Shown piece after piece: positions 1 to 64,000 of a stretch of DNA of 64,000 nucleotides (position 1 is the stretch's first letter; the number at the start of each line of letters is the position of its first letter). The DNA comes from Macrostomum lignano. Its lineage: Eukaryota. Below the pieces are notes generated by a model. The model saw only the letters and a list, made by a program, of their open reading frames with translations, did no database searches and was not told where the DNA came from. The position numbers and the translations under genes were made by a program. The stretch covers positions 186,001 to 250,000 of the forward strand of contig NIVC01000655.1 in assembly GCA_002269645.1 (NCBI GenBank), in the 5' to 3' direction.

Positions 1-277
1 TGTTCCTGTCTCCCATGCTGTTCCTGTCTCCCATGCTGTTCCTGTCTCCCATGCTGTTCCTGTCTCCCATGCTGTTCCTGTCTCCCATGCTGTTCCTGTC
101 TCCCATGCTGTTCCTGTCTCCCATGCTGTTCCTGTCTCCCATGCTGTTCCTGTCTCCCATGCTGTTCCCATGCTGTTCCCATCTCCCATGCTGTTCCCAT
201 CTCCCATGCTGTTCCCATCTCCCATGCTGTTCCCATGCTGTTCCCATCTCCCATGCTGTTCCCATGCTGTTCCTGTC
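1..277. repeat. 18-bp minisatellite (TGTTCCTGTCTCCCATGC, drifting to TGTTCCCATCTCCCATGC); runs off the window start
   Basis: Directly visible tandem units; the LFLSPM/LFPSPM ORFs in the track are by-products. Confidence 0.95.
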
Positions 278-306
278 TTCTCAATGTCTTCAGCGGTCGC
301 ACTCAC

Positions 307-471
307 CCAGGAGCAGCTGGCCCAAAAGCAGCCGCAGCAGCTCGGATTGCTTGACTGCCAGCTTCATCGCAGATGGGTAGTTGCTATGCAGATTTCTGGA
401 TAGATGCAGTTTAGCTGCTGTCAGCTGCAATAAATTATCCCAGAGCAGGGAGAGGAGCTTCGGGGTGGCCG
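307..471 (-). CDS. Putative isolated internal coding exon of an unidentified gene (ATPKLLSLLWDNLLQLTAAKLHLSRNLHSNYPSAMKLAVKQSELLRLLLGQLLL)
   Basis: CAG acceptor at 474-472, GTGAGT donor at 306-301, 165-nt open symmetric (phase 1-1) frame, followed by a minisatellite as other exons here are. No family recognised. Confidence 0.4.
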
Positions 472-1144
472 CTGATCAGGCAGACTGTTATATTTTCTCC
501 GACTGAGTTCTCTTGCTGTCTGCCTGAGAGTCAGACCACCCCACTCCGCTGAATAACTGAATGCGTGAGTGGACTTTAAAACGATTCACAATAGGCTTTT
601 GATGACATAAAAGGCTTGTGTTATCGCTAATCTCTGAGCTGCGCCTCACAATAGAAGAGAAACTTTGTGAGGCAGATGCACTCATGTCAGTTCATATTTG
701 ATGGATTGTAATACCAGCCTGTTTATCCCACTATGTGCTGATTCGCAATCGCTATATTCTATATAATGCAATATGTTGTGCGTAGCCTTAAGGCCCAACA
801 AGTGCTCTAACGATGCTGGCGTCAGTGTGACTTCTGTTCCACCCTCTAAACTGGCCTCAACACTGAGACAGGCTGATGAGGCATGCTACGAGTGTGCATA
901 GTCAAGCAGTGTCCCGGCACAGATAGTTTTAAAAATTCTTTTTCAAGTAATATTTCACAATTTTCAGCCTCCCCATCGGTCTCTCCTGCAGAAAAATTTA
1001 ATGAAGCAATCATTGTTGGCTTAATTTTTTTGCTTCAATAAGTTAAATAATTATAAATTACGATTTTTTTCTCTTCATGCCATTTAACCAAGCTAGCATG
1101 AGCTCAGTCTGTTGCTTCTCACGCAACTTGATAAGAGAAAGTAC

Positions 1145-1615
1145 AGTGCACCATTAGTAGACCATTAGTATACCATTAGTGTACCATTAGTGTACCATTA
1201 GTGTTCCATTAGTATGCCATTAGTGTACCATTAGTGCACCATTAGTGTATCATTAGTGTATCATTAGTGTATCATTGGTGTACCTCTCCAGTGTACCTTT
1301 AGTTTACCATTAGTGTACCACTAGTGTGTCATTAGTGTGCGATTAGTGAACTATTAGTGTACCATTAGGTGTACCATTAATGTACTATTAGTGTGTCTTT
1401 AGTGTATCATTAGTGTATCCTTTAGTGTACCATTAGTGTACCATAAGTGTGTCATTAGTGTGCGATTAGTGTACCATTTTTGTGCCGTTGGTGTACCATT
1501 TAGTGTGCCATTCGTGTGAAATTAGTTTACCATTAGGTGTTCCATTAGTGTATTATTAGTGCATCATTTGTGTGCCATTAGTTAGTGCCTCATTAGTTTA
1601 CTATTATTGTATCAT
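1145..1615. repeat. Degenerate 11-bp tandem repeat (CCATTAGTGTA)
   Basis: CATTAGTG core recurs about every 11 bp. Confidence 0.9.
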
Positions 1616-3577
1616 TAGTGTTGTAAAGCTCTTTTTACCTTACTGCGATATGTCTTCCACTAGTCTAGCTGTACAATGGAGATCGCCGTCAGGTATATAT
1701 TTTAACTGTCTTAAAAGATTTGAGAAAAAAAAACGATTTGAGCTTTCCATTTGTGAAGAACTGAGTTCTCCAAAGCGATCAAGCGAGCAGTGCCGCTTGA
1801 GGGGGCGGCCTCCGTGCTGGGGGCTCATTTAATACTCTCCGGCCGGCCGTCTCCGTCTGTCAACCGCTTCAGTCATTTTGCCGCCTCCCATTGATCTCCG
1901 TCTGCAATGGATGGTGGCAGCTGTAGTATCATTGCATGTCTTTGTTTTTATGCTACCATGGTACCTGTTCGAACTCGTAAGAAATTAGGGTTTAGTGGTC
2001 TGTTATGTCGGAGCAATATCGATTGGATTCATAAAACAAGGTTCAAAGCAGGACAGGATTGCAACTGTATGAACAGTCTGTCTGTCTGCTAGTCTTAGGT
2101 GTACCCAGGTTTTCTGGTTCCAAAACAAACAGGTTCTGAACTTGTAATGCTTTTCATGAACATCTAAATAAATATCTGTGAATTGGTTTACATGTATAAC
2201 AAGAATTTTGTAATAACTTTTGACTGAAGGAACATATGAACTTGAAATTTTCACTCAACAATTTCATGCATTAGGGCAACTAACAGCTTTATTTGAAGCT
2301 TTATATAACTGCATATCAACAGTGTAATCGTAAATGAAAGTCAAAAATTATTCGGTGGCCTCGAAGGTAATTAACGAAGGCAAACACGGCAGAGGCAAGT
2401 TTTGTAGCGGTAGCACTTGATGATAGTACGACTGGTGCGGGCAATGGCCACAGTCTTTGTTTATTGTAATCGTATGAGAGGATAGTTAGGCTTGCTATTA
2501 TCAATTCCGTCTGGGTGGTCAACAGAGATAGGTCAGAGTACTTGCTGAATCCGTAAGAAATGCACTTGGGCGGCTACGCAACAATAAGATAGATGGTAGA
2601 CGATAGAGTGAGTCGATGAGCTTGAGGCAATGGTGACGATGTGATGGCGGTGAACGTGTGGTGGCGGTGCTCGTAGCGGGAGCTCGTACAAGACGTAGAG
2701 GTGGCGTGACTGAGATTTGGCAGAGGCGTGGTTTAGAACCGTGGCGTAGCGAGGCGGAGAGAGAAGGCAAGCAAACAAGGAGTGCCGCGGTGGCAAGGCT
2801 CTAAGGGGTCTACGTACGAAGGCGGGAAGGCAGGAGGGTGGAGGATACCCCGAGCGCCCCAGCCAGACAGGACTGATAAGGAGCGGGCTGGGGGTGGGTG
2901 CGCGCGGAGAACTTAATTTCAGGCTAACATAATTTATTTATGCGCGGCTTTTCTATTGGCCGGCGAGAAAAACAGAATTTATCGATCGCCTACTGTACTT
3001 AGGCTTTACAAACGTACGCAAGTTATTTTAAAGTCTTTGGTCGCTACTTTAAGCAGACGTGAGAGTACGGGACCATTAAATTAACAATATTACAGATTGG
3101 TACCGTATGTTAAAACGGCCCTTGACGGGGCAACTAAAATTGACAACGTCACCCTTTCTTTTAAGTATTGTATAGTCAGGCTGCATTTTTAAACTATCTG
3201 GAAATGTCACTTCCTCCAAAAGTCTCAAATAATAACAGCTGGCATATTTACAGTTTTAAAGAACGACCAACAGTCGCCGCAGAAAATAGGGCGATCAAAT
3301 TTTGCGGTCAATTGTCGGTCTCCCCAAGCCACAGATACTACTTACAGCAGCTGTATCTGTGCATCTGCCTACGGTATGATCTAAATTTAGCTCATGTTTA
3401 GAAAGAATTAATTGTCGAAATGTTCTGCAGATTGAAAAAATTAAATTGCGAAAAGGCCTAATGAGAAAATTTATTCAAAGAGAGGCGTTTAATGGACCTT
3501 CGAAATTAGCGAGAATTCCTCTGCATCTACGAGCGTACATGTAACTTATTTATGCAGTCTTTAGGCCATGAATACCA

Positions 3578-3645
3578 TGTGATAACTGTGAATACCGTAG
3601 GATAACTGTGAATACCGTAGGATAACTGTGAATACCGTGTAATTA
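3578..3645. repeat. Short 20-bp tandem repeat (GATAACTGTGAATACCGTAG x3)
   Basis: Three near-exact units at 3581-3640. Confidence 0.85.
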
Positions 3646-5146
3646 CCGTAAATCCCGGGTGAAAAACTGAGGGATTAGTGCTTAGACTGGGATTCAAAGA
3701 CTTCGTGTAATGGTAGATTCGGGGGCCGGATAGAAGCTGGCGCCGTCTCAGGCCGCTGGTGACAGATTACCCGCCTTCACTGGAAGGGTTTTAAGGTTCG
3801 GGCCGGATGTCGAGGCTCTATGCGAGGCTCCTTCCGCCTGCTAAGCTGACTTTTTTCTGGTCCTGCGGAGGCTGTCACCACCCTTTAATTTAGCAGGCAC
3901 ACCGTCATTTTCTACTCTAACTGAGGCAGCTGGAGGCCCGGCCCTGATGATGGGGAGTGTTTGAGCTAGCCGTGGAGAAGCCTCGATGGAGAACGCATCG
4001 TCTAAATGGGGATTTCCCATATACACAGAATTAGAATAGGCAAAGATATTATTATTTTCTATCCTCTATCCTATGTTCTATCCTCAGAACTTTCTGGTGG
4101 GCAACGATAGGAATAATTTGGACAGCTATGGGCAGCACACTGTGTTCGCGATTTTGCAGAAGGCATACTTCACTGCAGCAAAACCAAACATCCAAATTCT
4201 ATGGCTACTTATGTTTCTTCACCGGATTAGCAGTTTATACGCATCTCTACACAGTTTAATTTGTTTAAATCGCTGATTGAGCATTCTGGGTAAATTCTGT
4301 GGTTCTATCAGTTCCGAAGAAAAATATGCTGGTCTCCATTACCTGTGAGAACAACACGGTTGATATCGTCTTTAGATGATTTTGAGTGTATTTCTCAGAG
4401 TGTAAATTCATTGAAAATGTCTCTTTCATGTGCAGTTTCAGTTAAAAAATACAGCTACGAGTACTCGCCTCGGGCTAGGTTCTCAGGCTTCCGTTTTCAG
4501 TGAGTTTTGTGCCACAGATAAAAAATGAGGCATGAACCGTCATATCTGTAGGTTAATCTGTATAGTCCATAGTTTGTGCCGTGTATTTCACTTTCTAATT
4601 ATCTAAGTAGGTAGTGCAAGAAAACTGCATTTTTAGTGTCCATAGTCAGCTTCATTACATTAGTCCGCGTCTCCGTTTGACATTCAAAAGTCAATATGGA
4701 TGACATTGTTCGTATGCTTTAAGGGATCAGAGTAACATTCATTTGGGGCTTGTGCCAGAAAAGTTGACTGGGGAATAGGTTGTCGGGCCATTCACAGCCA
4801 TGAGGGTCCACCCCCATGGCACAGAGAGTGTACACGCCCCGACGATGATAATGTCGAAAAGTCGAATGTCGAAAAACGCCCTGTGTGAGCGAGCGACCTT
4901 GCATGGGCTCAGAAGTCAGCGGAATGGGCAGAATTGCCTCAACGCTGGTTGTTGATCGATGTCTTATTTATAGTTATTAGTAATTAGTCACTCAGTAGTA
5001 AAGTGAAGACAACAAAACTATAAAACTAATATCAAGTGTGCGTGGGTTTCGATCGCTTCAAGCGTTATTATCACCACCGAATGACGTCATTACTTGCTCG
5101 CCCGTCGCCCGTTCTCAACGCTGCGGTCGGAATCTTCTCCCGGACC

Positions 5147-6091
5147 TCACCGAAAGGAGCCGCAGCAGAAGCAAATTGAGTTAGCAGCAGAGCCGATGAA
5201 GCGTCGGAACTCCGGCATGAAGATGAGATAGACCAGCGGATTGATGGCGCTATTCAGATTCAGAAGAAACGAGTCCACGCGCTCCAACAAATACAGGTTG
5301 TCCAGCTCGAATCCCAGACAAAGCAGGAAGTAGCCGATGGAGTCCATGGCAAAAAGCAGCACAAAAGCGGCGCTGGTGATGCCAGTCATCAGTGTGAGGC
5401 GCCGGGTCACCGCCATCACTTTATTCTCGCTGGAGGTGCTCTGAGCAGCCGACAGCGACTGGCGGATGCTGCGCACGATCAACAGGTACAGGCTCACCGA
5501 CAGAGCGGATGGAAAGATCCAGAAGATGATCACATAAGAAATGCCAAACGACTTCATCAGCTGTTCATCGTCAAAGTTCTTTTCGCAGTACTTCTCCAAC
5601 AATGTTCCGTTAGGATTCGCCGGCCGAGTCCGCAGGTTGGTGAAAATCCAACAGAAAGGAATTTCGACAACGCATGGCGAGGCCAACACCACGAAGCAGA
5701 ACAGTTTGAGCAGCTGCGACTTGCGCCGTCGGTACCAGAACGGAGCGCACAGGCAGCAGCACCGCTCGATGGAGATGCACACAAGGTTGTAGACGCTCAT
5801 GCTGACCAGGGAAAAGTGCAAAGCCTGACTCCTGATGAGCTTGCAGTAGAGCAGCCACAGCCAGTCTGGGAGGCTCTGCGACGGCGGCGGCAGCAGCGGA
5901 AAGTACTGGATAGCAACCAGATTGACCAGCATCAGGGAGCAGTCAATGACAGTCTGACTGCGCAACAGCAGAGTGCACAGTCTGGTGCCGATCTTGGTGC
6001 GAAAGCTGAACGCGAGGAACAGCGCGTCGAAGAGCAGCGCCAAAGACAGCGCCGCCGTCAGCGCGATGCGTACAGCGGCTTCCGAATCCAT
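5147..6091 (-). CDS. Intronless orphan class A (rhodopsin-like) GPCR, copy 1, 314 aa
   Basis: Seven hydrophobic segments; TM3 end ISIERC (DRY-like); TM7 NSAINPLVY (NPxxY); very short N-terminus; no CWxP in TM6. Confidence 0.9.
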   Translation of the reverse strand: MDSEAAVRIALTAALSLALLFDALFLAFSFRTKIGTRLCTLLLRSQTVIDCSLMLVNLVAIQYFPLLPPPSQSLPDWLWLLYCKLIRSQALHFSLVSMSVYNLVCISIERCCCLCAPFWYRRRKSQLLKLFCFVVLASPCVVEIPFCWIFTNLRTRPANPNGTLLEKYCEKNFDDEQLMKSFGISYVIIFWIFPSALSVSLYLLIVRSIRQSLSAAQSTSSENKVMAVTRRLTLMTGITSAAFVLLFAMDSIGYFLLCLGFELDNLYLLERVDSFLLNLNSAINPLVYLIFMPEFRRFIGSAANSICFCCGSFR

Positions 6092-6639
6092 ATTGGCTCT
6101 TGTAAGCTTATTGCTGTTGCTTTTTTAGTTTCTCAAAGTTCTCCTGTTGCAAAGCAGCAGAATGACCCGTGGTGTCAGATGTGCGAAGAAACTAAGCACT
6201 ACCTGGTTTCCTGAGCGAGCAGTCGGTGCTAGCAAATACCAGTGGGTTCTTTATATAAATTGTGTTAGAGACTTGTCTGCCTTAGCAACAGCTAAAGAGT
6301 TTAGAACGAGCAGTCCTCAACTCTATTGGTATTGGTTCAAGACTGCAGCTCCGGCCGTGTTTGCTAATGGCACACTGTCTGGTATTCCATTGAACAACAG
6401 GCTCCGTCAACAGGTGCTAAATAGGATAAGTTTGAAAAAAGAAATTTCCAATACAGCCAAGTGGCTGCGACAGGTGCAGGTTCTCACGTGTCACAATACT
6501 GATTCATGTAGGCTGATGAAGAGCTTAGGGCGGGGGTCGGCAAACTGCGGCCTGTGTGCCACATGCAGCTCGCGAGGCCTCTCCGGCCCTCGGGTCTTTT
6601 GAAACTTCACAATAGCAATCCGGCCCGCTCAGGGTTTGC

Positions 6640-7030
6640 CTCTTCTGAGCTCTCTTCTCTCCTCCTCTCCTCGCCTCTCTGCCCTCCTCTCCCTCCCCTC
6701 TCGTATCTCCCATCCTCTACCGTCCCTCCTTTTTCCCCTCCTCTCCCCTCCTTTCTCATCCCCCCTCTTCCCTCACCCCTCTCACGTCTCCCCTCCTCTC
6801 TCATCTCCCCTCTCCTCGCCTTTGCCCTCCTCCCCCTCCCATCTCTTATCTCCAATCCTCTACCGTCTCTCCACTTTCCCCTCCTCTCCCCTCTCCTCTC
6901 TGCCCTCCTCTCTCATTTCCCCTCTCCCCTCTCCCCTCTTCTCTCTCTTCCTTCCTCTCCCCTCTCCTCTCGCCCCTCCTCCCTCCCCTCTCCTCTCTGA
7001 TCTCTCTTTTCCTCTTTTCTTCCCTATTCC
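6640..7030. repeat. C/T-rich low-complexity (polypyrimidine/polypurine) tract
   Basis: Almost only C and T on the + strand; the overlapping Pro/Leu/Ser and Arg/Gly/Glu ORFs are artefacts. Confidence 0.9.
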
Positions 7031-7315
7031 CTATCTTCTCAAGCTAAAAAAGTTTACTCAACCCTGGCTTAGGGGTGGTATGTTTGGCAAGAATGTGATG
7101 ATATAATCTGCTAAATATGGTTCTCAAGAAAGCACACCTTTTATAAAAACTTCATGTCAAACTTGAAGCAAATTTGAGCTCTGGTCAGTCTCCGGGTAGC
7201 TCACTTTTATTATTTTTTCAATGTGTGCAGAAAACAAAATAAAAGTTTTTTCTGTAGCCGTTTTTAAAGCCGCTCTGACAAAAATTCTGTGCCTGGCTAA
7301 ATCTGCTGCTCAAGC

Positions 7316-10010
7316 CTAGCCGGTCTTCACCAGCTGGATCGGATCCAGTCGCAGTTTCCTTGTGTTGCCCTCCTTCTTCTCCGTGATCATAGCGATCGCA
7401 GCATCATTGCTCTTCGTGTAGTTGGGTGCGCTGAACACGGTGATGCAGCGCTTCATGTAGTGCCACTCGTAGCCCTGCACCTTCGGCTCGTGACCGCGGA
7501 CCAGAGTGGTCAAGCTGAACTGCGTGATGAACTTCTCGATGACGTCTGTGCCGAACTCGAACGAAATTTGTCTGGCTTTGTTCTCCGTCCAGCCTTTCAA
7601 CGACATCCAGTTGGCGTCCTTCGGGCTCATGTGCGCGCCGCCAAAGGATTTCGGATCCGACCAGATCAGGTCAGCAAAGAGGCTCGTGTACTTGTCCAGA
7701 TCCTTCATCTTGGTGATCTTCGGAATGTCGGACGGTTGCACGTAGTTCTTGCCAACTTGAACCGGCGTGCGCACCTTGAAGTTGATGGTGGAGATCAGCT
7801 GGTCGACTGGGTTGGCATTCTTGTGCTTGGTGCAGGTGTCCAGCACTTTCAGCGGGTCGCCGTTGCGCATGCAGGTTTGGCAGTAGGCCAGGTAGGGGCT
7901 GATGCCGCCGTGGACGCACATGAACTTTTTCTCCACAACGCACACAGTTGGCAGATAGTCGAACACGTGAATGAACATGTACCAGATGTTCTTGGCCAGT
8001 TTCTGGTGGCCTGGGTCCACTGCGTTCTCTGCGTTCGAGAGGGACGTTGAGAACAAAATCTGAGTGAAGGAATCTTTTTCTCAAAAATTTAAAACTGACC
8101 CAGGCAGTTCCATGTTTAAAGGAAAGGAAAAACACTTTTAATTTTTAGAAATAAAATTTTGGTTGGTTCTTTTTTTAATTTAAGAGAGACTACGTGATCA
8201 TCGAGTTTTCTAAGAAAGACTACATAATCACTGAGTTTTCTATGAAAGACTACATAATCTCTGAGTTTTCTAGGAAAGACTACATAATCACCGAGTTTTC
8301 TAGGAAAGGCTACATAATCACTGAGTTTTCTATGAAAGACTACATAATCACTGAGTTTTCTAGGAAAGACTATATAAGCATCGAGTTTTCTATGAAAGAC
8401 TACATAATCACTGAGTTTTCTATGAAAGACTACATAATCTCTGAGTTTTCTAGGAAAGACTACATAATCACTGAGTTTTCTAGGAAAGACTACATAATCA
8501 CTGAGTTTTCTAGGAAATACTACATAATCACCGAGTTTTCTAGGAAAGGCTACATAATCACTGAGTTTTCTAGGAAAGACTACATAATCACTGAGTTTTC
8601 TAGGAAATACTACATAATCACCGAGTTTTCTAGGAAAGGCTACATAATCACTGAGTTTTCTATGAAAGACTACATAATCACCGAGTTTTCTAGGAAAGAC
8701 TATATAAGCATCGAGTTTTCTAGGAAAGACTACATAATCACTGAGTTTTCTAGGAAAGACTACACACTCACTGAGTTTTCTAGGAAAGACTACACGGGTA
8801 ATGTAATCATAGCGACCCCTTTATTTTTTAAGAAATCTAAATCACCCCAGACACCTTGAAAACCGCAAGCGTTGGTCCGAAAGATGCCCATAAATAAAAA
8901 AGCTAGAAAAGGGCATTATGGAAAACTTTCTCGGGTGTTAGACCATACTTGAAGAGAGAATAATCAAGCGAACACGGCCTCACTAGAAAAGCGCTCGTTG
9001 CATTCGGGCAAAAATCCGTAGGTTTCGTGCAGATCAAAATCCTCGTGATTGCCGCGCAGCACAAACACCCTGGTTGGGAACTTGAGCTTGTAGTAGAGGA
9101 ACAGGCAGACGGTCTCCAGCTGGTGGAGACCTCGGTCAACCATGTCGCCAGTGCAGACCAAATTAAAATTGTGCTGCTCCGGACCGCCGGTTTTGAAGAA
9201 CCAGCGCAGCAGGTCGCTGAACTGGCCGTGAATGTCGGTCATCACGTAGGCCGGGGCCGGCACCTCTTCGCAGGATTTGTGATGCAACAGCGAGTACCGG
9301 ACCAAGATTAGCAGTACGATAATCCGGTAGGCGTTAATCTCGTCCTCCTCGGGATCGTTGCCCCAGACGATTTTCAACCTGAGAGTTGCATGGTTGTTGA
9401 AAACCAGTTTGATGATTACAGTGGCTTATAGCAGATCATCTTAAATGAATGGATTACGAATGCTAAGGTGCATGAGAGCTAGTAGCAATAGGGTCAGCTC
9501 GTCATTTTACCAATGGGGTGTTGCTGATAAATTTAATGACAACTTAACGGCCGCGAACCCCCCGGGTCTAATGTGTTCGTGGGCCACATTAATTTGAGGC
9601 TTTTGACACCACTGGTGTTGTGTGATTCACACCAACAAGGGCCAACTCCCAAGTCACGTAGATTGTACATGCCTGGCCCGCTGTTCAGACTTCTACAGCA
9701 ACTCTTCCAGTTGAATAAAATCATCATTGGAATCGCAGACTCACTGGTTCGCCTGAAAGGTGTGCTTCTTCTCGGCATAGGACCCGCGCAGGAACTCCGC
9801 CTCCGGGCCTTTATTGAAGAATGAATTGTACTTCAGCTTGCCGAATAGTACGTCCAAATCGGTGTACTTTTCCATCTCCTCTTTGTACTTGCCGTTGGGC
9901 AGGTAGGAGTAGAATGTCTCCATTAGTAGCGTCCCGTCGGAGTGCTTGGGCAGCGAGGACTCGGTGAAACCTTCGGTCGCCTTGTCATCCTTCTTCTTAT
10001 TCTTCTGCAT
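7316..10010 (-). CDS. PPP-family (PP1-like, divergent) Ser/Thr protein phosphatase, 3 exons, about 457 aa
   Basis: Exons 10010-9745, 9378-8984, 8028-7316 (GTGAGT/CAG phase 2; GTGAGG/CAG phase 1; 1374 nt, in frame; the last acceptor could be a few codons off). Motifs TDIHG, GDMVDRG, RGNHE, HGGISP, WSDP, RGHE, FSAPNY. Confidence 0.9.
8186..8795. repeat. 30-bp minisatellite in phosphatase intron 2 (ACTACATAATCACTGAGTTTTCTAGGAAAG, about 20 units)
   Basis: Units align every 30 nt; the 221-aa ITEFSRKDY ORF is a repeat by-product. Confidence 0.95.
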
Positions 10011-11549
10011 TTTGAACTATATGCTAGAACTTTTAATTGCAGTCGCTGCTAATGCAATTAACTATTGAAATCGAAGATGTTTGAGCAATGCAGAACGCAA
10101 CGGTGATTTATTCCCAGCTTTGAGTCAGTTGAGTTAGTCAGTCTTAAGCAACCTAAAATTCTGAAGATCCGTTAGGGTACAGTGCGAGCCACCTCGGACT
10201 TGAGGCCATAGACAAGTGTCGGATGCGAGAGCCGCTGCGTTGAAGCAGTTTGACAAGTTTTATTTTATTCATAAATAGTTTAGCCAATTGCGTAATTAAA
10301 CTCTGGAGCTTAGTACTATTGTAATTTACTTAAAGCATTAATGTGCCTGGGACAGACCCTAGAGCATTGATTGGCAGACACAAGATTTTCCAACCATCTG
10401 TTTTGACTGTTACTGAGTTTACTTGTGACCTTTTAACTGACTTATTTACTTACTAGGCAACATGTTAGCGTTCCCACACCGAAACCAGTGGTCAACAAGT
10501 GCATGCCATCTTTAATCCAGCCATAACTTTCCACTCTCTCTCTCTCTCTCCTCACCAGCTAGGGCCTTGTGGTGTGAATTGAGTCATTTGAGGCTTGAGT
10601 TCTGAGAATAGTTGACCAACTACTGGTTTCGGGGTGAAAATGTTAACAAGTTGCTCAGTGTATCATGTACTGTTATAACACAAGAAAACGATTTCTAACC
10701 GCATCGGGCAATAGCAATCAATATAGACGGGGTGGTTGTCAAGCAACGCAAACAATGAAACTAGAACGCATATGCGTCGACATAAGAATAGAAAATTCAT
10801 TAATCAATAGTATACGATATCCTAGTTAGAGTCAAATGCCTAAGCAAACACCAACCAGCAACCTTCACTTGCTTGTTCACCTTAAACAAATTTCCTACAC
10901 TTTCCTACGCTCAAAACAGACGGGGTTTTATGCTATATACCAACAGCAGCAGAGTAGACGGTAAGGTTTTTAGTAAGTAGACAGATATGTTGATCTTAGA
11001 CAAGTTGCATCCTGGAGGGATGTTACGAGTAAAATAAGCAGGACAACGTGAAGCACTTATATTTGTAGGTCAGGAGGTAATGTTTGAGTTCCTCATGGAA
11101 AAAATGATGACTGCATGCTGTGTTTGCCTGTGTTTGGTTAGTCCACACTGATTGATGTTTCCAGTTGGCTGACTTCAAGCCATGGTAGCACTGTCGCTCT
11201 CGGGGCTCTATCAGATAGTTAAGACGGCACGCTTAAGCAACATACTCGTAAAGCACATTTTTGCCAGGTCTCGCACCGGGAATCCCGAGTCCCCGACTGA
11301 TGGTGAATGCTGACACAGAAACAAAAATTATGTCCTTGTCAAAAGGTTATATAAAAAGATGACTTTTTATGCAGTCTACAAGCTTCTAAAGTTGCAGTCC
11401 ATGATTGCGGGAAAAATAAATAAATCGTTATCAAGCTGAAGGTTCAAGATTTCAATTAAAATCCTTTTGCGAAATTATTAAACTTCAATCCACGTCTCGT
11501 CCCCAGAAATTTCTTCCCTTCCGAGCACAAAGTCTCCAACATGTTCGTT

Positions 11550-12503
11550 TCAACTTGGAGTTCTCCTGGCCACTGAGCAGGCGATGAAGCTGCGAAACTC
11601 CGGCATGAACGCGAGGTAAACCAGAGGGTTGATGGCGCTGTTCAGGTTCAGCAGGAACGAGTCCACACTGTCAATGAAGCCGTTTTTCTCGACGGGAAAC
11701 CCGATGCACAGCAGGAAGTAGTTCACCGAGTCCATGCCGAACAGCAGGACGAAAGCGGCGCTCGTCACTCCCGTCATCAGCGTCAGTCTCCGGGTTCCGC
11801 GATCGCTCAGCTTCTTGGCGTCGGACGGCGGGGCAGCTGCGGACGAGGCGGCTCTCAGCGCGGACGACTGACGAAGGACGCGCACAATGAGCAGGTAGAG
11901 AACCACCGACAGCACTGACGGCAGCGCCCAGAACAGGAACACGTAGGCGATGCCGAATGCCTTCAGCATCATCGGGTCGTGCTGTGAGTAGATCACCTCG
12001 CACGACTTCTCAACGGTGGTTCCGTTCTCAATCGGGGTCTTGTCGAATGACGTCACAATCCAGCAGAACGGAAACTCAACGAATGAAGGCGAGGCGAGCA
12101 CAAGAACGATGAAGGCCCAAAGCAGCTGCGACTTGCGCCGTCGGTACCAGAACGGAGCGCACAGGCAGCAGCACCGCTCGATGGAGATGCACACAAGGTT
12201 GTAGACGCTCATGCTGACCAGGGAAAAGTGCAAAGCCTGACTCCTGATGAGCTTGCAGTAGAGCAGCCACAGCCAGTCTGGGAGGCTCTGCGACGGCGGC
12301 GGCAGCAGCGGAAAGTACTGGATAGCAACCAGATTGACCAGCATCAGGGAGCAGTCAATGACAGTCTGACTGCGCAACAGCAGAGTGCACAGTCTGGTGC
12401 CGATCTTGGTGCGAAAGCTGAACGCGAGGAACAGCGCGTCGAAGAGCAGCGCCAACGACAGCGCCGCCGTCAGCGCGATGCGAAACGCATCTTTTAGCTG
12501 CAT
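11550..12503 (-). CDS. Intronless orphan class A GPCR, copy 2, 317 aa (paralog of 5147-6091)
   Basis: Same ERC and NSAINPLVY motifs; 5' 362 bp almost identical to copy 1. Confidence 0.9.
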   Translation of the reverse strand: MQLKDAFRIALTAALSLALLFDALFLAFSFRTKIGTRLCTLLLRSQTVIDCSLMLVNLVAIQYFPLLPPPSQSLPDWLWLLYCKLIRSQALHFSLVSMSVYNLVCISIERCCCLCAPFWYRRRKSQLLWAFIVLVLASPSFVEFPFCWIVTSFDKTPIENGTTVEKSCEVIYSQHDPMMLKAFGIAYVFLFWALPSVLSVVLYLLIVRVLRQSSALRAASSAAAPPSDAKKLSDRGTRRLTLMTGVTSAAFVLLFGMDSVNYFLLCIGFPVEKNGFIDSVDSFLLNLNSAINPLVYLAFMPEFRSFIACSVARRTPS

Positions 12504-14559
12504 TTTGCAATATTGGTTGGTAAAATGGCCTGCTTCAATTGAATTGTTGGGTTGTCGGCCAGCGCATCATTGTCTATATATATAAACATGTTTCTGCCGA
12601 CGGTTTCCTATTGGTTGAGAGACAATTCTCAGAAGCAAGCCGTTGTTTGCTATTGAGGATATAACAATACAATAAATTTGGAAATGACAAATAAAAGGCA
12701 GAGACCCATAGGCGACAATAGGGTTTAAACAGGTTTGAAGTGCCTAACCAACAAGCAGCAGCACACGAGTACGTCACCAAGCCCTTCAGTGTCTGGAGTG
12801 CATTTTATTTGTACAGCTTCAGCAGTGCAAATATGACCCCCAAACCGAGGAAGCACTTTCTGGCACTTAAAACCTATTTTTCACTGTTTGAGAAATCTTT
12901 CGCAGGATCTGAACTGCATTTCGTAGTCTAAATTTAGCAACATTGAAAAGTGGCCACCCTTTGCCCCAGTGAGCAGTGTGTCTTTCGACAGCGTCTATCA
13001 CCTGGCCAACCATTTTGACATAAAAAATGCTTGAAAAAACAATGAAACTTTAATCCATCCAATACTTGCCCTCCGCTCTTCCCAATCCCTCCTCACCCAG
13101 CCCAACTCTGAGTCGCGTGGCGCGAGTTGCGTCACTCAAAAGTCAATACTGAGCTTGAGTTTACTGCGCACTCTCAAAGGTGGCGACTTTTTAACGTTGT
13201 TGAGTATGTTGTCGTAGTTTCAATTAAAACTGTTTAAAAAATGGATGGATAGTTTGATTTAGTTGATATTTGGCATAGAACTCTTCGATCTGATATATTC
13301 TGTTAATACTTGTATTGAATATTTTCATTTCATTTTGTTTCGCAAATCTACATGGATATGCCAATTTGACCATGGGCTGTGCACCGTGTGAGATACGTAT
13401 GGCTATCGACTTTCACCTTGATTAGCTAGAGTGGCCCGAAGCCTACCTGAGCAAACTACTAACCACTACAACAAATTATTGAGGATGTTGTCACAGTAAT
13501 CAGCGTAATTACGAGCTATTTAGCCACAGGGCAAATGATAATACACACGAGTCAACTGCACAATTATCGCATAATCCCCATATGCAGCAAGGTCACCGCT
13601 AGGTCATCATAATTATAATTTCATCTGTTATGCAATTATTTAGAAAGGCCACGCCTGTTTCGCACCACAGTGGCCAGAGGGATGATTTGGGAAGAGTTTC
13701 TGATGACTTAGAATACAATATTTTTGTATGATAATAATTCATACAATCCAATTAACTAATCATTATACAATATATTATTATTTTGAGTTATCTGCATAAA
13801 CAATAAACTGTATATATATATACACTACTAACTGATAAAGTAGCAACGAGTAGTATATACATACTTTCGAAGACTGCAAAGTGTGTCAAATTTTTAAATA
13901 AAAATGGCTCGTTTGGAATGGCTGCCATATATGTAATGAATAACTATATTATAGTAATAGTAATAACACAGCAGTAACTTATATTACAGGCAACTTCGAA
14001 TTAAAGGAATGGTTAATACGGCTCGTAAATCATTGAAGACTTAGGATAACCTGGAAAATGGTGCAAAAAAACAAAAAAAAACAAAAAAGCAAGCAAATTA
14101 ATAGCCAAGTGTCAAGAGAAATGTGAGCAAAGCAAAGTAAATTAGTCTGCTAGCAATAGCAACTTAAAAACAGTTTCAGTCACAGGTAATAAAATACCTT
14201 GGTCAGTAATAAGTGATATGATTTATGATCAATACTAACTGAATAGTATGAAACAATGTTTGAAATGTTATTCCAAAGTGATGAATCAATTTAATATCAC
14301 AAAAAATTTACTACACGGAAAAGACAGGAACTTTACAAATAATTTGACTTGTAGTTTAATGTATCTTGATATGAAATTATTGACTAAAATAGATATGCAA
14401 CTACATTGTTCTACTATTCTATGTTCAGTAGTATATAGCGGTATTTAAAAAGTTTCAGGCTGTATATTTTATGCTTGTGTAAATCTGACCAGGCTTTGCG
14501 GACACAGGAGCGGTAAATTCTCGTAATTAATTAAAGAACTTTAGCAACAAATAAGCTAC

Positions 14560-15040
14560 TGTCGATACATATCGGCAGTAAAATTAGTCCCAGAAAAACT
14601 AAACTATCAGTTCTAAAGCTACGAGTACACTTAAGGCTTATATCGGCAGTTAACTCAGTACGACCAACTAACAAAGCTTCTTTCGATACATATCGGCTGT
14701 TAAATCAGTTCAATTAACTCAAAAATCTTATTTCAATACATATCGGCAGTTAAATCAGTTTGATTAACTAACGAAGCTTCTTTCGATACATATCGGCAGT
14801 TAAATCAGTTTGATTAACTAACAAAGCTTCTTTCGATACATATTGAAGGTTAAACCAGTACGACGAACTAACAACTTCTTTCGATACATATCGGCAGCAA
14901 GAAAACCAGTTAATCGTAAAGAACCACATGAAATTTAAACACACCGTTAAAGTAAGAGCTGCAGTTACGTTTTGGAAAGGCCTATACAAATCAGCAGCTA
15001 CTTAAAGTGCATTGTAACTTATTTTCGATACATATCGGAA
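14560..15040. repeat. Degenerate 50-bp tandem repeat with CGATACATATCG core, just 3' of the WDR13 stop
   Basis: Exact 50-bp period at 14701-14850 (TAAATCAGTT...TTTCGATACATATCGGCAGT); further cores near 14563, 14881 and 15026. Confidence 0.85.
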
Positions 15041-15066
15041 GTGTGTTTCAAAAACAAGAAAAACTG

Positions 15067-18000
15067 CTACGCCCTACGCCAGACAATTACCAGTCCATCA
15101 GCATCTGCGCTAGCTAGCAAAGATTCATCATAATTGAAGGCCACATCAGTGACGCCGGTGGCGTGACCCTGCAGCTTATTCACTATAGGCCTAATCGGCC
15201 GTCCAACGTCGCAGATATAGACGCAGGCGTCCTCGGATGCGCACACGATGCAGGCGCCCTGACGAAACGACATCAACGGACAGAAGGCGGCTCTTGTCGG
15301 CTTGGGAACAGGCAGTCGGCAGCGCAATACGGGTAGGCTTGGCTGATTGCGGGCCGAGTCGGCTATAGAGTTTCTATGATCGCTTGATGGCTGCTCGACT
15401 TCTAGTCGGTAGAGCAAGATCTCGGAGCCGGATGTGCACACCAGTAGGCAGGGATCGCGGGCTTCGCGAGAGAGCCAACTGCGAGCCTGCGGGGATTATA
15501 TGCGATCTATGAATTGGGGTTAGTGATCCCCGATTTGGGATTAGTGATCCCTGGATTGGGATTGGTGATCTATGGATTGGGATTAGTGATTCCTGGATTG
15601 GGATTAGTGATCCCTGGATTGGGATTTGTGATCTTCTAAATTAGGATTAGTGATTCCCTGAATTGGGATTTGTGATCTCCTGAATTGGGATTTGTAATCT
15701 CCTGAATTGGGATTTGTAATCTCCTGAATTGGGATTAGTGATCCCTGGATTGGGATTTGTGATCTTCTAAATTAGGATTAGTGATTCCCTGAATTGGGAT
15801 TTGTGATCTCCTGAATTGGGATTTGTAATCTCCTGAATTGGGATTTGTAATCTCCTGAATTGGGATTTGTAATCTCCTGAATTGGGATTTGTGATCCCAG
15901 GATTGGGATTTGTGATCCCTGAATTTGGATTAGTGATCCCTGGATTGGGATTTGTGATCTCCTGAATTGGGATTTGTGATCCCAGGATTGGGATTTGTGA
16001 TCCCTGAATTGGGATTAGTGATCCCTGGATTGGGATTTGTGATCTCCTGAATTGGGATTAGTGATCCCTGGATTGGGATTTGTGATCTCCTGAATTGGGA
16101 TTAGTGATCCCTGGATTGGGATTTGTGATCTCCTGAATTGGGATTAGTGATCCCTGGATTGGGATTTGTGATCTCCTGAATTGGGATTAGTGATCCCGGA
16201 TTTGGGAATAGTGATCCCTGGATTGGGATTTGTGATCTTCTAAATTGGGATTTGTGATCTCCTGAATTGGGATTTGTGATTACTCTGAGAGTTGGGATTT
16301 TAGTACCATAATAAATTCGGCTCGTAAGTCTGAACTGAAATTAAAACGTACAACACTGGGAGTTTTAGCTGCGAGAAACTTGAGGGCCCAAAATGAGGCC
16401 AGATTTTAGGCTCATCAAGGTATATCTGACGTCAGGCTTGGGGTAATTTTTGGTCAGATTTTGGGTAATTTGAGGTCAAGCTTGGGGTCATTTGAGGTCA
16501 AGCTTTGGCTCATTAGAGGTCAAGCTTTGTTTTATCTTGGGATCAATTGAGGTCAGGCTTGGGGTCATTTGAGGTCAGGCTTGGGGTCATGTGAGGTCAG
16601 GCGTGGGGTCATGTGAGGTCAGGCTTGGGGTCATGTGAGGTCAGATAAATGCAATGGAGGTTAAGAGCTCACCTGCAACGAAGCGATAGCAGGCTGTAAA
16701 GTAATTCCGCTGTTAGGAGAGCCACCATCGCCGCCGAAGCAGCAGGAGTAGGCGGCGATGCGAGTCAACTGGCCGCTGGCCTGGTCGAGACGGCAGCGCT
16801 GCAGGCAGCCGTTTGAGTCGCCGAGCCACAGCTGGCCGCCAGGATCGGAGACGGACTCGCAGCCGAATGCCAGGCAGGTGACGGGGGCGGAGAGACGCAG
16901 AGAGGACTGACAGAGTCCGGTGCTCAGGTTGACGCTGCGGAGTTGGCCTACAAATTGGGGTTGAGTTGTACGCAATTAGAAGTAAAAGTAAATGCTGCCT
17001 GTTCCAGAACTTTCCAAATTCTGAAATCCAATTCCCTAAATTTTGAAATCCCATTCCCTAAATTCTGAAATCCCATATCTTAAATTCTGAAATCCCATTT
17101 CTTAAATTCTGAAATCCCATTTCTTAAATTCTGAAATCCTATTTCTTAAATTTTGAAATCCCATTTCTTAAATTCTGAAATCCCATTTCTTAATCTCTGA
17201 AATCCCATTTCTTGAAGTCTAAAATCCCATTTCTTAAATTCTGAAATTCCATTCCCTAAATTCTGAAATCCCATTCCCTAAATTCTAAAATCCAATTTCT
17301 TAAATTCTGAAATTCCATTTCTTGAATTCTGAAATCCCATTTCTTAAATTCTGAAATCCCATTTCTTAATTTTAAAATCCCATTTCTCAATCTGTAAAAT
17401 CCTATTTCTTAAATTCTGAAGTCCCATTTCTTAAATTCTGAAATCCCATTTCTTAAATTCTGAAATCCCATTTCTTAATTTTAAAATCCCATTTCTCAAT
17501 TTGTAAAATCCCATTTCTTAAATTCTGAAATCCCATTTCTTAATTTTAAAATCCCATTTCTCAATTTGTAAAATCCCATTTCTTAAATTCTGAAATCCCA
17601 TTTCTTAAATTCTAAAATCCCATTTCTTAAATTCTGAAATTCCATTTCTTGAATTCTGAAATTCCATTTCTTAAATTCTGAAGTCCCATTTCTTGAATTC
17701 TGAAATCCCATTTCTTAAATTCTGAAATCCCATTTCTTAAATTCTAAAATCCAATTTCTTAAATTTTGAAATTCCATTTCTTGAATTCTGAAATCCCATT
17801 TCTTAAATTCTGAAATCCCATTTCTTAATTCTAAAATCCCATTTCTCAATTTGTAAAATCCTATTTCTTAAATTCTGATATTCCATTTCTTGAATTCTGA
17901 AATCCCATTTCTTAAATTCTGAAATCCCATTTCTTAATTCTAAAATCCCATTTCTCAATTTGTAAAATCCCATTTCTTAAATTCTGATATTCCATTTCTT

Positions 18001-19801
18001 GAATTCTGAAATCCCATTTCTTAAATTCTGAAATCCCATTTCTTAATCTCTGAAATCCCATTTCTTGAAGTCTAAAATCCCATTTCTTAAATTCTGAAAT
18101 TCCATTCCCTAAATTCTGAAATCCCATTCCCTAAATTCTAAAATCCAATTTCTTAAATTCTGAAATTCCATTTCTTGAATTCTGAAATCCCATTTCTTAA
18201 ATTCTGAAATCCCATTTCTTAATTTTAAAATCCCATTTCTCAATCTGTAAAATCCTATTTCTTAAATTCTGAAGTCCCATTTCTTAAATTCTGAAATCCC
18301 ATTTCTTAAATTCTGAAATCCCATTTCTTAATTTTAAAATCCCATTTCTCAATTTGTAAAATCCCATTTCTTAAATTCTGAAATCCCATTTCTTAATTTT
18401 AAAATCCCATTTCTCAATTTGTAAAATCCCATTTCTTAAATTCTGAAATCCCATTTCTTAAATTCTAAAATCCCATTTCTTAAATTCTGAAATTCCATTT
18501 CTTGAATTCTGAAATTCCATTTCTTAAATTCTGAAGTCCCATTTCTTGAATTCTGAAATCCCATTTCTTAAATTCTGAAATCCCATTTCTTAAATTCTAA
18601 AATCCAATTTCTTAAATTTTGAAATTCCATTTCTTGAATTCTGAAATCCCATTTCTTAAATTCTGAAATCCCATTTCTTAATTCTAAAATCCCATTTCTC
18701 AATTTGTAAAATCCTATTTCTTAAATTCTGATATTCCATTTCTTGAATTCTGAAATCCCATTTCTTAAATTCTGAAATCCCATTTCTTAAATTCTGAAGT
18801 CCCATTTCTTGAATTCTGAAATCCCATTTCTTAAATTCTGAAATCCCATTCCCTAAATTCTAAAATCCCATTTCTTAAATTCTAAAATCCCATTTCTTAA
18901 ATTCTGAAATCCCATTTCTTAAATTCTAAAATCCCATTTCTTGAATTCTGAAATTCCATTTCTTAAATTCTGAAATCTCATTTCTTGAATTCTGAAATCC
19001 CATTTCTTAATTTGTAAAATCCTATTTCTTAAATTCTGAAATCCCATTTCTTGAATTCTGAAATCCCATTCCTTGAATCCTGAAATCCCATTTTCTAAAT
19101 AATTAACTTCTTTCCCAAATTCAGGACGGGTGCCGGCCCTAAACAATTGCAGCAGCGCACGCACCTTTCGCATGGCTAGAGCAGCAGCCGCCAAGCACAA
19201 ACATATTATTATTAGACGGGGCGAATTCGGCAGCATTGATAGCCGGCAGTTTCTCCGCAACACCATCGCCCTCAGCAACCGGGAATTGGCGGAGCAATCG
19301 CTTGGACTTTAATTGGTCTTCATCCTCGCCGATAAGATTTTTATCGTCGCCAATTTGCCAGACTCTCGCTGCGCCGTCCAGAGAAGCGGTCAACAGCAGA
19401 CAGTTGTCGGTGCTCCAGGCTAGACTAGCAATGGGTCCGACGTGTCCAGGCAGCTGACAGACCAGCTGACAGGCACCCGCGGACACCAGCGATACGGACA
19501 CGGAGCCATCCATCGAGCCGACTGCCAGCCTCTCCGAATCGTTGTTAGCAAACCGCAGCCTGGTAGCGCCTCTACAGGTAGCAGACGATTTCAAATTGCT
19601 GCCAACGTGCCGATCGATGACGCAAGCGAAGCCGGCAAAGGCGTACTGCTCGGCCGTGCTGGTGTTGCCGGCCAGTGCTCGGCTGGCTTCGGCCAGTCTA
19701 GTTGGCACCAGACCGGCGCCTGCGGCGTCCACTAGGCGCCGACGCGAAGCGCTAGACGCTGCGCCGCCCAACGGGGCGCCGTCGGCTAAATCGGCGTCCA
19801 T
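15067..19801 (-). CDS. WDR13: WD repeat-containing protein 13 homolog; 3 confident exons (443 aa from ATG 19801), N-terminus probably extends upstream
   Basis: Exons 19801-19165, 16947-16673, 15486-15067 with GT-AG junctions in frame (1332 nt). WDR13-diagnostic stretches: EASRALAGNT..YAFAG, RLRFANND, ARSWLSREARDP, FCPLMSFRQGAC, VNKLQGH, FNYDESLLAS..G.VIVWRR. Confidence 0.92.
15515..16300. repeat. 21/22-bp minisatellite in WDR13 intron 2 (GAATTGGGATTTGTGATCTCCT / GATTGGGATTAGTGATCCCTG)
   Basis: Period 22 measured at 15661/15683; alternates with a 21-bp variant. Confidence 0.95.
16420..16645. repeat. 22-bp minisatellite in WDR13 intron 2 (GAGGTCAGGCTTGGGGTCATTT)
   Basis: Period 22 at 16571/16593. 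Confidence 0.9.
17010..19100. repeat. 22-bp minisatellite filling WDR13 intron 1 (AAATTCTGAAATCCCATTTCTT, about 95 units)
   Basis: Period 22 at 17101/17123; contains higher-order duplicated blocks. Confidence 0.97.
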
Positions 19802-19989
19802 TGTTGGTCTATGGCCTATGGAGAGTTAGTGGATGATCAGTTATAGTCATTCAGATATAATTGAGGTGAGTCTTTAGGTCATTTAAGGTCGGAGCAAAGC
19901 TTAAGGGCCACCTGACGACTTGATGTTATTTGTTTTAGGGTGTTTGTGGCTAGGCTCTTGCACTCTAACAGTGCAGAATGAGGATTTGA

Positions 19990-21025
19990 GGATCTGTGAG
20001 GCTGGCTCAGCAACTGACACTCTGGGAGGCTGGCCCAGAAACTGAGGATCTGGGAGGCTGGCCCAGCAACTGAGGATCTGGGAGGCTGGCCCAGCAACTG
20101 AGGATCTGGGAGGCTGGCCCAGCAACTGAGGATCTGGGAGGCTGGCCCAGAAACTGAGGATCTGTGAGGCTGGCTCAGCAACTGACACTCTGGGAGGCTG
20201 GCCCAGAAATTGAGGATCTGGGAGGCTGGCCCAGAAACTGAGGATCTGGGAGGCTGGCCCAGCAACTGAGGATCTGAGAGGCTGGCCCTGCAACTGAGGA
20301 TCTGGGAGGCTGGCCCAGCAACTGAGGATCTGGGAGGCTGGCCCAGCAACTGAGGATTTGGGAGGCTGGCCCTGCAACTGAGGATCTGGGAGGCTGGCCC
20401 AGCAACTGAGGATCTGGGAGGCTGGCCCAGCAACTGCGGATCTGGGAGGCTGGCCCAGCAACTGAGGATCTGGGAGGCTGGCCCAGCAACTGACACTCTG
20501 GGAGGCTGGCCCAGCAACTGAGGATCTGGGAGGCTGGCCCAGAAACTGAGGATCTGGGAGGCTGGCTCAGCAACTGGGGATCTGGGAGGCTGGCCCAGAA
20601 ACTGAGGATCTGGGAGGCTGGCTCAGCAACTGGGGATCTGGGAGGCTGGCCCAGAAACTGAGGATCTGGGAGGCTGGCCCAGAAACTGAGGATCTGGGAG
20701 GCTGGCCCAGCAACTGAGGATCTGGGAGGCTGGCCCAGAAACTGAGGATCTGGGAGGCTGGCTCAGCAACTGAGGATCTGGGAGGCTGGCCCAGAAACTG
20801 AGGATCTGGGAGGCTGGCTCAGCAACTGGGGATCTGGGAGGCTGGCCCAGCAACTGAGGATCTGGTAGGCTGGCCCTGCAACAGAGGATCTGGGAGGCTT
20901 GCCCTGCAACAGAGGATCTGGGAGGCTTGCCTTGCAACAGAGGATCTGGGAGGCTTGCCCTGCAACTGAGGATCTGGGAGGCTTGCCCTGCAACTGACAC
21001 TCTGGGAGGCTTGCCCTGCAACTGA
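19990..21025. repeat. 28-bp minisatellite (CAACTGAGGATCTGGGAGGCTGGCCCAG), block 1
   Basis: Period 28 at 20041/20069; source of the many LGQPPRSS ORFs. Confidence 0.95.
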
Positions 21026-21814
21026 GGTAAGATAAAGGGTTATTTTTGGTTAGATTCGGTGTCATTTGATGACAGATTGTAGGGTTATTTGAGGTCAGGA
21101 TCGCGGTTATCTAAGGTTAGTTTTAAGGTATATGAGGTCACATTCGGGGTGATTTAGTTCTTGATTGGTTCAGTCTTAAGGCCTAAAGTCTCCTAAGCTA
21201 GGGTGAGGTTAAAGAAGTAGTTTGTAGTCAGCCTTAGCTGTCGTTTGAGTTCCGACTTCACGGGTCATTAGAGTTGAGGCATAAGGGTCATTTGAGCATA
21301 AGGAACATTTAAGGTCAAGCTTGGTATTACTTAAGTTACGGTTGGGGTCATTATAAGTTAAATTTGATGTCATCTGAGGTTTAGTCTAAAAAGCGATCAT
21401 TAAAACTTACAGACTGATCGATACTCGCTGACGATGACAACACGGTCACGGACGGAATAGCAAATTTCTGTTATATGACAGCTACACCAATAGAAAAGGG
21501 TGCTCGTGATTCAGGCTGTCAAGCAACCGCTGACGCCTTCGTCGCCATATTAGCCGGTGTGATCGGCTTGGCGCCTGGAACATCATTTGGCAGCGTTTAA
21601 TTAATAATAACGACGATACGCTAATCGCACTACCAGCAAGTAGAAAAAACTGACTTTTCGGCTATTGCTATTTTTAGCATATCTACTAAAAATTTGTTGA
21701 TCTAGTCATTTACTTCTCAAACTAAAGCGCTTTGAAATCATGAATGTAAAATGGCGGTAGTCTAATGACTTCTTTAGAGCAATTCTGAACGCACCAATTA
21801 GATCTGAGTGGCAA

Positions 21815-22415
21815 CCAGTGAGGCTGGTCCAGCAACTGGGGATCTGGGAGACTGGCCCAGCAACTGGGGATCTGGGAGGCTGGCTCAGCAACCGGGGATC
21901 TGGGAGGCTGGCCCAGCAACTGAGGATCTGGGAGGCTGGCCCAACAACTGGGGATTTGGGAGGCTGACCTAGAAACTGAGGATCTGGGAGGCTTGCCCAG
22001 CAACTGACACTCTGGGAGGCTGGCCCAGCAACTGACACTCTGGGAGGCTGGCCCAGCAACTGAGGATCTGGGAGGCTGGCCCAGCAACTGAGGATCTGGG
22101 AGGCTGGCCCAGCAACTGAGGATCAGGGAGGCTGGCCCAACAACTGGGGATTTGGGAGGCTGACCTAGAAACTGAGGATCTGGGAGGCTGGCAGCCCAGC
22201 AACTGAGGATCTGTGAGGCTGGCAGACCAGCAACAGGGGATCTGGGAGGCTGGCCCAGCAACAAGGGATTTGGGACGCTGGCCCAGCAGATAAGGATTTT
22301 GAAGGACGGCACAGCAACTGAGGATCTGGGAGGCTGGCCCAGCAACAAGGGATTTGGGACGCTGACCCAGCAGATAAGGATTTTGAAGGACGACCCAGCA
22401 ACTGAGGATCTGGGA
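21815..22415. repeat. 28-bp minisatellite, block 2 (same family as 19990-21025)
   Basis: Same unit, more degenerate toward 22400. Confidence 0.93.
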
Positions 22416-23399
22416 GTGTAGGAATGCCGAGCAACTTGAAAATGAAGAATTTCCTACCAAGAAATCCCTCATAAGCCCATAAACACCCTGATGTTAATAC
22501 AAACTAGCCGAACTCCCTAACGGTGAAACAGCAGTTTGTCAAGCGCATAGCGATCGTATTGCACAGAAGATGCATGTGCCTGCAGCTCAATAAATTTATA
22601 TTTTAAATAGAAATGCATCACGGCATAGCAGATTCAAGTTCGTGTGCGAATAATTGCAGTTCTTAAGTCTCAATTGATGCAGCAAAATGCAGACGCTGCT
22701 CAGCCGCCTTCATCACCAACTGTATGTCTGACCCTAAAAACAACTTCAGAAAAGAAACTGGACCTAAAAAATCCCCTGAAACGGTTTTCGGGAAACGGGG
22801 TGGGGAAGTTGAAATAAATTTCCGAGGAATTTTTTTCAGCTCATAATCATCAATAATACTAACAGTAATATCAATGATTGCGCACGTACTTTTCGGTGTC
22901 GCAAAAATCCGCCAAACTGAAAACCCTAAATTATTGATTAGAAAGAAGTGAAGATCCAGTCGCATCTGCCAGAAGACCACTGGAGACAATCGACGAAGAG
23001 AAGCGCTTTGCCCACCGCACAGTCTAAAAGAAAACCTAAAAAAAAAGATCTGGCTAAATAAAAAAACTGCTCAGGCCGCCGCCTAAAAGTTCGGCTGAAA
23101 TAAGTAAAAAAGGCAACAAGTTATTTGCTTTGCATGGCCAGTTGTGCCTTCATTACGACTTGTGTTGATAAAAATTGAAGTTTTAATATAGCAATGTGGG
23201 GGCACTAAATATTGATTTCTATATTTTTGTTGCAGCCTGCAGGGTGTCATTGGTTAATAATAATTAATGCGCCTTTGAAAACTTCAACAGGGGATGAACA
23301 GGTCTGTATTTATGGTAGAGTGATGATGCTTGCTGGGACTGCATCAAGGAGAGGCATTCTTCATCAAATAGAGAATAGTGGAAGAGGAGAGGGCAGATC

Positions 23400-23850
23400 G
23401 TGAAAGAAGAGGGAGAGGGAGAGAGGAGAAGAGAGAGAGAGAGAGGAAAAGAGAAGAGGGAGAAGGGAGAGTGGAGAGAGGAGGGTAGACGGGGAGAGAA
23501 GGGGAGAGGAGAGGAAAGGAGAGGGAGAGACGAGGGTAGAGGGGGAGAGAAGGGGAGAGAGGAGGGTAGACGAGGAGAGAAGGGGAGAGAGGAGGGTAGA
23601 GGGGGAGAGAAGGGGAGAGAGGAGAGGAAGAGAAGAGGGAGAGAGGAGGGTAGACGGGAGAGAAGGGGAGAGGAGAGGAAGAGAAGAGGGAGAGAGGAGG
23701 GTAGACGGGAGAGAAGGGGAAAGAGGAGAGGAAGAGAAGAGGGAGAGAGGAGGGTAGACGGGGAGAGAAGGGGAGAGAGGAGAGGAAAAGGGGAGGGAGA
23801 AAGGAGAGTTGAGAGAGGAAGGTGGATGGGGAGAGAAGGGGAGAGAAGAG
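23400..23850. repeat. G/A-rich low-complexity polypurine tract
   Basis: Almost only G and A on the + strand, with internal 22-35 bp duplications. Confidence 0.9.
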
Positions 23851-24554
23851 CATAGGAAAGCACGAGACAGGTGCCAAAGGCCGCAATAGAGAAGGCTGCT
23901 GCAATGTGACTCTCCCTAAAACAATGAGACGGAGAGGCTGCACAGCAGGATCAATAATTAATTAACCGGCCGACATTGACAGATCCACACCTGTGCCTGG
24001 GGGAGGGAAGAGAAAAGATAAGAGACATACCTAAGCGAGAATGCTTCTATTGCAAACAAAGAGGAGCATGACAGACCTGAACCGGAAGCGGCAAAGAATG
24101 CACTTCAATCGAACAGTGCTGCTGTTACCTAGTCTGAAAACAGCAACTTGAACCAATATTAAATAGGAACTGCGGAATTACTGTTATCGCATACGCAAGA
24201 ACAGACTTATCGAGAGGAAAATTCAACATTCGTAGCAAATTAAATAAGAATAAAAAAGCTTAAATTACTACTCGACACGAGGGATGAGTACAGTATAACA
24301 ATTTTTTTTGTGAAATTACGCTTACACAAGAAGACACACATGAATTAAAAACAGGATTACTTAGAAAATTCAATGCATAAATCCCTATTTTAGTGAATAT
24401 TGATAATAGTATTAATAACAATGAATAAGCTGCTTAGCAAAGCCAAGCATGCCAGCTCCTAAATAGCAGAGACAACAAATAACAATGACAAAAATTAAAC
24501 ACAAGACACAATTTACAGAGTGCTGCGGCTGCATATGGGGAAGGCGGCCTAGGA

Positions 24555-25690
24555 TCCCAACAGAGTCCCAACATCTCAGACCTTCAGTCCCAACATCTCA
24601 GACCTTCAGTCCCAACATCTCAGACCTTCAGTCCCAACATCTCAGACCTTCAGTCCCAACATCTCACACCCTCAGTCCCAACATTCCAGATCTTGAGTCC
24701 CAACATTCCAGATCTTGAGTCCCATCATTTCAGACTTTCTGTCCCAACATTCCAGATCTTGAGTCCCAACATCTCAGACCTTCAGTCCCAACATTCCAGA
24801 TCTTGAGTCCCAACATTCCAGAACTTGAGTCCCAACATTCCAGATCTTGAGTCCCAACATTCTAGATCTTGAGTCCCATCATTTCAGACCTTCAGTCCCA
24901 ACATTCCAGATCTTGAGTCCCAACATCTCAGACCTTCAGTCCCAACATTCCAGATCTTGAGTCCCAACATTCCAGAACTTGAGTCCCAACATTCCAGATC
25001 TTGAGTCCCAACATTCTAGATCTTGAGTCCCATCATTTCAGACCTTCAGTCCCAACATTCCAGATCTCAAGTCCCATCATTTCAGGTTTTAAGTCCCAAC
25101 ATTCCAGATCTTGAGTCCCAACATTTCAGATCTTGAGTCCCAACATTCCAGAACTTGAGTCCCAACATTCCAGAACTTGAGTCCCAACATTCCAGATCTT
25201 GAGTCCCAACATTCTAGATCTTGAGTCCCATCATTTCAGACCTTCAGTCCCAACATTCCAGATCTCAAGTCCCATCCTTTCAGGTTTTAAGTCCCAACAT
25301 TCCAGATCTTGAGTCCCAACATTCCAGATCTTGAGTCCCAACATTCCAGAACTTGAGTCCCAACATTCTAGATCTTTAGTCCCAACATTCTAGATCTTGA
25401 GTCCCAACATCAGATCTCAAGTCCTAACATTCTAGATCTCAAGTCCCAACATTCTAGATCTTGAGTCCCAACATCAGATCTCAAGTCCTAACATTCTAGA
25501 TCTCAAGCCCCAACATTCTAGATCTTGAGTCCCAACATCAGATCTTAAGTCCCAACATTCTAGATCTCAAGTCCAACATTCTAGATCTTAAGTCTCAAAA
25601 TTCTAGATCTCAAGTCCAAACATCAGATTTCAAGTCCCATCATTGGAGGTTTTAATTCCAAAATTTTAGATTTCGAGTCCCAACATCCTG
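24555..25690. repeat. 22-bp minisatellite downstream of U2AF65 (AGTCCCAACATTCCAGATCTTG)
   Basis: Period 22 at 24601/24623. Confidence 0.95.
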
Positions 25691-25871
25691 GATCCACTGG
25701 GTATTAAAATCCCATACTATAGGACTTTAAAGACAGACCTTGAGTCCAAATATCCCAGCAACAGATGCTCACACGTCAGCTAAAAAAAGACAAGCAATAA
25801 ACTATGTAAGCTGAGCCACCGGCGGGCAATGCGAGCAGACAAGAGGAGAGACGGGTAGCCGGCTTATATTT

Positions 25872-30664
<4,793 letters not shown>

Positions 30665-31935
30665 TTAAATGCCACTATTCTTTTCAAATAGAAGCAGCTA
30701 TGTGCTTACTGTGATAGTCAATTTCAAGTATTTTTCGATGCCTATAGCTCACCCTGTTCAGTTTGTACAATGGTATTGAGTCATCGATAAAGCTGTATTA
30801 GGCTATATTTGGCACAAGTTTCTACAGGTGCATGTTATGGGATTGCAACATTCATTGGACACAAGCTACTCGTATATAGCGCAGAATTTTATCTACTAAC
30901 ATTTAACTGTTGTACAAGTAAGCTAAGGACACATTGTGCTTTATCTAAAAATTGATATCCTTGCTATATTTGCTACCACAACTGATTGAATAGGAAAGCT
31001 AGATGATGAGAGCTAGCCTTTTATTTGCTTGTTAAATTGCTTTTATATAAAAAAGCATCTTTTGTGACACTTAGGCTTGGCTTTTGTCCCATGGAACTTT
31101 GCATTGTGCAATATGAGCAATGCCAGGCATATTGTAGTGTACAGAGCCAGGCTTTTAATGTTAGGCAGTAGCACAATAATAGTAATCAGTTGGCAGTGCA
31201 TCTACTAAATGTTTGTTCTACCTTTTTAATCCAGTGATTTTTCAGCTTAGTCAATTTAGATAATGATAGTTATTTTATTACAAATTTTGTTTCAAAAAGT
31301 TATAGCTAGTTGCTTTAGATATTATATATAGGCTTGCAAGACTGCTATAGCCTACTACTATATGTATAAAATAATTTTTGCTGTAAAACTTCCATTATAT
31401 GACAATGACAAATATATTGACATTCATTATTTTTTAGTGATATTAAATATATAAATATCTACTATTATTGTTTTTTCCTATATGTTAAAGGATTTTCTCC
31501 AAATATTATGATGGCAATAGCAATAACAATCCTAAAATTGTCAAGATTGTCATTTTGCTACCTAAACTTGTAAACAATTAACAAGCCTTTAAATTATGCT
31601 AAATTCTCTATATTGGCTATTATATATCTTGTCAGCCTAGAATTTTTTATGGTATCAACTTTGAACACTTGGCCATAACCACAGCCACCCTTTCTCTTAA
31701 GCTTGAGAAAAATTAAGACCTAAGAAAAAAAACTAAGACCTTTCTTAAATATAACTCAATTCTTAGTTGTATAAGTATAATTTACAATTATAAAAAAATT
31801 AACTTGCCTGGCATGCTATGCAATTGGTTAAGGCTTTTGTTTTCTATTCTAGTATAGGCTTATAAACAGCATGATTTATGATTTGCAATGAGATATCATT
31901 GATTCATTCAACTAAGGCTATCTTTTTTATTAGAG

Positions 31936-32388
31936 GCAGGGGGTCGTGTGCAACCTGGCGCACTTTAAGCGACATAGGCACACAACCAGCAAGAGGCATT
32001 ACTGCCTATTCCGCCAACTCCCTTGAGCAGGCATACAAGTATGCGGATATGTATGCAGGCACATACTTATATCGGAGTATATAGTGGCCCTAACTTTATA
32101 TTATTGTTAGGCATGTACACTTCAATGTGCCTTGGGGGGTTAGCCCTAACCCCCCAATGTGCCTTGGGGGGTTAGCAGGGGGTCGTGTGCAACCTGGCAC
32201 ACTTTAAGCGACATAGGCACACAACCAGCAAGAGGCATTACTGCCTATTCCGCCAACTCCCTTGAGCAGGCATACAAGTACGCGGATATGTATGCAGGCA
32301 CATACTTATATCGGAGTATATAGTGGCCCTAACTTTATATTATTGTTAGGCATGTACACTTCAATGTGCCTTGGGGGGTTAGCCCTAA
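31936..32388. repeat. Direct tandem duplication (period 239 bp) of a CpG-containing insert, with a perfect hairpin GGGGGGTTAG-CC-CTAACCCCCC
   Basis: Copies 31936-32149 and 32175-32388 differ at two positions. Confidence 0.92.
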
Positions 32389-32629
32389 AGGCCGTTAAAC
32401 ATGCTTTATATGTATATTCTAACCTTGGCTAACTGGTGGATTGCATAGACAATTGCTATATTCATAGATTTTACTTAACTGTGCATTGGCTTTGCCCATA
32501 TACTAAGCAGCCTATCACTGCTATGTTTTTGACTATAGTGCCAAAGCATATATGGCTGATACTAAAAAATGGTCTGCCTGTGTGTGTCCTAAGTCTTTGG
32601 TGCTTGCTAAGTATCTATTGGATACTTGC

Positions 32630-32935
32630 TTTTGGGGGATTGCTTGCTTTCTGGGGGATTGCTTGCTGTCTGAGGGGTTGCTTGCAATCTAGGGGATGCT
32701 TGTTGTCTAGGAGATTGCTTACTATTTGAGAGATGCTTGCTGTCTAAGGGAATGTTTACTATCTAAGGAATGCTTGCTGTCTGGGGGATTGTTTGCTATC
32801 TGAAGGATGCTTGCTGTCTAAGGGAATCATTGATTGCTATCTAAAGAATACTTGCTATCTGAGGAATGCTTGCTGTATAGGTGGAGGATTGCTTGCTGTC
32901 TAGGGGATGCTTGCTGTCTGGGGGATTGCTTGCTA
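32630..32935. repeat. Degenerate ~20-bp tandem repeat (GGGGATTGCTTGCTGTCT)
   Basis: Recurring TGCTTGCT(G/A)TCT motif; similar material at 38930-39230. Confidence 0.75.
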
Positions 32936-33019
32936 CATTATATTTTTATTAAAATTATTAAATTCTTTCTTTGCTCCCTAACAGGGGGCTTAAATTGCTA
33001 GTCATCAGATATCAGATAT

Positions 33020-33560
33020 AGGCCTACTAAAAATAAAAATCTTGCTTGCTTATGCGTAGTCAATTATTTTCTGAATGGCTCAACCAATTTTCTCTATTTT
33101 TTTCACCAAAAGATATTAAATGTGTCTAGGACAGTAGGCCTATATGTAATTTTTTAAGCTCTAGCTTATTGCTAAAGCAAAAGGAAAGGATTAAATAGTC
33201 AAAAAACTGATTTAAATGGGCTTTTTCAATGCAAATTTTATTAGGCCCTAGCTTGCACACAGTGAAAGACTTCATAGCCAATTTTAATGATTGCATCAAC
33301 AGATTCAATATCAAATGATAACAAAACTCACTCTGCCCCATTGCCTGCCAAGATAATTACTCTATTTAACTTGTGTAACCAATAAAGAGGGGATATAGGC
33401 CTAATAAAAATTTTTGATGCTAGTAGATAGCCTACCCCAGCTAGTAGGCCTACTAAAAGTAAAGATAATGAAATCATTTCTAAAAAGGAAAAAGTATATC
33501 TAAAAGATATTATTACCTAAAAGACCCAACCAAATGTTGACTTGACCTAGGCTATACTAT
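33020..33560 (-). mobile_element. Old, CpG-decayed copy of the dispersed element at 45358-46290
   Basis: Reverse complement of about 33077-33415 aligns colinearly with about 45915-46214. Confidence 0.8.
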
Positions 33561-33718
33561 ATACTAATTTGCTTACCCAATATTATCCTAGGCCTATACC
33601 TATAGCCTATGTAGGCCTATACAGAACAGATGTCGATGACAAAAAACATGATATTGCAAACAAACTGATCACATGAATTTTGATGAACAGAACAAAATGA
33701 AATGCACATGCAAAAAAA

Positions 33719-34240
33719 TTGGCTATCCTGCAGAATTGTTTGTTAAACTCACTGTTACGCACATTTTTTTAGCTATTGACATGAAACTTTCTAAAAATGA
33801 ATATTTGGCAATGTTGCAATTTGTTTTGCATAATTATTTTTACTTTTGAATATGCACCAACGTGTCACGGAAGCCGGATTTCTGCCAAGGTTGTACCTGT
33901 TGCCGAGCTGCTGAATCTGATGGATGGCATATTCCCTTTGCACTACATATATGATGGTACATGCATGTACCCTACCAATGTCTTTGGTGCAGTGTATTGG
34001 ATTGCCCATTACTAATATCCCCTGTGAGGATTTGAGTTCTGAGACTTGTTTTGAGCGACTTTTGAGGATTCAGTGACTAAGGAGCGATGTTGGCGCGTAT
34101 TCAAAAGTAAAAATAATTACGAGAAACAAACTGCAACATTGCCGAATATTTCATGTCAATTCTTTCATGTCAATAATACTACAATAGCTACAAACAAAAA
34201 TGTGCATACAGTGCAGCCAAAAATTCTGCAGGATAGCCAA
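33719..34240. mobile_element. Foldback/MITE-like element with ~140-bp imperfect inverted arms
   Basis: Arms 33719-33861 and 34089-34240 (e.g. TTGGCTATCCTGCAGAATT / AATTCTGCAGGATAGCCAA). No TSD identified. Confidence 0.7.
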
Positions 34241-34279
34241 AAATCAACAATGACAAATATTAGTTGTGACTTGTGTTGA

Positions 34280-34530
34280 CGCTGCCGCCGTCATCTTGTC
34301 TTGAGTAGGCCCTAGTCAGGCTTAGGCCACTTTAAGTCGTAAAATTTGAATTTATAAATTCTACGAAATTCTCATGCTTTAAGTGTTTAAGGCTCCAAAG
34401 TCAGGCATAGACTCCAAATTTGCCAGTACGTGTCAACACGCAGCTTAGTTGAAACTAAAAACAATGAATTATAAACGGACCAATAAATCAATAAACGCGC
34501 GCGCCGGCGGGATCCATCTATGCTAGCAAG
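34280..34530. promoter_or_regulatory. Candidate CpG-retaining bidirectional promoter region between U2AF65 (-) and HRD1 (+)
   Basis: CpG-rich patch (AAACGCGCGCGCCGGCGGG) at the point where gene orientation switches, flanked by CpG-free DNA. The function is inferred. Confidence 0.45.
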
Positions 34531-34888
34531 GCTAGTGCTGGAGTCCAGAAGTTAAAATAAAAATTTAAACACGGTTCGCCTTTCTATAAACAATTAAACA
34601 AACACTGTACACATATTTTTACTTTGATAATCTCGTGAACCTACCGGCTAATGTTTTAGATACAAAAATACTTTTAATTTCTATTAGCGGAATATGTTAT
34701 TATTTCATGTTTTTTTAATACAGGTTTGGCACAGGGTGATTTTTGTCGAAATTTAAACTGCAACGTAGAAATTTTTTTTTGAATCCACGTCATTTATTTA
34801 CAATTTGCTATTAGTCAAATTTTAGTGTTTGACCAACAAGTTTTTCCTGTGACTTAGCAAAGTCTTTAAGAAACCAATAAATGCAATT

Positions 34889-37800
34889 ATGCGCACCTTT
34901 GCGCTGTCATCCTTAAGCTTTGCTTTGACAATTCTTGTCTTTGGAAATGCTTTCTTTCAGAAAAAGCAGTTTTATCCATCCATTGTCTACTTAACAAAGT
35001 CAAACTCAAGTACAGCCGTAAGTGATCGCATATGATATATTGTATATTGAAAATATAAATTATTTTATAAGGAGCAAATATTACCATTCCTATAGACTAT
35101 ATGCTATGTTGATGAAAATGTTTGCAAAAATATCTTCTAGTTATTAATTTTTTTTCTTTCTTTTGGAATAAAATTAGGCCTATATTCATTATTTAAATAG
35201 GTTTTAGAGTATGCTGTAATTTATCATTTTTTTAGATAGGCCTGAATACCATGGTCAGGAAGGTGCAGCATGTGCGCCAGAATAACATCCATCAAAATTT
35301 TTGTTGTGCGCCACGTGCGCCGAGAAAAAAAAATTACTTGTGCGCCATGCGCAAAGAAAAATATACTTGAAAAAGCACCATCAAGTATTAAGTATCTAAA
35401 TTGAATCAATACCAATGGAAGTTCAAGCAGTTCAATCATGGCTTCTATTTGCAAAATATAAGCAAAAAGGTGCAACAAAAGCTGCAAAAGGCACAAATTT
35501 GTTAAAATTTGCAATCATTAAAAGCTACGATTAATGAAATTTTAAATAGAAACAACATTGGAAAAAATGACTATCGTATCGACTATCGCTTATTTTATTG
35601 ATTGATTGACATTTAATATACATTTTTTTTATTATTCATTATTATATTGTCACATACACTGATGTATAGTGTTCCGCCGCCGCGAGTTTTGACCTCCGTA
35701 ACCGTAACCGTAGCCGTAAGAAAGAAGCAACTTCCGTAGCCGAATTTTGCCGTCATTACGGGCTAAAAAAGTCCGTAACCGTAATTTGCCATAACCGTAG
35801 CCATAATGTATAACAAAAATTGATATTTTTGCATGAAAAGTAGGGCAGACAGAAAAGGACAGATAAAAAGGATAAAAGGATAGCAATAAAACCTACTTGT
35901 TGTTCGTTCATGCATTAATATTCATTTATTTTTTCGTAAATATAATATCTTTATCGAAGTATTCTATAGCATTGTTGTATGCAATTGTGTGCTTGGTGCC
36001 TTTTTCAGTTTTCTGTGTCGTGATTCTGTTTTGTTTCGCTACAATATGAATATATGACTGACGTGCCAAGGTCAATGTGTATGTTTAATATCATTAAATA
36101 AATATATGAATTTGTTCAAATAAAACTGCTTCAAAATTTCCGATGACTAAGAAATTGCATGTTACATTTTTTCATTTTCATTTTATTGTATTGTCTATTG
36201 TATTGTCTTTTTTGGTTTCAATCAATTTTCAATCATAATTCATATTCTTATCCTATTAGTATTTATTTAGTATTTCCTTATTAATATTCTTTCATCCTTA
36301 TCCTCATAATCTAAATCTAATATCCTATTTTTATGCTAAGGAGCTAAATGCTACATATGGCTAAGAAATAAGAATGCCAGATTCTTAGTCTCTTGTAGGC
36401 TTTGACTGGCTCTCTCTGTCTCGCTGCTATCATGCTATCGCTATGCTATGCTATGTCGTATGCCTAATGAGAAAATTTGTGAAAAAATTCGTTTTTCATT
36501 TTCAAGAAGTTTCGTAGATATTTAGAAACTTAACAAATGTAAAAAATAATAATAACTAGTAAAACAAAATGAAAACTGGTTGAAGTTGATATAAAAAAAT
36601 TCTTTTATAACACTAAACAGTTAAAAATAAATAATTTTTGTTACGGCTACCAATTACGGCAAGTCTAGAAAAATCTCCGTAATCTGTAACCGTAACCGTA
36701 AGCTCAAAATATGTCCGTAACCGTAATCCGTAATGAAAATACGGCTTCAAAAGTGTCGTAGCCGTAATTTGCTGTAGCCGTGGCTGTAATTACGGCGGAA
36801 CACTACTGATGTACCTTGTGTGCTATGCGCCGAGCCATGCACCAATGCACCAAGCCATGCGCACGCGGCGCAGTGAAGTGTGCGCCGTGCACCAGCAAAT
36901 TGCTGATTTGTGCCGGAAAATTCTGAGGATTCTACTGTCTTCCTGGCTTTGGCCTGAATAAAGCCTATGCAATACTTCCTAGGCCCCAGCATAGGGCCTA
37001 TACATATTTGATGATTGTGACCCTTTGATAATTGATGTGGTTAATAATGGTCCAATTTGGTGATAGCCATTTTGGTAACAACCAATTTGCCAACAAGTGA
37101 TTATAAACAATATTTATTGATTAATATGCTCTAATTTAGAGTCTAAAATACTTTAAAGACTAAAGACTCTAAAGTCTAAAAGACTCTAAAAGAGTCTAGA
37201 ATAATGTGCAAATGAACTTGAAGGAAAGAAAAATAAAAAATAATTGTTCTTGCACACTTTGAAAGATTTGAATTAATGCATAAAACTATTTGTTTAAAAG
37301 TATTTAAGCCAATCTTTCCCTCTTTTTAGGGCACTAAATGCATGCACCAAAAATATTGTATAATTGACCAAATATTGTATATATTAGAATCTCTAAGTTA
37401 GTGAATTTAAATTACAAAATTTACTTTCTTTTTTGTTAATTATACTTACAAAATTTTAATGTTTAAAATACATTTTGTTTAATTTTCTTTGCCTTCAATC
37501 TTATTTAGAAAGTTAATACACAAGTATTAACAAATTATAATATAGTTCAACTAGAAATTAAACTATATATGACAAAATATTTAAGATGGTAAATAGTAGA
37601 TTAATTATCGATAAAGTTAACTACCATAAAGATATCACACTTGATCATGTAGAATATGCCTAAAAATTCAAGTGTGCAATAACCTTGCATACCTAAATTT
37701 AAGTATATACAGTTGGCATGCACAACTGTTAAGTAATAGTATATGCGCATACCTGGTATACACTTTATAGAATCATATAGAATATTTAGTGTTAAGTAAA

Positions 37801-40800
37801 AAAAAGATTCCTGAAAAAAAATAATTTTAAAGAAAAAAAAAGAAAAAAAATTGAGGAAAAAATTTCAATTTTTCTAGCTGTTAAGCTAGTTATTAATGCA
37901 TTAAAATAGAAGTTTGTGTGTACTGATTTTATATTGCAAATAGTATAAAAAAGTAAGAAAAATAATTGACTAATTATTAGCAAAAAAGGTCTTTTACACA
38001 ATGTCAAAAAAGTCATTTACTGTTGCAATGCAAACAATGTTATTTATTGTTGCAATATTAGCCTAGATTTGAGAAAATGGGTGCATACTAAATTTTTTTG
38101 GTGTGCATTTGTAATTCTTCCATTTTTGTTCAGGTATGCACCTAGCACAATCTGGACCTAGCATGAGATATTGTGTTGGCAGTTATGAATTTGCTTTGTT
38201 ACCCTAGTGGCAATTATCAAAGTGGTTATTTTTTGTTACCAAAGTGGCTATTACAGAAATGGGTTATATTCATATGGCCCATGTATCTTGGTCTTAGAGA
38301 ATGACCCCTTAGCACATTTTTGCTAGACCCTTAATGCATGTCTACAAATTTTTAAATCATCCCAACAGGGCATCATATTAGGCTTTTTATTTATCACATA
38401 TATATTGGCTTTATTTTGACTTTGACTTTATATATTTGTATTATAATATTAAAACCATTAAAAGTACTATAATTCATTTTTAATTTGACAAAAGCTAGCC
38501 TGAATATAAGCATACTAGGTTTGAATTGTAATATTTTAATTTTGTAATTTAAAGTAAAAAAAATAATTGCATTAGCTTAAAAATGATTATTTCATTGGCT
38601 AAGACAAGTATTATTGTACTTATTAAAAAGATATGATTGTACACTAGCTAAAAAAGACTTTTGCACTATGTCAGAAAAGAATTTGTGAAAGATAAGAAAA
38701 AGGTTATTGCACTATATAAGATAATGACTTTATTGTATTAGATAAGAAATATTGCAGTACATAGAGAAAGGACTTTTGCTCTAGATGAAAATGAATATTT
38801 CATTATCTAAGATATAGATTATTGCATTGGCTAAAGAAAGGATTATTGCACTACATAAGAAAAATATTACTGCACTTAATAAGTAAAAGATTATTGTACT
38901 AGCTAAGGAAAGTGTTACACTAACTTGTTATTTAGGAGGGGTCATTTACTATTTGGGAGAGAGGAGATTCTTTTTATCTAGGGATGTTTACTATATCTTG
39001 GGAGTGCTTGCTATTAGGAGGGGGATACTTGTTATCTGGCAAGTGCTTGCTGATATTTGAAAGATACTTATTATCTAGGGAAGGCAGTTCCTATCTGGAG
39101 GTATTGCAAGCTATCTAGGGTTGCTTACTTTTAGGGGATATTTGCTCAGGAGAATTGCTGAGATTTCAAGGCTTGCTAGGGGGATTGTTTTGGGGAACAA
39201 TCAAGGATTGGGGGGAAGTGTCAAGGCAAATAGAATTCATATAAATAATTTTTGTCCCTTATTGAGTGCCTGAAAGAGGGCACTATAGATTGCTAGTCTA
39301 TCTATTATTTTTATTCCTATTTTTGTTTAGATAAATGTGTATGGTTAGCACTTAAAAGTTTTGAATATATATAATACACTAGATCATATTGAGTGCACAT
39401 TAGAATATACGATAGGTATATTATATTGGTCAACACACTATAATCTATTTTTTCTTAAAATTGATAACATATTGACAGACAGACATATCAACAAACCATT
39501 TTAGTATATGGATAGATATGGCCTTTAGGCTAGAAATTTATATGGATATATATTTGCCTCTCATTGAAAATTTTGTTATACAAAAATGGTTTGGGTTTGA
39601 TATATAAGTATTTAGTGTAGAACTTGTAAATTTTCATCAAATAAAACTCTAGTAATTTATTTCTAATATGCAGGCATTGGCATCTTGTATGATGATATTT
39701 GAGCCTATTTTGAAGATTTGTCTAGTTAAAGTTTTATTTGTCTACTTGTTGTCTTAGTAGTCTAAACTGAATTTCTTACTTTTGCATTATTTAATAATTT
39801 CAAGGTTTTAGACCCCATCCTAAATTTTTGGCCATGCCATTGCCACTGCTAATAGAGTAAGTCCAACTATCAAAATGAAAAATGCCTAAAAATACTTTGA
39901 TCTATCAATACTTCCTAAATATCTTACTGCAGTTAAAGATGATAGAATTGCAATAGAAATCTAAGAAAGCTAATAAGATTTAGAAATACAGTTCTAAGGA
40001 ATCTTATTATTTTCTGATAAGATGTTGTATAGTACACAAAAATATTGACTGCTCTCATAGGAAAATAATAAGTGCATAAATTTAATTCACTAAATATTGT
40101 AGGTTCTCTATCTGCAAGGCATCGTACTAATTTACCTATTGGGCAAAGCCATAGCTCGCATATTCTTTGGCCAGCTTCGTCCAACCGAAGTTGAGCACCT
40201 AATCGAGCGGGGCTGGTACGCTATCACTGAGACCTGCTTAGCTTTCGCAGCATTTCGCGACGACTTGTCATTCCGTTTCTTCACCATGTTCACTTTGCTG
40301 CTATTCATTAAATGCTTTCACTGGCTAGCAGAGGATCGAGTCGATTTTATGGAGCGCAGTCCGGTTATTACTCGAGTGTTTCACCTGCGAGCTATGGGTG
40401 TACTCACCTGCCTGTGCCTGCTCGATGCCGCTTTTATTCGATACGCCTATCGAACCACATTGGCTAGAGGAGCCAGCGTACAATTAGTATTCGGTTTTGA
40501 ATACGCCATATTGTTTGTGTTCGCTTTGGGCGTCTGGCAAAAGTACATATTGCACGCGATAGATTCGCGCTCCGACGAACCATGGGATCGTAAAGCTATT
40601 CTAATGCTTTGGGGCGAGCTGGTCTTGTCTGCCGCAAGCCTGCTATTGTACGCCATGTTCATCTTCATCATGCTACGAGTGCACGCTTTTCCATTGTTCG
40701 CTATTCGACCAGCTTATACGGCATTTAGAAGCTTCAAGCTGGCACTAAGCGACATGGTGCTGTCGCGCCGGGCCATCCGAATCATGCAGCAACGCTATCC

Positions 40801-40987
40801 AGACGCTACAGCCGAGGATTTATCTAGCTCCGATAATGTCTGCATCATCTGTCGCGAAGAGATGCTGCCTGATACTGGCTGTAAAAAATTGCCATGCGGC
40901 CATATTTTCCATTCTAATTGCTTGCGATCTTGGTTCCAGCGCCAGCAGACTTGTCCAACTTGTCGGATGGATGTACTTAGAGACAAT

Positions 40988-41019
<32 letters not shown>

Positions 41020-44000
41020 ACAGCCACCTGCAGCGGCTGCTGCTGCTGCTGCTGCTCCTTCGGCTCCATCGTCAGCTTCGGCTGATTCCCAAGCCGCTGC
41101 CGCCGCTGCATCCGGTAGCGCCGCAGCTTCCTCGTCGCCTCCAGCCGCATTTTTCCTACCTTCCGCCGATTTCTCGGCATCGATTCCTGCTGCCCCGGCT
41201 CCGCTGCTGACGGACGATTTGAAGCAACTCAGCGAGGCTGAACTTCGCCGAATGGAGGCTTGGAATCGCGAAGCTCTCGAGCGTCGAGTTGAGCACCTGC
41301 AGAGAATCTCGGCTCTGCTAGACGCCGCCGTACTGCAGATGGGCCAGTACACCCAGCTAATGGCGCGGATTGGGCCGCCTCCACCGCTTGCTGAGGACAG
41401 TCAAGCAGGCGCATCTGCAGCCGCCGCTTCTGCTCCTGCTGCTGGATCAGCTGCTGAGGCCACCGCTAATAGTACTAGCAGTAAGTAGTATAGTGCATGT
41501 ATCGTAATTTTTACACAACTGTTTCTTATGCGCGTGTAAATCATTTTTCAGTCTGTCGTTCTAAAAATCTGATCTTTTTAATCGTTCTTAAGCGTCAAGC
41601 AATGTTAGATTAGGGATAGAACTAGCCAATTCCAACCCCCGTTGGGGCTTTCCGTCAGAACTCCTACCAAAGTTTTCCCACGCAAAAGAAATTCACCCAA
41701 CTGAACCCCCATCCAAAGAATCCCTCATCCATAAAATCCTTGATGCAAATAATCTCACATGCAAAAAATCCCTCATCCAAAGAATCCCCATACAAAGAAC
41801 CCCCCATTGACAGAATCCCCGATCCAAAGAATTCTCCATTCAAGGAATCCTCTATCTGTAGAATTCCCTATTTAATGAATCGCCCATCCGTAGAATCTCA
41901 CATGCAAAGAATACCCATCCTTCCCGTCCCATCCCCATCCCATCCCATCGATAGAATCCCCGATCCGAAGAATTCCCCATTTAAGGAATCCTCCTATCTG
42001 AAGAATACCCCGTCCAATGAATCCTTTATTCAAGAAATCCCCATCCACAGAAACCCTCTATCCAAAGAATCGCCCATCCATCCCTATCTAAAGAACCCCC
42101 CATCCATCCCTATCCCAAGAATCCTCCTATTCATCCCTATCCAAGGAATTTCCCTATCCATTCCTATTTAAATAATCCCCTTAACCATCCATATAAAAAA
42201 AATCCTCCTCTAAAAAGTCCCCCTTCGAAGAATACACATCAGAATAATTCACATCCTTAAATAATCCCCCATCAAAAAAATAATTGGCCAATGAATCCCA
42301 GAATCCCTTCATCTAAAGAACCCCCGTTCAAATAACCCCCATCTAAAGAATCTTTCATCTAAAGAATCCCCCATTCAAAAAACCCTCCATCGAAACAATG
42401 CCCCACCGAAGAAATTCCCCAATGAATCAATGAATCCAAAGATATCCATTAGAAACATCCCTCATCCAAAGAATCATCAATCCATAGAATTCCCCCAAGA
42501 CTTAAACATCTCAGCAATTCCCCAAAGCCTCGACACCTCAGAAATTTTCCCCAAGCATTGACATCTAAGCAATTCCGGCGCAAGCCTTGACATGTTACCA
42601 ATTTCTCCTCGTCCAAAGCCTTGAAATCTCAGAAATTCCCCCAAGTCTTGACATCTCAGAAATTCCCCCAAGCCTTGACATCTCAGAAATTCACCTAAGC
42701 CTTGACATCTGAATAATTCTCCTTCCCAAGTCTTGAAATCTCAGGAACTCCCTCTTAAGCCTTGGTATCTCAGCAATTCCCCAATAAGATTTGACATCTC
42801 AGCAATTTATCCCTAAGCCTTGACATCTCAGCAAGTCCCTCTTAAGCCTTCATTAATTCCCCAAGGTAGGATTTTATACATGTATCTCAATAATTCCCCC
42901 CCTGTAAATCTTAACATCTTAGAATTCTCTTCCGAGCAAGCATCCCCTGATAGAAAGTACCCCCAGCAAGATTAGTGAAGCAGTTTCCTCAGCTAGCCAA
43001 TTCCAACCCTCGTTGGGGCTTTCCGTCAAAACTCTAACCACAGTTTTCCCACGCAATAAAATTTCACCCAACTGAATCTCCCATACAAAGAACCCCCCCC
43101 CCCCATCCAAAGAATACACCACCCATAGAATCCACGATACAAAGAATCCCCCATCCAAAAAACCTCCCATCGATAGAATCACCGATCCGAAGAATTCCCC
43201 ATTCAAGGAATTCTCCTATCTGAAGAATTTCCCATCCAATGCATTGCCCATCCATAAAATCTCACATGCAAAGAATACCCTTCCAAAGAATCCCTATTTA
43301 AAAAATCCCTCATTCACAGAATCCCCATCGAAAGAATCCCCCACCCATCCATATCCAAAGAAACCCCCATCCATTCATATCCAAGGAATCCCCCATCCAT
43401 CCATATCCAAAGAATCCCCCATCCATCCATATCCAAAGAATCCCCCATCCATCCATATCCAAAGAATCCCCCATCCATTCATATCCAAAGAATCCCCCAT
43501 CCATCCATATCCAAAGAATCCCCCATCCATTCATATCCAAGGAATCCCCCATCCATCCATATCCAAAGAATCCCCCATCCATTCATATCCAAGGAATCCC
43601 CCATCCATCCATATCCAAAGAATCCCCCATCCATTCATATCCAAGGAATCCCCCATCCATCCATATCCAAAGAATCCCCCATCCATTCATATCCAAGGAA
43701 TCCCCCATCCATCCATATCCAAAGAATCCCCCATCCATTCATATCCAAGGAATCCCCCATCCATTCATATCCAAGGAATCCCCCATCCATTCATATCCAA
43801 GGAACCCCCCATCCATTCATATCCAAGGAACCCCCCATCCATTCATATCCAAAGAAACTCCCCATCCATTCATATCCAAAGAAACTCCCCATCCATTCAC
43901 ATCCAAAGAATCCCCAATCCATGCATATCCAAAGAAATCCCTATCCATCCATATCCAAAGAAACCCCCATTTATCCCTATCCAAAGAATCCTCCTATCCA

Positions 44001-47000
44001 TCCCTATCCATTCCTATCTAAAAAATCCCCCTCCAAAGAATCTCCATGAAAATAATCTACGTCCAAATAATCCCCATCCACAGAATCTCCATCCACATTG
44101 TCCATTGATTCTCCCATCAAAAGAATAATTGGCCAAAGAATACCCTTATCTAAAAAACTCCGTTCAAAAAATCCACGTCTAAATAATCCCCATCAACAGA
44201 ATCCCCCATTCAAAGAATCCAAAGAATCTCCCATCCAAATAATCCGCCCATGAATCCCCTCATCTCCTCAAGATATCCATTAGAAGCATCTCTCGTTCAA
44301 AGATTCCCCAATCCATAGAATTCCCCCCCCAAGACTTAACATCTCAGCAATTCCCATCAAGCCTTGACACCTCAGAACTTCCCTCCAAGCCTTGACATCT
44401 CAGAAATTCCCTCTTAAGCCTTGGCATCTCAGTAATTCCCCCAGTAAGCCTTTATATCTCAGTAATTCCCCCAGTAAGTCTTGACATGTAAGCAATTTCT
44501 CCTCGTGCAAAGCCTTGACATCTCAGCAATTCCCTTCACGCCTTGATATCTCAGGAATTCCCTCTTAGCCTTGGCATCTCAGTTTAATAAAAAATTTTGA
44601 ATACACTACATGAATACTCGTAGCTTCTCTTCTACTGATTTACCTGACGTTTTTTTTAGTTTTCTTTTGCTTAAAAGTAAAAATTAAATTGCTAAAAAGT
44701 TGAAAATTAAATTCTTTTAATAAAAAACTTCTACAATCTAAAAATTCGAACCCACGTCGCTGCATTAGCAGGTCAGTCTGTTTACCTCTAGGCTATCTCT
44801 CATCGTTTTGAAAACATAAATTGATAACATAAATCGTCGCACTTATAAAATTCAACACTTTCAAAACTCCACGCACAGAGTAAATCACGTGAAGCAGTTA
44901 TGACAATTTCTCAGGCAGTCTGTATCAGTTTCAATTAAAGTCACCAATATAGTTACACAATCTAAATCTAAATTCAATGGGGCTGGCTGGAATTGTGGAG
45001 TTTGCGATATTGGAGAGCGTACAATCAGTAAATAAAGTAAAGTTCATTGGAATCTTCTTTTTAATGATGTGCTTTTAATTTTTCGAATCTAAGCAAAAAA
45101 TTATATTCCCGAACTCAGCGTTTCAAGTTCTTTCTTGCAATACAAGGCTCTCTTCTGAAAGTGAAAAACTCGAAGCACAAACAACGATTGAACATTCCTG
45201 CTATAAAGCATTCAAATTCATAAGGTGTACATTCAGCGCCAGCTACAGTGAGAGGCCTGCAAGTTGATGCATTGAAATTAACAACCAAGCCAGCCCATGA
45301 ATAATTGAATAGCGACACCCGCCCCTCAATTAAAATGTGTTGCGCAACCTTTCAACGCTTGTAGCTCTCCACGCGAGTGTGGAGAACCAATGCTATAGTT
45401 GGCACTGAGTTATGATGCAATACAATTCCATCGGCAGTCAGACTGCTTCTCAATCGGAAAGAACTGTTTGAACTTTAAAAAACAGGGAGAAAATCGAGTT
45501 TTTCGAATATTTAAGCCCGAAAAAATGAAGCAATTTCTTAGCAAAATTTTGTGTACCAGCGCACCATCAATACGCATCGAATGCAGAAAACCCCACGATA
45601 TTCCGACTATGTAGAGTCAAGTTAAGCAAAGGTTCCTATAGGTACATAGTTTTGATTTTTAGTATATTGGAAGCATCCAGAATTTTTATTATACCCCCCC
45701 CCCCTTAATTGGTTACGCAAGTTAAATAAATCGAGTTTTTCGAATATTTAAGCCCGAAAAAATGAAGCAATTTCTTAGCAAAATTTTGTGTACCAGCGCA
45801 CCATCAATACGCATCGAATGCAGAAAACCCCACGATATTCCGACTATGTAGAGTCAAGTTAAGCAAAGGTTCCTATAGGTACATAGTTTTGATTTTTAGT
45901 ATATTGGAAGCATCCAGAATTTTTATTATACCCCCCCCCCTTAATTGGTTACGCAAGTTAAATAGAGTAATTATCTGGGCAGTGGGGCAAAGTGAATTTT
46001 CTTATCAGTTGGCTCTGGCGCAATCATTAAAATTGGCTGTGAAGTTTCTCGCTGCGCGCAGGCTGATAAAAAAATACACTAAAAAGGCCATTTAAAACAG
46101 TTTTTCGAATATTTAATCCCCTTAGCATTGAGCTAGAGCTTAATAAAATTACATGTACCGTCCCGGGCACATTTGACATCTTTTGGCGAAGAAACGGAGA
46201 AAATCGGTTGAGCCTTTTGGGAGATAACCTGTTACATACCCACAGACAGACAGGGCCGGTGGAGGGGGGGTTGCTACTTTAGATATATTATTAGATTAGA
46301 TTAGAAGATTAGAAGATTAGAAGATTAGAAGATTAGAAGATTAGAAGATAGAAGATTAGAAGATTAGAAGATTAGAAGATTAGATTAGATTAGATTAGAT
46401 TAGATTAGATTGCTGGGATGCCAATGCTCAAGGGGAGTTGCTGGGATCCCCAGGCCAATGTGGAGTTTTTAATGCCAAGGCTCAAAGGCCGTGCTGATAT
46501 CTTAGGCTAGAATAGCTGGGTTTCAGGGCTGATGCTTAAGTTTTTTTCTTAGGGAAACTGATATAAGTGACGGTAAAATGCTATGTACATTATGCATAGG
46601 GCAAATAATGCTAGTCCTTCTTTTAAATTAAGTTGACTTTGAGTTCTTAGACTCTGGGGGGTTCACAAGCTCAAAATTTCACGTCGAAAGCACCTTCCTT
46701 CGCAAACTCGAAACTTCACAAGGTCGAAAGTTCACGTCAACAACTCCTTAGTCCATCGCAAGGGATGTCATATTACATATGGCAAACATGGGGGGGGGGC
46801 TTCATTAGACCAAAATTTCACAACGCCGAAGACTACTGCATAATCCTTGTTATATTAAGTTTTCTACGATGTGAAATTTCGTTCTTATAAAGTTTTGAGC
46901 TTGTGAAAGCGCCCCGGTCACTTGCCATTGATCTATCCATAATCCTCATTTAAGTTCAAACTGACACGATTCTCAAACCGACAACTTATCCAATTTACTA

Positions 47001-47246
47001 ACAACAGGCTCCACGAAACCGGCTGTAAAGTCTGAGAATTGGTCACCCGAGCCAGCCGCTAGCCAGCCAGCGTCAACCGCGAAGCCGGAGTCGCCGTCAG
47101 TTGTCGACGACAAGCCAGACCTAACTGGCTCAGGGTCGGCTTCCTCCGCCACCGCGCCCGACCAGTCGGAGATTAGGCGGCGTCGGCTGCTTCATTTGTC
47201 GTCTCGCGACGGATTGAAAGCTGAGGATGAGGATTCGCTTGATTGA
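34889..47246 (+). CDS. SYVN1: E3 ubiquitin ligase HRD1/synoviolin, 3 exons, about 581 aa
   Basis: Exons 34889-35017 (MRTF...KQFYPSIVYLTKSNSSTA, GTAAGT donor), 40103-41480 (VLYLQG..FFGQLR..TETCLAF..KCFHWLAEDRVDFMERSP; RING-H2 CIICREEM..LPCGHIFH..CLRSWF..CPTCR; GTAAGT donor), 47008-47246 (EIRRRRL). 1746 nt, in frame. Confidence 0.95.
35249..36952. mobile_element. Older non-autonomous DNA transposon with 8-bp TSD (host of a nested insertion)
   Basis: CCTGAATA at 35241-35248 and 36953-36960; imperfect 14-bp TIR CCATGGTCAGGAAG vs CCAAAGCCAGGAAG; repeated GTGCGCC subterminal motifs. Confidence 0.65.
35667..36805. mobile_element. Young non-autonomous hAT-like element, 1139 bp
   Basis: Perfect 13-bp TIR TAGTGTTCCGCCG/CGGCGGAACACTA; 8-bp TSD CTGATGTA (35659-35666, 36806-36813); dense CCGTAA/TTACGG subterminal repeats; no transposase ORF. 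Confidence 0.9.
38560..39230. repeat. Highly degenerate tandem repeats (TTATTGCACTA-type, then GGGGAT(A/G)CTTGCT-type) in HRD1 intron 1
   Basis: Recurring motifs visible; the 39140-39175 part matches the reverse complement of the CCTTGACATCTCAGCAATTCCC array. Confidence 0.6.
40988..41060 (+). repeat. Coding CAG/CAA (Q12) and GCT (poly-Ala) triplet repeats in HRD1 after the RING domain
   Basis: QQQQQQQQQQQQPPAAAAAAAAA in the ORF. Confidence 0.9.
41622..44585. repeat. Tandem duplication of a ~1.37-kb composite unit in HRD1 intron 2, with internal 26-bp (CCAAAGAATCCCCCATCCATCCATAT) and ~27-bp (AAGCCTTGACATCTCAGCAATTCCCC) arrays
   Basis: CTAGCCAATTCCAACC at 41622 and 42993 followed by colinear sequence; the 26-bp array is expanded in copy 2 (43330-43960). 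Confidence 0.88.
44735..44800 (-). other. Degenerate tRNA-like head (tRNA pseudogene or SINE 5' fragment)
   Basis: Minus strand GATAGCCTAGAGGTAAACAGACTGACCTGCTAATGCAGCGACGTGGGTTCGAAT: A-box-like TAGCCTAGAGG, B-box-like GGTTCGAAT, possible GCT anticodon loop; no acceptor stem. Confidence 0.5.
45358..46290 (+). mobile_element. Non-autonomous dispersed element, possibly rolling-circle (Helentron/DINE-1-like), with an internal 237-bp tandem duplication
   Basis: 5' hairpin TCTCCAC-GCGAGT-GTGGAGA (45366-45385); 3' AAAATCGGTTGAGCC...ACAGACAGACAG...TTTTAGATATATTA end typical of such elements; duplication 45491-45964; second copy at 33020-33560. The family assignment is by resemblance only. Confidence 0.6.
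46290..46390. repeat. (TTAGAAGA)n/(TTAGA)n microsatellite
   Basis: Directly visible. Confidence 0.95.
46656..46915. mobile_element. Small MITE-like remnant
   Basis: Inverted TTCACAAGCTCAAAA / TTTTGAGCTTGTGAA near GGGG/CCCC ends; no clear TSD. Confidence 0.5.
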
Positions 47247-49029
47247 TTGGTTGTTCGAATATTGTACCGCAGGTGTCCCCAATCTAAATGTGAGACTAAA
47301 AGCATAGGAAAAAAGGTATCATCTATAATTACGAGTCAGTTTAATCTACGCGTTTTTTCAGGCTCAAAATGGCAATGACTAATTGGGTGACAAGGTACTG
47401 ACTCATCAAAGTAAGCAGCAATACAGTTTACTGTCTTTTACCCATAAAGTTCCTGTGGACAAAAATCATCTATCATAGTTAAGAATCATGCGGATATCCT
47501 GCTTTTCTTCTGAGTTTATTATCTGTTGCGTTTTTCTCTGCTTTCAGATGGAATTGAAAAACTGTCATAGAGATAACGTAATGCCATGTCTAAGTCTGCT
47601 TAAAGTTAGTAGGATATCTATATTAAAACCCGTTATTAATCTACTATATTGCCTGATTTGTGTACAAGTCATATTTTATTTAGACTTGTACATAATTGCT
47701 ATCATCGATTTTGTTATCTAAATCTTAATCCTTCCTTATAATTCATATCTAGTCTAGTAGGCCTTTTTGACTATGAGAAAAGAAATATACGCCTTGAATG
47801 TACGCCTCTTTTGTTAGTTTTTGTCTTCTATCTGTATATTTAACCTATCCTTGCCCTGATGCTGACAGGTGCGCTTTGAGTGCTGATTCTGTTTAAATAT
47901 TGTGGAGCTTTCATCCTCTCCCAGATGCACGAATCATTGGGTTTCATTTTGTGTTTTATTAATTATTAATCAAGCACTCATTGTGTGCCAAAGAAATCGC
48001 TTCAAACCTCGATAATAAACTGAATCCTGTTTATTATCCCCGAAACCTTGTCACACCGGTTGTAACTGGCCATCGTTTTTGCGGTTGCAATTACTAAACA
48101 AATGAATGTTAATGTTATTACAGATGTCTGTTTGCATTCAACACCATTATGCGTTAATATATGCTGTAGCTTGTCAACTAGATACAATATATAATAGATT
48201 TAGTTTGTTGCTTATTTGCCTTAAAGTGCACTGTGCATTGATCACCATTTTTGTTGAACCTTGTGAATACACACAAAACACACTAGCAGTGATCAGGTTG
48301 CTGTTGTTTGTGACTTAATTATCCAACAACTAATCCTTTAATTTACATAACCTTTCCACTAATTCTGTTGTCAATAGCCGCGCTCAATATATTGTATTAA
48401 AAGGTGTGTACCTTGTTTTGTCTACAGAATCAAGTAGCCAAACAACCTTAATAAATATGGATAGACATGGGCGAAACGATTTTCTTTTTAGTAAATGCAC
48501 TTGTTGGCCTAGTTTATCTGGTAGCTTCTTCTTTACCGATATGTTCATCTTGTGCATCGATGGAAGTGTTCAAATAAAATAACCGGATTGATTTTTGTGG
48601 TAACTGTTTTGGTGAAGTTTATTCCTTCAGTTCATCATCACTGTATTCTTCTTGACTTTGTCATTTTTATTGTCTTAACTAGCGGTAAAATTGACACCTT
48701 GCCAACAATCTGATAGATTGATTCTACGGCTGATTTGACACCGTACTGTCCGTATTAAAGTCACACCAACTAGGATAATCCAACAAATATCTAATTCAGA
48801 AATCTGAATGAACTTAAGAATCCAAATAATAGATAGATTAAAACAAGTGAACCCCGTCGAAGAGAATAATATTCCAAAGGGTATACCTATACTAGATTCC
48901 AGCCCAGTAAAGACTTTAATACAGCCCTAGAAGCAGCCGATTTTTACAGCTATTAGGATGAGTTGTTTGTTGCGTATCCTGCACTCATAGAATAATTTTT
49001 ATTCGTTAACCATTGTAGCAAATATAGTC

Positions 49030-49977
49030 ATGTCTCTATCTGGAAAGGTCTGTCTAGTCACAGGCGCCACTCGCGGTATCGGCAAAGGCATCGCCCTGCA
49101 GCTGGGCGAGGCCGGTGCCACGGTGTACATCACTGGCCGAACGATGGACCCGAAGCCAGGTGCTGCAGTTGGCGGTAGCATCAAAGAAACCATTGCAGAG
49201 ATCGAAGCCAGAGGCGGTCGAGCTATTGGTGTTCAATGCGATCACAAGAAGGACGAGGATGTTAAGCGGTTGTTTGAGCAGATTCAGCAAGAGCAAAATG
49301 GTCGTCTGGACTTGCTGGTTAACAATGCTTATTCGGCTGTGTCTTACATTTTTGAATCGATAGGCAAGAAGTTCTGGGAGCTGGACGTGTCAGCTTGGGA
49401 CGAGGTGAACAATGTAGGCTTGCGCAATCACTACATCTGCTCTGTGTACGCCTCTCGCATGATGGTAGAGCGGGGCACGGGTCTTATTGTTAACATCTCC
49501 TCAGCTGGCGGATTGCGCTACCTGTTCAACGTCCCCTACGGTGTAGGAAAGGCGGCTGTAGATCGTCTGGCAGGCGACATGGCCGTTGAGTTGAAGTCCC
49601 GAGGCGTGGCCGCCGTCAGTCTGTGGCCCGGCGCCGTTCAAACCGAAGAGATCATGTCTAATCTGTCAAATATGCCGCCGCAGCAGCGTCGAGTGTTTGA
49701 GCAAGGCGAGACTGTTGAGTTTGCTGGAAAAGCCATTGTTGCATTGGCTTCTACACCTGTGAGCAGCTTGTTAAAGGACAAGACTGGCCGAGTGCTGCTG
49801 ACTGGCGACCTTGCCGACGAGTACTGCCTGCGCGACGCTGGCAATCGTCAGGTGCTCAGCATGCGCTCGCTAAAATTCATGCTATCCCACGCGGGCTATT
49901 CGTGGCTGGCCGGTTTTGTACCAACCTTTGTGAAAGTGCCGCGGTTCTGTCTGGCTCTGTTTGGAAGCCGGTTCTAG
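49030..49977 (+). CDS. DHRS1: DHRS1-like short-chain dehydrogenase/reductase, copy 1 (intronless, 315 aa)
   Basis: TGATRGIGKG, GRLDLLVNNAY, WDEVNNVGLRNHY, YGVGK (YxxxK), SLWPGAVQTE. Confidence 0.92.
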   Translation: MSLSGKVCLVTGATRGIGKGIALQLGEAGATVYITGRTMDPKPGAAVGGSIKETIAEIEARGGRAIGVQCDHKKDEDVKRLFEQIQQEQNGRLDLLVNNAYSAVSYIFESIGKKFWELDVSAWDEVNNVGLRNHYICSVYASRMMVERGTGLIVNISSAGGLRYLFNVPYGVGKAAVDRLAGDMAVELKSRGVAAVSLWPGAVQTEEIMSNLSNMPPQQRRVFEQGETVEFAGKAIVALASTPVSSLLKDKTGRVLLTGDLADEYCLRDAGNRQVLSMRSLKFMLSHAGYSWLAGFVPTFVKVPRFCLALFGSRF

Positions 49978-50650
49978 TTACTAATCTCTAAGCCGACTCC
50001 ATTTACTTACTTGTCTGTCTGATTCAACTAGTTGAAATTGATTAAACTCTGATTTAAATTTATTTTTAAAGGTAAAAGTTGGTTTCGCAAATGCGCCTCG
50101 TATAGGTATTCTTATTTTACACTGATTGTATCTGTTGATACGAAGTAAATTTATCTAACGCACTTCATCCCCTCTCAAGATTTAGCCATCTCAAGTTATT
50201 ATTCAAAACGTAACTAGTTTGTACGCTCGATAACAGAAGTGCAAGAGTAACAATCAGTTACTTTAATAAAAATTATAATTACTCCGCTGATATATGCATA
50301 GTTGCGTCTCTTAGATAAATGCTTATTTGCTGTTTTAAAATTCGACTCTACGAGTACAACTAAAGCGTTCGCTTGATTGATGTATTTTCCGCTCATTTTT
50401 GAGGCACTTGCGTGTGAAGTTTTATTAAATTTATCGTAAATAAATTATGTAACAATATACTTGTACCGGTGCGGTCTAGATTCATCCCTACTTTGGTAGC
50501 GTTATTGTATTCTTTAGCTTGTTGGTTAATTTCTGTTATATAAATAGGCTGCATCTACCAAATTATTTTTACGTTTGATTACATTTATCACTAATTTGAA
50601 AGAATCACTTTTCTTCTTGCATGCCAAAGGCAAACCAAACAGGTTTCATC

Positions 50651-51852
50651 ATGTCACTCTCTGGCAAGGTTTGTCTAGTCACGGGCGCCACTCGCGGCAT
50701 TGGCAAAGGCATCGCTATCCAATTGGGTCAAGCCGGAGCTATTGTCTACGTCACTGGCAGGACGCTTGAGCCAGTGAACTCTGTCAAAGCTGATGGCGAT
50801 GTCGCCGCAATTGGCGGCAGCATTAAAGAAACAGTGGCAGAGATCAAAGCCAGAGGCGGCCAAGCTATTGGCGTTCAATGCGATCACAGAAATGACGAGG
50901 ATGTGAAGCAACTATTTGAGCAGATTGAACGAGAACAGAATGGTCGTCTTGACTTGCTGGTTAACAATGCATTTTCAGCGGCGCGTGCAATTGCTGAAAA
51001 CAGGGGCAAAATGTTCTGGGAAATGTCGCCGGATATGTGGGACGAAGTGAACAATGTAGGCTTGCGCAATCACTACATCTGCTCTGTGTACGCTTCTCGC
51101 ATGATGGTCGAGCGAGGCACTGGACTGATCATTAACGTGTCTTCCGGCGGCGGATTGAGCTACCTGTTTAACGTGCCATACGGTGTGGGCAAGGCCGCTT
51201 TTGATCGCATGGCTGCGGACATGTCTGTGAGTACTTGAGTAGCTAAAACTGCATTATAGATTACTGCTGGACTAGCAGAAAGCGACTTGAGGAGTAGATT
51301 GAGACATTACCTTAGTAGTAGATTGGGGCTAAAGGAGTAAGTGGGCCTGGAGGAAACTTACAAGAATCTGGCGGTCAGGATAAATTCAGTCATATTCCGT
51401 AACGGCTCCCTTGAAATACCCAACAGATTGAGCTGAAGTCTCGCGGCGTAGCCGTCATCAGCCTATGGCCAGGCGCAGTCCAAACCGAGGAGGCCCTAGC
51501 CGTAGTGGCGGCAGCCGACGCCGATCCAAGCCGAGTGACTCGACCTATTGATCGACGCATGCTAGAACTATTCCGTAGAGGGGAAACAACAGATTTTGTT
51601 GGAAAAGCCGTGACAGCATTGGCTGCCCAGCCTGTGTCCAGTTTGTTAGCTAGCAAGACAGGCAGAGTACTGCTCACTGCCGAGCTAGCCAGCGAATACG
51701 GCTTCTCAGATGTTGACGGTCGGACTATTGTCAGCATGAGATCGGCAGCTTTCCTGTTGGAATTTTATGGATTTAGTCGACTGTCCGGTCTGATTCCTGC
51801 GTGCATCAAAGTGCCATTTTGGTTGGTGTCTGCCGCAACTAGCAAGTTTTAA
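50651..51852 (+). CDS. DHRS1: DHRS1-like SDR, copy 2 (2 exons, about 333 aa)
   Basis: Exons 50651-51226 and 51427-51852; 200-bp phase-0 intron GTGAGT...CAACAG joining ADMS|IELKSRG; same SDR motifs. Confidence 0.9.
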
Positions 51853-52386
51853 CAAAGTTGAGAAGTGGATTTCTCTATTTATATTAATCTGCTGGTTTAG
51901 CCGAGATTAGAGCAAATTTAATTCATTTAAATATAGTTGAATTTTGCGATTTGCTTTTTTATTTTACCGATTTTCATCATTTCTAATAATTTGTCTTTAA
52001 TTCATTTCAATTAAGTAATAAATTACTCAAAGCTGGCCATTATAAGTTGTAGGTTTCTTTTCCTCTATTCATTCATAACCCACGTAGCTGATTTAGCCTG
52101 ATTACTAACTAGTTCCTCGGAGCTGGTAACTTTCCTTCTACCTTCTCCAGTTTTATACATGTCGATCTAGTCTTCGTTGCCTCCTTCCTTTTTGGAGTTG
52201 TCTATTTACTCTTAAGTATTCTAGGTTTTAGTCCTTTAGATTGGTCTCAAAATGATATCAATATTGTTTTCAATACCACTACTACTGATTTAAAAAGCTA
52301 ATTGAATTTTGAAAAGAATTCAACAGCAACAACTTCATAAAATGATGCTAAAATTTCAGGCTCAAGTTGGACAAAAGCTGCCCCTC

Positions 52387-53325
52387 ATGGGCCTCATCTG
52401 TCTAGTTACGGGTGCCACTCGCGGCATCGGCAAAGGCATCGCCCTGCAGCTGGGCGAGGCCGGTGCCACGGTGTACATCACTGGCCGAACGATGGACCCG
52501 AAGCCAGGTGCTGCAGTTGGCGGTAGCATCAAAGAAACCATTGCAGAGATTGAAGCCAGAGGCGGTCGAGCTATTGGTGTTCAATGCGATCACAAGAGGG
52601 ACGAGGATGTTAAGCGGTTGTTTGAGCAGATTCAGCAAGAGCAAAATGGTCGTCTGGACTTGCTGGTTAACAATGCTTATTCGGCGGTTCGCTTAATCTC
52701 CGAATCTATGGGCAAAAAGTTCTGGGAGTTAGATGTCTCAGCTTGGGACGAGGTGAACAATGTAGGCTTGCGCAATCACTACATCTGCTCTGTGTACGCT
52801 TCTCGCATGATGGTAGAGCGGGGCACGGGTCTTATCGTTAACCTATCCTCACCTGGTGGTCTTCGCTACCTGTTCAACGTGCCCTACGGTGTGGGAAAAG
52901 CTGCCCTGGATCGCATGGCAGGCGACTTCGCGGTGGAGCTGAAGCCTCGGGGCATTGCCGCTATCAGCCTTTGGCCCGGCGCCGTTCAAACCGAAGAGAT
53001 CATGTCTGATTTATCTAAAATGCCGCCTCGTCAACGTCGCATGTTTGAGCAAGGCGAGACTGTCGAGTTCGCTGGAAAAGCCATTGTTGCATTGGCTTCT
53101 ACACCTGTGAGCAGCTTGTTAAAGGACAAGACTGGCCGAGTGCTGCTGACTGGCGACCTTGCCGACGAGTACGGCCTGCGCGACGCTGGCGGCCGTCAGA
53201 TTCAATCCATGCGATCTATTCGGTTCATGCTGGAACAGGCAGGCTTTCTACGACTGGCTCGTCTTGTGCCCACCTTTGTGAAAGTGCCGCGCTTTTTTCT
53301 AGCCATAATGGGCAGTAAGTTTTAG
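52387..53325 (+). CDS. DHRS1: DHRS1-like SDR, copy 3 (intronless body; start at ATG 52387, ATG 52342 or an upstream exon)
   Basis: Same motifs; TTTCAG acceptor at about 52354-52359 upstream; mosaic near-identity to copy 1. Confidence 0.9.
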   Translation: MGLICLVTGATRGIGKGIALQLGEAGATVYITGRTMDPKPGAAVGGSIKETIAEIEARGGRAIGVQCDHKRDEDVKRLFEQIQQEQNGRLDLLVNNAYSAVRLISESMGKKFWELDVSAWDEVNNVGLRNHYICSVYASRMMVERGTGLIVNLSSPGGLRYLFNVPYGVGKAALDRMAGDFAVELKPRGIAAISLWPGAVQTEEIMSDLSKMPPRQRRMFEQGETVEFAGKAIVALASTPVSSLLKDKTGRVLLTGDLADEYGLRDAGGRQIQSMRSIRFMLEQAGFLRLARLVPTFVKVPRFFLAIMGSKF

Positions 53326-54003
53326 TTTGCGTGTTTCAATCGTTGAAGGCGTTAACTAAACTTTTTGAAGCCGTGTTAGACTCTTAGCCTGATTAATTGA
53401 TGTCATCTTTTTTCTTGCCTTGATTTTTATTTCTAGCGCTTGATTTTGCTTAGTTTTTTATTTAATCAACAGTATTTTCAAGTGAAGCAACATTGGTGCG
53501 CAGCTTAGATTGAAATTAGATTAGGATAAGTTGAGCTTTGTTATTGCTAGCGTTGTCGTTTACTAGGTAGGTAGGCTTTTACTTTAAGCTAATAATGATT
53601 ATAACGGTTTATGCCATCTGCTCCCTGGCTAGAGTTTTGCTATTTTAAATGGATCATCTTATTACTTCTCTCCTTACCCCTCTCGTCTGACCCCTTTACT
53701 TTACGACCAACCATGCCACTTCACTGGTTGGGGTCTGTTCTTATTTTCTTATCTGTCTCCTTCGTTCTTATTGGCTGTCAAGTGTGGGCTTTCCGATTAT
53801 TTTTCGTGAACTGGGGTAGCGCTCTTGTGTTTAATCGATATTCTAGCCCACCTCACGCCTCCCCTAGTACAGTCTGGTACCCTTTCCTTATTTCGTTATC
53901 TGGCTGTCTATTTAGTGTAAAAATCTAGGAAAGGATTTGTGCCCTTACGGTTGCGTCTTTATAAACCTCACTCAGATTAAAGAATCCAAGACCCGTCGTG
54001 TCT

Positions 54004-54596
54004 ATGTACTTTACATTTCTGTACATTTGTACTTACTGTACATTTCGCCGAAATTAATTTCATAGCCATCTGGACATTGGACTATGGACAACTACACTAA
54101 TGCAAATGTGATTTAGATGTCTACTATGGCTTAAAAAATAAAGTATTGTATTAGTAATATTGCGCGAGTATTTACCTACCATAGCCTTTTTGCAGCTTAA
54201 TTTCGTTAGCTTACCAGCATTACGAGCGTAGTTTTAACTCATTCAATTCAGAAGTCAATGCAATAAAACCACTTATTTATTTCACCAGAAAAGCCACTAG
54301 AAACGATTTCAATCGGCATTTTTGTATTTCACAACCCTACTATATATATATACCACTGGCTATAGACTTTTTACCATAGACTATGTAGAAGGAAGAATTC
54401 TTAATTTTAACTTTATTTTTCAAGCCATAACATCTAAATCACATTTATATTAGTGTATTTGTCCATGGTTTGATGTCCAGATGGTTGTGAAATTAATTTC
54501 GGCGAAACGAGAATCGGCAAAATGAGAATGTCGGCGAAACGAGAATCGGCAGAATAAGATTCGGCGAAACGAGAATCGGCGAAATGAGAGGTACCC
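54004..54596. mobile_element. Mutator-like foldback MITE (about 593 bp)
   Basis: Inverted arms about 54041-54145 / 54405-54510; TCGGCGAAA subterminal repeats; 9-bp direct repeat GTCGTGTCT at 53995-54003 and 54597-54605; left terminus degenerate. Confidence 0.65.
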
Positions 54597-55369
54597 GTCG
54601 TGTCTGTCACTTGTTTGTCTATTAATCGTAACGATTGTCCTTTATTCCAAAAAAGAATCAAATTATTCGTCTACAAATAAAAGAGTTGACAATAAATAAG
54701 CTTTTCGTGTACACTCATCCCATTGATAAAAGTAAATTAAAATTTAAACTTCAACTTAAACAAGATCCTCGATAAAATCAACTTATCATTTAGCAAAAAA
54801 ATTTTTAGGTTTAGAAATCGCAGTAGTTTCTGATTTTTTAGCTCCGCATCTTTTTTATTATTCTCACTTTTCTTAGTTTTACCATCTGTTGAAACAAAAA
54901 AATCACGGATTTTAATTATACAAGTATTCGACGCAAGGATGAATATGTGCCAATATTAGTCAAATTCGTCAAAAGGCTTCTATTCTTCATTGATTGTTTG
55001 ATTGATTGATTGATTGATTCTTCATTCTTCATTGATTGTTTAAGTGACTGAGCTAATAAAAGGCCTTTTCCATTTTATAATTGCTCATATTGTATGTATA
55101 AAATTTACAATTTACAGTATCAAGACTATTCGTGTTCTTTATATTTTCCAAATTTTTATATTTTTTAAAAAAATATACGTATTCAGTTCTACTTTCAGGC
55201 TCGAGTAGCAAGTCGATATTTTCTTTTTGATTTTATGTGCTTGCCTTCATTTGCTTTTTTAAAGGATAGAAATATAGATTTTAGCAACAAATATGATCAT
55301 AAAGATATCCAGTCAGCTGTCCATGTTCACATACTAAGCATACGAACCCAATCAATTGTTATACCGCAG

Positions 55370-57658
55370 GCGCCCCAATTGGAGCCCACGTCGGCCTCTA
55401 ACTCTGTCCTGCCGAACAGGCCGGAGCAGACGCAATCACCGCAAACACCACCGACTCCAGATTGGTTACGATCAGGGCAATCATCGGCTCAATTGATGCA
55501 ATCAGCTGGCCAAAGGTCGCAGACGATGCGCTATCAAAACCGTCCTAGTCAAATTTTGACTGCCAACGAAAATGAAATACTGTTTAGCTTACTTGGCGAT
55601 CGTTGTACAGCCTTAGCAACCACAGTTTGTAGATTGTTCTTCAGTAAACATGGCCGCTGGAAGCTAAAGTGCACTGCGTCCTCTCTTTTGTTCGCGACGC
55701 TAATCGACGCTCATTTTTTTTACGTTTCTACATATAATGAGCGCAGCTTGATTTTTGAACAGGAAATCTATCAGGGCATGGAATACGAACGTGTGGACCC
55801 AACTTTGTACCAGTTTGAAGCCGACGATAAAGTTGTGGCTGTAAACTTTATGGAAAGCGAAATTGGACGAGCTGAAGCTGAAGAAATAGCCAATCATCTT
55901 AATCACCAAGTTACGCGAATGGGTCTTCGCGAGGATATTCCGGAGCCTCTGTCGAGCCCATCAGCGGACAGCTCAGAAGGCAAAAACGGTAAAAAGAAGA
56001 AAAAAGGCAAGGAAAGCGCTGAGAAGCCTCCAAAAATTAAAACTGGCGCCCGACTGAAGGCATTCTTCAAGCGGCACAAGCCAGGCAGGAGCAAGGACCG
56101 GGATAAGACTGTCGAAGGCGCCGGCAAAAGCAAGAAAATCCGCCCCGAGGATATTAGCGGTCCAACTGATTCGCGTCACGTCTTACACGTTGGGTACAAC
56201 GATGCTCAAAACAAAGACGCCAAGTACGAGCTGGACATCGCTAAGGATCCCGCGTTGAGGTTCCTGCTTGGAAAACTTGGCTACGATTTAGATAAGACTG
56301 CGCAGTCAAGTTATGGCAGGGAGCAAATCGCAAAAGTTGTGAACAGCATAGGCGGTATGGAGCAGGTGTACGCAGCTGCCGCTTCCCAAGGCTTTGATTC
56401 TCCGATGACACCTGTGTCCCAGATGAGCGCCCGTTCTCCAGCGTCCGAGAGCTTCTATGAGACTACACCACCTGTTCTGCGCGTGCACACAGACAGACAA
56501 GAAAGTCCAATTCACAGCACTCCGAGTCGAGGGAATGACACAACGGCTTCTGCACCTGGCAGTCCTGAAAGCAGTGAAAAACTGAAGATGAGCGCCCGTT
56601 CTCCAGGGTCCGATAGCTACTGTTTGAATACACCTGCTGTTCCGAGCGTTCACGCACAGACACCCGAAAGTCCAAGTAAAAGCTTTTTGAGTCGAGTGAA
56701 TGACACAAAGGCTTCACCTGGCAGTCCTGACAACAGTGAAAGCAGTCCGTTTGGCCAATCCAATGATCCATTGAATGCGGCCTTGCGGGCCTTCAAGCAT
56801 GACAAGTTGAAGAATGTCAAAAAGACGAACGCTACTCCGACAGGAGAGATACCTCCCGCTCCGCCGCCGCCTCCTCCGCCTCCTCCACCGCCTCCGCCCT
56901 TCGGCGCCAAGAAATCTGGTGGTAACATCCCACCTGCTCCGCCGCCTCCTCCGCCCCCTCCTCCCCCGCCTCCGCCCTTTGGCGCCAAGAAATCTGGTGG
57001 TAACATCCCGCCTGCTCCGCCGCCTCCTCCACCCCCTCCACCACCGCCTCCGCCCTTTGGTGCCAAGACATCTGGTGGTAACATCCCACCTGCTCCGCCG
57101 CCGCCTCCGCCCCCTCCCCCGCCTCCGCCCATCGTCATCAAGAAAGGTGGCGGAAACATCCCACCTGCTCCGCCGGCACCGCCCGGACCTAATCTTCCCC
57201 CCGGCGCAGTGGCCATGCCAGGCATTGGTGGCGGCGGCTTGACTGCTGAGACGATGCAGCTTGGCAGAGCGAAATTGAATCCGGTTGGCAATCGCAATCT
57301 TCCTGAACGGAAGGTAGAAAAGAACCCTGCTACTAATCATGACTGCGTTGTGAATGAAATAAAAGGTGCTTTTGTCAACGCGAAGGGCAGTTCCAGTCCC
57401 GATGTGGACGAATTTAAAAAGGATGACGAAAGCGATTCTGGGGTCGACAATAGTCCAATCTGTTATAAGAACGTGTTCAAGACGATAAACCAGGGCAAAG
57501 GGCCACGCGCCGTTCCGCCTAAGCCAACGACCGCAGAGCCTGACAAAAATGATATTGTGAATGCCTTGAGCAAAGCTTTAGACGAAATAAATAAGGCTCA
57601 ACATGGCAGTGACGACTCTGATGATGATGATGAAGAAGACAGCGAATGGGATGACTGA
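55370..57658 (+). CDS. WASP/N-WASP-like actin nucleation-promoting factor, copy 1 (large exon; start at ATG 55496 or an upstream exon)
   Basis: Acceptor CCGCAG at 55369; WH1 (FEQEIY..M.Y..FEADD), basic region, CRIB ISGPTDSRHVLHVG, poly-Pro repeats, WH2-like motifs, central helix and acidic DDSDDDDEEDSEWDD end. Confidence 0.9.
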   Translation, partial: APQLEPTSASNSVLPNRPEQTQSPQTPPTPDWLRSGQSSAQLMQSAGQRSQTMRYQNRPSQILTANENEILFSLLGDRCTALATTVCRLFFSKHGRWKLKCTASSLLFATLIDAHFFYVSTYNERSLIFEQEIYQGMEYERVDPTLYQFEADDKVVAVNFMESEIGRAEAEEIANHLNHQVTRMGLREDIPEPLSSPSADSSEGKNGKKKKKGKESAEKPPKIKTGARLKAFFKRHKPGRSKDRDKTVEGAGKSKKIRPEDISGPTDSRHVLHVGYNDAQNKDAKYELDIAKDPALRFLLGKLGYDLDKTAQSSYGREQIAKVVNSIGGMEQVYAAAASQGFDSPMTPVSQMSARSPASESFYETTPPVLRVHTDRQESPIHSTPSRGNDTTASAPGSPESSEKLKMSARSPGSDSYCLNTPAVPSVHAQTPESPSKSFLSRVNDTKASPGSPDNSESSPFGQSNDPLNAALRAFKHDKLKNVKKTNATPTGEIPPAPPPPPPPPPPPPPFGAKKSGGNIPPAPPPPPPPPPPPPPFGAKKSGGNIPPAPPPPPPPPPPPPPFGAKTSGGNIPPAPPPPPPPPPPPPIVIKKGGGNIPPAPPAPPGPNLPPGAVAMPGIGGGGLTAETMQLGRAKLNPVGNRNLPERKVEKNPATNHDCVVNEIKGAFVNAKGSSSPDVDEFKKDDESDSGVDNSPICYKNVFKTINQGKGPRAVPPKPTTAEPDKNDIVNALSKALDEINKAQHGSDDSDDDDEEDSEWDD
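56850..57190 (+). repeat. Coding 78-bp (26-aa) poly-proline repeat in WASP copy 1
   Basis: GAAATCTGGT at 56911 and 56989; GGNIPPAP(P)nFGAKKS units. Confidence 0.9.
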
Positions 57659-58624
57659 TTCCGACTTTCCTTTCCGTATTTAAATTAACCGTCAATTGGC
57701 AGACAGAAACACGCACTTTGAGCAAGTTCTGTGACACAAATCGTAAATGCAATGCCAGCTATTCTGCGACGAGTCTTGACTTTTGATGCCGTCTTGTTGG
57801 TCTAATTTGAAAAAAAACAAGTTTCTGTTATGTTTGAAACACGCCGCGCGAATAACTTCTGTTAAATAAAAATTTTCCCACTGCATTTTCGTTATCAAAA
57901 ACTGCATTTGTTTTTGCCGTCGATTTTAGTTTAGTTGATTCATTCCGATAAGTTTGATCAGCTGATAAACTTATTTGTCTGATGCATGCTGCATGCATAT
58001 CGCATTTTGTTTTTCTTTTAATGAACTCGATATGGCTTTCATTTTACCCGATTTTGCTCGGGTTTGCTCTTGGGGGCAAGTTTTTGTGTTTACTACTACG
58101 AGTATTTGATAAAAAAAAAAGAGCTATTTTGATTTTAGTTTAAAGAATATCATTGTCTTTGGTTTTATTTATTTTATTATTTTTCGTTTTTCTCTAGTGT
58201 CGCTACTTATGTTTATGTCGTTCCAGAAGCTTAAAATAGTCAATTCCGCTTGCTCACAATTTAAATGAATTCGACTGTGGCAATTATCAAGCTTCTGAAA
58301 GTTATCCTTCTGTTCTTATCTCTGCTCTGTTTCGCTGAGCGCCTGCTCTTTGCATTCTTCATCAATTTAAAAAACCTTTCAAGTTAGTTTGCCTAACATA
58401 ACATCATTTATCACCTCACTTCAACCGTTTTCACTTTTTGTCATTCTGACACGTATCAGACACAAAGAATGGGTCAGTGTCACTGTTAAGTCTAAATAAA
58501 TGATGTTAGACGCTAACTATATTAAAGAGACTGGTACTCTAGACTTCTACACTTCGCATGTTTCAATAATCTGATGCATTTTCGTTGCAGCTAATTCGAT
58601 TAACTTCAAACCACTTTATTCAAA

Positions 58625-60147
58625 ATGGGTGCCGGAGTCAAAGGTAAGTCTTGAATTTGACTTTGAAACTTGATTAGATTAACAATTGAAACATTGATTA
58701 GTAAATAATCTACTATTCATTCGATTTTACAGGTATCATTCTACTGTCATTTTCCGCCTCGGTCGGTCTTACCTTTCTATTGTTGGCTTGCGCACTGCCT
58801 CAGTATGGGTGAGATTTGTTTGTTTAACTAATTGATTGTACTTTTACTGCTCGTTTTACTGCATTGGACCTGTTTACTATATGATTTATATCCATTGAGT
58901 AGTGTGAGGTGGACAGTCAGGCTGAGAAAATGCGTTTATTTTATTCAAAAAGCACTCGAGATTACGCAAATCAAAGTTTATCTGCTCGGATTTCTGTCTT
59001 TTTTGACTGTCCATTTCATAGCCTATGGCTAAAATTTGTCAGACAGAACCACAGATACCAAAATAACGAGATGGGCCACTCAGGCATATATAATATACTT
59101 AGTAAAACAGCTTTCTACTTTCAGTTCAGTAGCAAAGAAGAATGCATAGCTATTTTATAAAAAAAGGCAGCTGAAATCACTTTGATAAGTTTAGAAGCCC
59201 AAGCTTGCAGGCGTAAACAACTTGCTAATTGGTTCAGCAATGATGTACATTGGCCAGTGCACTGAAATGTACATGGCCGCTTTAGGCTGGAATTTCCAAG
59301 AAAGGCAGTTAAAATTGGGGCGGGCGGGGCGGGGGTAGATTGAAAGAAAAGCGCGGTTGGAGGTTTAATTGGGGCGGGGTGAAAGCCAATAAATGAACCT
59401 TATCTTTAAAGCTTCCGTTTAAATTGCTACTGAACAGTACTGAAAGTAGCTTACACGCAAATGTGCTGAGTGGCCTATCTAATTATTCTAGAATCTGTGG
59501 ACAGAACGAAACCATGGCGTCTGCGACATGTAAAACCTTGATATAAATATCCGTAATGTCCTTACTAAACTAGACGATAGGGATATTGAAAAGTTGGCTA
59601 AGCAGAGTTTCGAGCAACGATTTGTACTTTCGATAAGGAGCCCATCAATAAATTATTTTAATTGCAGTGTTATATGCATTTATGCTTTCCTTCTGGTCTA
59701 AAGCAACGAGAATATTTATGAAATAACGGTTAAAAATCAGGAGTATAATGTAGAAAACAGGAAATGAAAAAAATTTCCGCAGACACTGATTGCGCCGTCT
59801 TACACATCGCCCACGCAACCCTCCAATCCGTTAGAATGTGGTGGCCAATGTTTGTGCTAATTTTCTACCTGTTGGCTCCGGTGCCCTACCTGTTAGCCAA
59901 GCGCATTTCGGACTCGACATCAACGTCTGGCGTCGCCTGGGAGACCGCAATATTTCTCACCTCGGTCCTGGTGGTGTCGGCCTACGGCTTGCCCATAGTG
60001 CTGGCCCACACTCCAATTGGTAAACCGGCTATCCAATGGGGCGCTTGCGCTCTCGTACTGTCCGGCAATACCGTCATGTTTCTCACTATTCTGGGATTCT
60101 TTCTAGTATTCCGCGACAATGACGGATTCTCTTATTCGGCTTGGTGA
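58625..60147 (+). CDS. LEPROTL1: Vps55/OB-RGRP family protein (LEPROT/LEPROTL1-like), 3 exons, 135 aa
   Basis: Exons 58625-58643, 58733-58808, 59835-60147 (408 nt, in frame): [60 protein letters not shown]..FLVF. LEPROT and LEPROTL1 are not distinguishable here. Confidence 0.9.
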
Positions 60148-60319
60148 TGCTGTAACTGATACTAATACCTAAGATTTTGTACTTTTTGCCTCATATCTAT
60201 TCTCTTTTATGTTGTGCAACCGGTTTTTCGCTTGCACTAAAACGTATATCTTACCTGAAATTCTTGGAGCCAAATACTTTTCTGAGCTCACTAAAACTCA
60301 TCCCTGAGTTCACATGATT

Positions 60320-60730
60320 GGTCTATACCACCATGGACATCCTGAACACACCATGGACATCCTGAACCCACCATGGACATCCTGAACCCACCATGGACAT
60401 CCTGAACACACTATGGACATCCTAAACCCACCAAAAACATCCTGAGCCCACCATGGACATTGTGAACCAACCATGTACATCCCGAACCAACCATAGACAT
60501 CCTGAACCCACCATAGACATCCTGAGCCCATCATGGACATCCTAAGCACCCCATGGACATCCTGAACCCACTATGGACATCCGAAACATATCATAGACAT
60601 CCTGAACCCACCATGAACATTCTGAATCGAACATGGACATCCTGAACCCACCATGGACATTCTGAACCCAACATGGACATCCTGAACCCACTATGGACAA
60701 CCTGAAGTCCTGAACCCACTATAGGCATTC
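60320..60730. repeat. 20-bp minisatellite (CCTGAACCCACCATGGACAT)
   Basis: Period 20 at 60361-60420. Confidence 0.93.
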
Positions 60731-63072
60731 TTAGTCCATCATAAGCATCATTGAAGCCACCTTAAGGACTTGAACCTATCGTGGGAATTCTAGGCTCGCT
60801 TCAAGTTTTTGATTATCTAACCTCGTAGCTGTTTTTTATTTCAACTTCAGTTTCAACACTGCTTCTCTGACAGATTGTACGAGAATCGCGCTTTAAAAAT
60901 TCTCATCTGTTACAGTTATTTCTATTTTTGTACATTGTTTTTATATGGCTTCACATGTATTAGCTGTTAGATTTGCGCTGTGTAATTGTGATTATTCAGT
61001 GCTGTAAAATTTCATTGTACCAAAAAGATTGTATACTATTCACAAAATAAAAATTATGAAAAAACCACGCGTTTAAATTCGCCGCTTCAAGCATATAGGA
61101 ATGGATGCATTGACGTAAGTTGTTTGTTTATCCGTTCGAATTATAATTGTTTAAGTTTGTGTTTCGTTTTAGTTAATTTTTGCTTTATTTCCAATCATTA
61201 ATCAAATGGCCTGCTTTTCGATTTTTAGGCTCTAAGCTTAACCTTTTCAAACTCGGATGCCACATTTAAATGTTGATAACTTTAAAGCTGTACACGTGTT
61301 AAAGTTTAAAAAAATCAAGCTTGCTTGAGAACTTGAGCTTGAGATGAACCATGTTAATGAAGTTTTAAGTTTCCCAGTTAAATTTGTGCCATGTTCAAAG
61401 CACAAAATGGAATTGGAATGCTCTTTGTCAGGAATTTAGTCATAATCATCTGAGCAGTGTTGCACAGCGTTGTTAAAAACAGTAAATTTCACTAGGGGCA
61501 AAAACGTTATAGTGTTGAAATAAAAAATAATAAATTTCTAACAGAACACTTCGTTAAAAATGGAAAAACTAGAGCTCTCCCTCCCCTGTTGCAGCCAACA
61601 ATCGCTTGCGCCAGACACCCATGCAGTGCGCACCAAGGTACATCTACCAAGTGTGCCAGTAGCATTACTGCTAGTAGTATATACTTATTTAAGTATATTG
61701 TGATTGCACAATTGATCTGAAATTTAAAATAACAGCTTTCTAAGAAAGCTAAGCCGATGATGTCTAAAATAACTGTCGTCAGTGGGACGACGAAGTGTGA
61801 AAAATCTTGTAGAAAATCTAGAAAAAGAAGTAACAAGGTAATGAAAGGCGACAAAGAGTTTCGCATAATTGCTATTTCCTTACCTAAAAAATTAACGATG
61901 GTCCGGGGTTGATTATTCTAAAAAAAGCATCAACTCTTATTAACGGAAACGTGTCCAACACTGCAGCTGAACACATTGGCTCACCAAACCTGCAGAGGTT
62001 GCGAGTAAAAATCACGGCTATATTACACTACGAACGGGCGTCCTACGTTTATTCTCTATACGTTTTATGCGAGTTTTTATTAAAATATTTAGGATTTTTT
62101 CATCAGTAAATTTTACATAAATTAAAATAAAGTAAAATACATTTTAACAAATTGGCGCATTTCAGTCGTGCGTCGTCAACACAATGCCAGAAGCAGCTAC
62201 GATACGGCCTGGCACGCACTATATGGTTCATCCAGTGACTTTATATTTACGAGCTACATTTATTAATGTCTGACGACTTGTTCTTTTTCTTATATTACTG
62301 TTTTCAATTAGTCCAATTTAAATGTAGAAATTTCCTAATTGTCCAAGCGCATGGTTCTGTAGCTCCGTGAAGGCTAACTTTGTTTACAACTATAAAATTC
62401 CACGATATTTGACTGCCAGCCTGCCTTTTTGTATGCTTTTACAGTGTAACCAAGATTGCACGCTAAGATTCCCCCTTACAGGCATGCCAATGGTTAGTGT
62501 TGCATTTACCTACACTGGCAGTCTAATGACCAAAGCGCATCTCATCGACACTGAAGCCTTCTACGGCAATTTGGATCTGCTTCTGTTTTCCTAGCCAAAC
62601 CCCTCACCAGCTTCAAGTCTAGTCACCCAGTCGAACAACTTCGCACCTCAGCCCGCCCTATTGCACACTGTCTGTTTAAATCAGAATAAATTTATTGCAC
62701 TAGTACCAATCCTTTACCGCTTCAAGCCTACGTATTTAAATCAATCGTGTACAAAATGCTGTTCTAGGCTCTTGCACAACTGTACAGTGCTTAAATTGGG
62801 ATCGTTAAAAATACACTACAAAAAAAGTGATTTTCTAGTTGACGACGATATTGTCACTATGTTTATTCTTTTGATTGAATATGATTCATTACTAGCATTG
62901 CTTTCGCATATGAAATTAGTAATTAGTCTACTTGTCTGAATCGTACAGTCACAGTCGCTTATTTTTTACTCGCTGTTACCTCTAATAATTATAGGGTCCA
63001 AACGATATTTTTACTTGACATTTTGATCCCATACTGATTATTGATTACATACTCTTTCGCTTTTCACTTCAG

Positions 63073-64000
63073 GCGCCCAATTCGCAGCTCGTGTCCTCTT
63101 CAAACATGAGGGGTGCGAATTCTGGCTCTCCAGCCAGCCCCCAGTCGCCACTGCAGTCGCCTCAGTCGCCTCAGTCGCCGGAGTCACCTCGCTTTCAGAA
63201 CTATCGGAGCCGACTGTTAAGTCCCATTGAGACCGGCATACTGTTCAACTTGCTGGGCGATCGCTGCACCGCCCTAGCAGCCACCGTGTCTCAAATATTT
63301 TACGCTCAACAGGGCCGCTGGGTGCCGAAGGAGACTGGCGTTCTCTGCTTCGTTCGCGACGCTAATCGTCGCTCATTTTTCCTACGCTTCTACGATATAA
63401 TAAGACGCCAATTGAAATTCGAGCAAGAGATCTATCAGGGCATGGAATACGAAAGCCAAGACGACACATTTCACCAGTTTGAAGCCGACGATCAAGTTGT
63501 GGGGTTCAACTTTGAAAATACGGAAATCGGACGCGCTGAAGCTGCTGAGATCGCCAATCAGCTCAATCAACAAGTTGAGCGGATGGGCCTTCGAGAGGCA
63601 ACTCCGGAGCCTCTGTCGAGCCCCTCTTCAGGGCCCAGCAGGTCTGGTACGCCTGGAGTTGGCAAAAGTCCCAACGTTAAAAGCAGCAAGAAGAAAAAGG
63701 GAAAAGACAAGGAAAGCACAGATAATTCTCCGAAAATGAAGACGGGCGCCCGACTGAAGGCATTCTTCAAGCGGCACAAGCCAGGCAGGAGCAAGGACCG
63801 GGATAAGACCACCGATGGCGCCGGCAAAAGCAAGAAAATCCGCCCCGAGGATATTAGCGGTCCGACTAACGTGCGCCACGTGTTGCACGTTGGGTACAAC
63901 GATACTCAAAAGACAGGCGCCCAGTACCAGATGGACATCGCTAAGGATCCGGCATTGAAGTTCCTGCTTGGAAAACTTGGCCATGATTTGGATAAGACTG
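63073..64000 (+). CDS. WASP-like gene, copy 2 (5' part; truncated by the window end)
   Basis: Acceptor CTTCAG at 63072, in-frame ATG 63106, open to the window end; canonical WH1 GVLCFVRDANRRSFFLRFYD..FEQEIY; CRIB ISGPTNVRHVLHVG. Absent from the ORF track, presumably because there is no stop. Confidence 0.9.

What the first reader, a model, noticed from the sequence alone, without database searches (positions are those of the whole stretch)
30880..40100. Sharply bounded CpG-erased domain on both sides of the U2AF65/HRD1 divergence point
By manual count: 0 CG in 30882-31944, 3 CG in about 32400-33850, and 3 CG in about 36960-40100. Composition predicts tens per block. Equally AT-rich DNA elsewhere (13.7-14.5 kb, 57.7-58.6 kb, 61-63 kb) keeps CG. 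CpG survives only in the central island (about 33.85-35.0 kb) and in inserted elements. HRD1 exon 2, directly adjacent, is CpG-rich even at synonymous sites, which does not fit simple uniform gene-body methylation. Established: 5mC deamination gives CG>TG/CA. Inference: a germline methylation or deamination system targets these 5' introns/outrons specifically.
Basis: partly seen in the sequence, partly recalled or inferred. Interest (0 to 1): 0.85.

Follow-up and report, generated by a model that had tools for sequence, protein, structure and literature searches.

The report
CpG-erased flanks of a flatworm promoter
In a Macrostomum lignano-type flatworm, the old non-coding DNA on both sides of the promoter shared by U2AF65 and HRD1 has lost almost every CpG while adjacent exons, later introns and neighbouring genes keep theirs, which is most likely the mutational footprint of locally targeted germline DNA methylation in an animal whose methylation pattern has not been described.

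Summary
GpC is enriched and nearby AT-rich DNA has CpG o/e of about 1. The organism is Macrostomum lignano or a close relative. An independently assembled homeolog, 7% diverged, has the same CpG-free domain.

Three internal comparisons of paralogous repeats show directional loss of CG to TG, CA or TA inside the domain. Copies of the same families outside it keep their CpGs. The process therefore depends on position, not on repeat family or age. It seems recent: the only two differences between 99%-identical tandem copies inside the domain are CpG transitions.

The domain is bounded by the U2AF65 leader (30880), a 1.2-kb promoter island (33861-35027) and the HRD1 exon 2 acceptor (40104). Synonymous sites of HRD1 exon 2, HRD1 intron 2, U2AF65 intron 2 and a Vps55 intron are not depleted, so this is not canonical gene-body methylation.

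The best explanation is position-specific germline 5mC followed by deamination. The species is reported to keep DNMT1 and DNMT3. Methylation itself, the "outron" status and genome-wide generality were not tested.

The parts
29981..30628 (-). U2AF65 exon 1 (start codon at 30628). It is CpG-rich and lies outside the erased domain.
   Evidence: Four-exon model with canonical GT/AG sites and a 510-aa product; RRM hit in exon 2; CpG o/e 0.95-1.40 by codon position.
30629..30880 (-). U2AF65 leader or upstream conserved segment with 4 CpGs, all shared with the homeolog. Its end is the left boundary of the erased domain.
   Evidence: Shared CpGs at 30736, 30785, 30871 and 30880. Acceptor-like 'attcag' lies directly before the ATG and 'ttatttcag' at about 30650.
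30881..31935 (.). CpG-erased block A: 0 CG, 22.5 expected.
   Evidence: Aligns to L001 5188-6075 at 89-92% identity, where CpG is also absent.
31936..32398 (.). Insertion absent at this site in the homeolog: two tandem copies of a 239-bp element, 13 CpG, o/e 0.47. The copies differ only at 31960/32199 (CG versus CA) and 32042/32281 (TG versus CG).
32399..33860 (.). CpG-erased block B: 3 CG, 45 expected. It contains an 18/37-bp minisatellite (32612-32934), the decayed R1 repeat copy (33074-33421) and the decayed left arm of an inverted repeat (33719-33861).
33861..35027 (.). Non-depleted island (35 CpG, o/e 0.87, GC 37%). It contains the CpG-retaining right arm of the inverted repeat (34089-34240) and the presumed bidirectional promoter.
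   Evidence: In 34148-35027, 21 CpGs are shared with the homeolog.
34889..35017 (+). HRD1/synoviolin exon 1 (43 codons, MRTFALS...STA; donor GT at 35018).
   Evidence: Sequence read; matches the N-terminus of P0001 and P0002.
35028..35236 (+). Native start of HRD1 intron 1: 0 CG. It is too short to be significant on its own (expected 2.2).
   Evidence: aligned to L001 up to 10349.
35237..37016 (.). Inserted material absent from the homeolog. It is an outer element carrying a nested hAT-like non-autonomous element at 35672-36807, with a 13-bp terminal inverted repeat TAGTGTTCCGCCG, a perfect 8-bp target-site duplication CTGATGTA, 41 CpG and o/e 1.39.
37017..40103 (+). CpG-erased block C, the native part of HRD1 intron 1: 3 CG, 58.7 expected. 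It ends at the acceptor ttgtag.
   Evidence: Aligned to L001 13763-14598 and 16649-18337.
40104..41480 (+). HRD1 exon 2. The first CpG is at 40123, and there are 99 CpGs with no depletion at synonymous positions. This is the right boundary of the domain.

Best explanation
Two blocks of old non-coding DNA (30881-33860 and 35028-40103, minus later insertions) flank a 1.2-kb protected promoter island shared by the divergent housekeeping genes U2AF65 and HRD1. I propose that these blocks are, or very recently were, heavily CpG-methylated in the heritable cell lineage (neoblasts/germline) of a Macrostomum lignano-type flatworm. Spontaneous deamination of 5-methylcytosine then converted essentially every CpG to TpG or CpA, and later to TpA.

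The methylated state belongs to the position, not to the sequence family. Anything that lands in the domain starts to lose CpGs, while copies of the same repeats elsewhere keep them. The state stops at the U2AF65 leader, at the island and at the HRD1 exon 2 acceptor, so the exons and the rest of both gene bodies lie outside it.

Shown here: the depletion, its boundaries, its presence in a homeolog, the direction and context of the substitutions, and the sparing of exons and other introns. Inferred: that 5mC is the cause, that DNMT1/DNMT3 (taken from the literature) write it, and that it is still active. Unknown: what defines the domain.
For: 1. Depletion is specific to CpG. CpG o/e is 0.05 against GpC 1.86, and P is 1e-10 to 1e-21.
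2. The same domain is present in an independently assembled homeolog that differs at 6.9% of sites across the domain. The non-coding blocks evolve at about 4-11% divergence, so they are not conserved elements.
3. R1 repeat: all 11 CpGs of the copy at 45.9-46.2 kb are TG, CA or TA in the domain copies of both homeologs. Shared C/G>T/A changes number 32 against 6 in the reverse direction. One CpG decayed independently in the two homeologs, to CA in the window and TG in L001.
4. Inverted repeat at the island edge: the arm inside the island keeps 4 CpGs, and the arm inside the domain has TG or CA at all four.
5. 239-bp element: the copy in U2AF65 intron 2, shared by both homeologs and therefore old, keeps 15-16 CpGs (o/e 0.85-1.0). 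The pair inside the domain has 6-7 (o/e 0.45-0.5). The only two substitutions between its 99%-identical copies are CpG transitions, one in each copy.
6. Pooled over these three comparisons, C>T occurs at 20 of 46 CpG cytosines, 28 of 194 non-CpG cytosines, and T>C at 12 of 323.
7. CpGs outside the domain are conserved between homeologs and private CpGs are balanced. Inside the domain the window has 1 private CpG against 14 in L001 (p=0.001).
8. Equally old AT-rich DNA nearby is not depleted: intergenic 57659-58590 o/e 1.16, Vps55 intron 0.83, native parts of HRD1 intron 2 0.80-1.11.
9. Papers state that M. lignano retains DNMT1 and DNMT3 and has low overall 5mC (PMC11292947, PMC9246332, PMC10658182). 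Low overall 5mC is what one would expect if the methylated compartments have already lost their CpGs (inference).
Against: No methylation data were available.

TpG and CpA are not more enriched in the domain (o/e 1.24 and 1.06) than in control DNA (1.22 and 1.12).

A test for ongoing purging of new CpGs between homeologs was inconclusive. TG/CG differences are under-represented about threefold in the domain but also about twofold in controls.

The evidence for recent activity rests on small numbers: 2 substitutions, 1 independent decay, and the 14:1 asymmetry. Some of it could be technical if methylated CpGs were miscalled in a long-read assembly.

Exon sparing and restriction to the 5' flanks are the opposite of what known animal gene-body methylation does, so the targeting mechanism is unexplained.

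Only one locus and its homeolog could be examined.
Confidence: 0.62

Rival explanations
1. Fossil footprint. The blocks were methylated in an ancestor and lost their CpGs then. Methylation at this locus has since stopped, and the CpG-free state persists because too little time has passed for CpGs to re-accumulate.
For: The depletion predates the homeolog split, since it is shared. L001 carries 14 private CpGs in the aligned domain, and the four that could be polarised with paralogous copies are gains. This is about what neutral re-accumulation would give. The test for ongoing purging was inconclusive.
Against: The window copy has only 1 private CpG against 14 in L001 (p=0.001). Sequence present in the domain of the window but not in that of the homeolog is already half depleted, and its two 99%-identical copies differ only by CpG transitions. 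One CpG was lost independently in each homeolog.
Confidence: 0.15
2. Repeat-directed methylation. Methylation is guided, for example by small RNAs, to particular transposon or repeat families and spreads locally. The domain would then be an old transposon graveyard rather than a position-defined compartment.
For: The blocks contain repeat-derived DNA: the R1 family, a minisatellite, a palindromic element, the 239-bp element and a hAT-like element.
Against: Copies of the same families outside the domain keep their CpGs. This includes an equally old copy in U2AF65 intron 2 (o/e 0.85-1.0) and R1 in HRD1 intron 2 (11 CpGs). The two arms of one inverted repeat differ according to which side of the boundary they lie on. 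Depletion runs uninterrupted up to the exon 2 acceptor.
Confidence: 0.1
3. Canonical invertebrate gene-body methylation of two housekeeping genes, with an unmethylated promoter.
For: Both genes are housekeeping genes. The promoter island is spared. The species is reported to have DNMT1 and DNMT3 (PMC11292947).
Against: HRD1 exon 2 has CpG o/e of 1.2-1.3 at synonymous positions, and U2AF65 exon 1 has about 1. Exon CpGs are conserved between homeologs: 93 shared, 10 private. HRD1 intron 2 and U2AF65 intron 2 are not depleted. The affected DNA is the 5' flank, not the 3'-weighted body.
Confidence: 0.04
4. A cause unrelated to 5mC: selection against CpG in the discarded intron or outron RNA, or deaminase-type or RIP-like hypermutation of repeated DNA.
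For: C>T is also elevated at non-CpG cytosines (14% against 3.7% for T>C), and the blocks are more AT-rich than related copies elsewhere.
Against: The CpG context is hit about three times more than other contexts, and depletion is near total for CpG only, with GpC enriched. The non-CpG bias is within the range of ordinary AT-biased mutation (own knowledge). Duplicated DNA outside the domain, such as the 237-bp tandem pair at 45491-45964 with 9 CpGs per copy, is untouched. Elements inserted into the same intron carry many CpGs, which argues against strong selection at the RNA level.
Confidence: 0.05
5. Chance, low complexity or an assembly artefact.
For: Other CG-free stretches in the window are tandem arrays.
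Against: The blocks are mostly not tandem arrays. P is 1e-10 to 1e-21. The same state is seen in a different public assembly.
Confidence: 0.01

Closest known systems
Mosaic CpG methylation of invertebrate genomes, with CpG-depleted methylated domains next to non-depleted unmethylated ones (for example Ciona, oyster, annelids). From own knowledge and the background sections of PMC11292947 and PMC9246332.
   Same: Sharply bounded domains of CpG depletion lie beside DNA with CpG o/e near 1. The substitution signature is of the deamination type. DNMT1 and DNMT3 are reported for the species. The promoter is spared.
   Different: In those systems the methylated unit is the transcribed gene body, exons included, and coding CpG o/e is the standard proxy. 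Here exons, later introns and the rest of both genes are spared, and only the promoter-proximal non-coding flanks are erased. The depletion (o/e 0.05) is, by my recollection, far stronger than the roughly 0.3-0.6 typical of methylated invertebrate genes.
Vertebrate CpG islands in a globally methylated, CpG-depleted genome (own knowledge).
   Same: An approximately 1.2-kb non-depleted island at a bidirectional housekeeping promoter is flanked on both sides by CpG-depleted DNA.
   Different: The depletion is local, about 3 kb and 5 kb, not genome-wide. The rest of the 64-kb window has o/e of about 0.7-1.1. The island is not GC-rich (37%). Exons a few kb downstream are fully CpG-rich.
Transposon-directed methylation and RIP-like repeat mutation in fungi, plants and some animals (own knowledge).
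   Same: Repeat-derived DNA inside the domain is C>T mutated and AT-enriched relative to sister copies.
   Different: Sister copies of the same families outside the domain are unaffected, so targeting follows location and not repeat identity. CpG is the dominant context.

Membership tests
5mC-deamination footprint (methylated-domain CpG depletion) | CpG strongly under-represented relative to base composition while GpC is not | tested here: met
   CpG o/e 0.05 and GpC o/e 1.86 in 5.6 kb; P 1e-10 to 1e-21.
5mC-deamination footprint (methylated-domain CpG depletion) | Directional CG>TG/CA substitutions relative to related sequences | tested here: met
   All 11 CpGs of R1, all 4 of the inverted-repeat arm, and both differences between the tandem copies. 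C>T at 43% of CpG cytosines against 14% of non-CpG cytosines.
5mC-deamination footprint (methylated-domain CpG depletion) | Excess of TpG and CpA over composition-matched unmethylated DNA | tested here: not met
   TG 1.24 and CA 1.06 in the domain against 1.22 and 1.12 in controls. Many former CpGs are now TpA, so this feature may have been erased by age.
5mC-deamination footprint (methylated-domain CpG depletion) | The species encodes maintenance and de novo CpG methyltransferases | not testable with these tools
PMC11292947 and PMC9246332 state that M. lignano retains DNMT1 and DNMT3.
5mC-deamination footprint (methylated-domain CpG depletion) | 5mC actually present on the domain in the heritable lineage | not testable with these tools
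   No methylome data were accessible. [quoted passage not shown]
Canonical animal gene-body methylation | Coding exons of the methylated gene are CpG-depleted, including synonymous sites | tested here: not met
   HRD1 exon 2 has o/e 1.20 at codon positions 2-3 and 1.34 at 3-1. U2AF65 exon 1 has 0.95-1.40.
Canonical animal gene-body methylation | Depletion extends through the transcription unit, including internal introns | tested here: not met
   Native parts of HRD1 intron 2 have o/e 0.80-1.11. The old repeat in U2AF65 intron 2 has o/e 0.85-1.0.
Canonical animal gene-body methylation | Promoter/TSS region spared | tested here: met
   Island 33861-35027 has o/e 0.87.
Vertebrate-type global methylation with CpG islands | Genome-wide CpG depletion outside islands | tested here: not met
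   Non-tandem DNA elsewhere in the window and in L001 has o/e of about 0.7-1.3.
Repeat-family-directed methylation / RIP-like mutation | All copies of a targeted family are affected wherever they lie | tested here: not met
   R1 and 239-bp copies outside the domain keep their CpGs. The 237-bp tandem pair at 45.5-46.0 kb is intact.
   No RNA data. Acceptor-like sites lie just upstream of the ATG, but no conserved upstream exon was found.
   The long intron of the Vps55/LEPROT-like gene (about 58810-59826, 1017 bp, shared with the homeolog) has 31 CpGs and o/e 0.83. This is a single case.

The most novel reading that the evidence does not exclude
Macrostomum has a mode of CpG-methylation targeting that has not been described in animals. 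Methylation would be confined to position-defined non-coding compartments flanking certain promoters. It would exclude exons and the downstream gene body, would be efficient enough to drive CpG o/e to about 0.05, and could differ between the homeologs of this recently duplicated genome (active on the window copy, relaxed on the L001 copy).
Probability: 0.22. Interest if true: 0.8.

Novelty: new variant of a known kind. Interest (0 to 1): 0.55.

Why it matters
Flatworms are usually treated as animals that have lost DNA methylation. M. lignano is the exception that keeps DNMT1 and DNMT3, and a 2022 review states that no free-living flatworm has a described methylation pattern (PMC9246332).

This locus gives a sequence-only prediction of where that methylation sits: promoter-flanking non-coding DNA, not exons or gene bodies. 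It also explains how overall 5mC can be low despite an intact enzyme toolkit, because the targets have already lost their CpGs. If the pattern holds genome-wide, it would be a targeting logic different from both invertebrate gene-body methylation and vertebrate global methylation.

The prediction can be tested directly in a tractable regeneration model with existing bisulfite or long-read data and by DNMT knock-down. If it does not generalise, the locus is simply one strongly methylated domain and is ordinary.

Tried and rejected
1. Sampling more of the genome failed. A search with a window GPCR ORF found no homologs. A concatenated multi-protein query returned only long unrelated U2AF-like proteins and used the last protein search. 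Two window SDR ORFs are not on record. Generality therefore rests on the window and one homeolog.
2. A test for ongoing purging of new CpGs, based on context-specific transition differences between homeologs, was inconclusive because controls show a similar deficit.
3. Per-position variability in the CpG-bearing intronic satellite 29193-29954: the CpG cytosine is the most variable position (9 T, 7 C). The array has a 191-bp higher-order structure, so events cannot be counted. Rejected as evidence. The 34-bp array analysis fell out of register.
4. Strand asymmetry (AT and GC skew, GT versus AC, cryptic donor motifs), used to infer the direction of transcription through the left block, gave no clear signal.
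5. k-mer enrichment showed only local motifs: a TAGGCCTA cluster near 33 kb and GCAAGC from the minisatellite. There is no domain-wide motif.
6. A permissive Rfam scan of 30-41 kb found no RNA family.
7. CpG-free satellites: 13 of 18 families lack CpG against 7.6 expected (P=0.005). They are equally poor in GpC because of strand-skewed composition, so this says nothing about methylation.
8. The primary paper on M. lignano methylation (Wasik et al. 2015) is not held. Five literature searches found no description of the genomic pattern.
Full report
OBSERVATION. There are 0 CpGs in 30882-31944 (expected 23), 3 in 32400-33850 (expected 45) and 3 in 36960-40100 (expected 61). After later insertions are removed, the native blocks are:
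- 30881-31935: 0 against 22.5, P=1.7e-10.
- 32399-33860: 3 against 45.2, P=3.9e-16.
- 35028-35236: 0 against 2.2, not significant alone.
- 37017-40103: 3 against 58.7, P=1.2e-21.
No mononucleotide shuffle came close. Pooled CpG o/e is 0.05 and GpC o/e is 1.86. The other long CG-free gaps in the window are tandem arrays whose unit lacks CG, so they are trivial.

ORGANISM AND GENES. The exon 2 ORF of HRD1 is 98% identical to a Macrostomum lignano protein (BOX15_Mlig032555g1), and the next hits are about 50-67% identical.
- U2AF65 lies on the minus strand with four canonical exons: 29981-30628, 28798-29103, 27696-27929 and 25872-26216.
- HRD1 lies on the plus strand. Exon 1 is 34889-35017, intron 1 is 35018-40103, exon 2 is 40104 to about 41480, and exon 3 is about 47001-47243.
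- The two start codons are 4.26 kb apart and point away from each other.

A SECOND COPY. The contig carrying that M. lignano protein (NIVC01000508.1, GCA_002269645.1; locus L001) is colinear with window positions of about 24.6 to 59.6 kb at roughly 82-96% identity. It is a homeolog or diverged paralogous region.
- It has the same CpG-free domain: 0 CpG in L001 5244-7045 (expected 45) and in 16602-17618 (expected 22).
- This excludes an artefact of a single assembly and shows that the state predates the split.
- The erased blocks differ by 4-11% between copies, so they are not conserved elements.
- The CpG-bearing pieces inside the domain are absent at the same place in the homeolog. They are 31936-32398 (a 239-bp element in two tandem copies), 33796-34148 (the centre of a palindromic element, which could instead be a deletion in L001) and 35237-37016 (an insertion carrying a nested hAT-like element with a perfect 8-bp target-site duplication).

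WHAT HAPPENED TO THE CpGs. Three natural experiments bear on this.
1. R1 repeat. The repeat at 33074-33421, and its homeologous copy at L001 7067-7385, has a relative at 46217-45909 in HRD1 intron 2.
   - All 11 CpGs of that relative are TG, CA or TA in both domain copies.
   - Shared changes are 32 C/G>T/A against 6 in the other direction.
   - One site became CA in the window and TG in L001, which means independent loss after the split.
2. Inverted repeat at the island edge. The arms are 33719-33861 and 34089-34240. The arm in the island keeps 4 CpGs, and the arm in the domain has TG or CA at each. This places the boundary at about 33861.
3. 239-bp element.
   - Its copy in U2AF65 intron 2 is present in both homeologs and is therefore at least as old as the split. 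It keeps 15-16 CpGs (o/e 0.85-1.0).
   - The pair inside the domain has 6-7 (o/e about 0.5).
   - The only two differences between its 99%-identical copies are CG/CA at 31960/32199 and TG/CG at 32042/32281. The ancestral state, judged from the relatives, is CG in both cases.
Pooled over the three, C>T affects 43% of CpG cytosines and 14% of other cytosines, while T>C affects 3.7% of sites. The loss is therefore directional, centred on CpG and dependent on position. Neither repeat family nor age alone explains it.

BOUNDARIES AND WHAT IS SPARED.
- Left edge: the last CpGs are at 30871 and 30880, in a 250-bp leader whose 4 CpGs are all shared with the homeolog.
- Centre: the 1.2-kb island 33861-35027 has o/e 0.87, and 21 of its CpGs are shared with the homeolog.
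- Right edge: the acceptor ttgtag is at 40098-40103, and the first CpG lies 20 bp into exon 2.
- HRD1 exon 2 has CpG o/e of 1.20 and 1.34 at synonymous-type positions and prefers CCG and ACG codons. Of its CpGs, 93 are shared with the homeolog and 10 are private.
- Native DNA of HRD1 intron 2 has o/e 0.80-1.11.
- The 1-kb intron of the Vps55/LEPROT-like gene has o/e 0.83, and the old intergenic stretch 57659-58590 has 1.16.
This is not canonical gene-body methylation, not a property of introns in general, and not a property of old AT-rich DNA in general.

IS IT STILL ACTIVE? Three results favour recent activity: the two CpG transitions in the young tandem pair, the independent loss in R1, and a strong asymmetry in private CpGs.
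- In 4452 aligned domain columns the window has 1 private CpG, L001 has 14, and 3 are shared (p=0.001). Controls are balanced.
- The four L001-private CpGs that could be polarised with paralogous copies are gains.
- This suggests that new CpGs persist in L001 but are removed in the window copy.
Caveats: the numbers are small, a context-based test was inconclusive, and miscalling of methylated CpGs in a long-read assembly could mimic part of the signal. Such miscalling would itself imply methylation.

MECHANISM. The best-supported reading is position-specific germline CpG methylation followed by 5mC deamination (confidence about 0.6). Papers state that M. lignano, unlike planarians and parasitic flatworms, retains DNMT1 and DNMT3 and has low overall 5mC. 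They also state that the genomic pattern is unknown in free-living flatworms (PMC11292947, PMC9246332, PMC10658182). I could not read the primary paper. If the blocks are near equilibrium, the ratio (TG+CA)/CG = 117 implies that CpG loss is many tens of times faster than CpG gain. That is more extreme than in mammals (inference). What defines the domain is unknown, and 'outron' status for the left block is unverified.

COMPARISON AND VERDICT. The locus behaves like the methylated compartments of mosaic invertebrate genomes, or like the shores of a vertebrate CpG island. It fails defining features of both: exons and the gene body are spared, and the depletion is local. I rate it a new variant of a known kind. 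It is of moderate interest now and of higher interest if a genome-wide scan and methylome data confirm an exon-excluding mode restricted to promoter flanks.

Noticed in passing
window 30881-40103 against L001 5188-18337: Private CpGs in the aligned erased domain are strongly asymmetric: 14 in L001, 1 in the window, 3 shared (p=0.001). Controls are balanced. This could mean homeolog-specific relaxation of the process, or a technical difference between the assemblies.
   Followed up: partly
window 30.9-40.1 kb against 46.4-59.6 kb: Divergence between the homeologs is uneven. It is 6.7-6.9% in the erased domain and the island, but only 1.5-2.8% in the downstream genes and intergenic DNA. This could reflect a higher mutation rate at this locus, constraint downstream, or gene conversion.
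   Followed up: no
window 38457-40103: The 3' 1.6 kb of HRD1 intron 1 is more similar between the homeologs (95.7%) than the other erased blocks (89-93%). No Rfam family was found there.
   Followed up: partly
window 26430-27629, 28403-28755, 29193-29954, 41706-44582: Each internal intron of U2AF65, and HRD1 intron 2, is largely filled by a different minisatellite (units of 34 bp, 4 bp, 22 bp and 16-28 bp). The window holds at least 18 satellite families. Thirteen lack CpG (7.6 expected, P=0.005), but they are equally poor in GpC.
   Followed up: partly
window 35672-36807: A non-autonomous hAT-like element with 13-bp terminal inverted repeats (TAGTGTTCCGCCG), subterminal CCGTAA repeats and a perfect 8-bp target-site duplication (CTGATGTA). 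It is nested in another insertion bounded by the direct repeat GGCCTGAATA and looks very recent.
   Followed up: partly
window 33719-34240; L001 about 9150-9330: A palindromic (foldback) element straddles the left edge of the promoter island. Its central 350 bp or so is missing in the homeolog, as expected for an unstable long palindrome.
   Followed up: partly
window 5147-6091 and 11550-12503 (minus strand): Two paralogous ORFs for rhodopsin-type 7TM receptors (Pfam 7tm_1, E 1e-14 to 1e-16). For the second one, no homolog was found in the 5.8-billion-protein search.
   Followed up: partly
window 49030-53325: Three tandem paralogs of a short-chain dehydrogenase (one shortened, 50621-51238). 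L001 shows fewer copies, so this is a recent local duplication.
   Followed up: no
window 55235-57658: A single 807-codon ORF of a WASP-like protein (WH1 plus a weak P21-Rho-binding domain). It has a 78-bp tandem repeat encoding polyproline-FGAKKSGGNIPPAPP units (56858-57175). L001 annotates the corresponding region as two genes (208 and 434 aa).
   Followed up: no
window 30629-31100 (minus strand): The 470 bp upstream of the U2AF65 start codon is about 95% identical between the homeologs and contains four conserved CpGs and two acceptor-like sites (attcag directly before the ATG, ttatttcag at about 30650). It may be a 5' UTR, a trans-splice acceptor region or the real U2AF65 promoter.
   Followed up: partly
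window 45491-45964: A 237-bp tandem duplication whose copies are identical except for one base in a poly-C run. Each copy has 9 CpGs and all are intact. It lies in HRD1 intron 2, next to the CpG-retaining R1 copy.
   Followed up: yes

Follow-up and report, generated by a model that had tools for sequence, protein, structure and literature searches.

Tc1/mariner transposons leave a canonical excision footprint in which the target TA is gained together with a few fixed terminal bases, that of Sleeping Beauty being TAC(A/T)GTA. The described families mostly start with CAG or YAGG, and none with GG termini is known to us among Tc1/mariner elements. The TA target-site duplication of these elements is established background (PMC4344528). 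A cluster of short palindromes, TAGGCCTA, in the nuclear DNA of Macrostomum lignano, a flatworm with a free-living habit, resembles the footprints of Tc1, Tc3, Mos1 and Sleeping Beauty in that TA is duplicated on both sides with a few terminal nucleotides trapped between, and in that one dominant product is accompanied by variants one nucleotide shorter or longer, for a net insertion of 5-7 bp. Unlike in those footprints, the trapped bases are a G-run and a C-run, implying GG...CC termini. The cluster also departs from the usual Tc1/mariner reports in its far greater density, with about a dozen fixed scars in ~1.3 kb of wild-type DNA and neither donor nor transposase seen in 124 kb. The octamers are real, and most likely they exemplify a mutation of known type, at an unusual density.

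Termini of the Tourist/mPing type often begin with GG, as GGCC or GGGC. PIF/Harbinger-ISL2EU-Spy (PHIS) elements and Tourist-like MITEs are comparable to the cluster in their GG-type ends and gene-proximal preference, and an element with GGGC/GGCC ends in one of the comparator copies of this locus is superficially similar to them. In PIF/Harbinger elements the first base of the inverted repeats is usually A or G, those of Pangu start with AG or GG, and the PHIS target duplication is TWA, AT, ANT, CWG or TNA, or none at all (PMC4482050). In the octamers, in contrast, TA is duplicated and the outer flanks are not T...A, the bases outside the octamers being A..C, G..T, A..A, G..C, C..T and so on. 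PIF/Harbinger, ISL2EU, Pangu and Nuwa were therefore rejected as the source, as their target duplication is the wrong one (PMC4482050). MITE insertion was rejected as well, since the insert amounts to merely 3-5 bp plus the duplicated TA and lacks a body of tens to hundreds of base pairs.

Two further systems invite comparison. Polymerase theta and template-switch (quasi-palindrome) insertions are like the octamers in that a short, palindromic insert matches nearby sequence, with TA microhomology at both junctions and a local distribution. What sets the octamers apart is that one insert, with unchanging boundaries, recurs at about a dozen sites, most of which have only TA in common with potential templates. 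P elements at Drosophila heat-shock promoters resemble the cluster in their many independent hits within a few hundred base pairs of a promoter, the difference being that here only scars remain. The genes flanking the cluster are probably active in the germline.

The window (the whole stretch of 64,000 nucleotides analysed here) was recognized as M. lignano nuclear DNA because its SYVN1/HRD1 ubiquitin ligase ORF (40139-41488, the longest near the cluster) is 98-99% identical to two M. lignano proteins. The cluster lies 0.6-1.9 kb upstream of SYVN1, in the promoter region between two divergent genes:

30628, minus strand: start codon of the U2AF2-like gene
30628 to 34889, no strand assigned: 4.2-kb intergenic region of the divergent U2AF2-like and SYVN1/HRD1 genes
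34889, plus strand: start codon of SYVN1/HRD1
34889 to 35020, plus strand: SYVN1 exon 1
40103 to 41482, plus strand: SYVN1 exon 2
47001 to 47243, plus strand: SYVN1 exon 3

What the motif sites have in common is their position, in the divergent promoter region and the first intron of SYVN1. Eight copies of TAGGCCTA are found in the window (33019, 33135, 33396, 33445, 33589, 33612, 35175 and 15186), six of them inside 600 bp. A first-pass annotation of this DNA had listed the first seven, all of which are present where it placed them, 15186 being additional. Variants are found as well: TAGGCCCTA at 33242 and 34306, TAGGGCCTA at 36992, TAGGCTA at 33548 and TAGCCTA at 33428 and 33603. All match the pattern TA-G(1-3)C(1-3)-TA, and in the insert spectrum GGCC is dominant, followed by GGC, GCC, GGCCC and GGGCC. 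Dinucleotide shuffles give an expectation of 0.89 octamers, with 0 of 100 shuffles reaching 8, and an order-3 Markov model gives 0.88; chance and base composition were ruled out as the cause of the octamers by this excess of 8 over ~0.9. Among the 25 GGCC tetramers of the window that are flanked by A/T pairs, 8 are TA-GGCC-TA (~1.6 would be expected with even flanks), and no other G/C tetramer shows this bias towards TA flanks. The enrichment is extremely local, being confined to one region of 2-6 kb; elsewhere, over ~95 kb in which further intergenic regions are included, there is just one octamer. A literature search for the octamer returned primers and unrelated binding sites only and gave no link to a known process.

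Two further versions of the locus, L001 and L002, were taken from the Mlig_3_7 assembly. L002 is 97-99% identical to the window over 29.2-57.2 kb, and L001 is the more diverged copy, at 82-94%. M. lignano carries three subgenome copies with a ~2% SNP difference (PMC10733133), and the window and L002 fit two of these three. An exact look-up of the window's DHRS1 ORF found no record, and the members of the L001 DHRS1 protein cluster led only to the two comparator contigs again. An outgroup for part of the cluster is provided by two copies of one repeat:

33077 to 33421, minus strand: copy A, an old, CpG-decayed non-LTR/SINE-like repeat fragment that received several of the insertions
45909 to 46214, plus strand: copy B, a younger member of that repeat, serving as outgroup

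Copy A is 75% identical to the reverse complement of 45909-46214, so the sister copy at 45.9-46.2 kb named in the first-pass annotation is real. Copy B is the 3' part of a 4.8-kb insertion in SYVN1 intron 2 (window 41622-46395) that resembles a recent non-LTR/SINE-like insertion. L001 and L002 lack it, showing a clean empty site, GGGATAGAA/TTGCTGGG. It consists largely of 16-, 26- and 28-bp minisatellites and two 237-bp units, and its tail is (TTAGA)n/(AGATTAGA)n. Its absence from both comparators, together with the (TTAGA)n-type tail, marks copy B as a younger member of a retroelement-like family, of which copy A is an old, decayed member.

The polarity of the differences was read from three-way alignments and indel censuses of the window, L001 and L002, with copy B as additional outgroup. 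The motif sites are as follows (no strand assigned to any):

33019 to 33026: TAGGCCTA, 6-bp insertion at TA; in the window and L002; L001 lacks it and reads CAGATA-TACTAAAA
33135 to 33142: TAGGCCTA, 6-bp insertion at TA; in the window and L002 (mutated there to TAGGCCTG); L001 and copy B lack it
33242 to 33250: TAGGCCCTA, 7-bp variant TA+GGCCC+TA; in the window and L002
33396 to 33403: TAGGCCTA, older event; in all three locus copies (L001: TTGGCCTA); copy B lacks it (GGGTA-TAATAAAA)
33428 to 33434: TAGCCTA variant; L001 has GAGCCAC there
33445 to 33452: TAGGCCTA, common to the three locus copies; no outgroup alignment at the site
33548 to 33554: TAGGCTA, 5-bp insertion TA+GGC+TA, window only; L002 reads GACC-TA-TACTATA; L001 lacks it
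33589 to 33596: TAGGCCTA, common to the three locus copies
33603 to 33609: TAGCCTA variant; L001 has TAGCCAA
33612 to 33619: TAGGCCTA; L002 has TAGGCCTGCCTA (+4 bp) and L001 ATGGCTATGTATACAG; altered in every lineage
34306 to 34314: TAGGCCCTA (TA+GGCCC+TA); shared by the window and L002; plain GAG-TA-GTCAGG in L001
35175 to 35182: TAGGCCTA in SYVN1 intron 1; common to the three locus copies
36992 to 37000: TAGGGCCTA variant in SYVN1 intron 1; L001 has TAGGGCTTA
15186 to 15193: TAGGCCTA, isolated outside the cluster, at a position with no comparator coverage; a single copy compatible with chance

These sites fall into tiers of different age. The oldest, found in all three locus copies, comprises 33396 (missing from copy B), 33445, 33589, 35175 and 36992. 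The intermediate tier comprises 33019, 33135 (also missing from copy B), 33242 and 34306, which the window and L002 share and L001 lacks, and L001:7427, which is present in L001 alone where the window and L002 have plain AAAGA-TA-ATG. In the youngest tier the window and L002 themselves differ (33548, L002:9417 and 33612). At L002:9417 an extra GGCCTA was inserted at the second TA of a pre-existing TAGGCCCTA, that of window site 34306. Since their recent split, the window and L002 have thus each acquired new events within ~800 bp, and neither has retained an element.

In the clean cases the empty allele has one TA and the filled allele two, with a short G-run and then a C-run between them. CAGATA-TA-CTAAAA, for example, became CAGATA-TAGGCCTA-CTAAAA, and the same is seen at GGATAG-TA-TATGTA and, in L001, at AAAGA-TA-ATGAAA. 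A single TA when empty and a double TA when scarred are found at 33019, 33135, 33548, 34306, L001:7427 and L002:9417, and a clean 6-bp insertion of TAGGCC/GGCCTA at a single TA is found at 33019 and 33135 and, independently, at L001:7427 and L002:9417. The insert is missing from two independent outgroups at 33135 and from at least one at 33019, 33242, 33396, 33548, 34306 and L001:7427. The differences thus polarise as recurrent insertions of a fixed sequence at TA in three locus copies, each made up of a TA duplication and a fixed G-run/C-run insert. This bears out the first-pass annotation, which had read the differences as insertions: they are gains and not losses, L001 and/or copy B being without the insert and other locus copies having independent gains. 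The converse that it had considered, in which the family consensus contains the motif and the 46-kb copy lost it, is not what the three-way and copy-B comparisons show. All three indels that it had described against the sister copy are seen in the alignment; the third (33242) is no clean TA insertion relative to the ancestor. At 33242, L001 and copy B read TATCAG against TAT-TAGGCCC-TAG in the window, which requires a C>T change as well as an insertion, and the TA there seems, from this alignment, to have arisen by the C>T change.

Between the window and L001, 3 of 9 indels of 6 bp are exactly TAGGCC; of the other six, three are tandem duplications of adjacent sequence (GACAAT, ATGCAC, AACTTC) and three are unrelated inserts. 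Between the locus copies in 32.8-33.8 kb, the motif type makes up 6 of the 10 indels of at least 4 bp. Replication slippage was rejected as the cause, TAGGCC being no copy of its neighbours at 33019, 33135 and L001:7427; slippage fits solely a GCCT duplication in L002.

The first-pass annotation had further coupled the insertions to a CpG-erased, methylated state, and this part is not supported. CpG decay is real in copy A, where 11 of the 11 aligned copy-B CpGs are TG, CA or TA and where a strong bias makes C>T or G>A changes account for 50 of 96 substitutions. At 37-40 kb CpG o/e is close to 0, against ~1 in the neighbouring gene bodies, which suggests a mosaic of CpG decay. The motif does not track this mosaic: octamers are missing from the CpG-poor stretches at 31-33 kb and 37-40 kb, and CpG o/e is ~1 around the sites 34306 and 35175. 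On these positions, coupling to CpG depletion was rejected as a general rule. An indirect link is possible, in that C>T decay makes new TA targets. M. lignano has DNMT1 and DNMT3 and low levels of 5mC (PMC11292947).

The reading that we favour, at about even odds, is that the octamers are scars left by the excision of a cut-and-paste transposon that duplicates TA and has GG...CC termini. Such an element would insert at TA and duplicate it, as Tc1/mariner/pogo-type elements do, and its termini would read 5'-GG(G/C)...(G/C)CC-3'. Excision by staggered cuts would leave 2-3 terminal nucleotides on each flank, and end joining would then yield TA-GG/CC-TA; a GGC/GCC pair with a 2-nt overlap (central GC) would give the same product. 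Rarer joins would produce TA-GGC-TA, TA-GCC-TA or TA-GGCCC-TA, and a full 3-nt overlap with a central mismatch would produce TAG(G/C)CTA, in parallel to the TAC(A/T)GTA of Sleeping Beauty. The promoter-proximal interval between the U2AF2-like gene and SYVN1 would have been visited repeatedly, either as an accessible hotspot or through local hopping of a resident non-autonomous copy, and the repeated visits would have left scars at three time depths. We infer the transposon origin, its termini and the reason for the frequent hits in this region.

Several features of the scars bear on this reading. Their anatomy, a net gain of TA and a short G-run/C-run at a single pre-existing TA, supports a footprint of the Tc1/mariner type, and the variants, all of them TA-G(1-3)C(1-3)-TA, match variable processing of GG(G/C).../...(G/C)CC ends. 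Against it stand the tight confinement of the enrichment, the lack of a convincing donor in the 124 kb scanned and the likeness of the flanks of 33019 to those of 33396 and 33445. Since events are found in both the window and L002 and the element in neither, footprints presuppose a strong hotspot, or else hopping within the region and subsequent loss of the element. A strong insertion hotspot at a divergent promoter is plausible. Of the fixed-sequence micro-insertion process proposed in the first-pass annotation, the recurrent de novo insertion at TA stands, its footprint option is also the reading that we favour at about even odds, its option of a templated repair patch is the less probable rival, and the coupling to the methylated state is not supported.

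The bases between the TAs predict GG(G/C)...(G/C)CC ends, and the sole candidate is a 1,490-bp inverted-repeat element inside the cluster of L001 (L001:7478-8968), which the window and L002 lack. Its empty site in the window is:

33505 to 33516, no strand assigned: ATATTATTACC, empty site of the 1,490-bp element of L001

The element has the inverted termini GGGCTATTCCATATAA / GGCCCATTCCATATAA (GGGC...GGCC), arrays of a TATTCCRT motif and a nested MULE-like MITE. Its flanks are TAT/TAT, that is, a 3-bp target-site duplication or an extra T at the left end. BLAST of the element against the window and L002 found no second copy, and a metagenome scan with its inverted repeat gave at least 120 single matches on unrelated contigs, which were taken as chance. 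It sits at an unscarred site, and no element occupies any scarred TA in the three locus copies. A scan of all 124 kb (window, L001 and L002) for TA-GG...CC-TA inverted-repeat pairs as donors gave only chance-level or palindrome-driven pairs. The search for GGCC-ended TA elements that had been suggested in the first-pass annotation thus yielded, in 124 kb, this one GGGC...GGCC element with its TAT/TAT flanks and no convincing TA-GG...CC-TA pair.

L001 also carries a 975-bp mariner-like remnant (L001:15629-16603) with ~200-bp inverted ends that start with CGAGGGGTGTCCAAAAAGTA; it is flanked by TA and includes a fragment of an HTH-type ORF (85 aa), for which a word search found no database homologue. 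A copy of this kind with TA flanks indicates that TA-duplicating transposons live in this genome. As the donor of the octamers it was rejected, since its ends, CGAGG...CCTCG, would leave scars of the CG type. Three of the seven TAGGCCTA copies in L001 (7936, 11110 and 13671) lie inside L001-specific transposon insertions, the hosts being the element of 1.49 kb and another of 2.67 kb that shows the 8-bp duplication CATATTTG. In these cases the motif was either brought with the elements from elsewhere or gained after their insertion in the region. In SYVN1 intron 1 of L001 there is in addition a recurrent island, TATATAGGCCATAT / ATATGGCCCATGTA (L001:14130-14143, 14400-14413 and 14528-14542), which presents GGCC in a TA...AT context and is possibly the same scar after decay or in another form.

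The main rival, which we regard as possible and well short of probable, is templated micro-insertion. Once a first TAGGCCTA is in place, breaks or stalled forks at TA sites close by would be repaired, in polymerase theta end joining or by template switching, by a polymerase that primes on TA, takes GGCC-TA from an adjacent copy and re-anneals on TA. Stated more broadly, TAGGCCTA would be a self-propagating micro-palindrome that converts nearby TA sites through templated repair, template switching or an unknown TA-specific activity, with no full-length mobile element involved, and in this form too the reading is a doubtful one. Templated copying would account for the tight clustering, for new events in the same place in every lineage and for the missing donor; identical donor motifs lie within 20-430 bp, TA is present at both junctions, and the L002:9417 and L002 GCCT events occurred beside or within an existing motif. 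Of the TA[AC]TAAAA sites, 4 of 4 in the cluster carry the motif as against 0 of 26 elsewhere in the window. A flank test compared six polarised insertion sites with random TA sites of the same region for similarity to the flanks of older copies. Site 33019 scored high on both measures: GATA-...-xTAAAAAT is common to it and 33396 (13 of 20 positions, p ~0.005), and it has a CTAAAA run in common with 33445 (6 nt, p ~0.01). Site 33242 scored on the contiguous-run measure only, where its left flank matches, over a run of 6, the right flank of 33396 in reverse complement (p ~0.01).

The other four of the six events (33135, 34306, 33548 and L001:7427) show no flank similarity to a potential template beyond chance, which argues against homology-driven copying as the general cause, and the Fisher combined p over all six is ~0.10. 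Templated inserts, moreover, normally vary in length and boundaries, whereas every insert in this set is G(1-3)C(1-3)+TA. Copying from a neighbour also leaves the origin of the first copy without explanation and gives no account of the three octamers inside the L001-specific transposon insertions. The fixed insert and boundaries, mostly without flank homology, appear to fit transposon ends, a reading at even balance, better than templating, which is held only tentatively. Templated copying may account for some of the events, and a mixed history is possible, in which the first copies were footprints and some later copies the product of templated repair.

It is improbable that a dedicated, novel micro-insertion activity, such as a transposase-like or domesticated enzyme without a full-length element, places a fixed GGCC (or AGGCCT) into T^A. 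The fixed insert sequence, the strict TA target, the failure to find a donor element in 124 kb and the absence of any tie between the octamer and a known process in the literature search would all agree with such an activity, but the variants GGC, GCC and GGCCC resemble untidy end joining and not a defined unit, the window encodes no candidate enzyme, and we know of no precedent.

It is very improbable that the comparators lost an ancestral motif, or that the octamers stem from base composition, from chance or from selection favouring a palindrome as promoter motif: the cluster is promoter-proximal, where gain of a motif could be selected, and the isolated copy at 15186 is compatible with chance, but the outgroups lack the insert at the polarised sites, gains occurred in each lineage (the ancestral reading is already contradicted by the three-way alignments), 8 octamers were observed against 0.9 expected, and selection would not yield always the same 5-7-bp insertion with TA duplication instead of substitution.

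If the octamers are footprints, a TA-targeting cut-and-paste transposon would have gone on excising in the germline of M. lignano up to a very recent time, because events differ between locus copies that are 97-99% identical. An active endogenous element of this kind would be a candidate tool for transgenesis in an animal where transposon-mediated transgenesis has failed; in M. lignano, integration of Minos was not transposase-mediated (PMC5730564). Transposon scars could then make up a major part of the small indels that a promoter region carries, as the 6 of 10 indels of at least 4 bp would indicate, and TA-G(n)C(n)-TA would be a simple signature with which to map past transposon traffic and its hotspots across the three subgenomes. 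If, on the other hand, the insertions were templated, repair would have spread a short palindrome locally, which would be unusual, and a micro-palindrome that propagates itself would be a tiny sequence spreading in a promoter region by hijacking break repair. What is unusual here is the density of the scars and the inferred termini, the mechanism being most likely of a known kind.

Other mobile elements and repeats distinguish the locus copies. L002 carries a 1.86-kb insertion (L002:10430-12292) that the window lacks, with CCATAGTTCGGAA as inverted repeat and with a target duplication, GCCACGTG(C), of 8-9 bp, which makes it hAT- or Mutator-like; it is polymorphic between locus copies of 97-99% identity. 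In L001, a 917-bp inverted-repeat element (L001:26257-27173, CCTATTGGAATAAGT...) with the 10-bp target duplication GGCGCCCGAC interrupts the coding sequence of a WH1-domain gene, which is split between two gene models as a result; the WH1-domain ORF is uninterrupted in the window (55235-57658) and in L002. Very large minisatellite arrays fill introns and intergenic DNA of the window (17016-19100, 26430-27629, 19987-21027 and others), with units of 22, 28 and 34 bp in 95, 37 and 36 copies; the 22-bp array at 17-19 kb has zero CpG and zero GpC.

Two intronless 7TM/GPCR-like ORFs are found at 5147-6091 and 11550-12503 (minus strand). Their first ~125 residues are near-identical and differ only at residues 2-6, and a search of 5.8 billion proteins with the ORF at 11550-12503 found no homologue at E<=1e-10. 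Three DHRS1-like short-chain dehydrogenase genes stand in tandem in the window (49030-49977, 50621-51849 and 52309-53325), and the corresponding interval of L001 holds a single full copy, indicating that the copy number of these genes varies among the locus copies.
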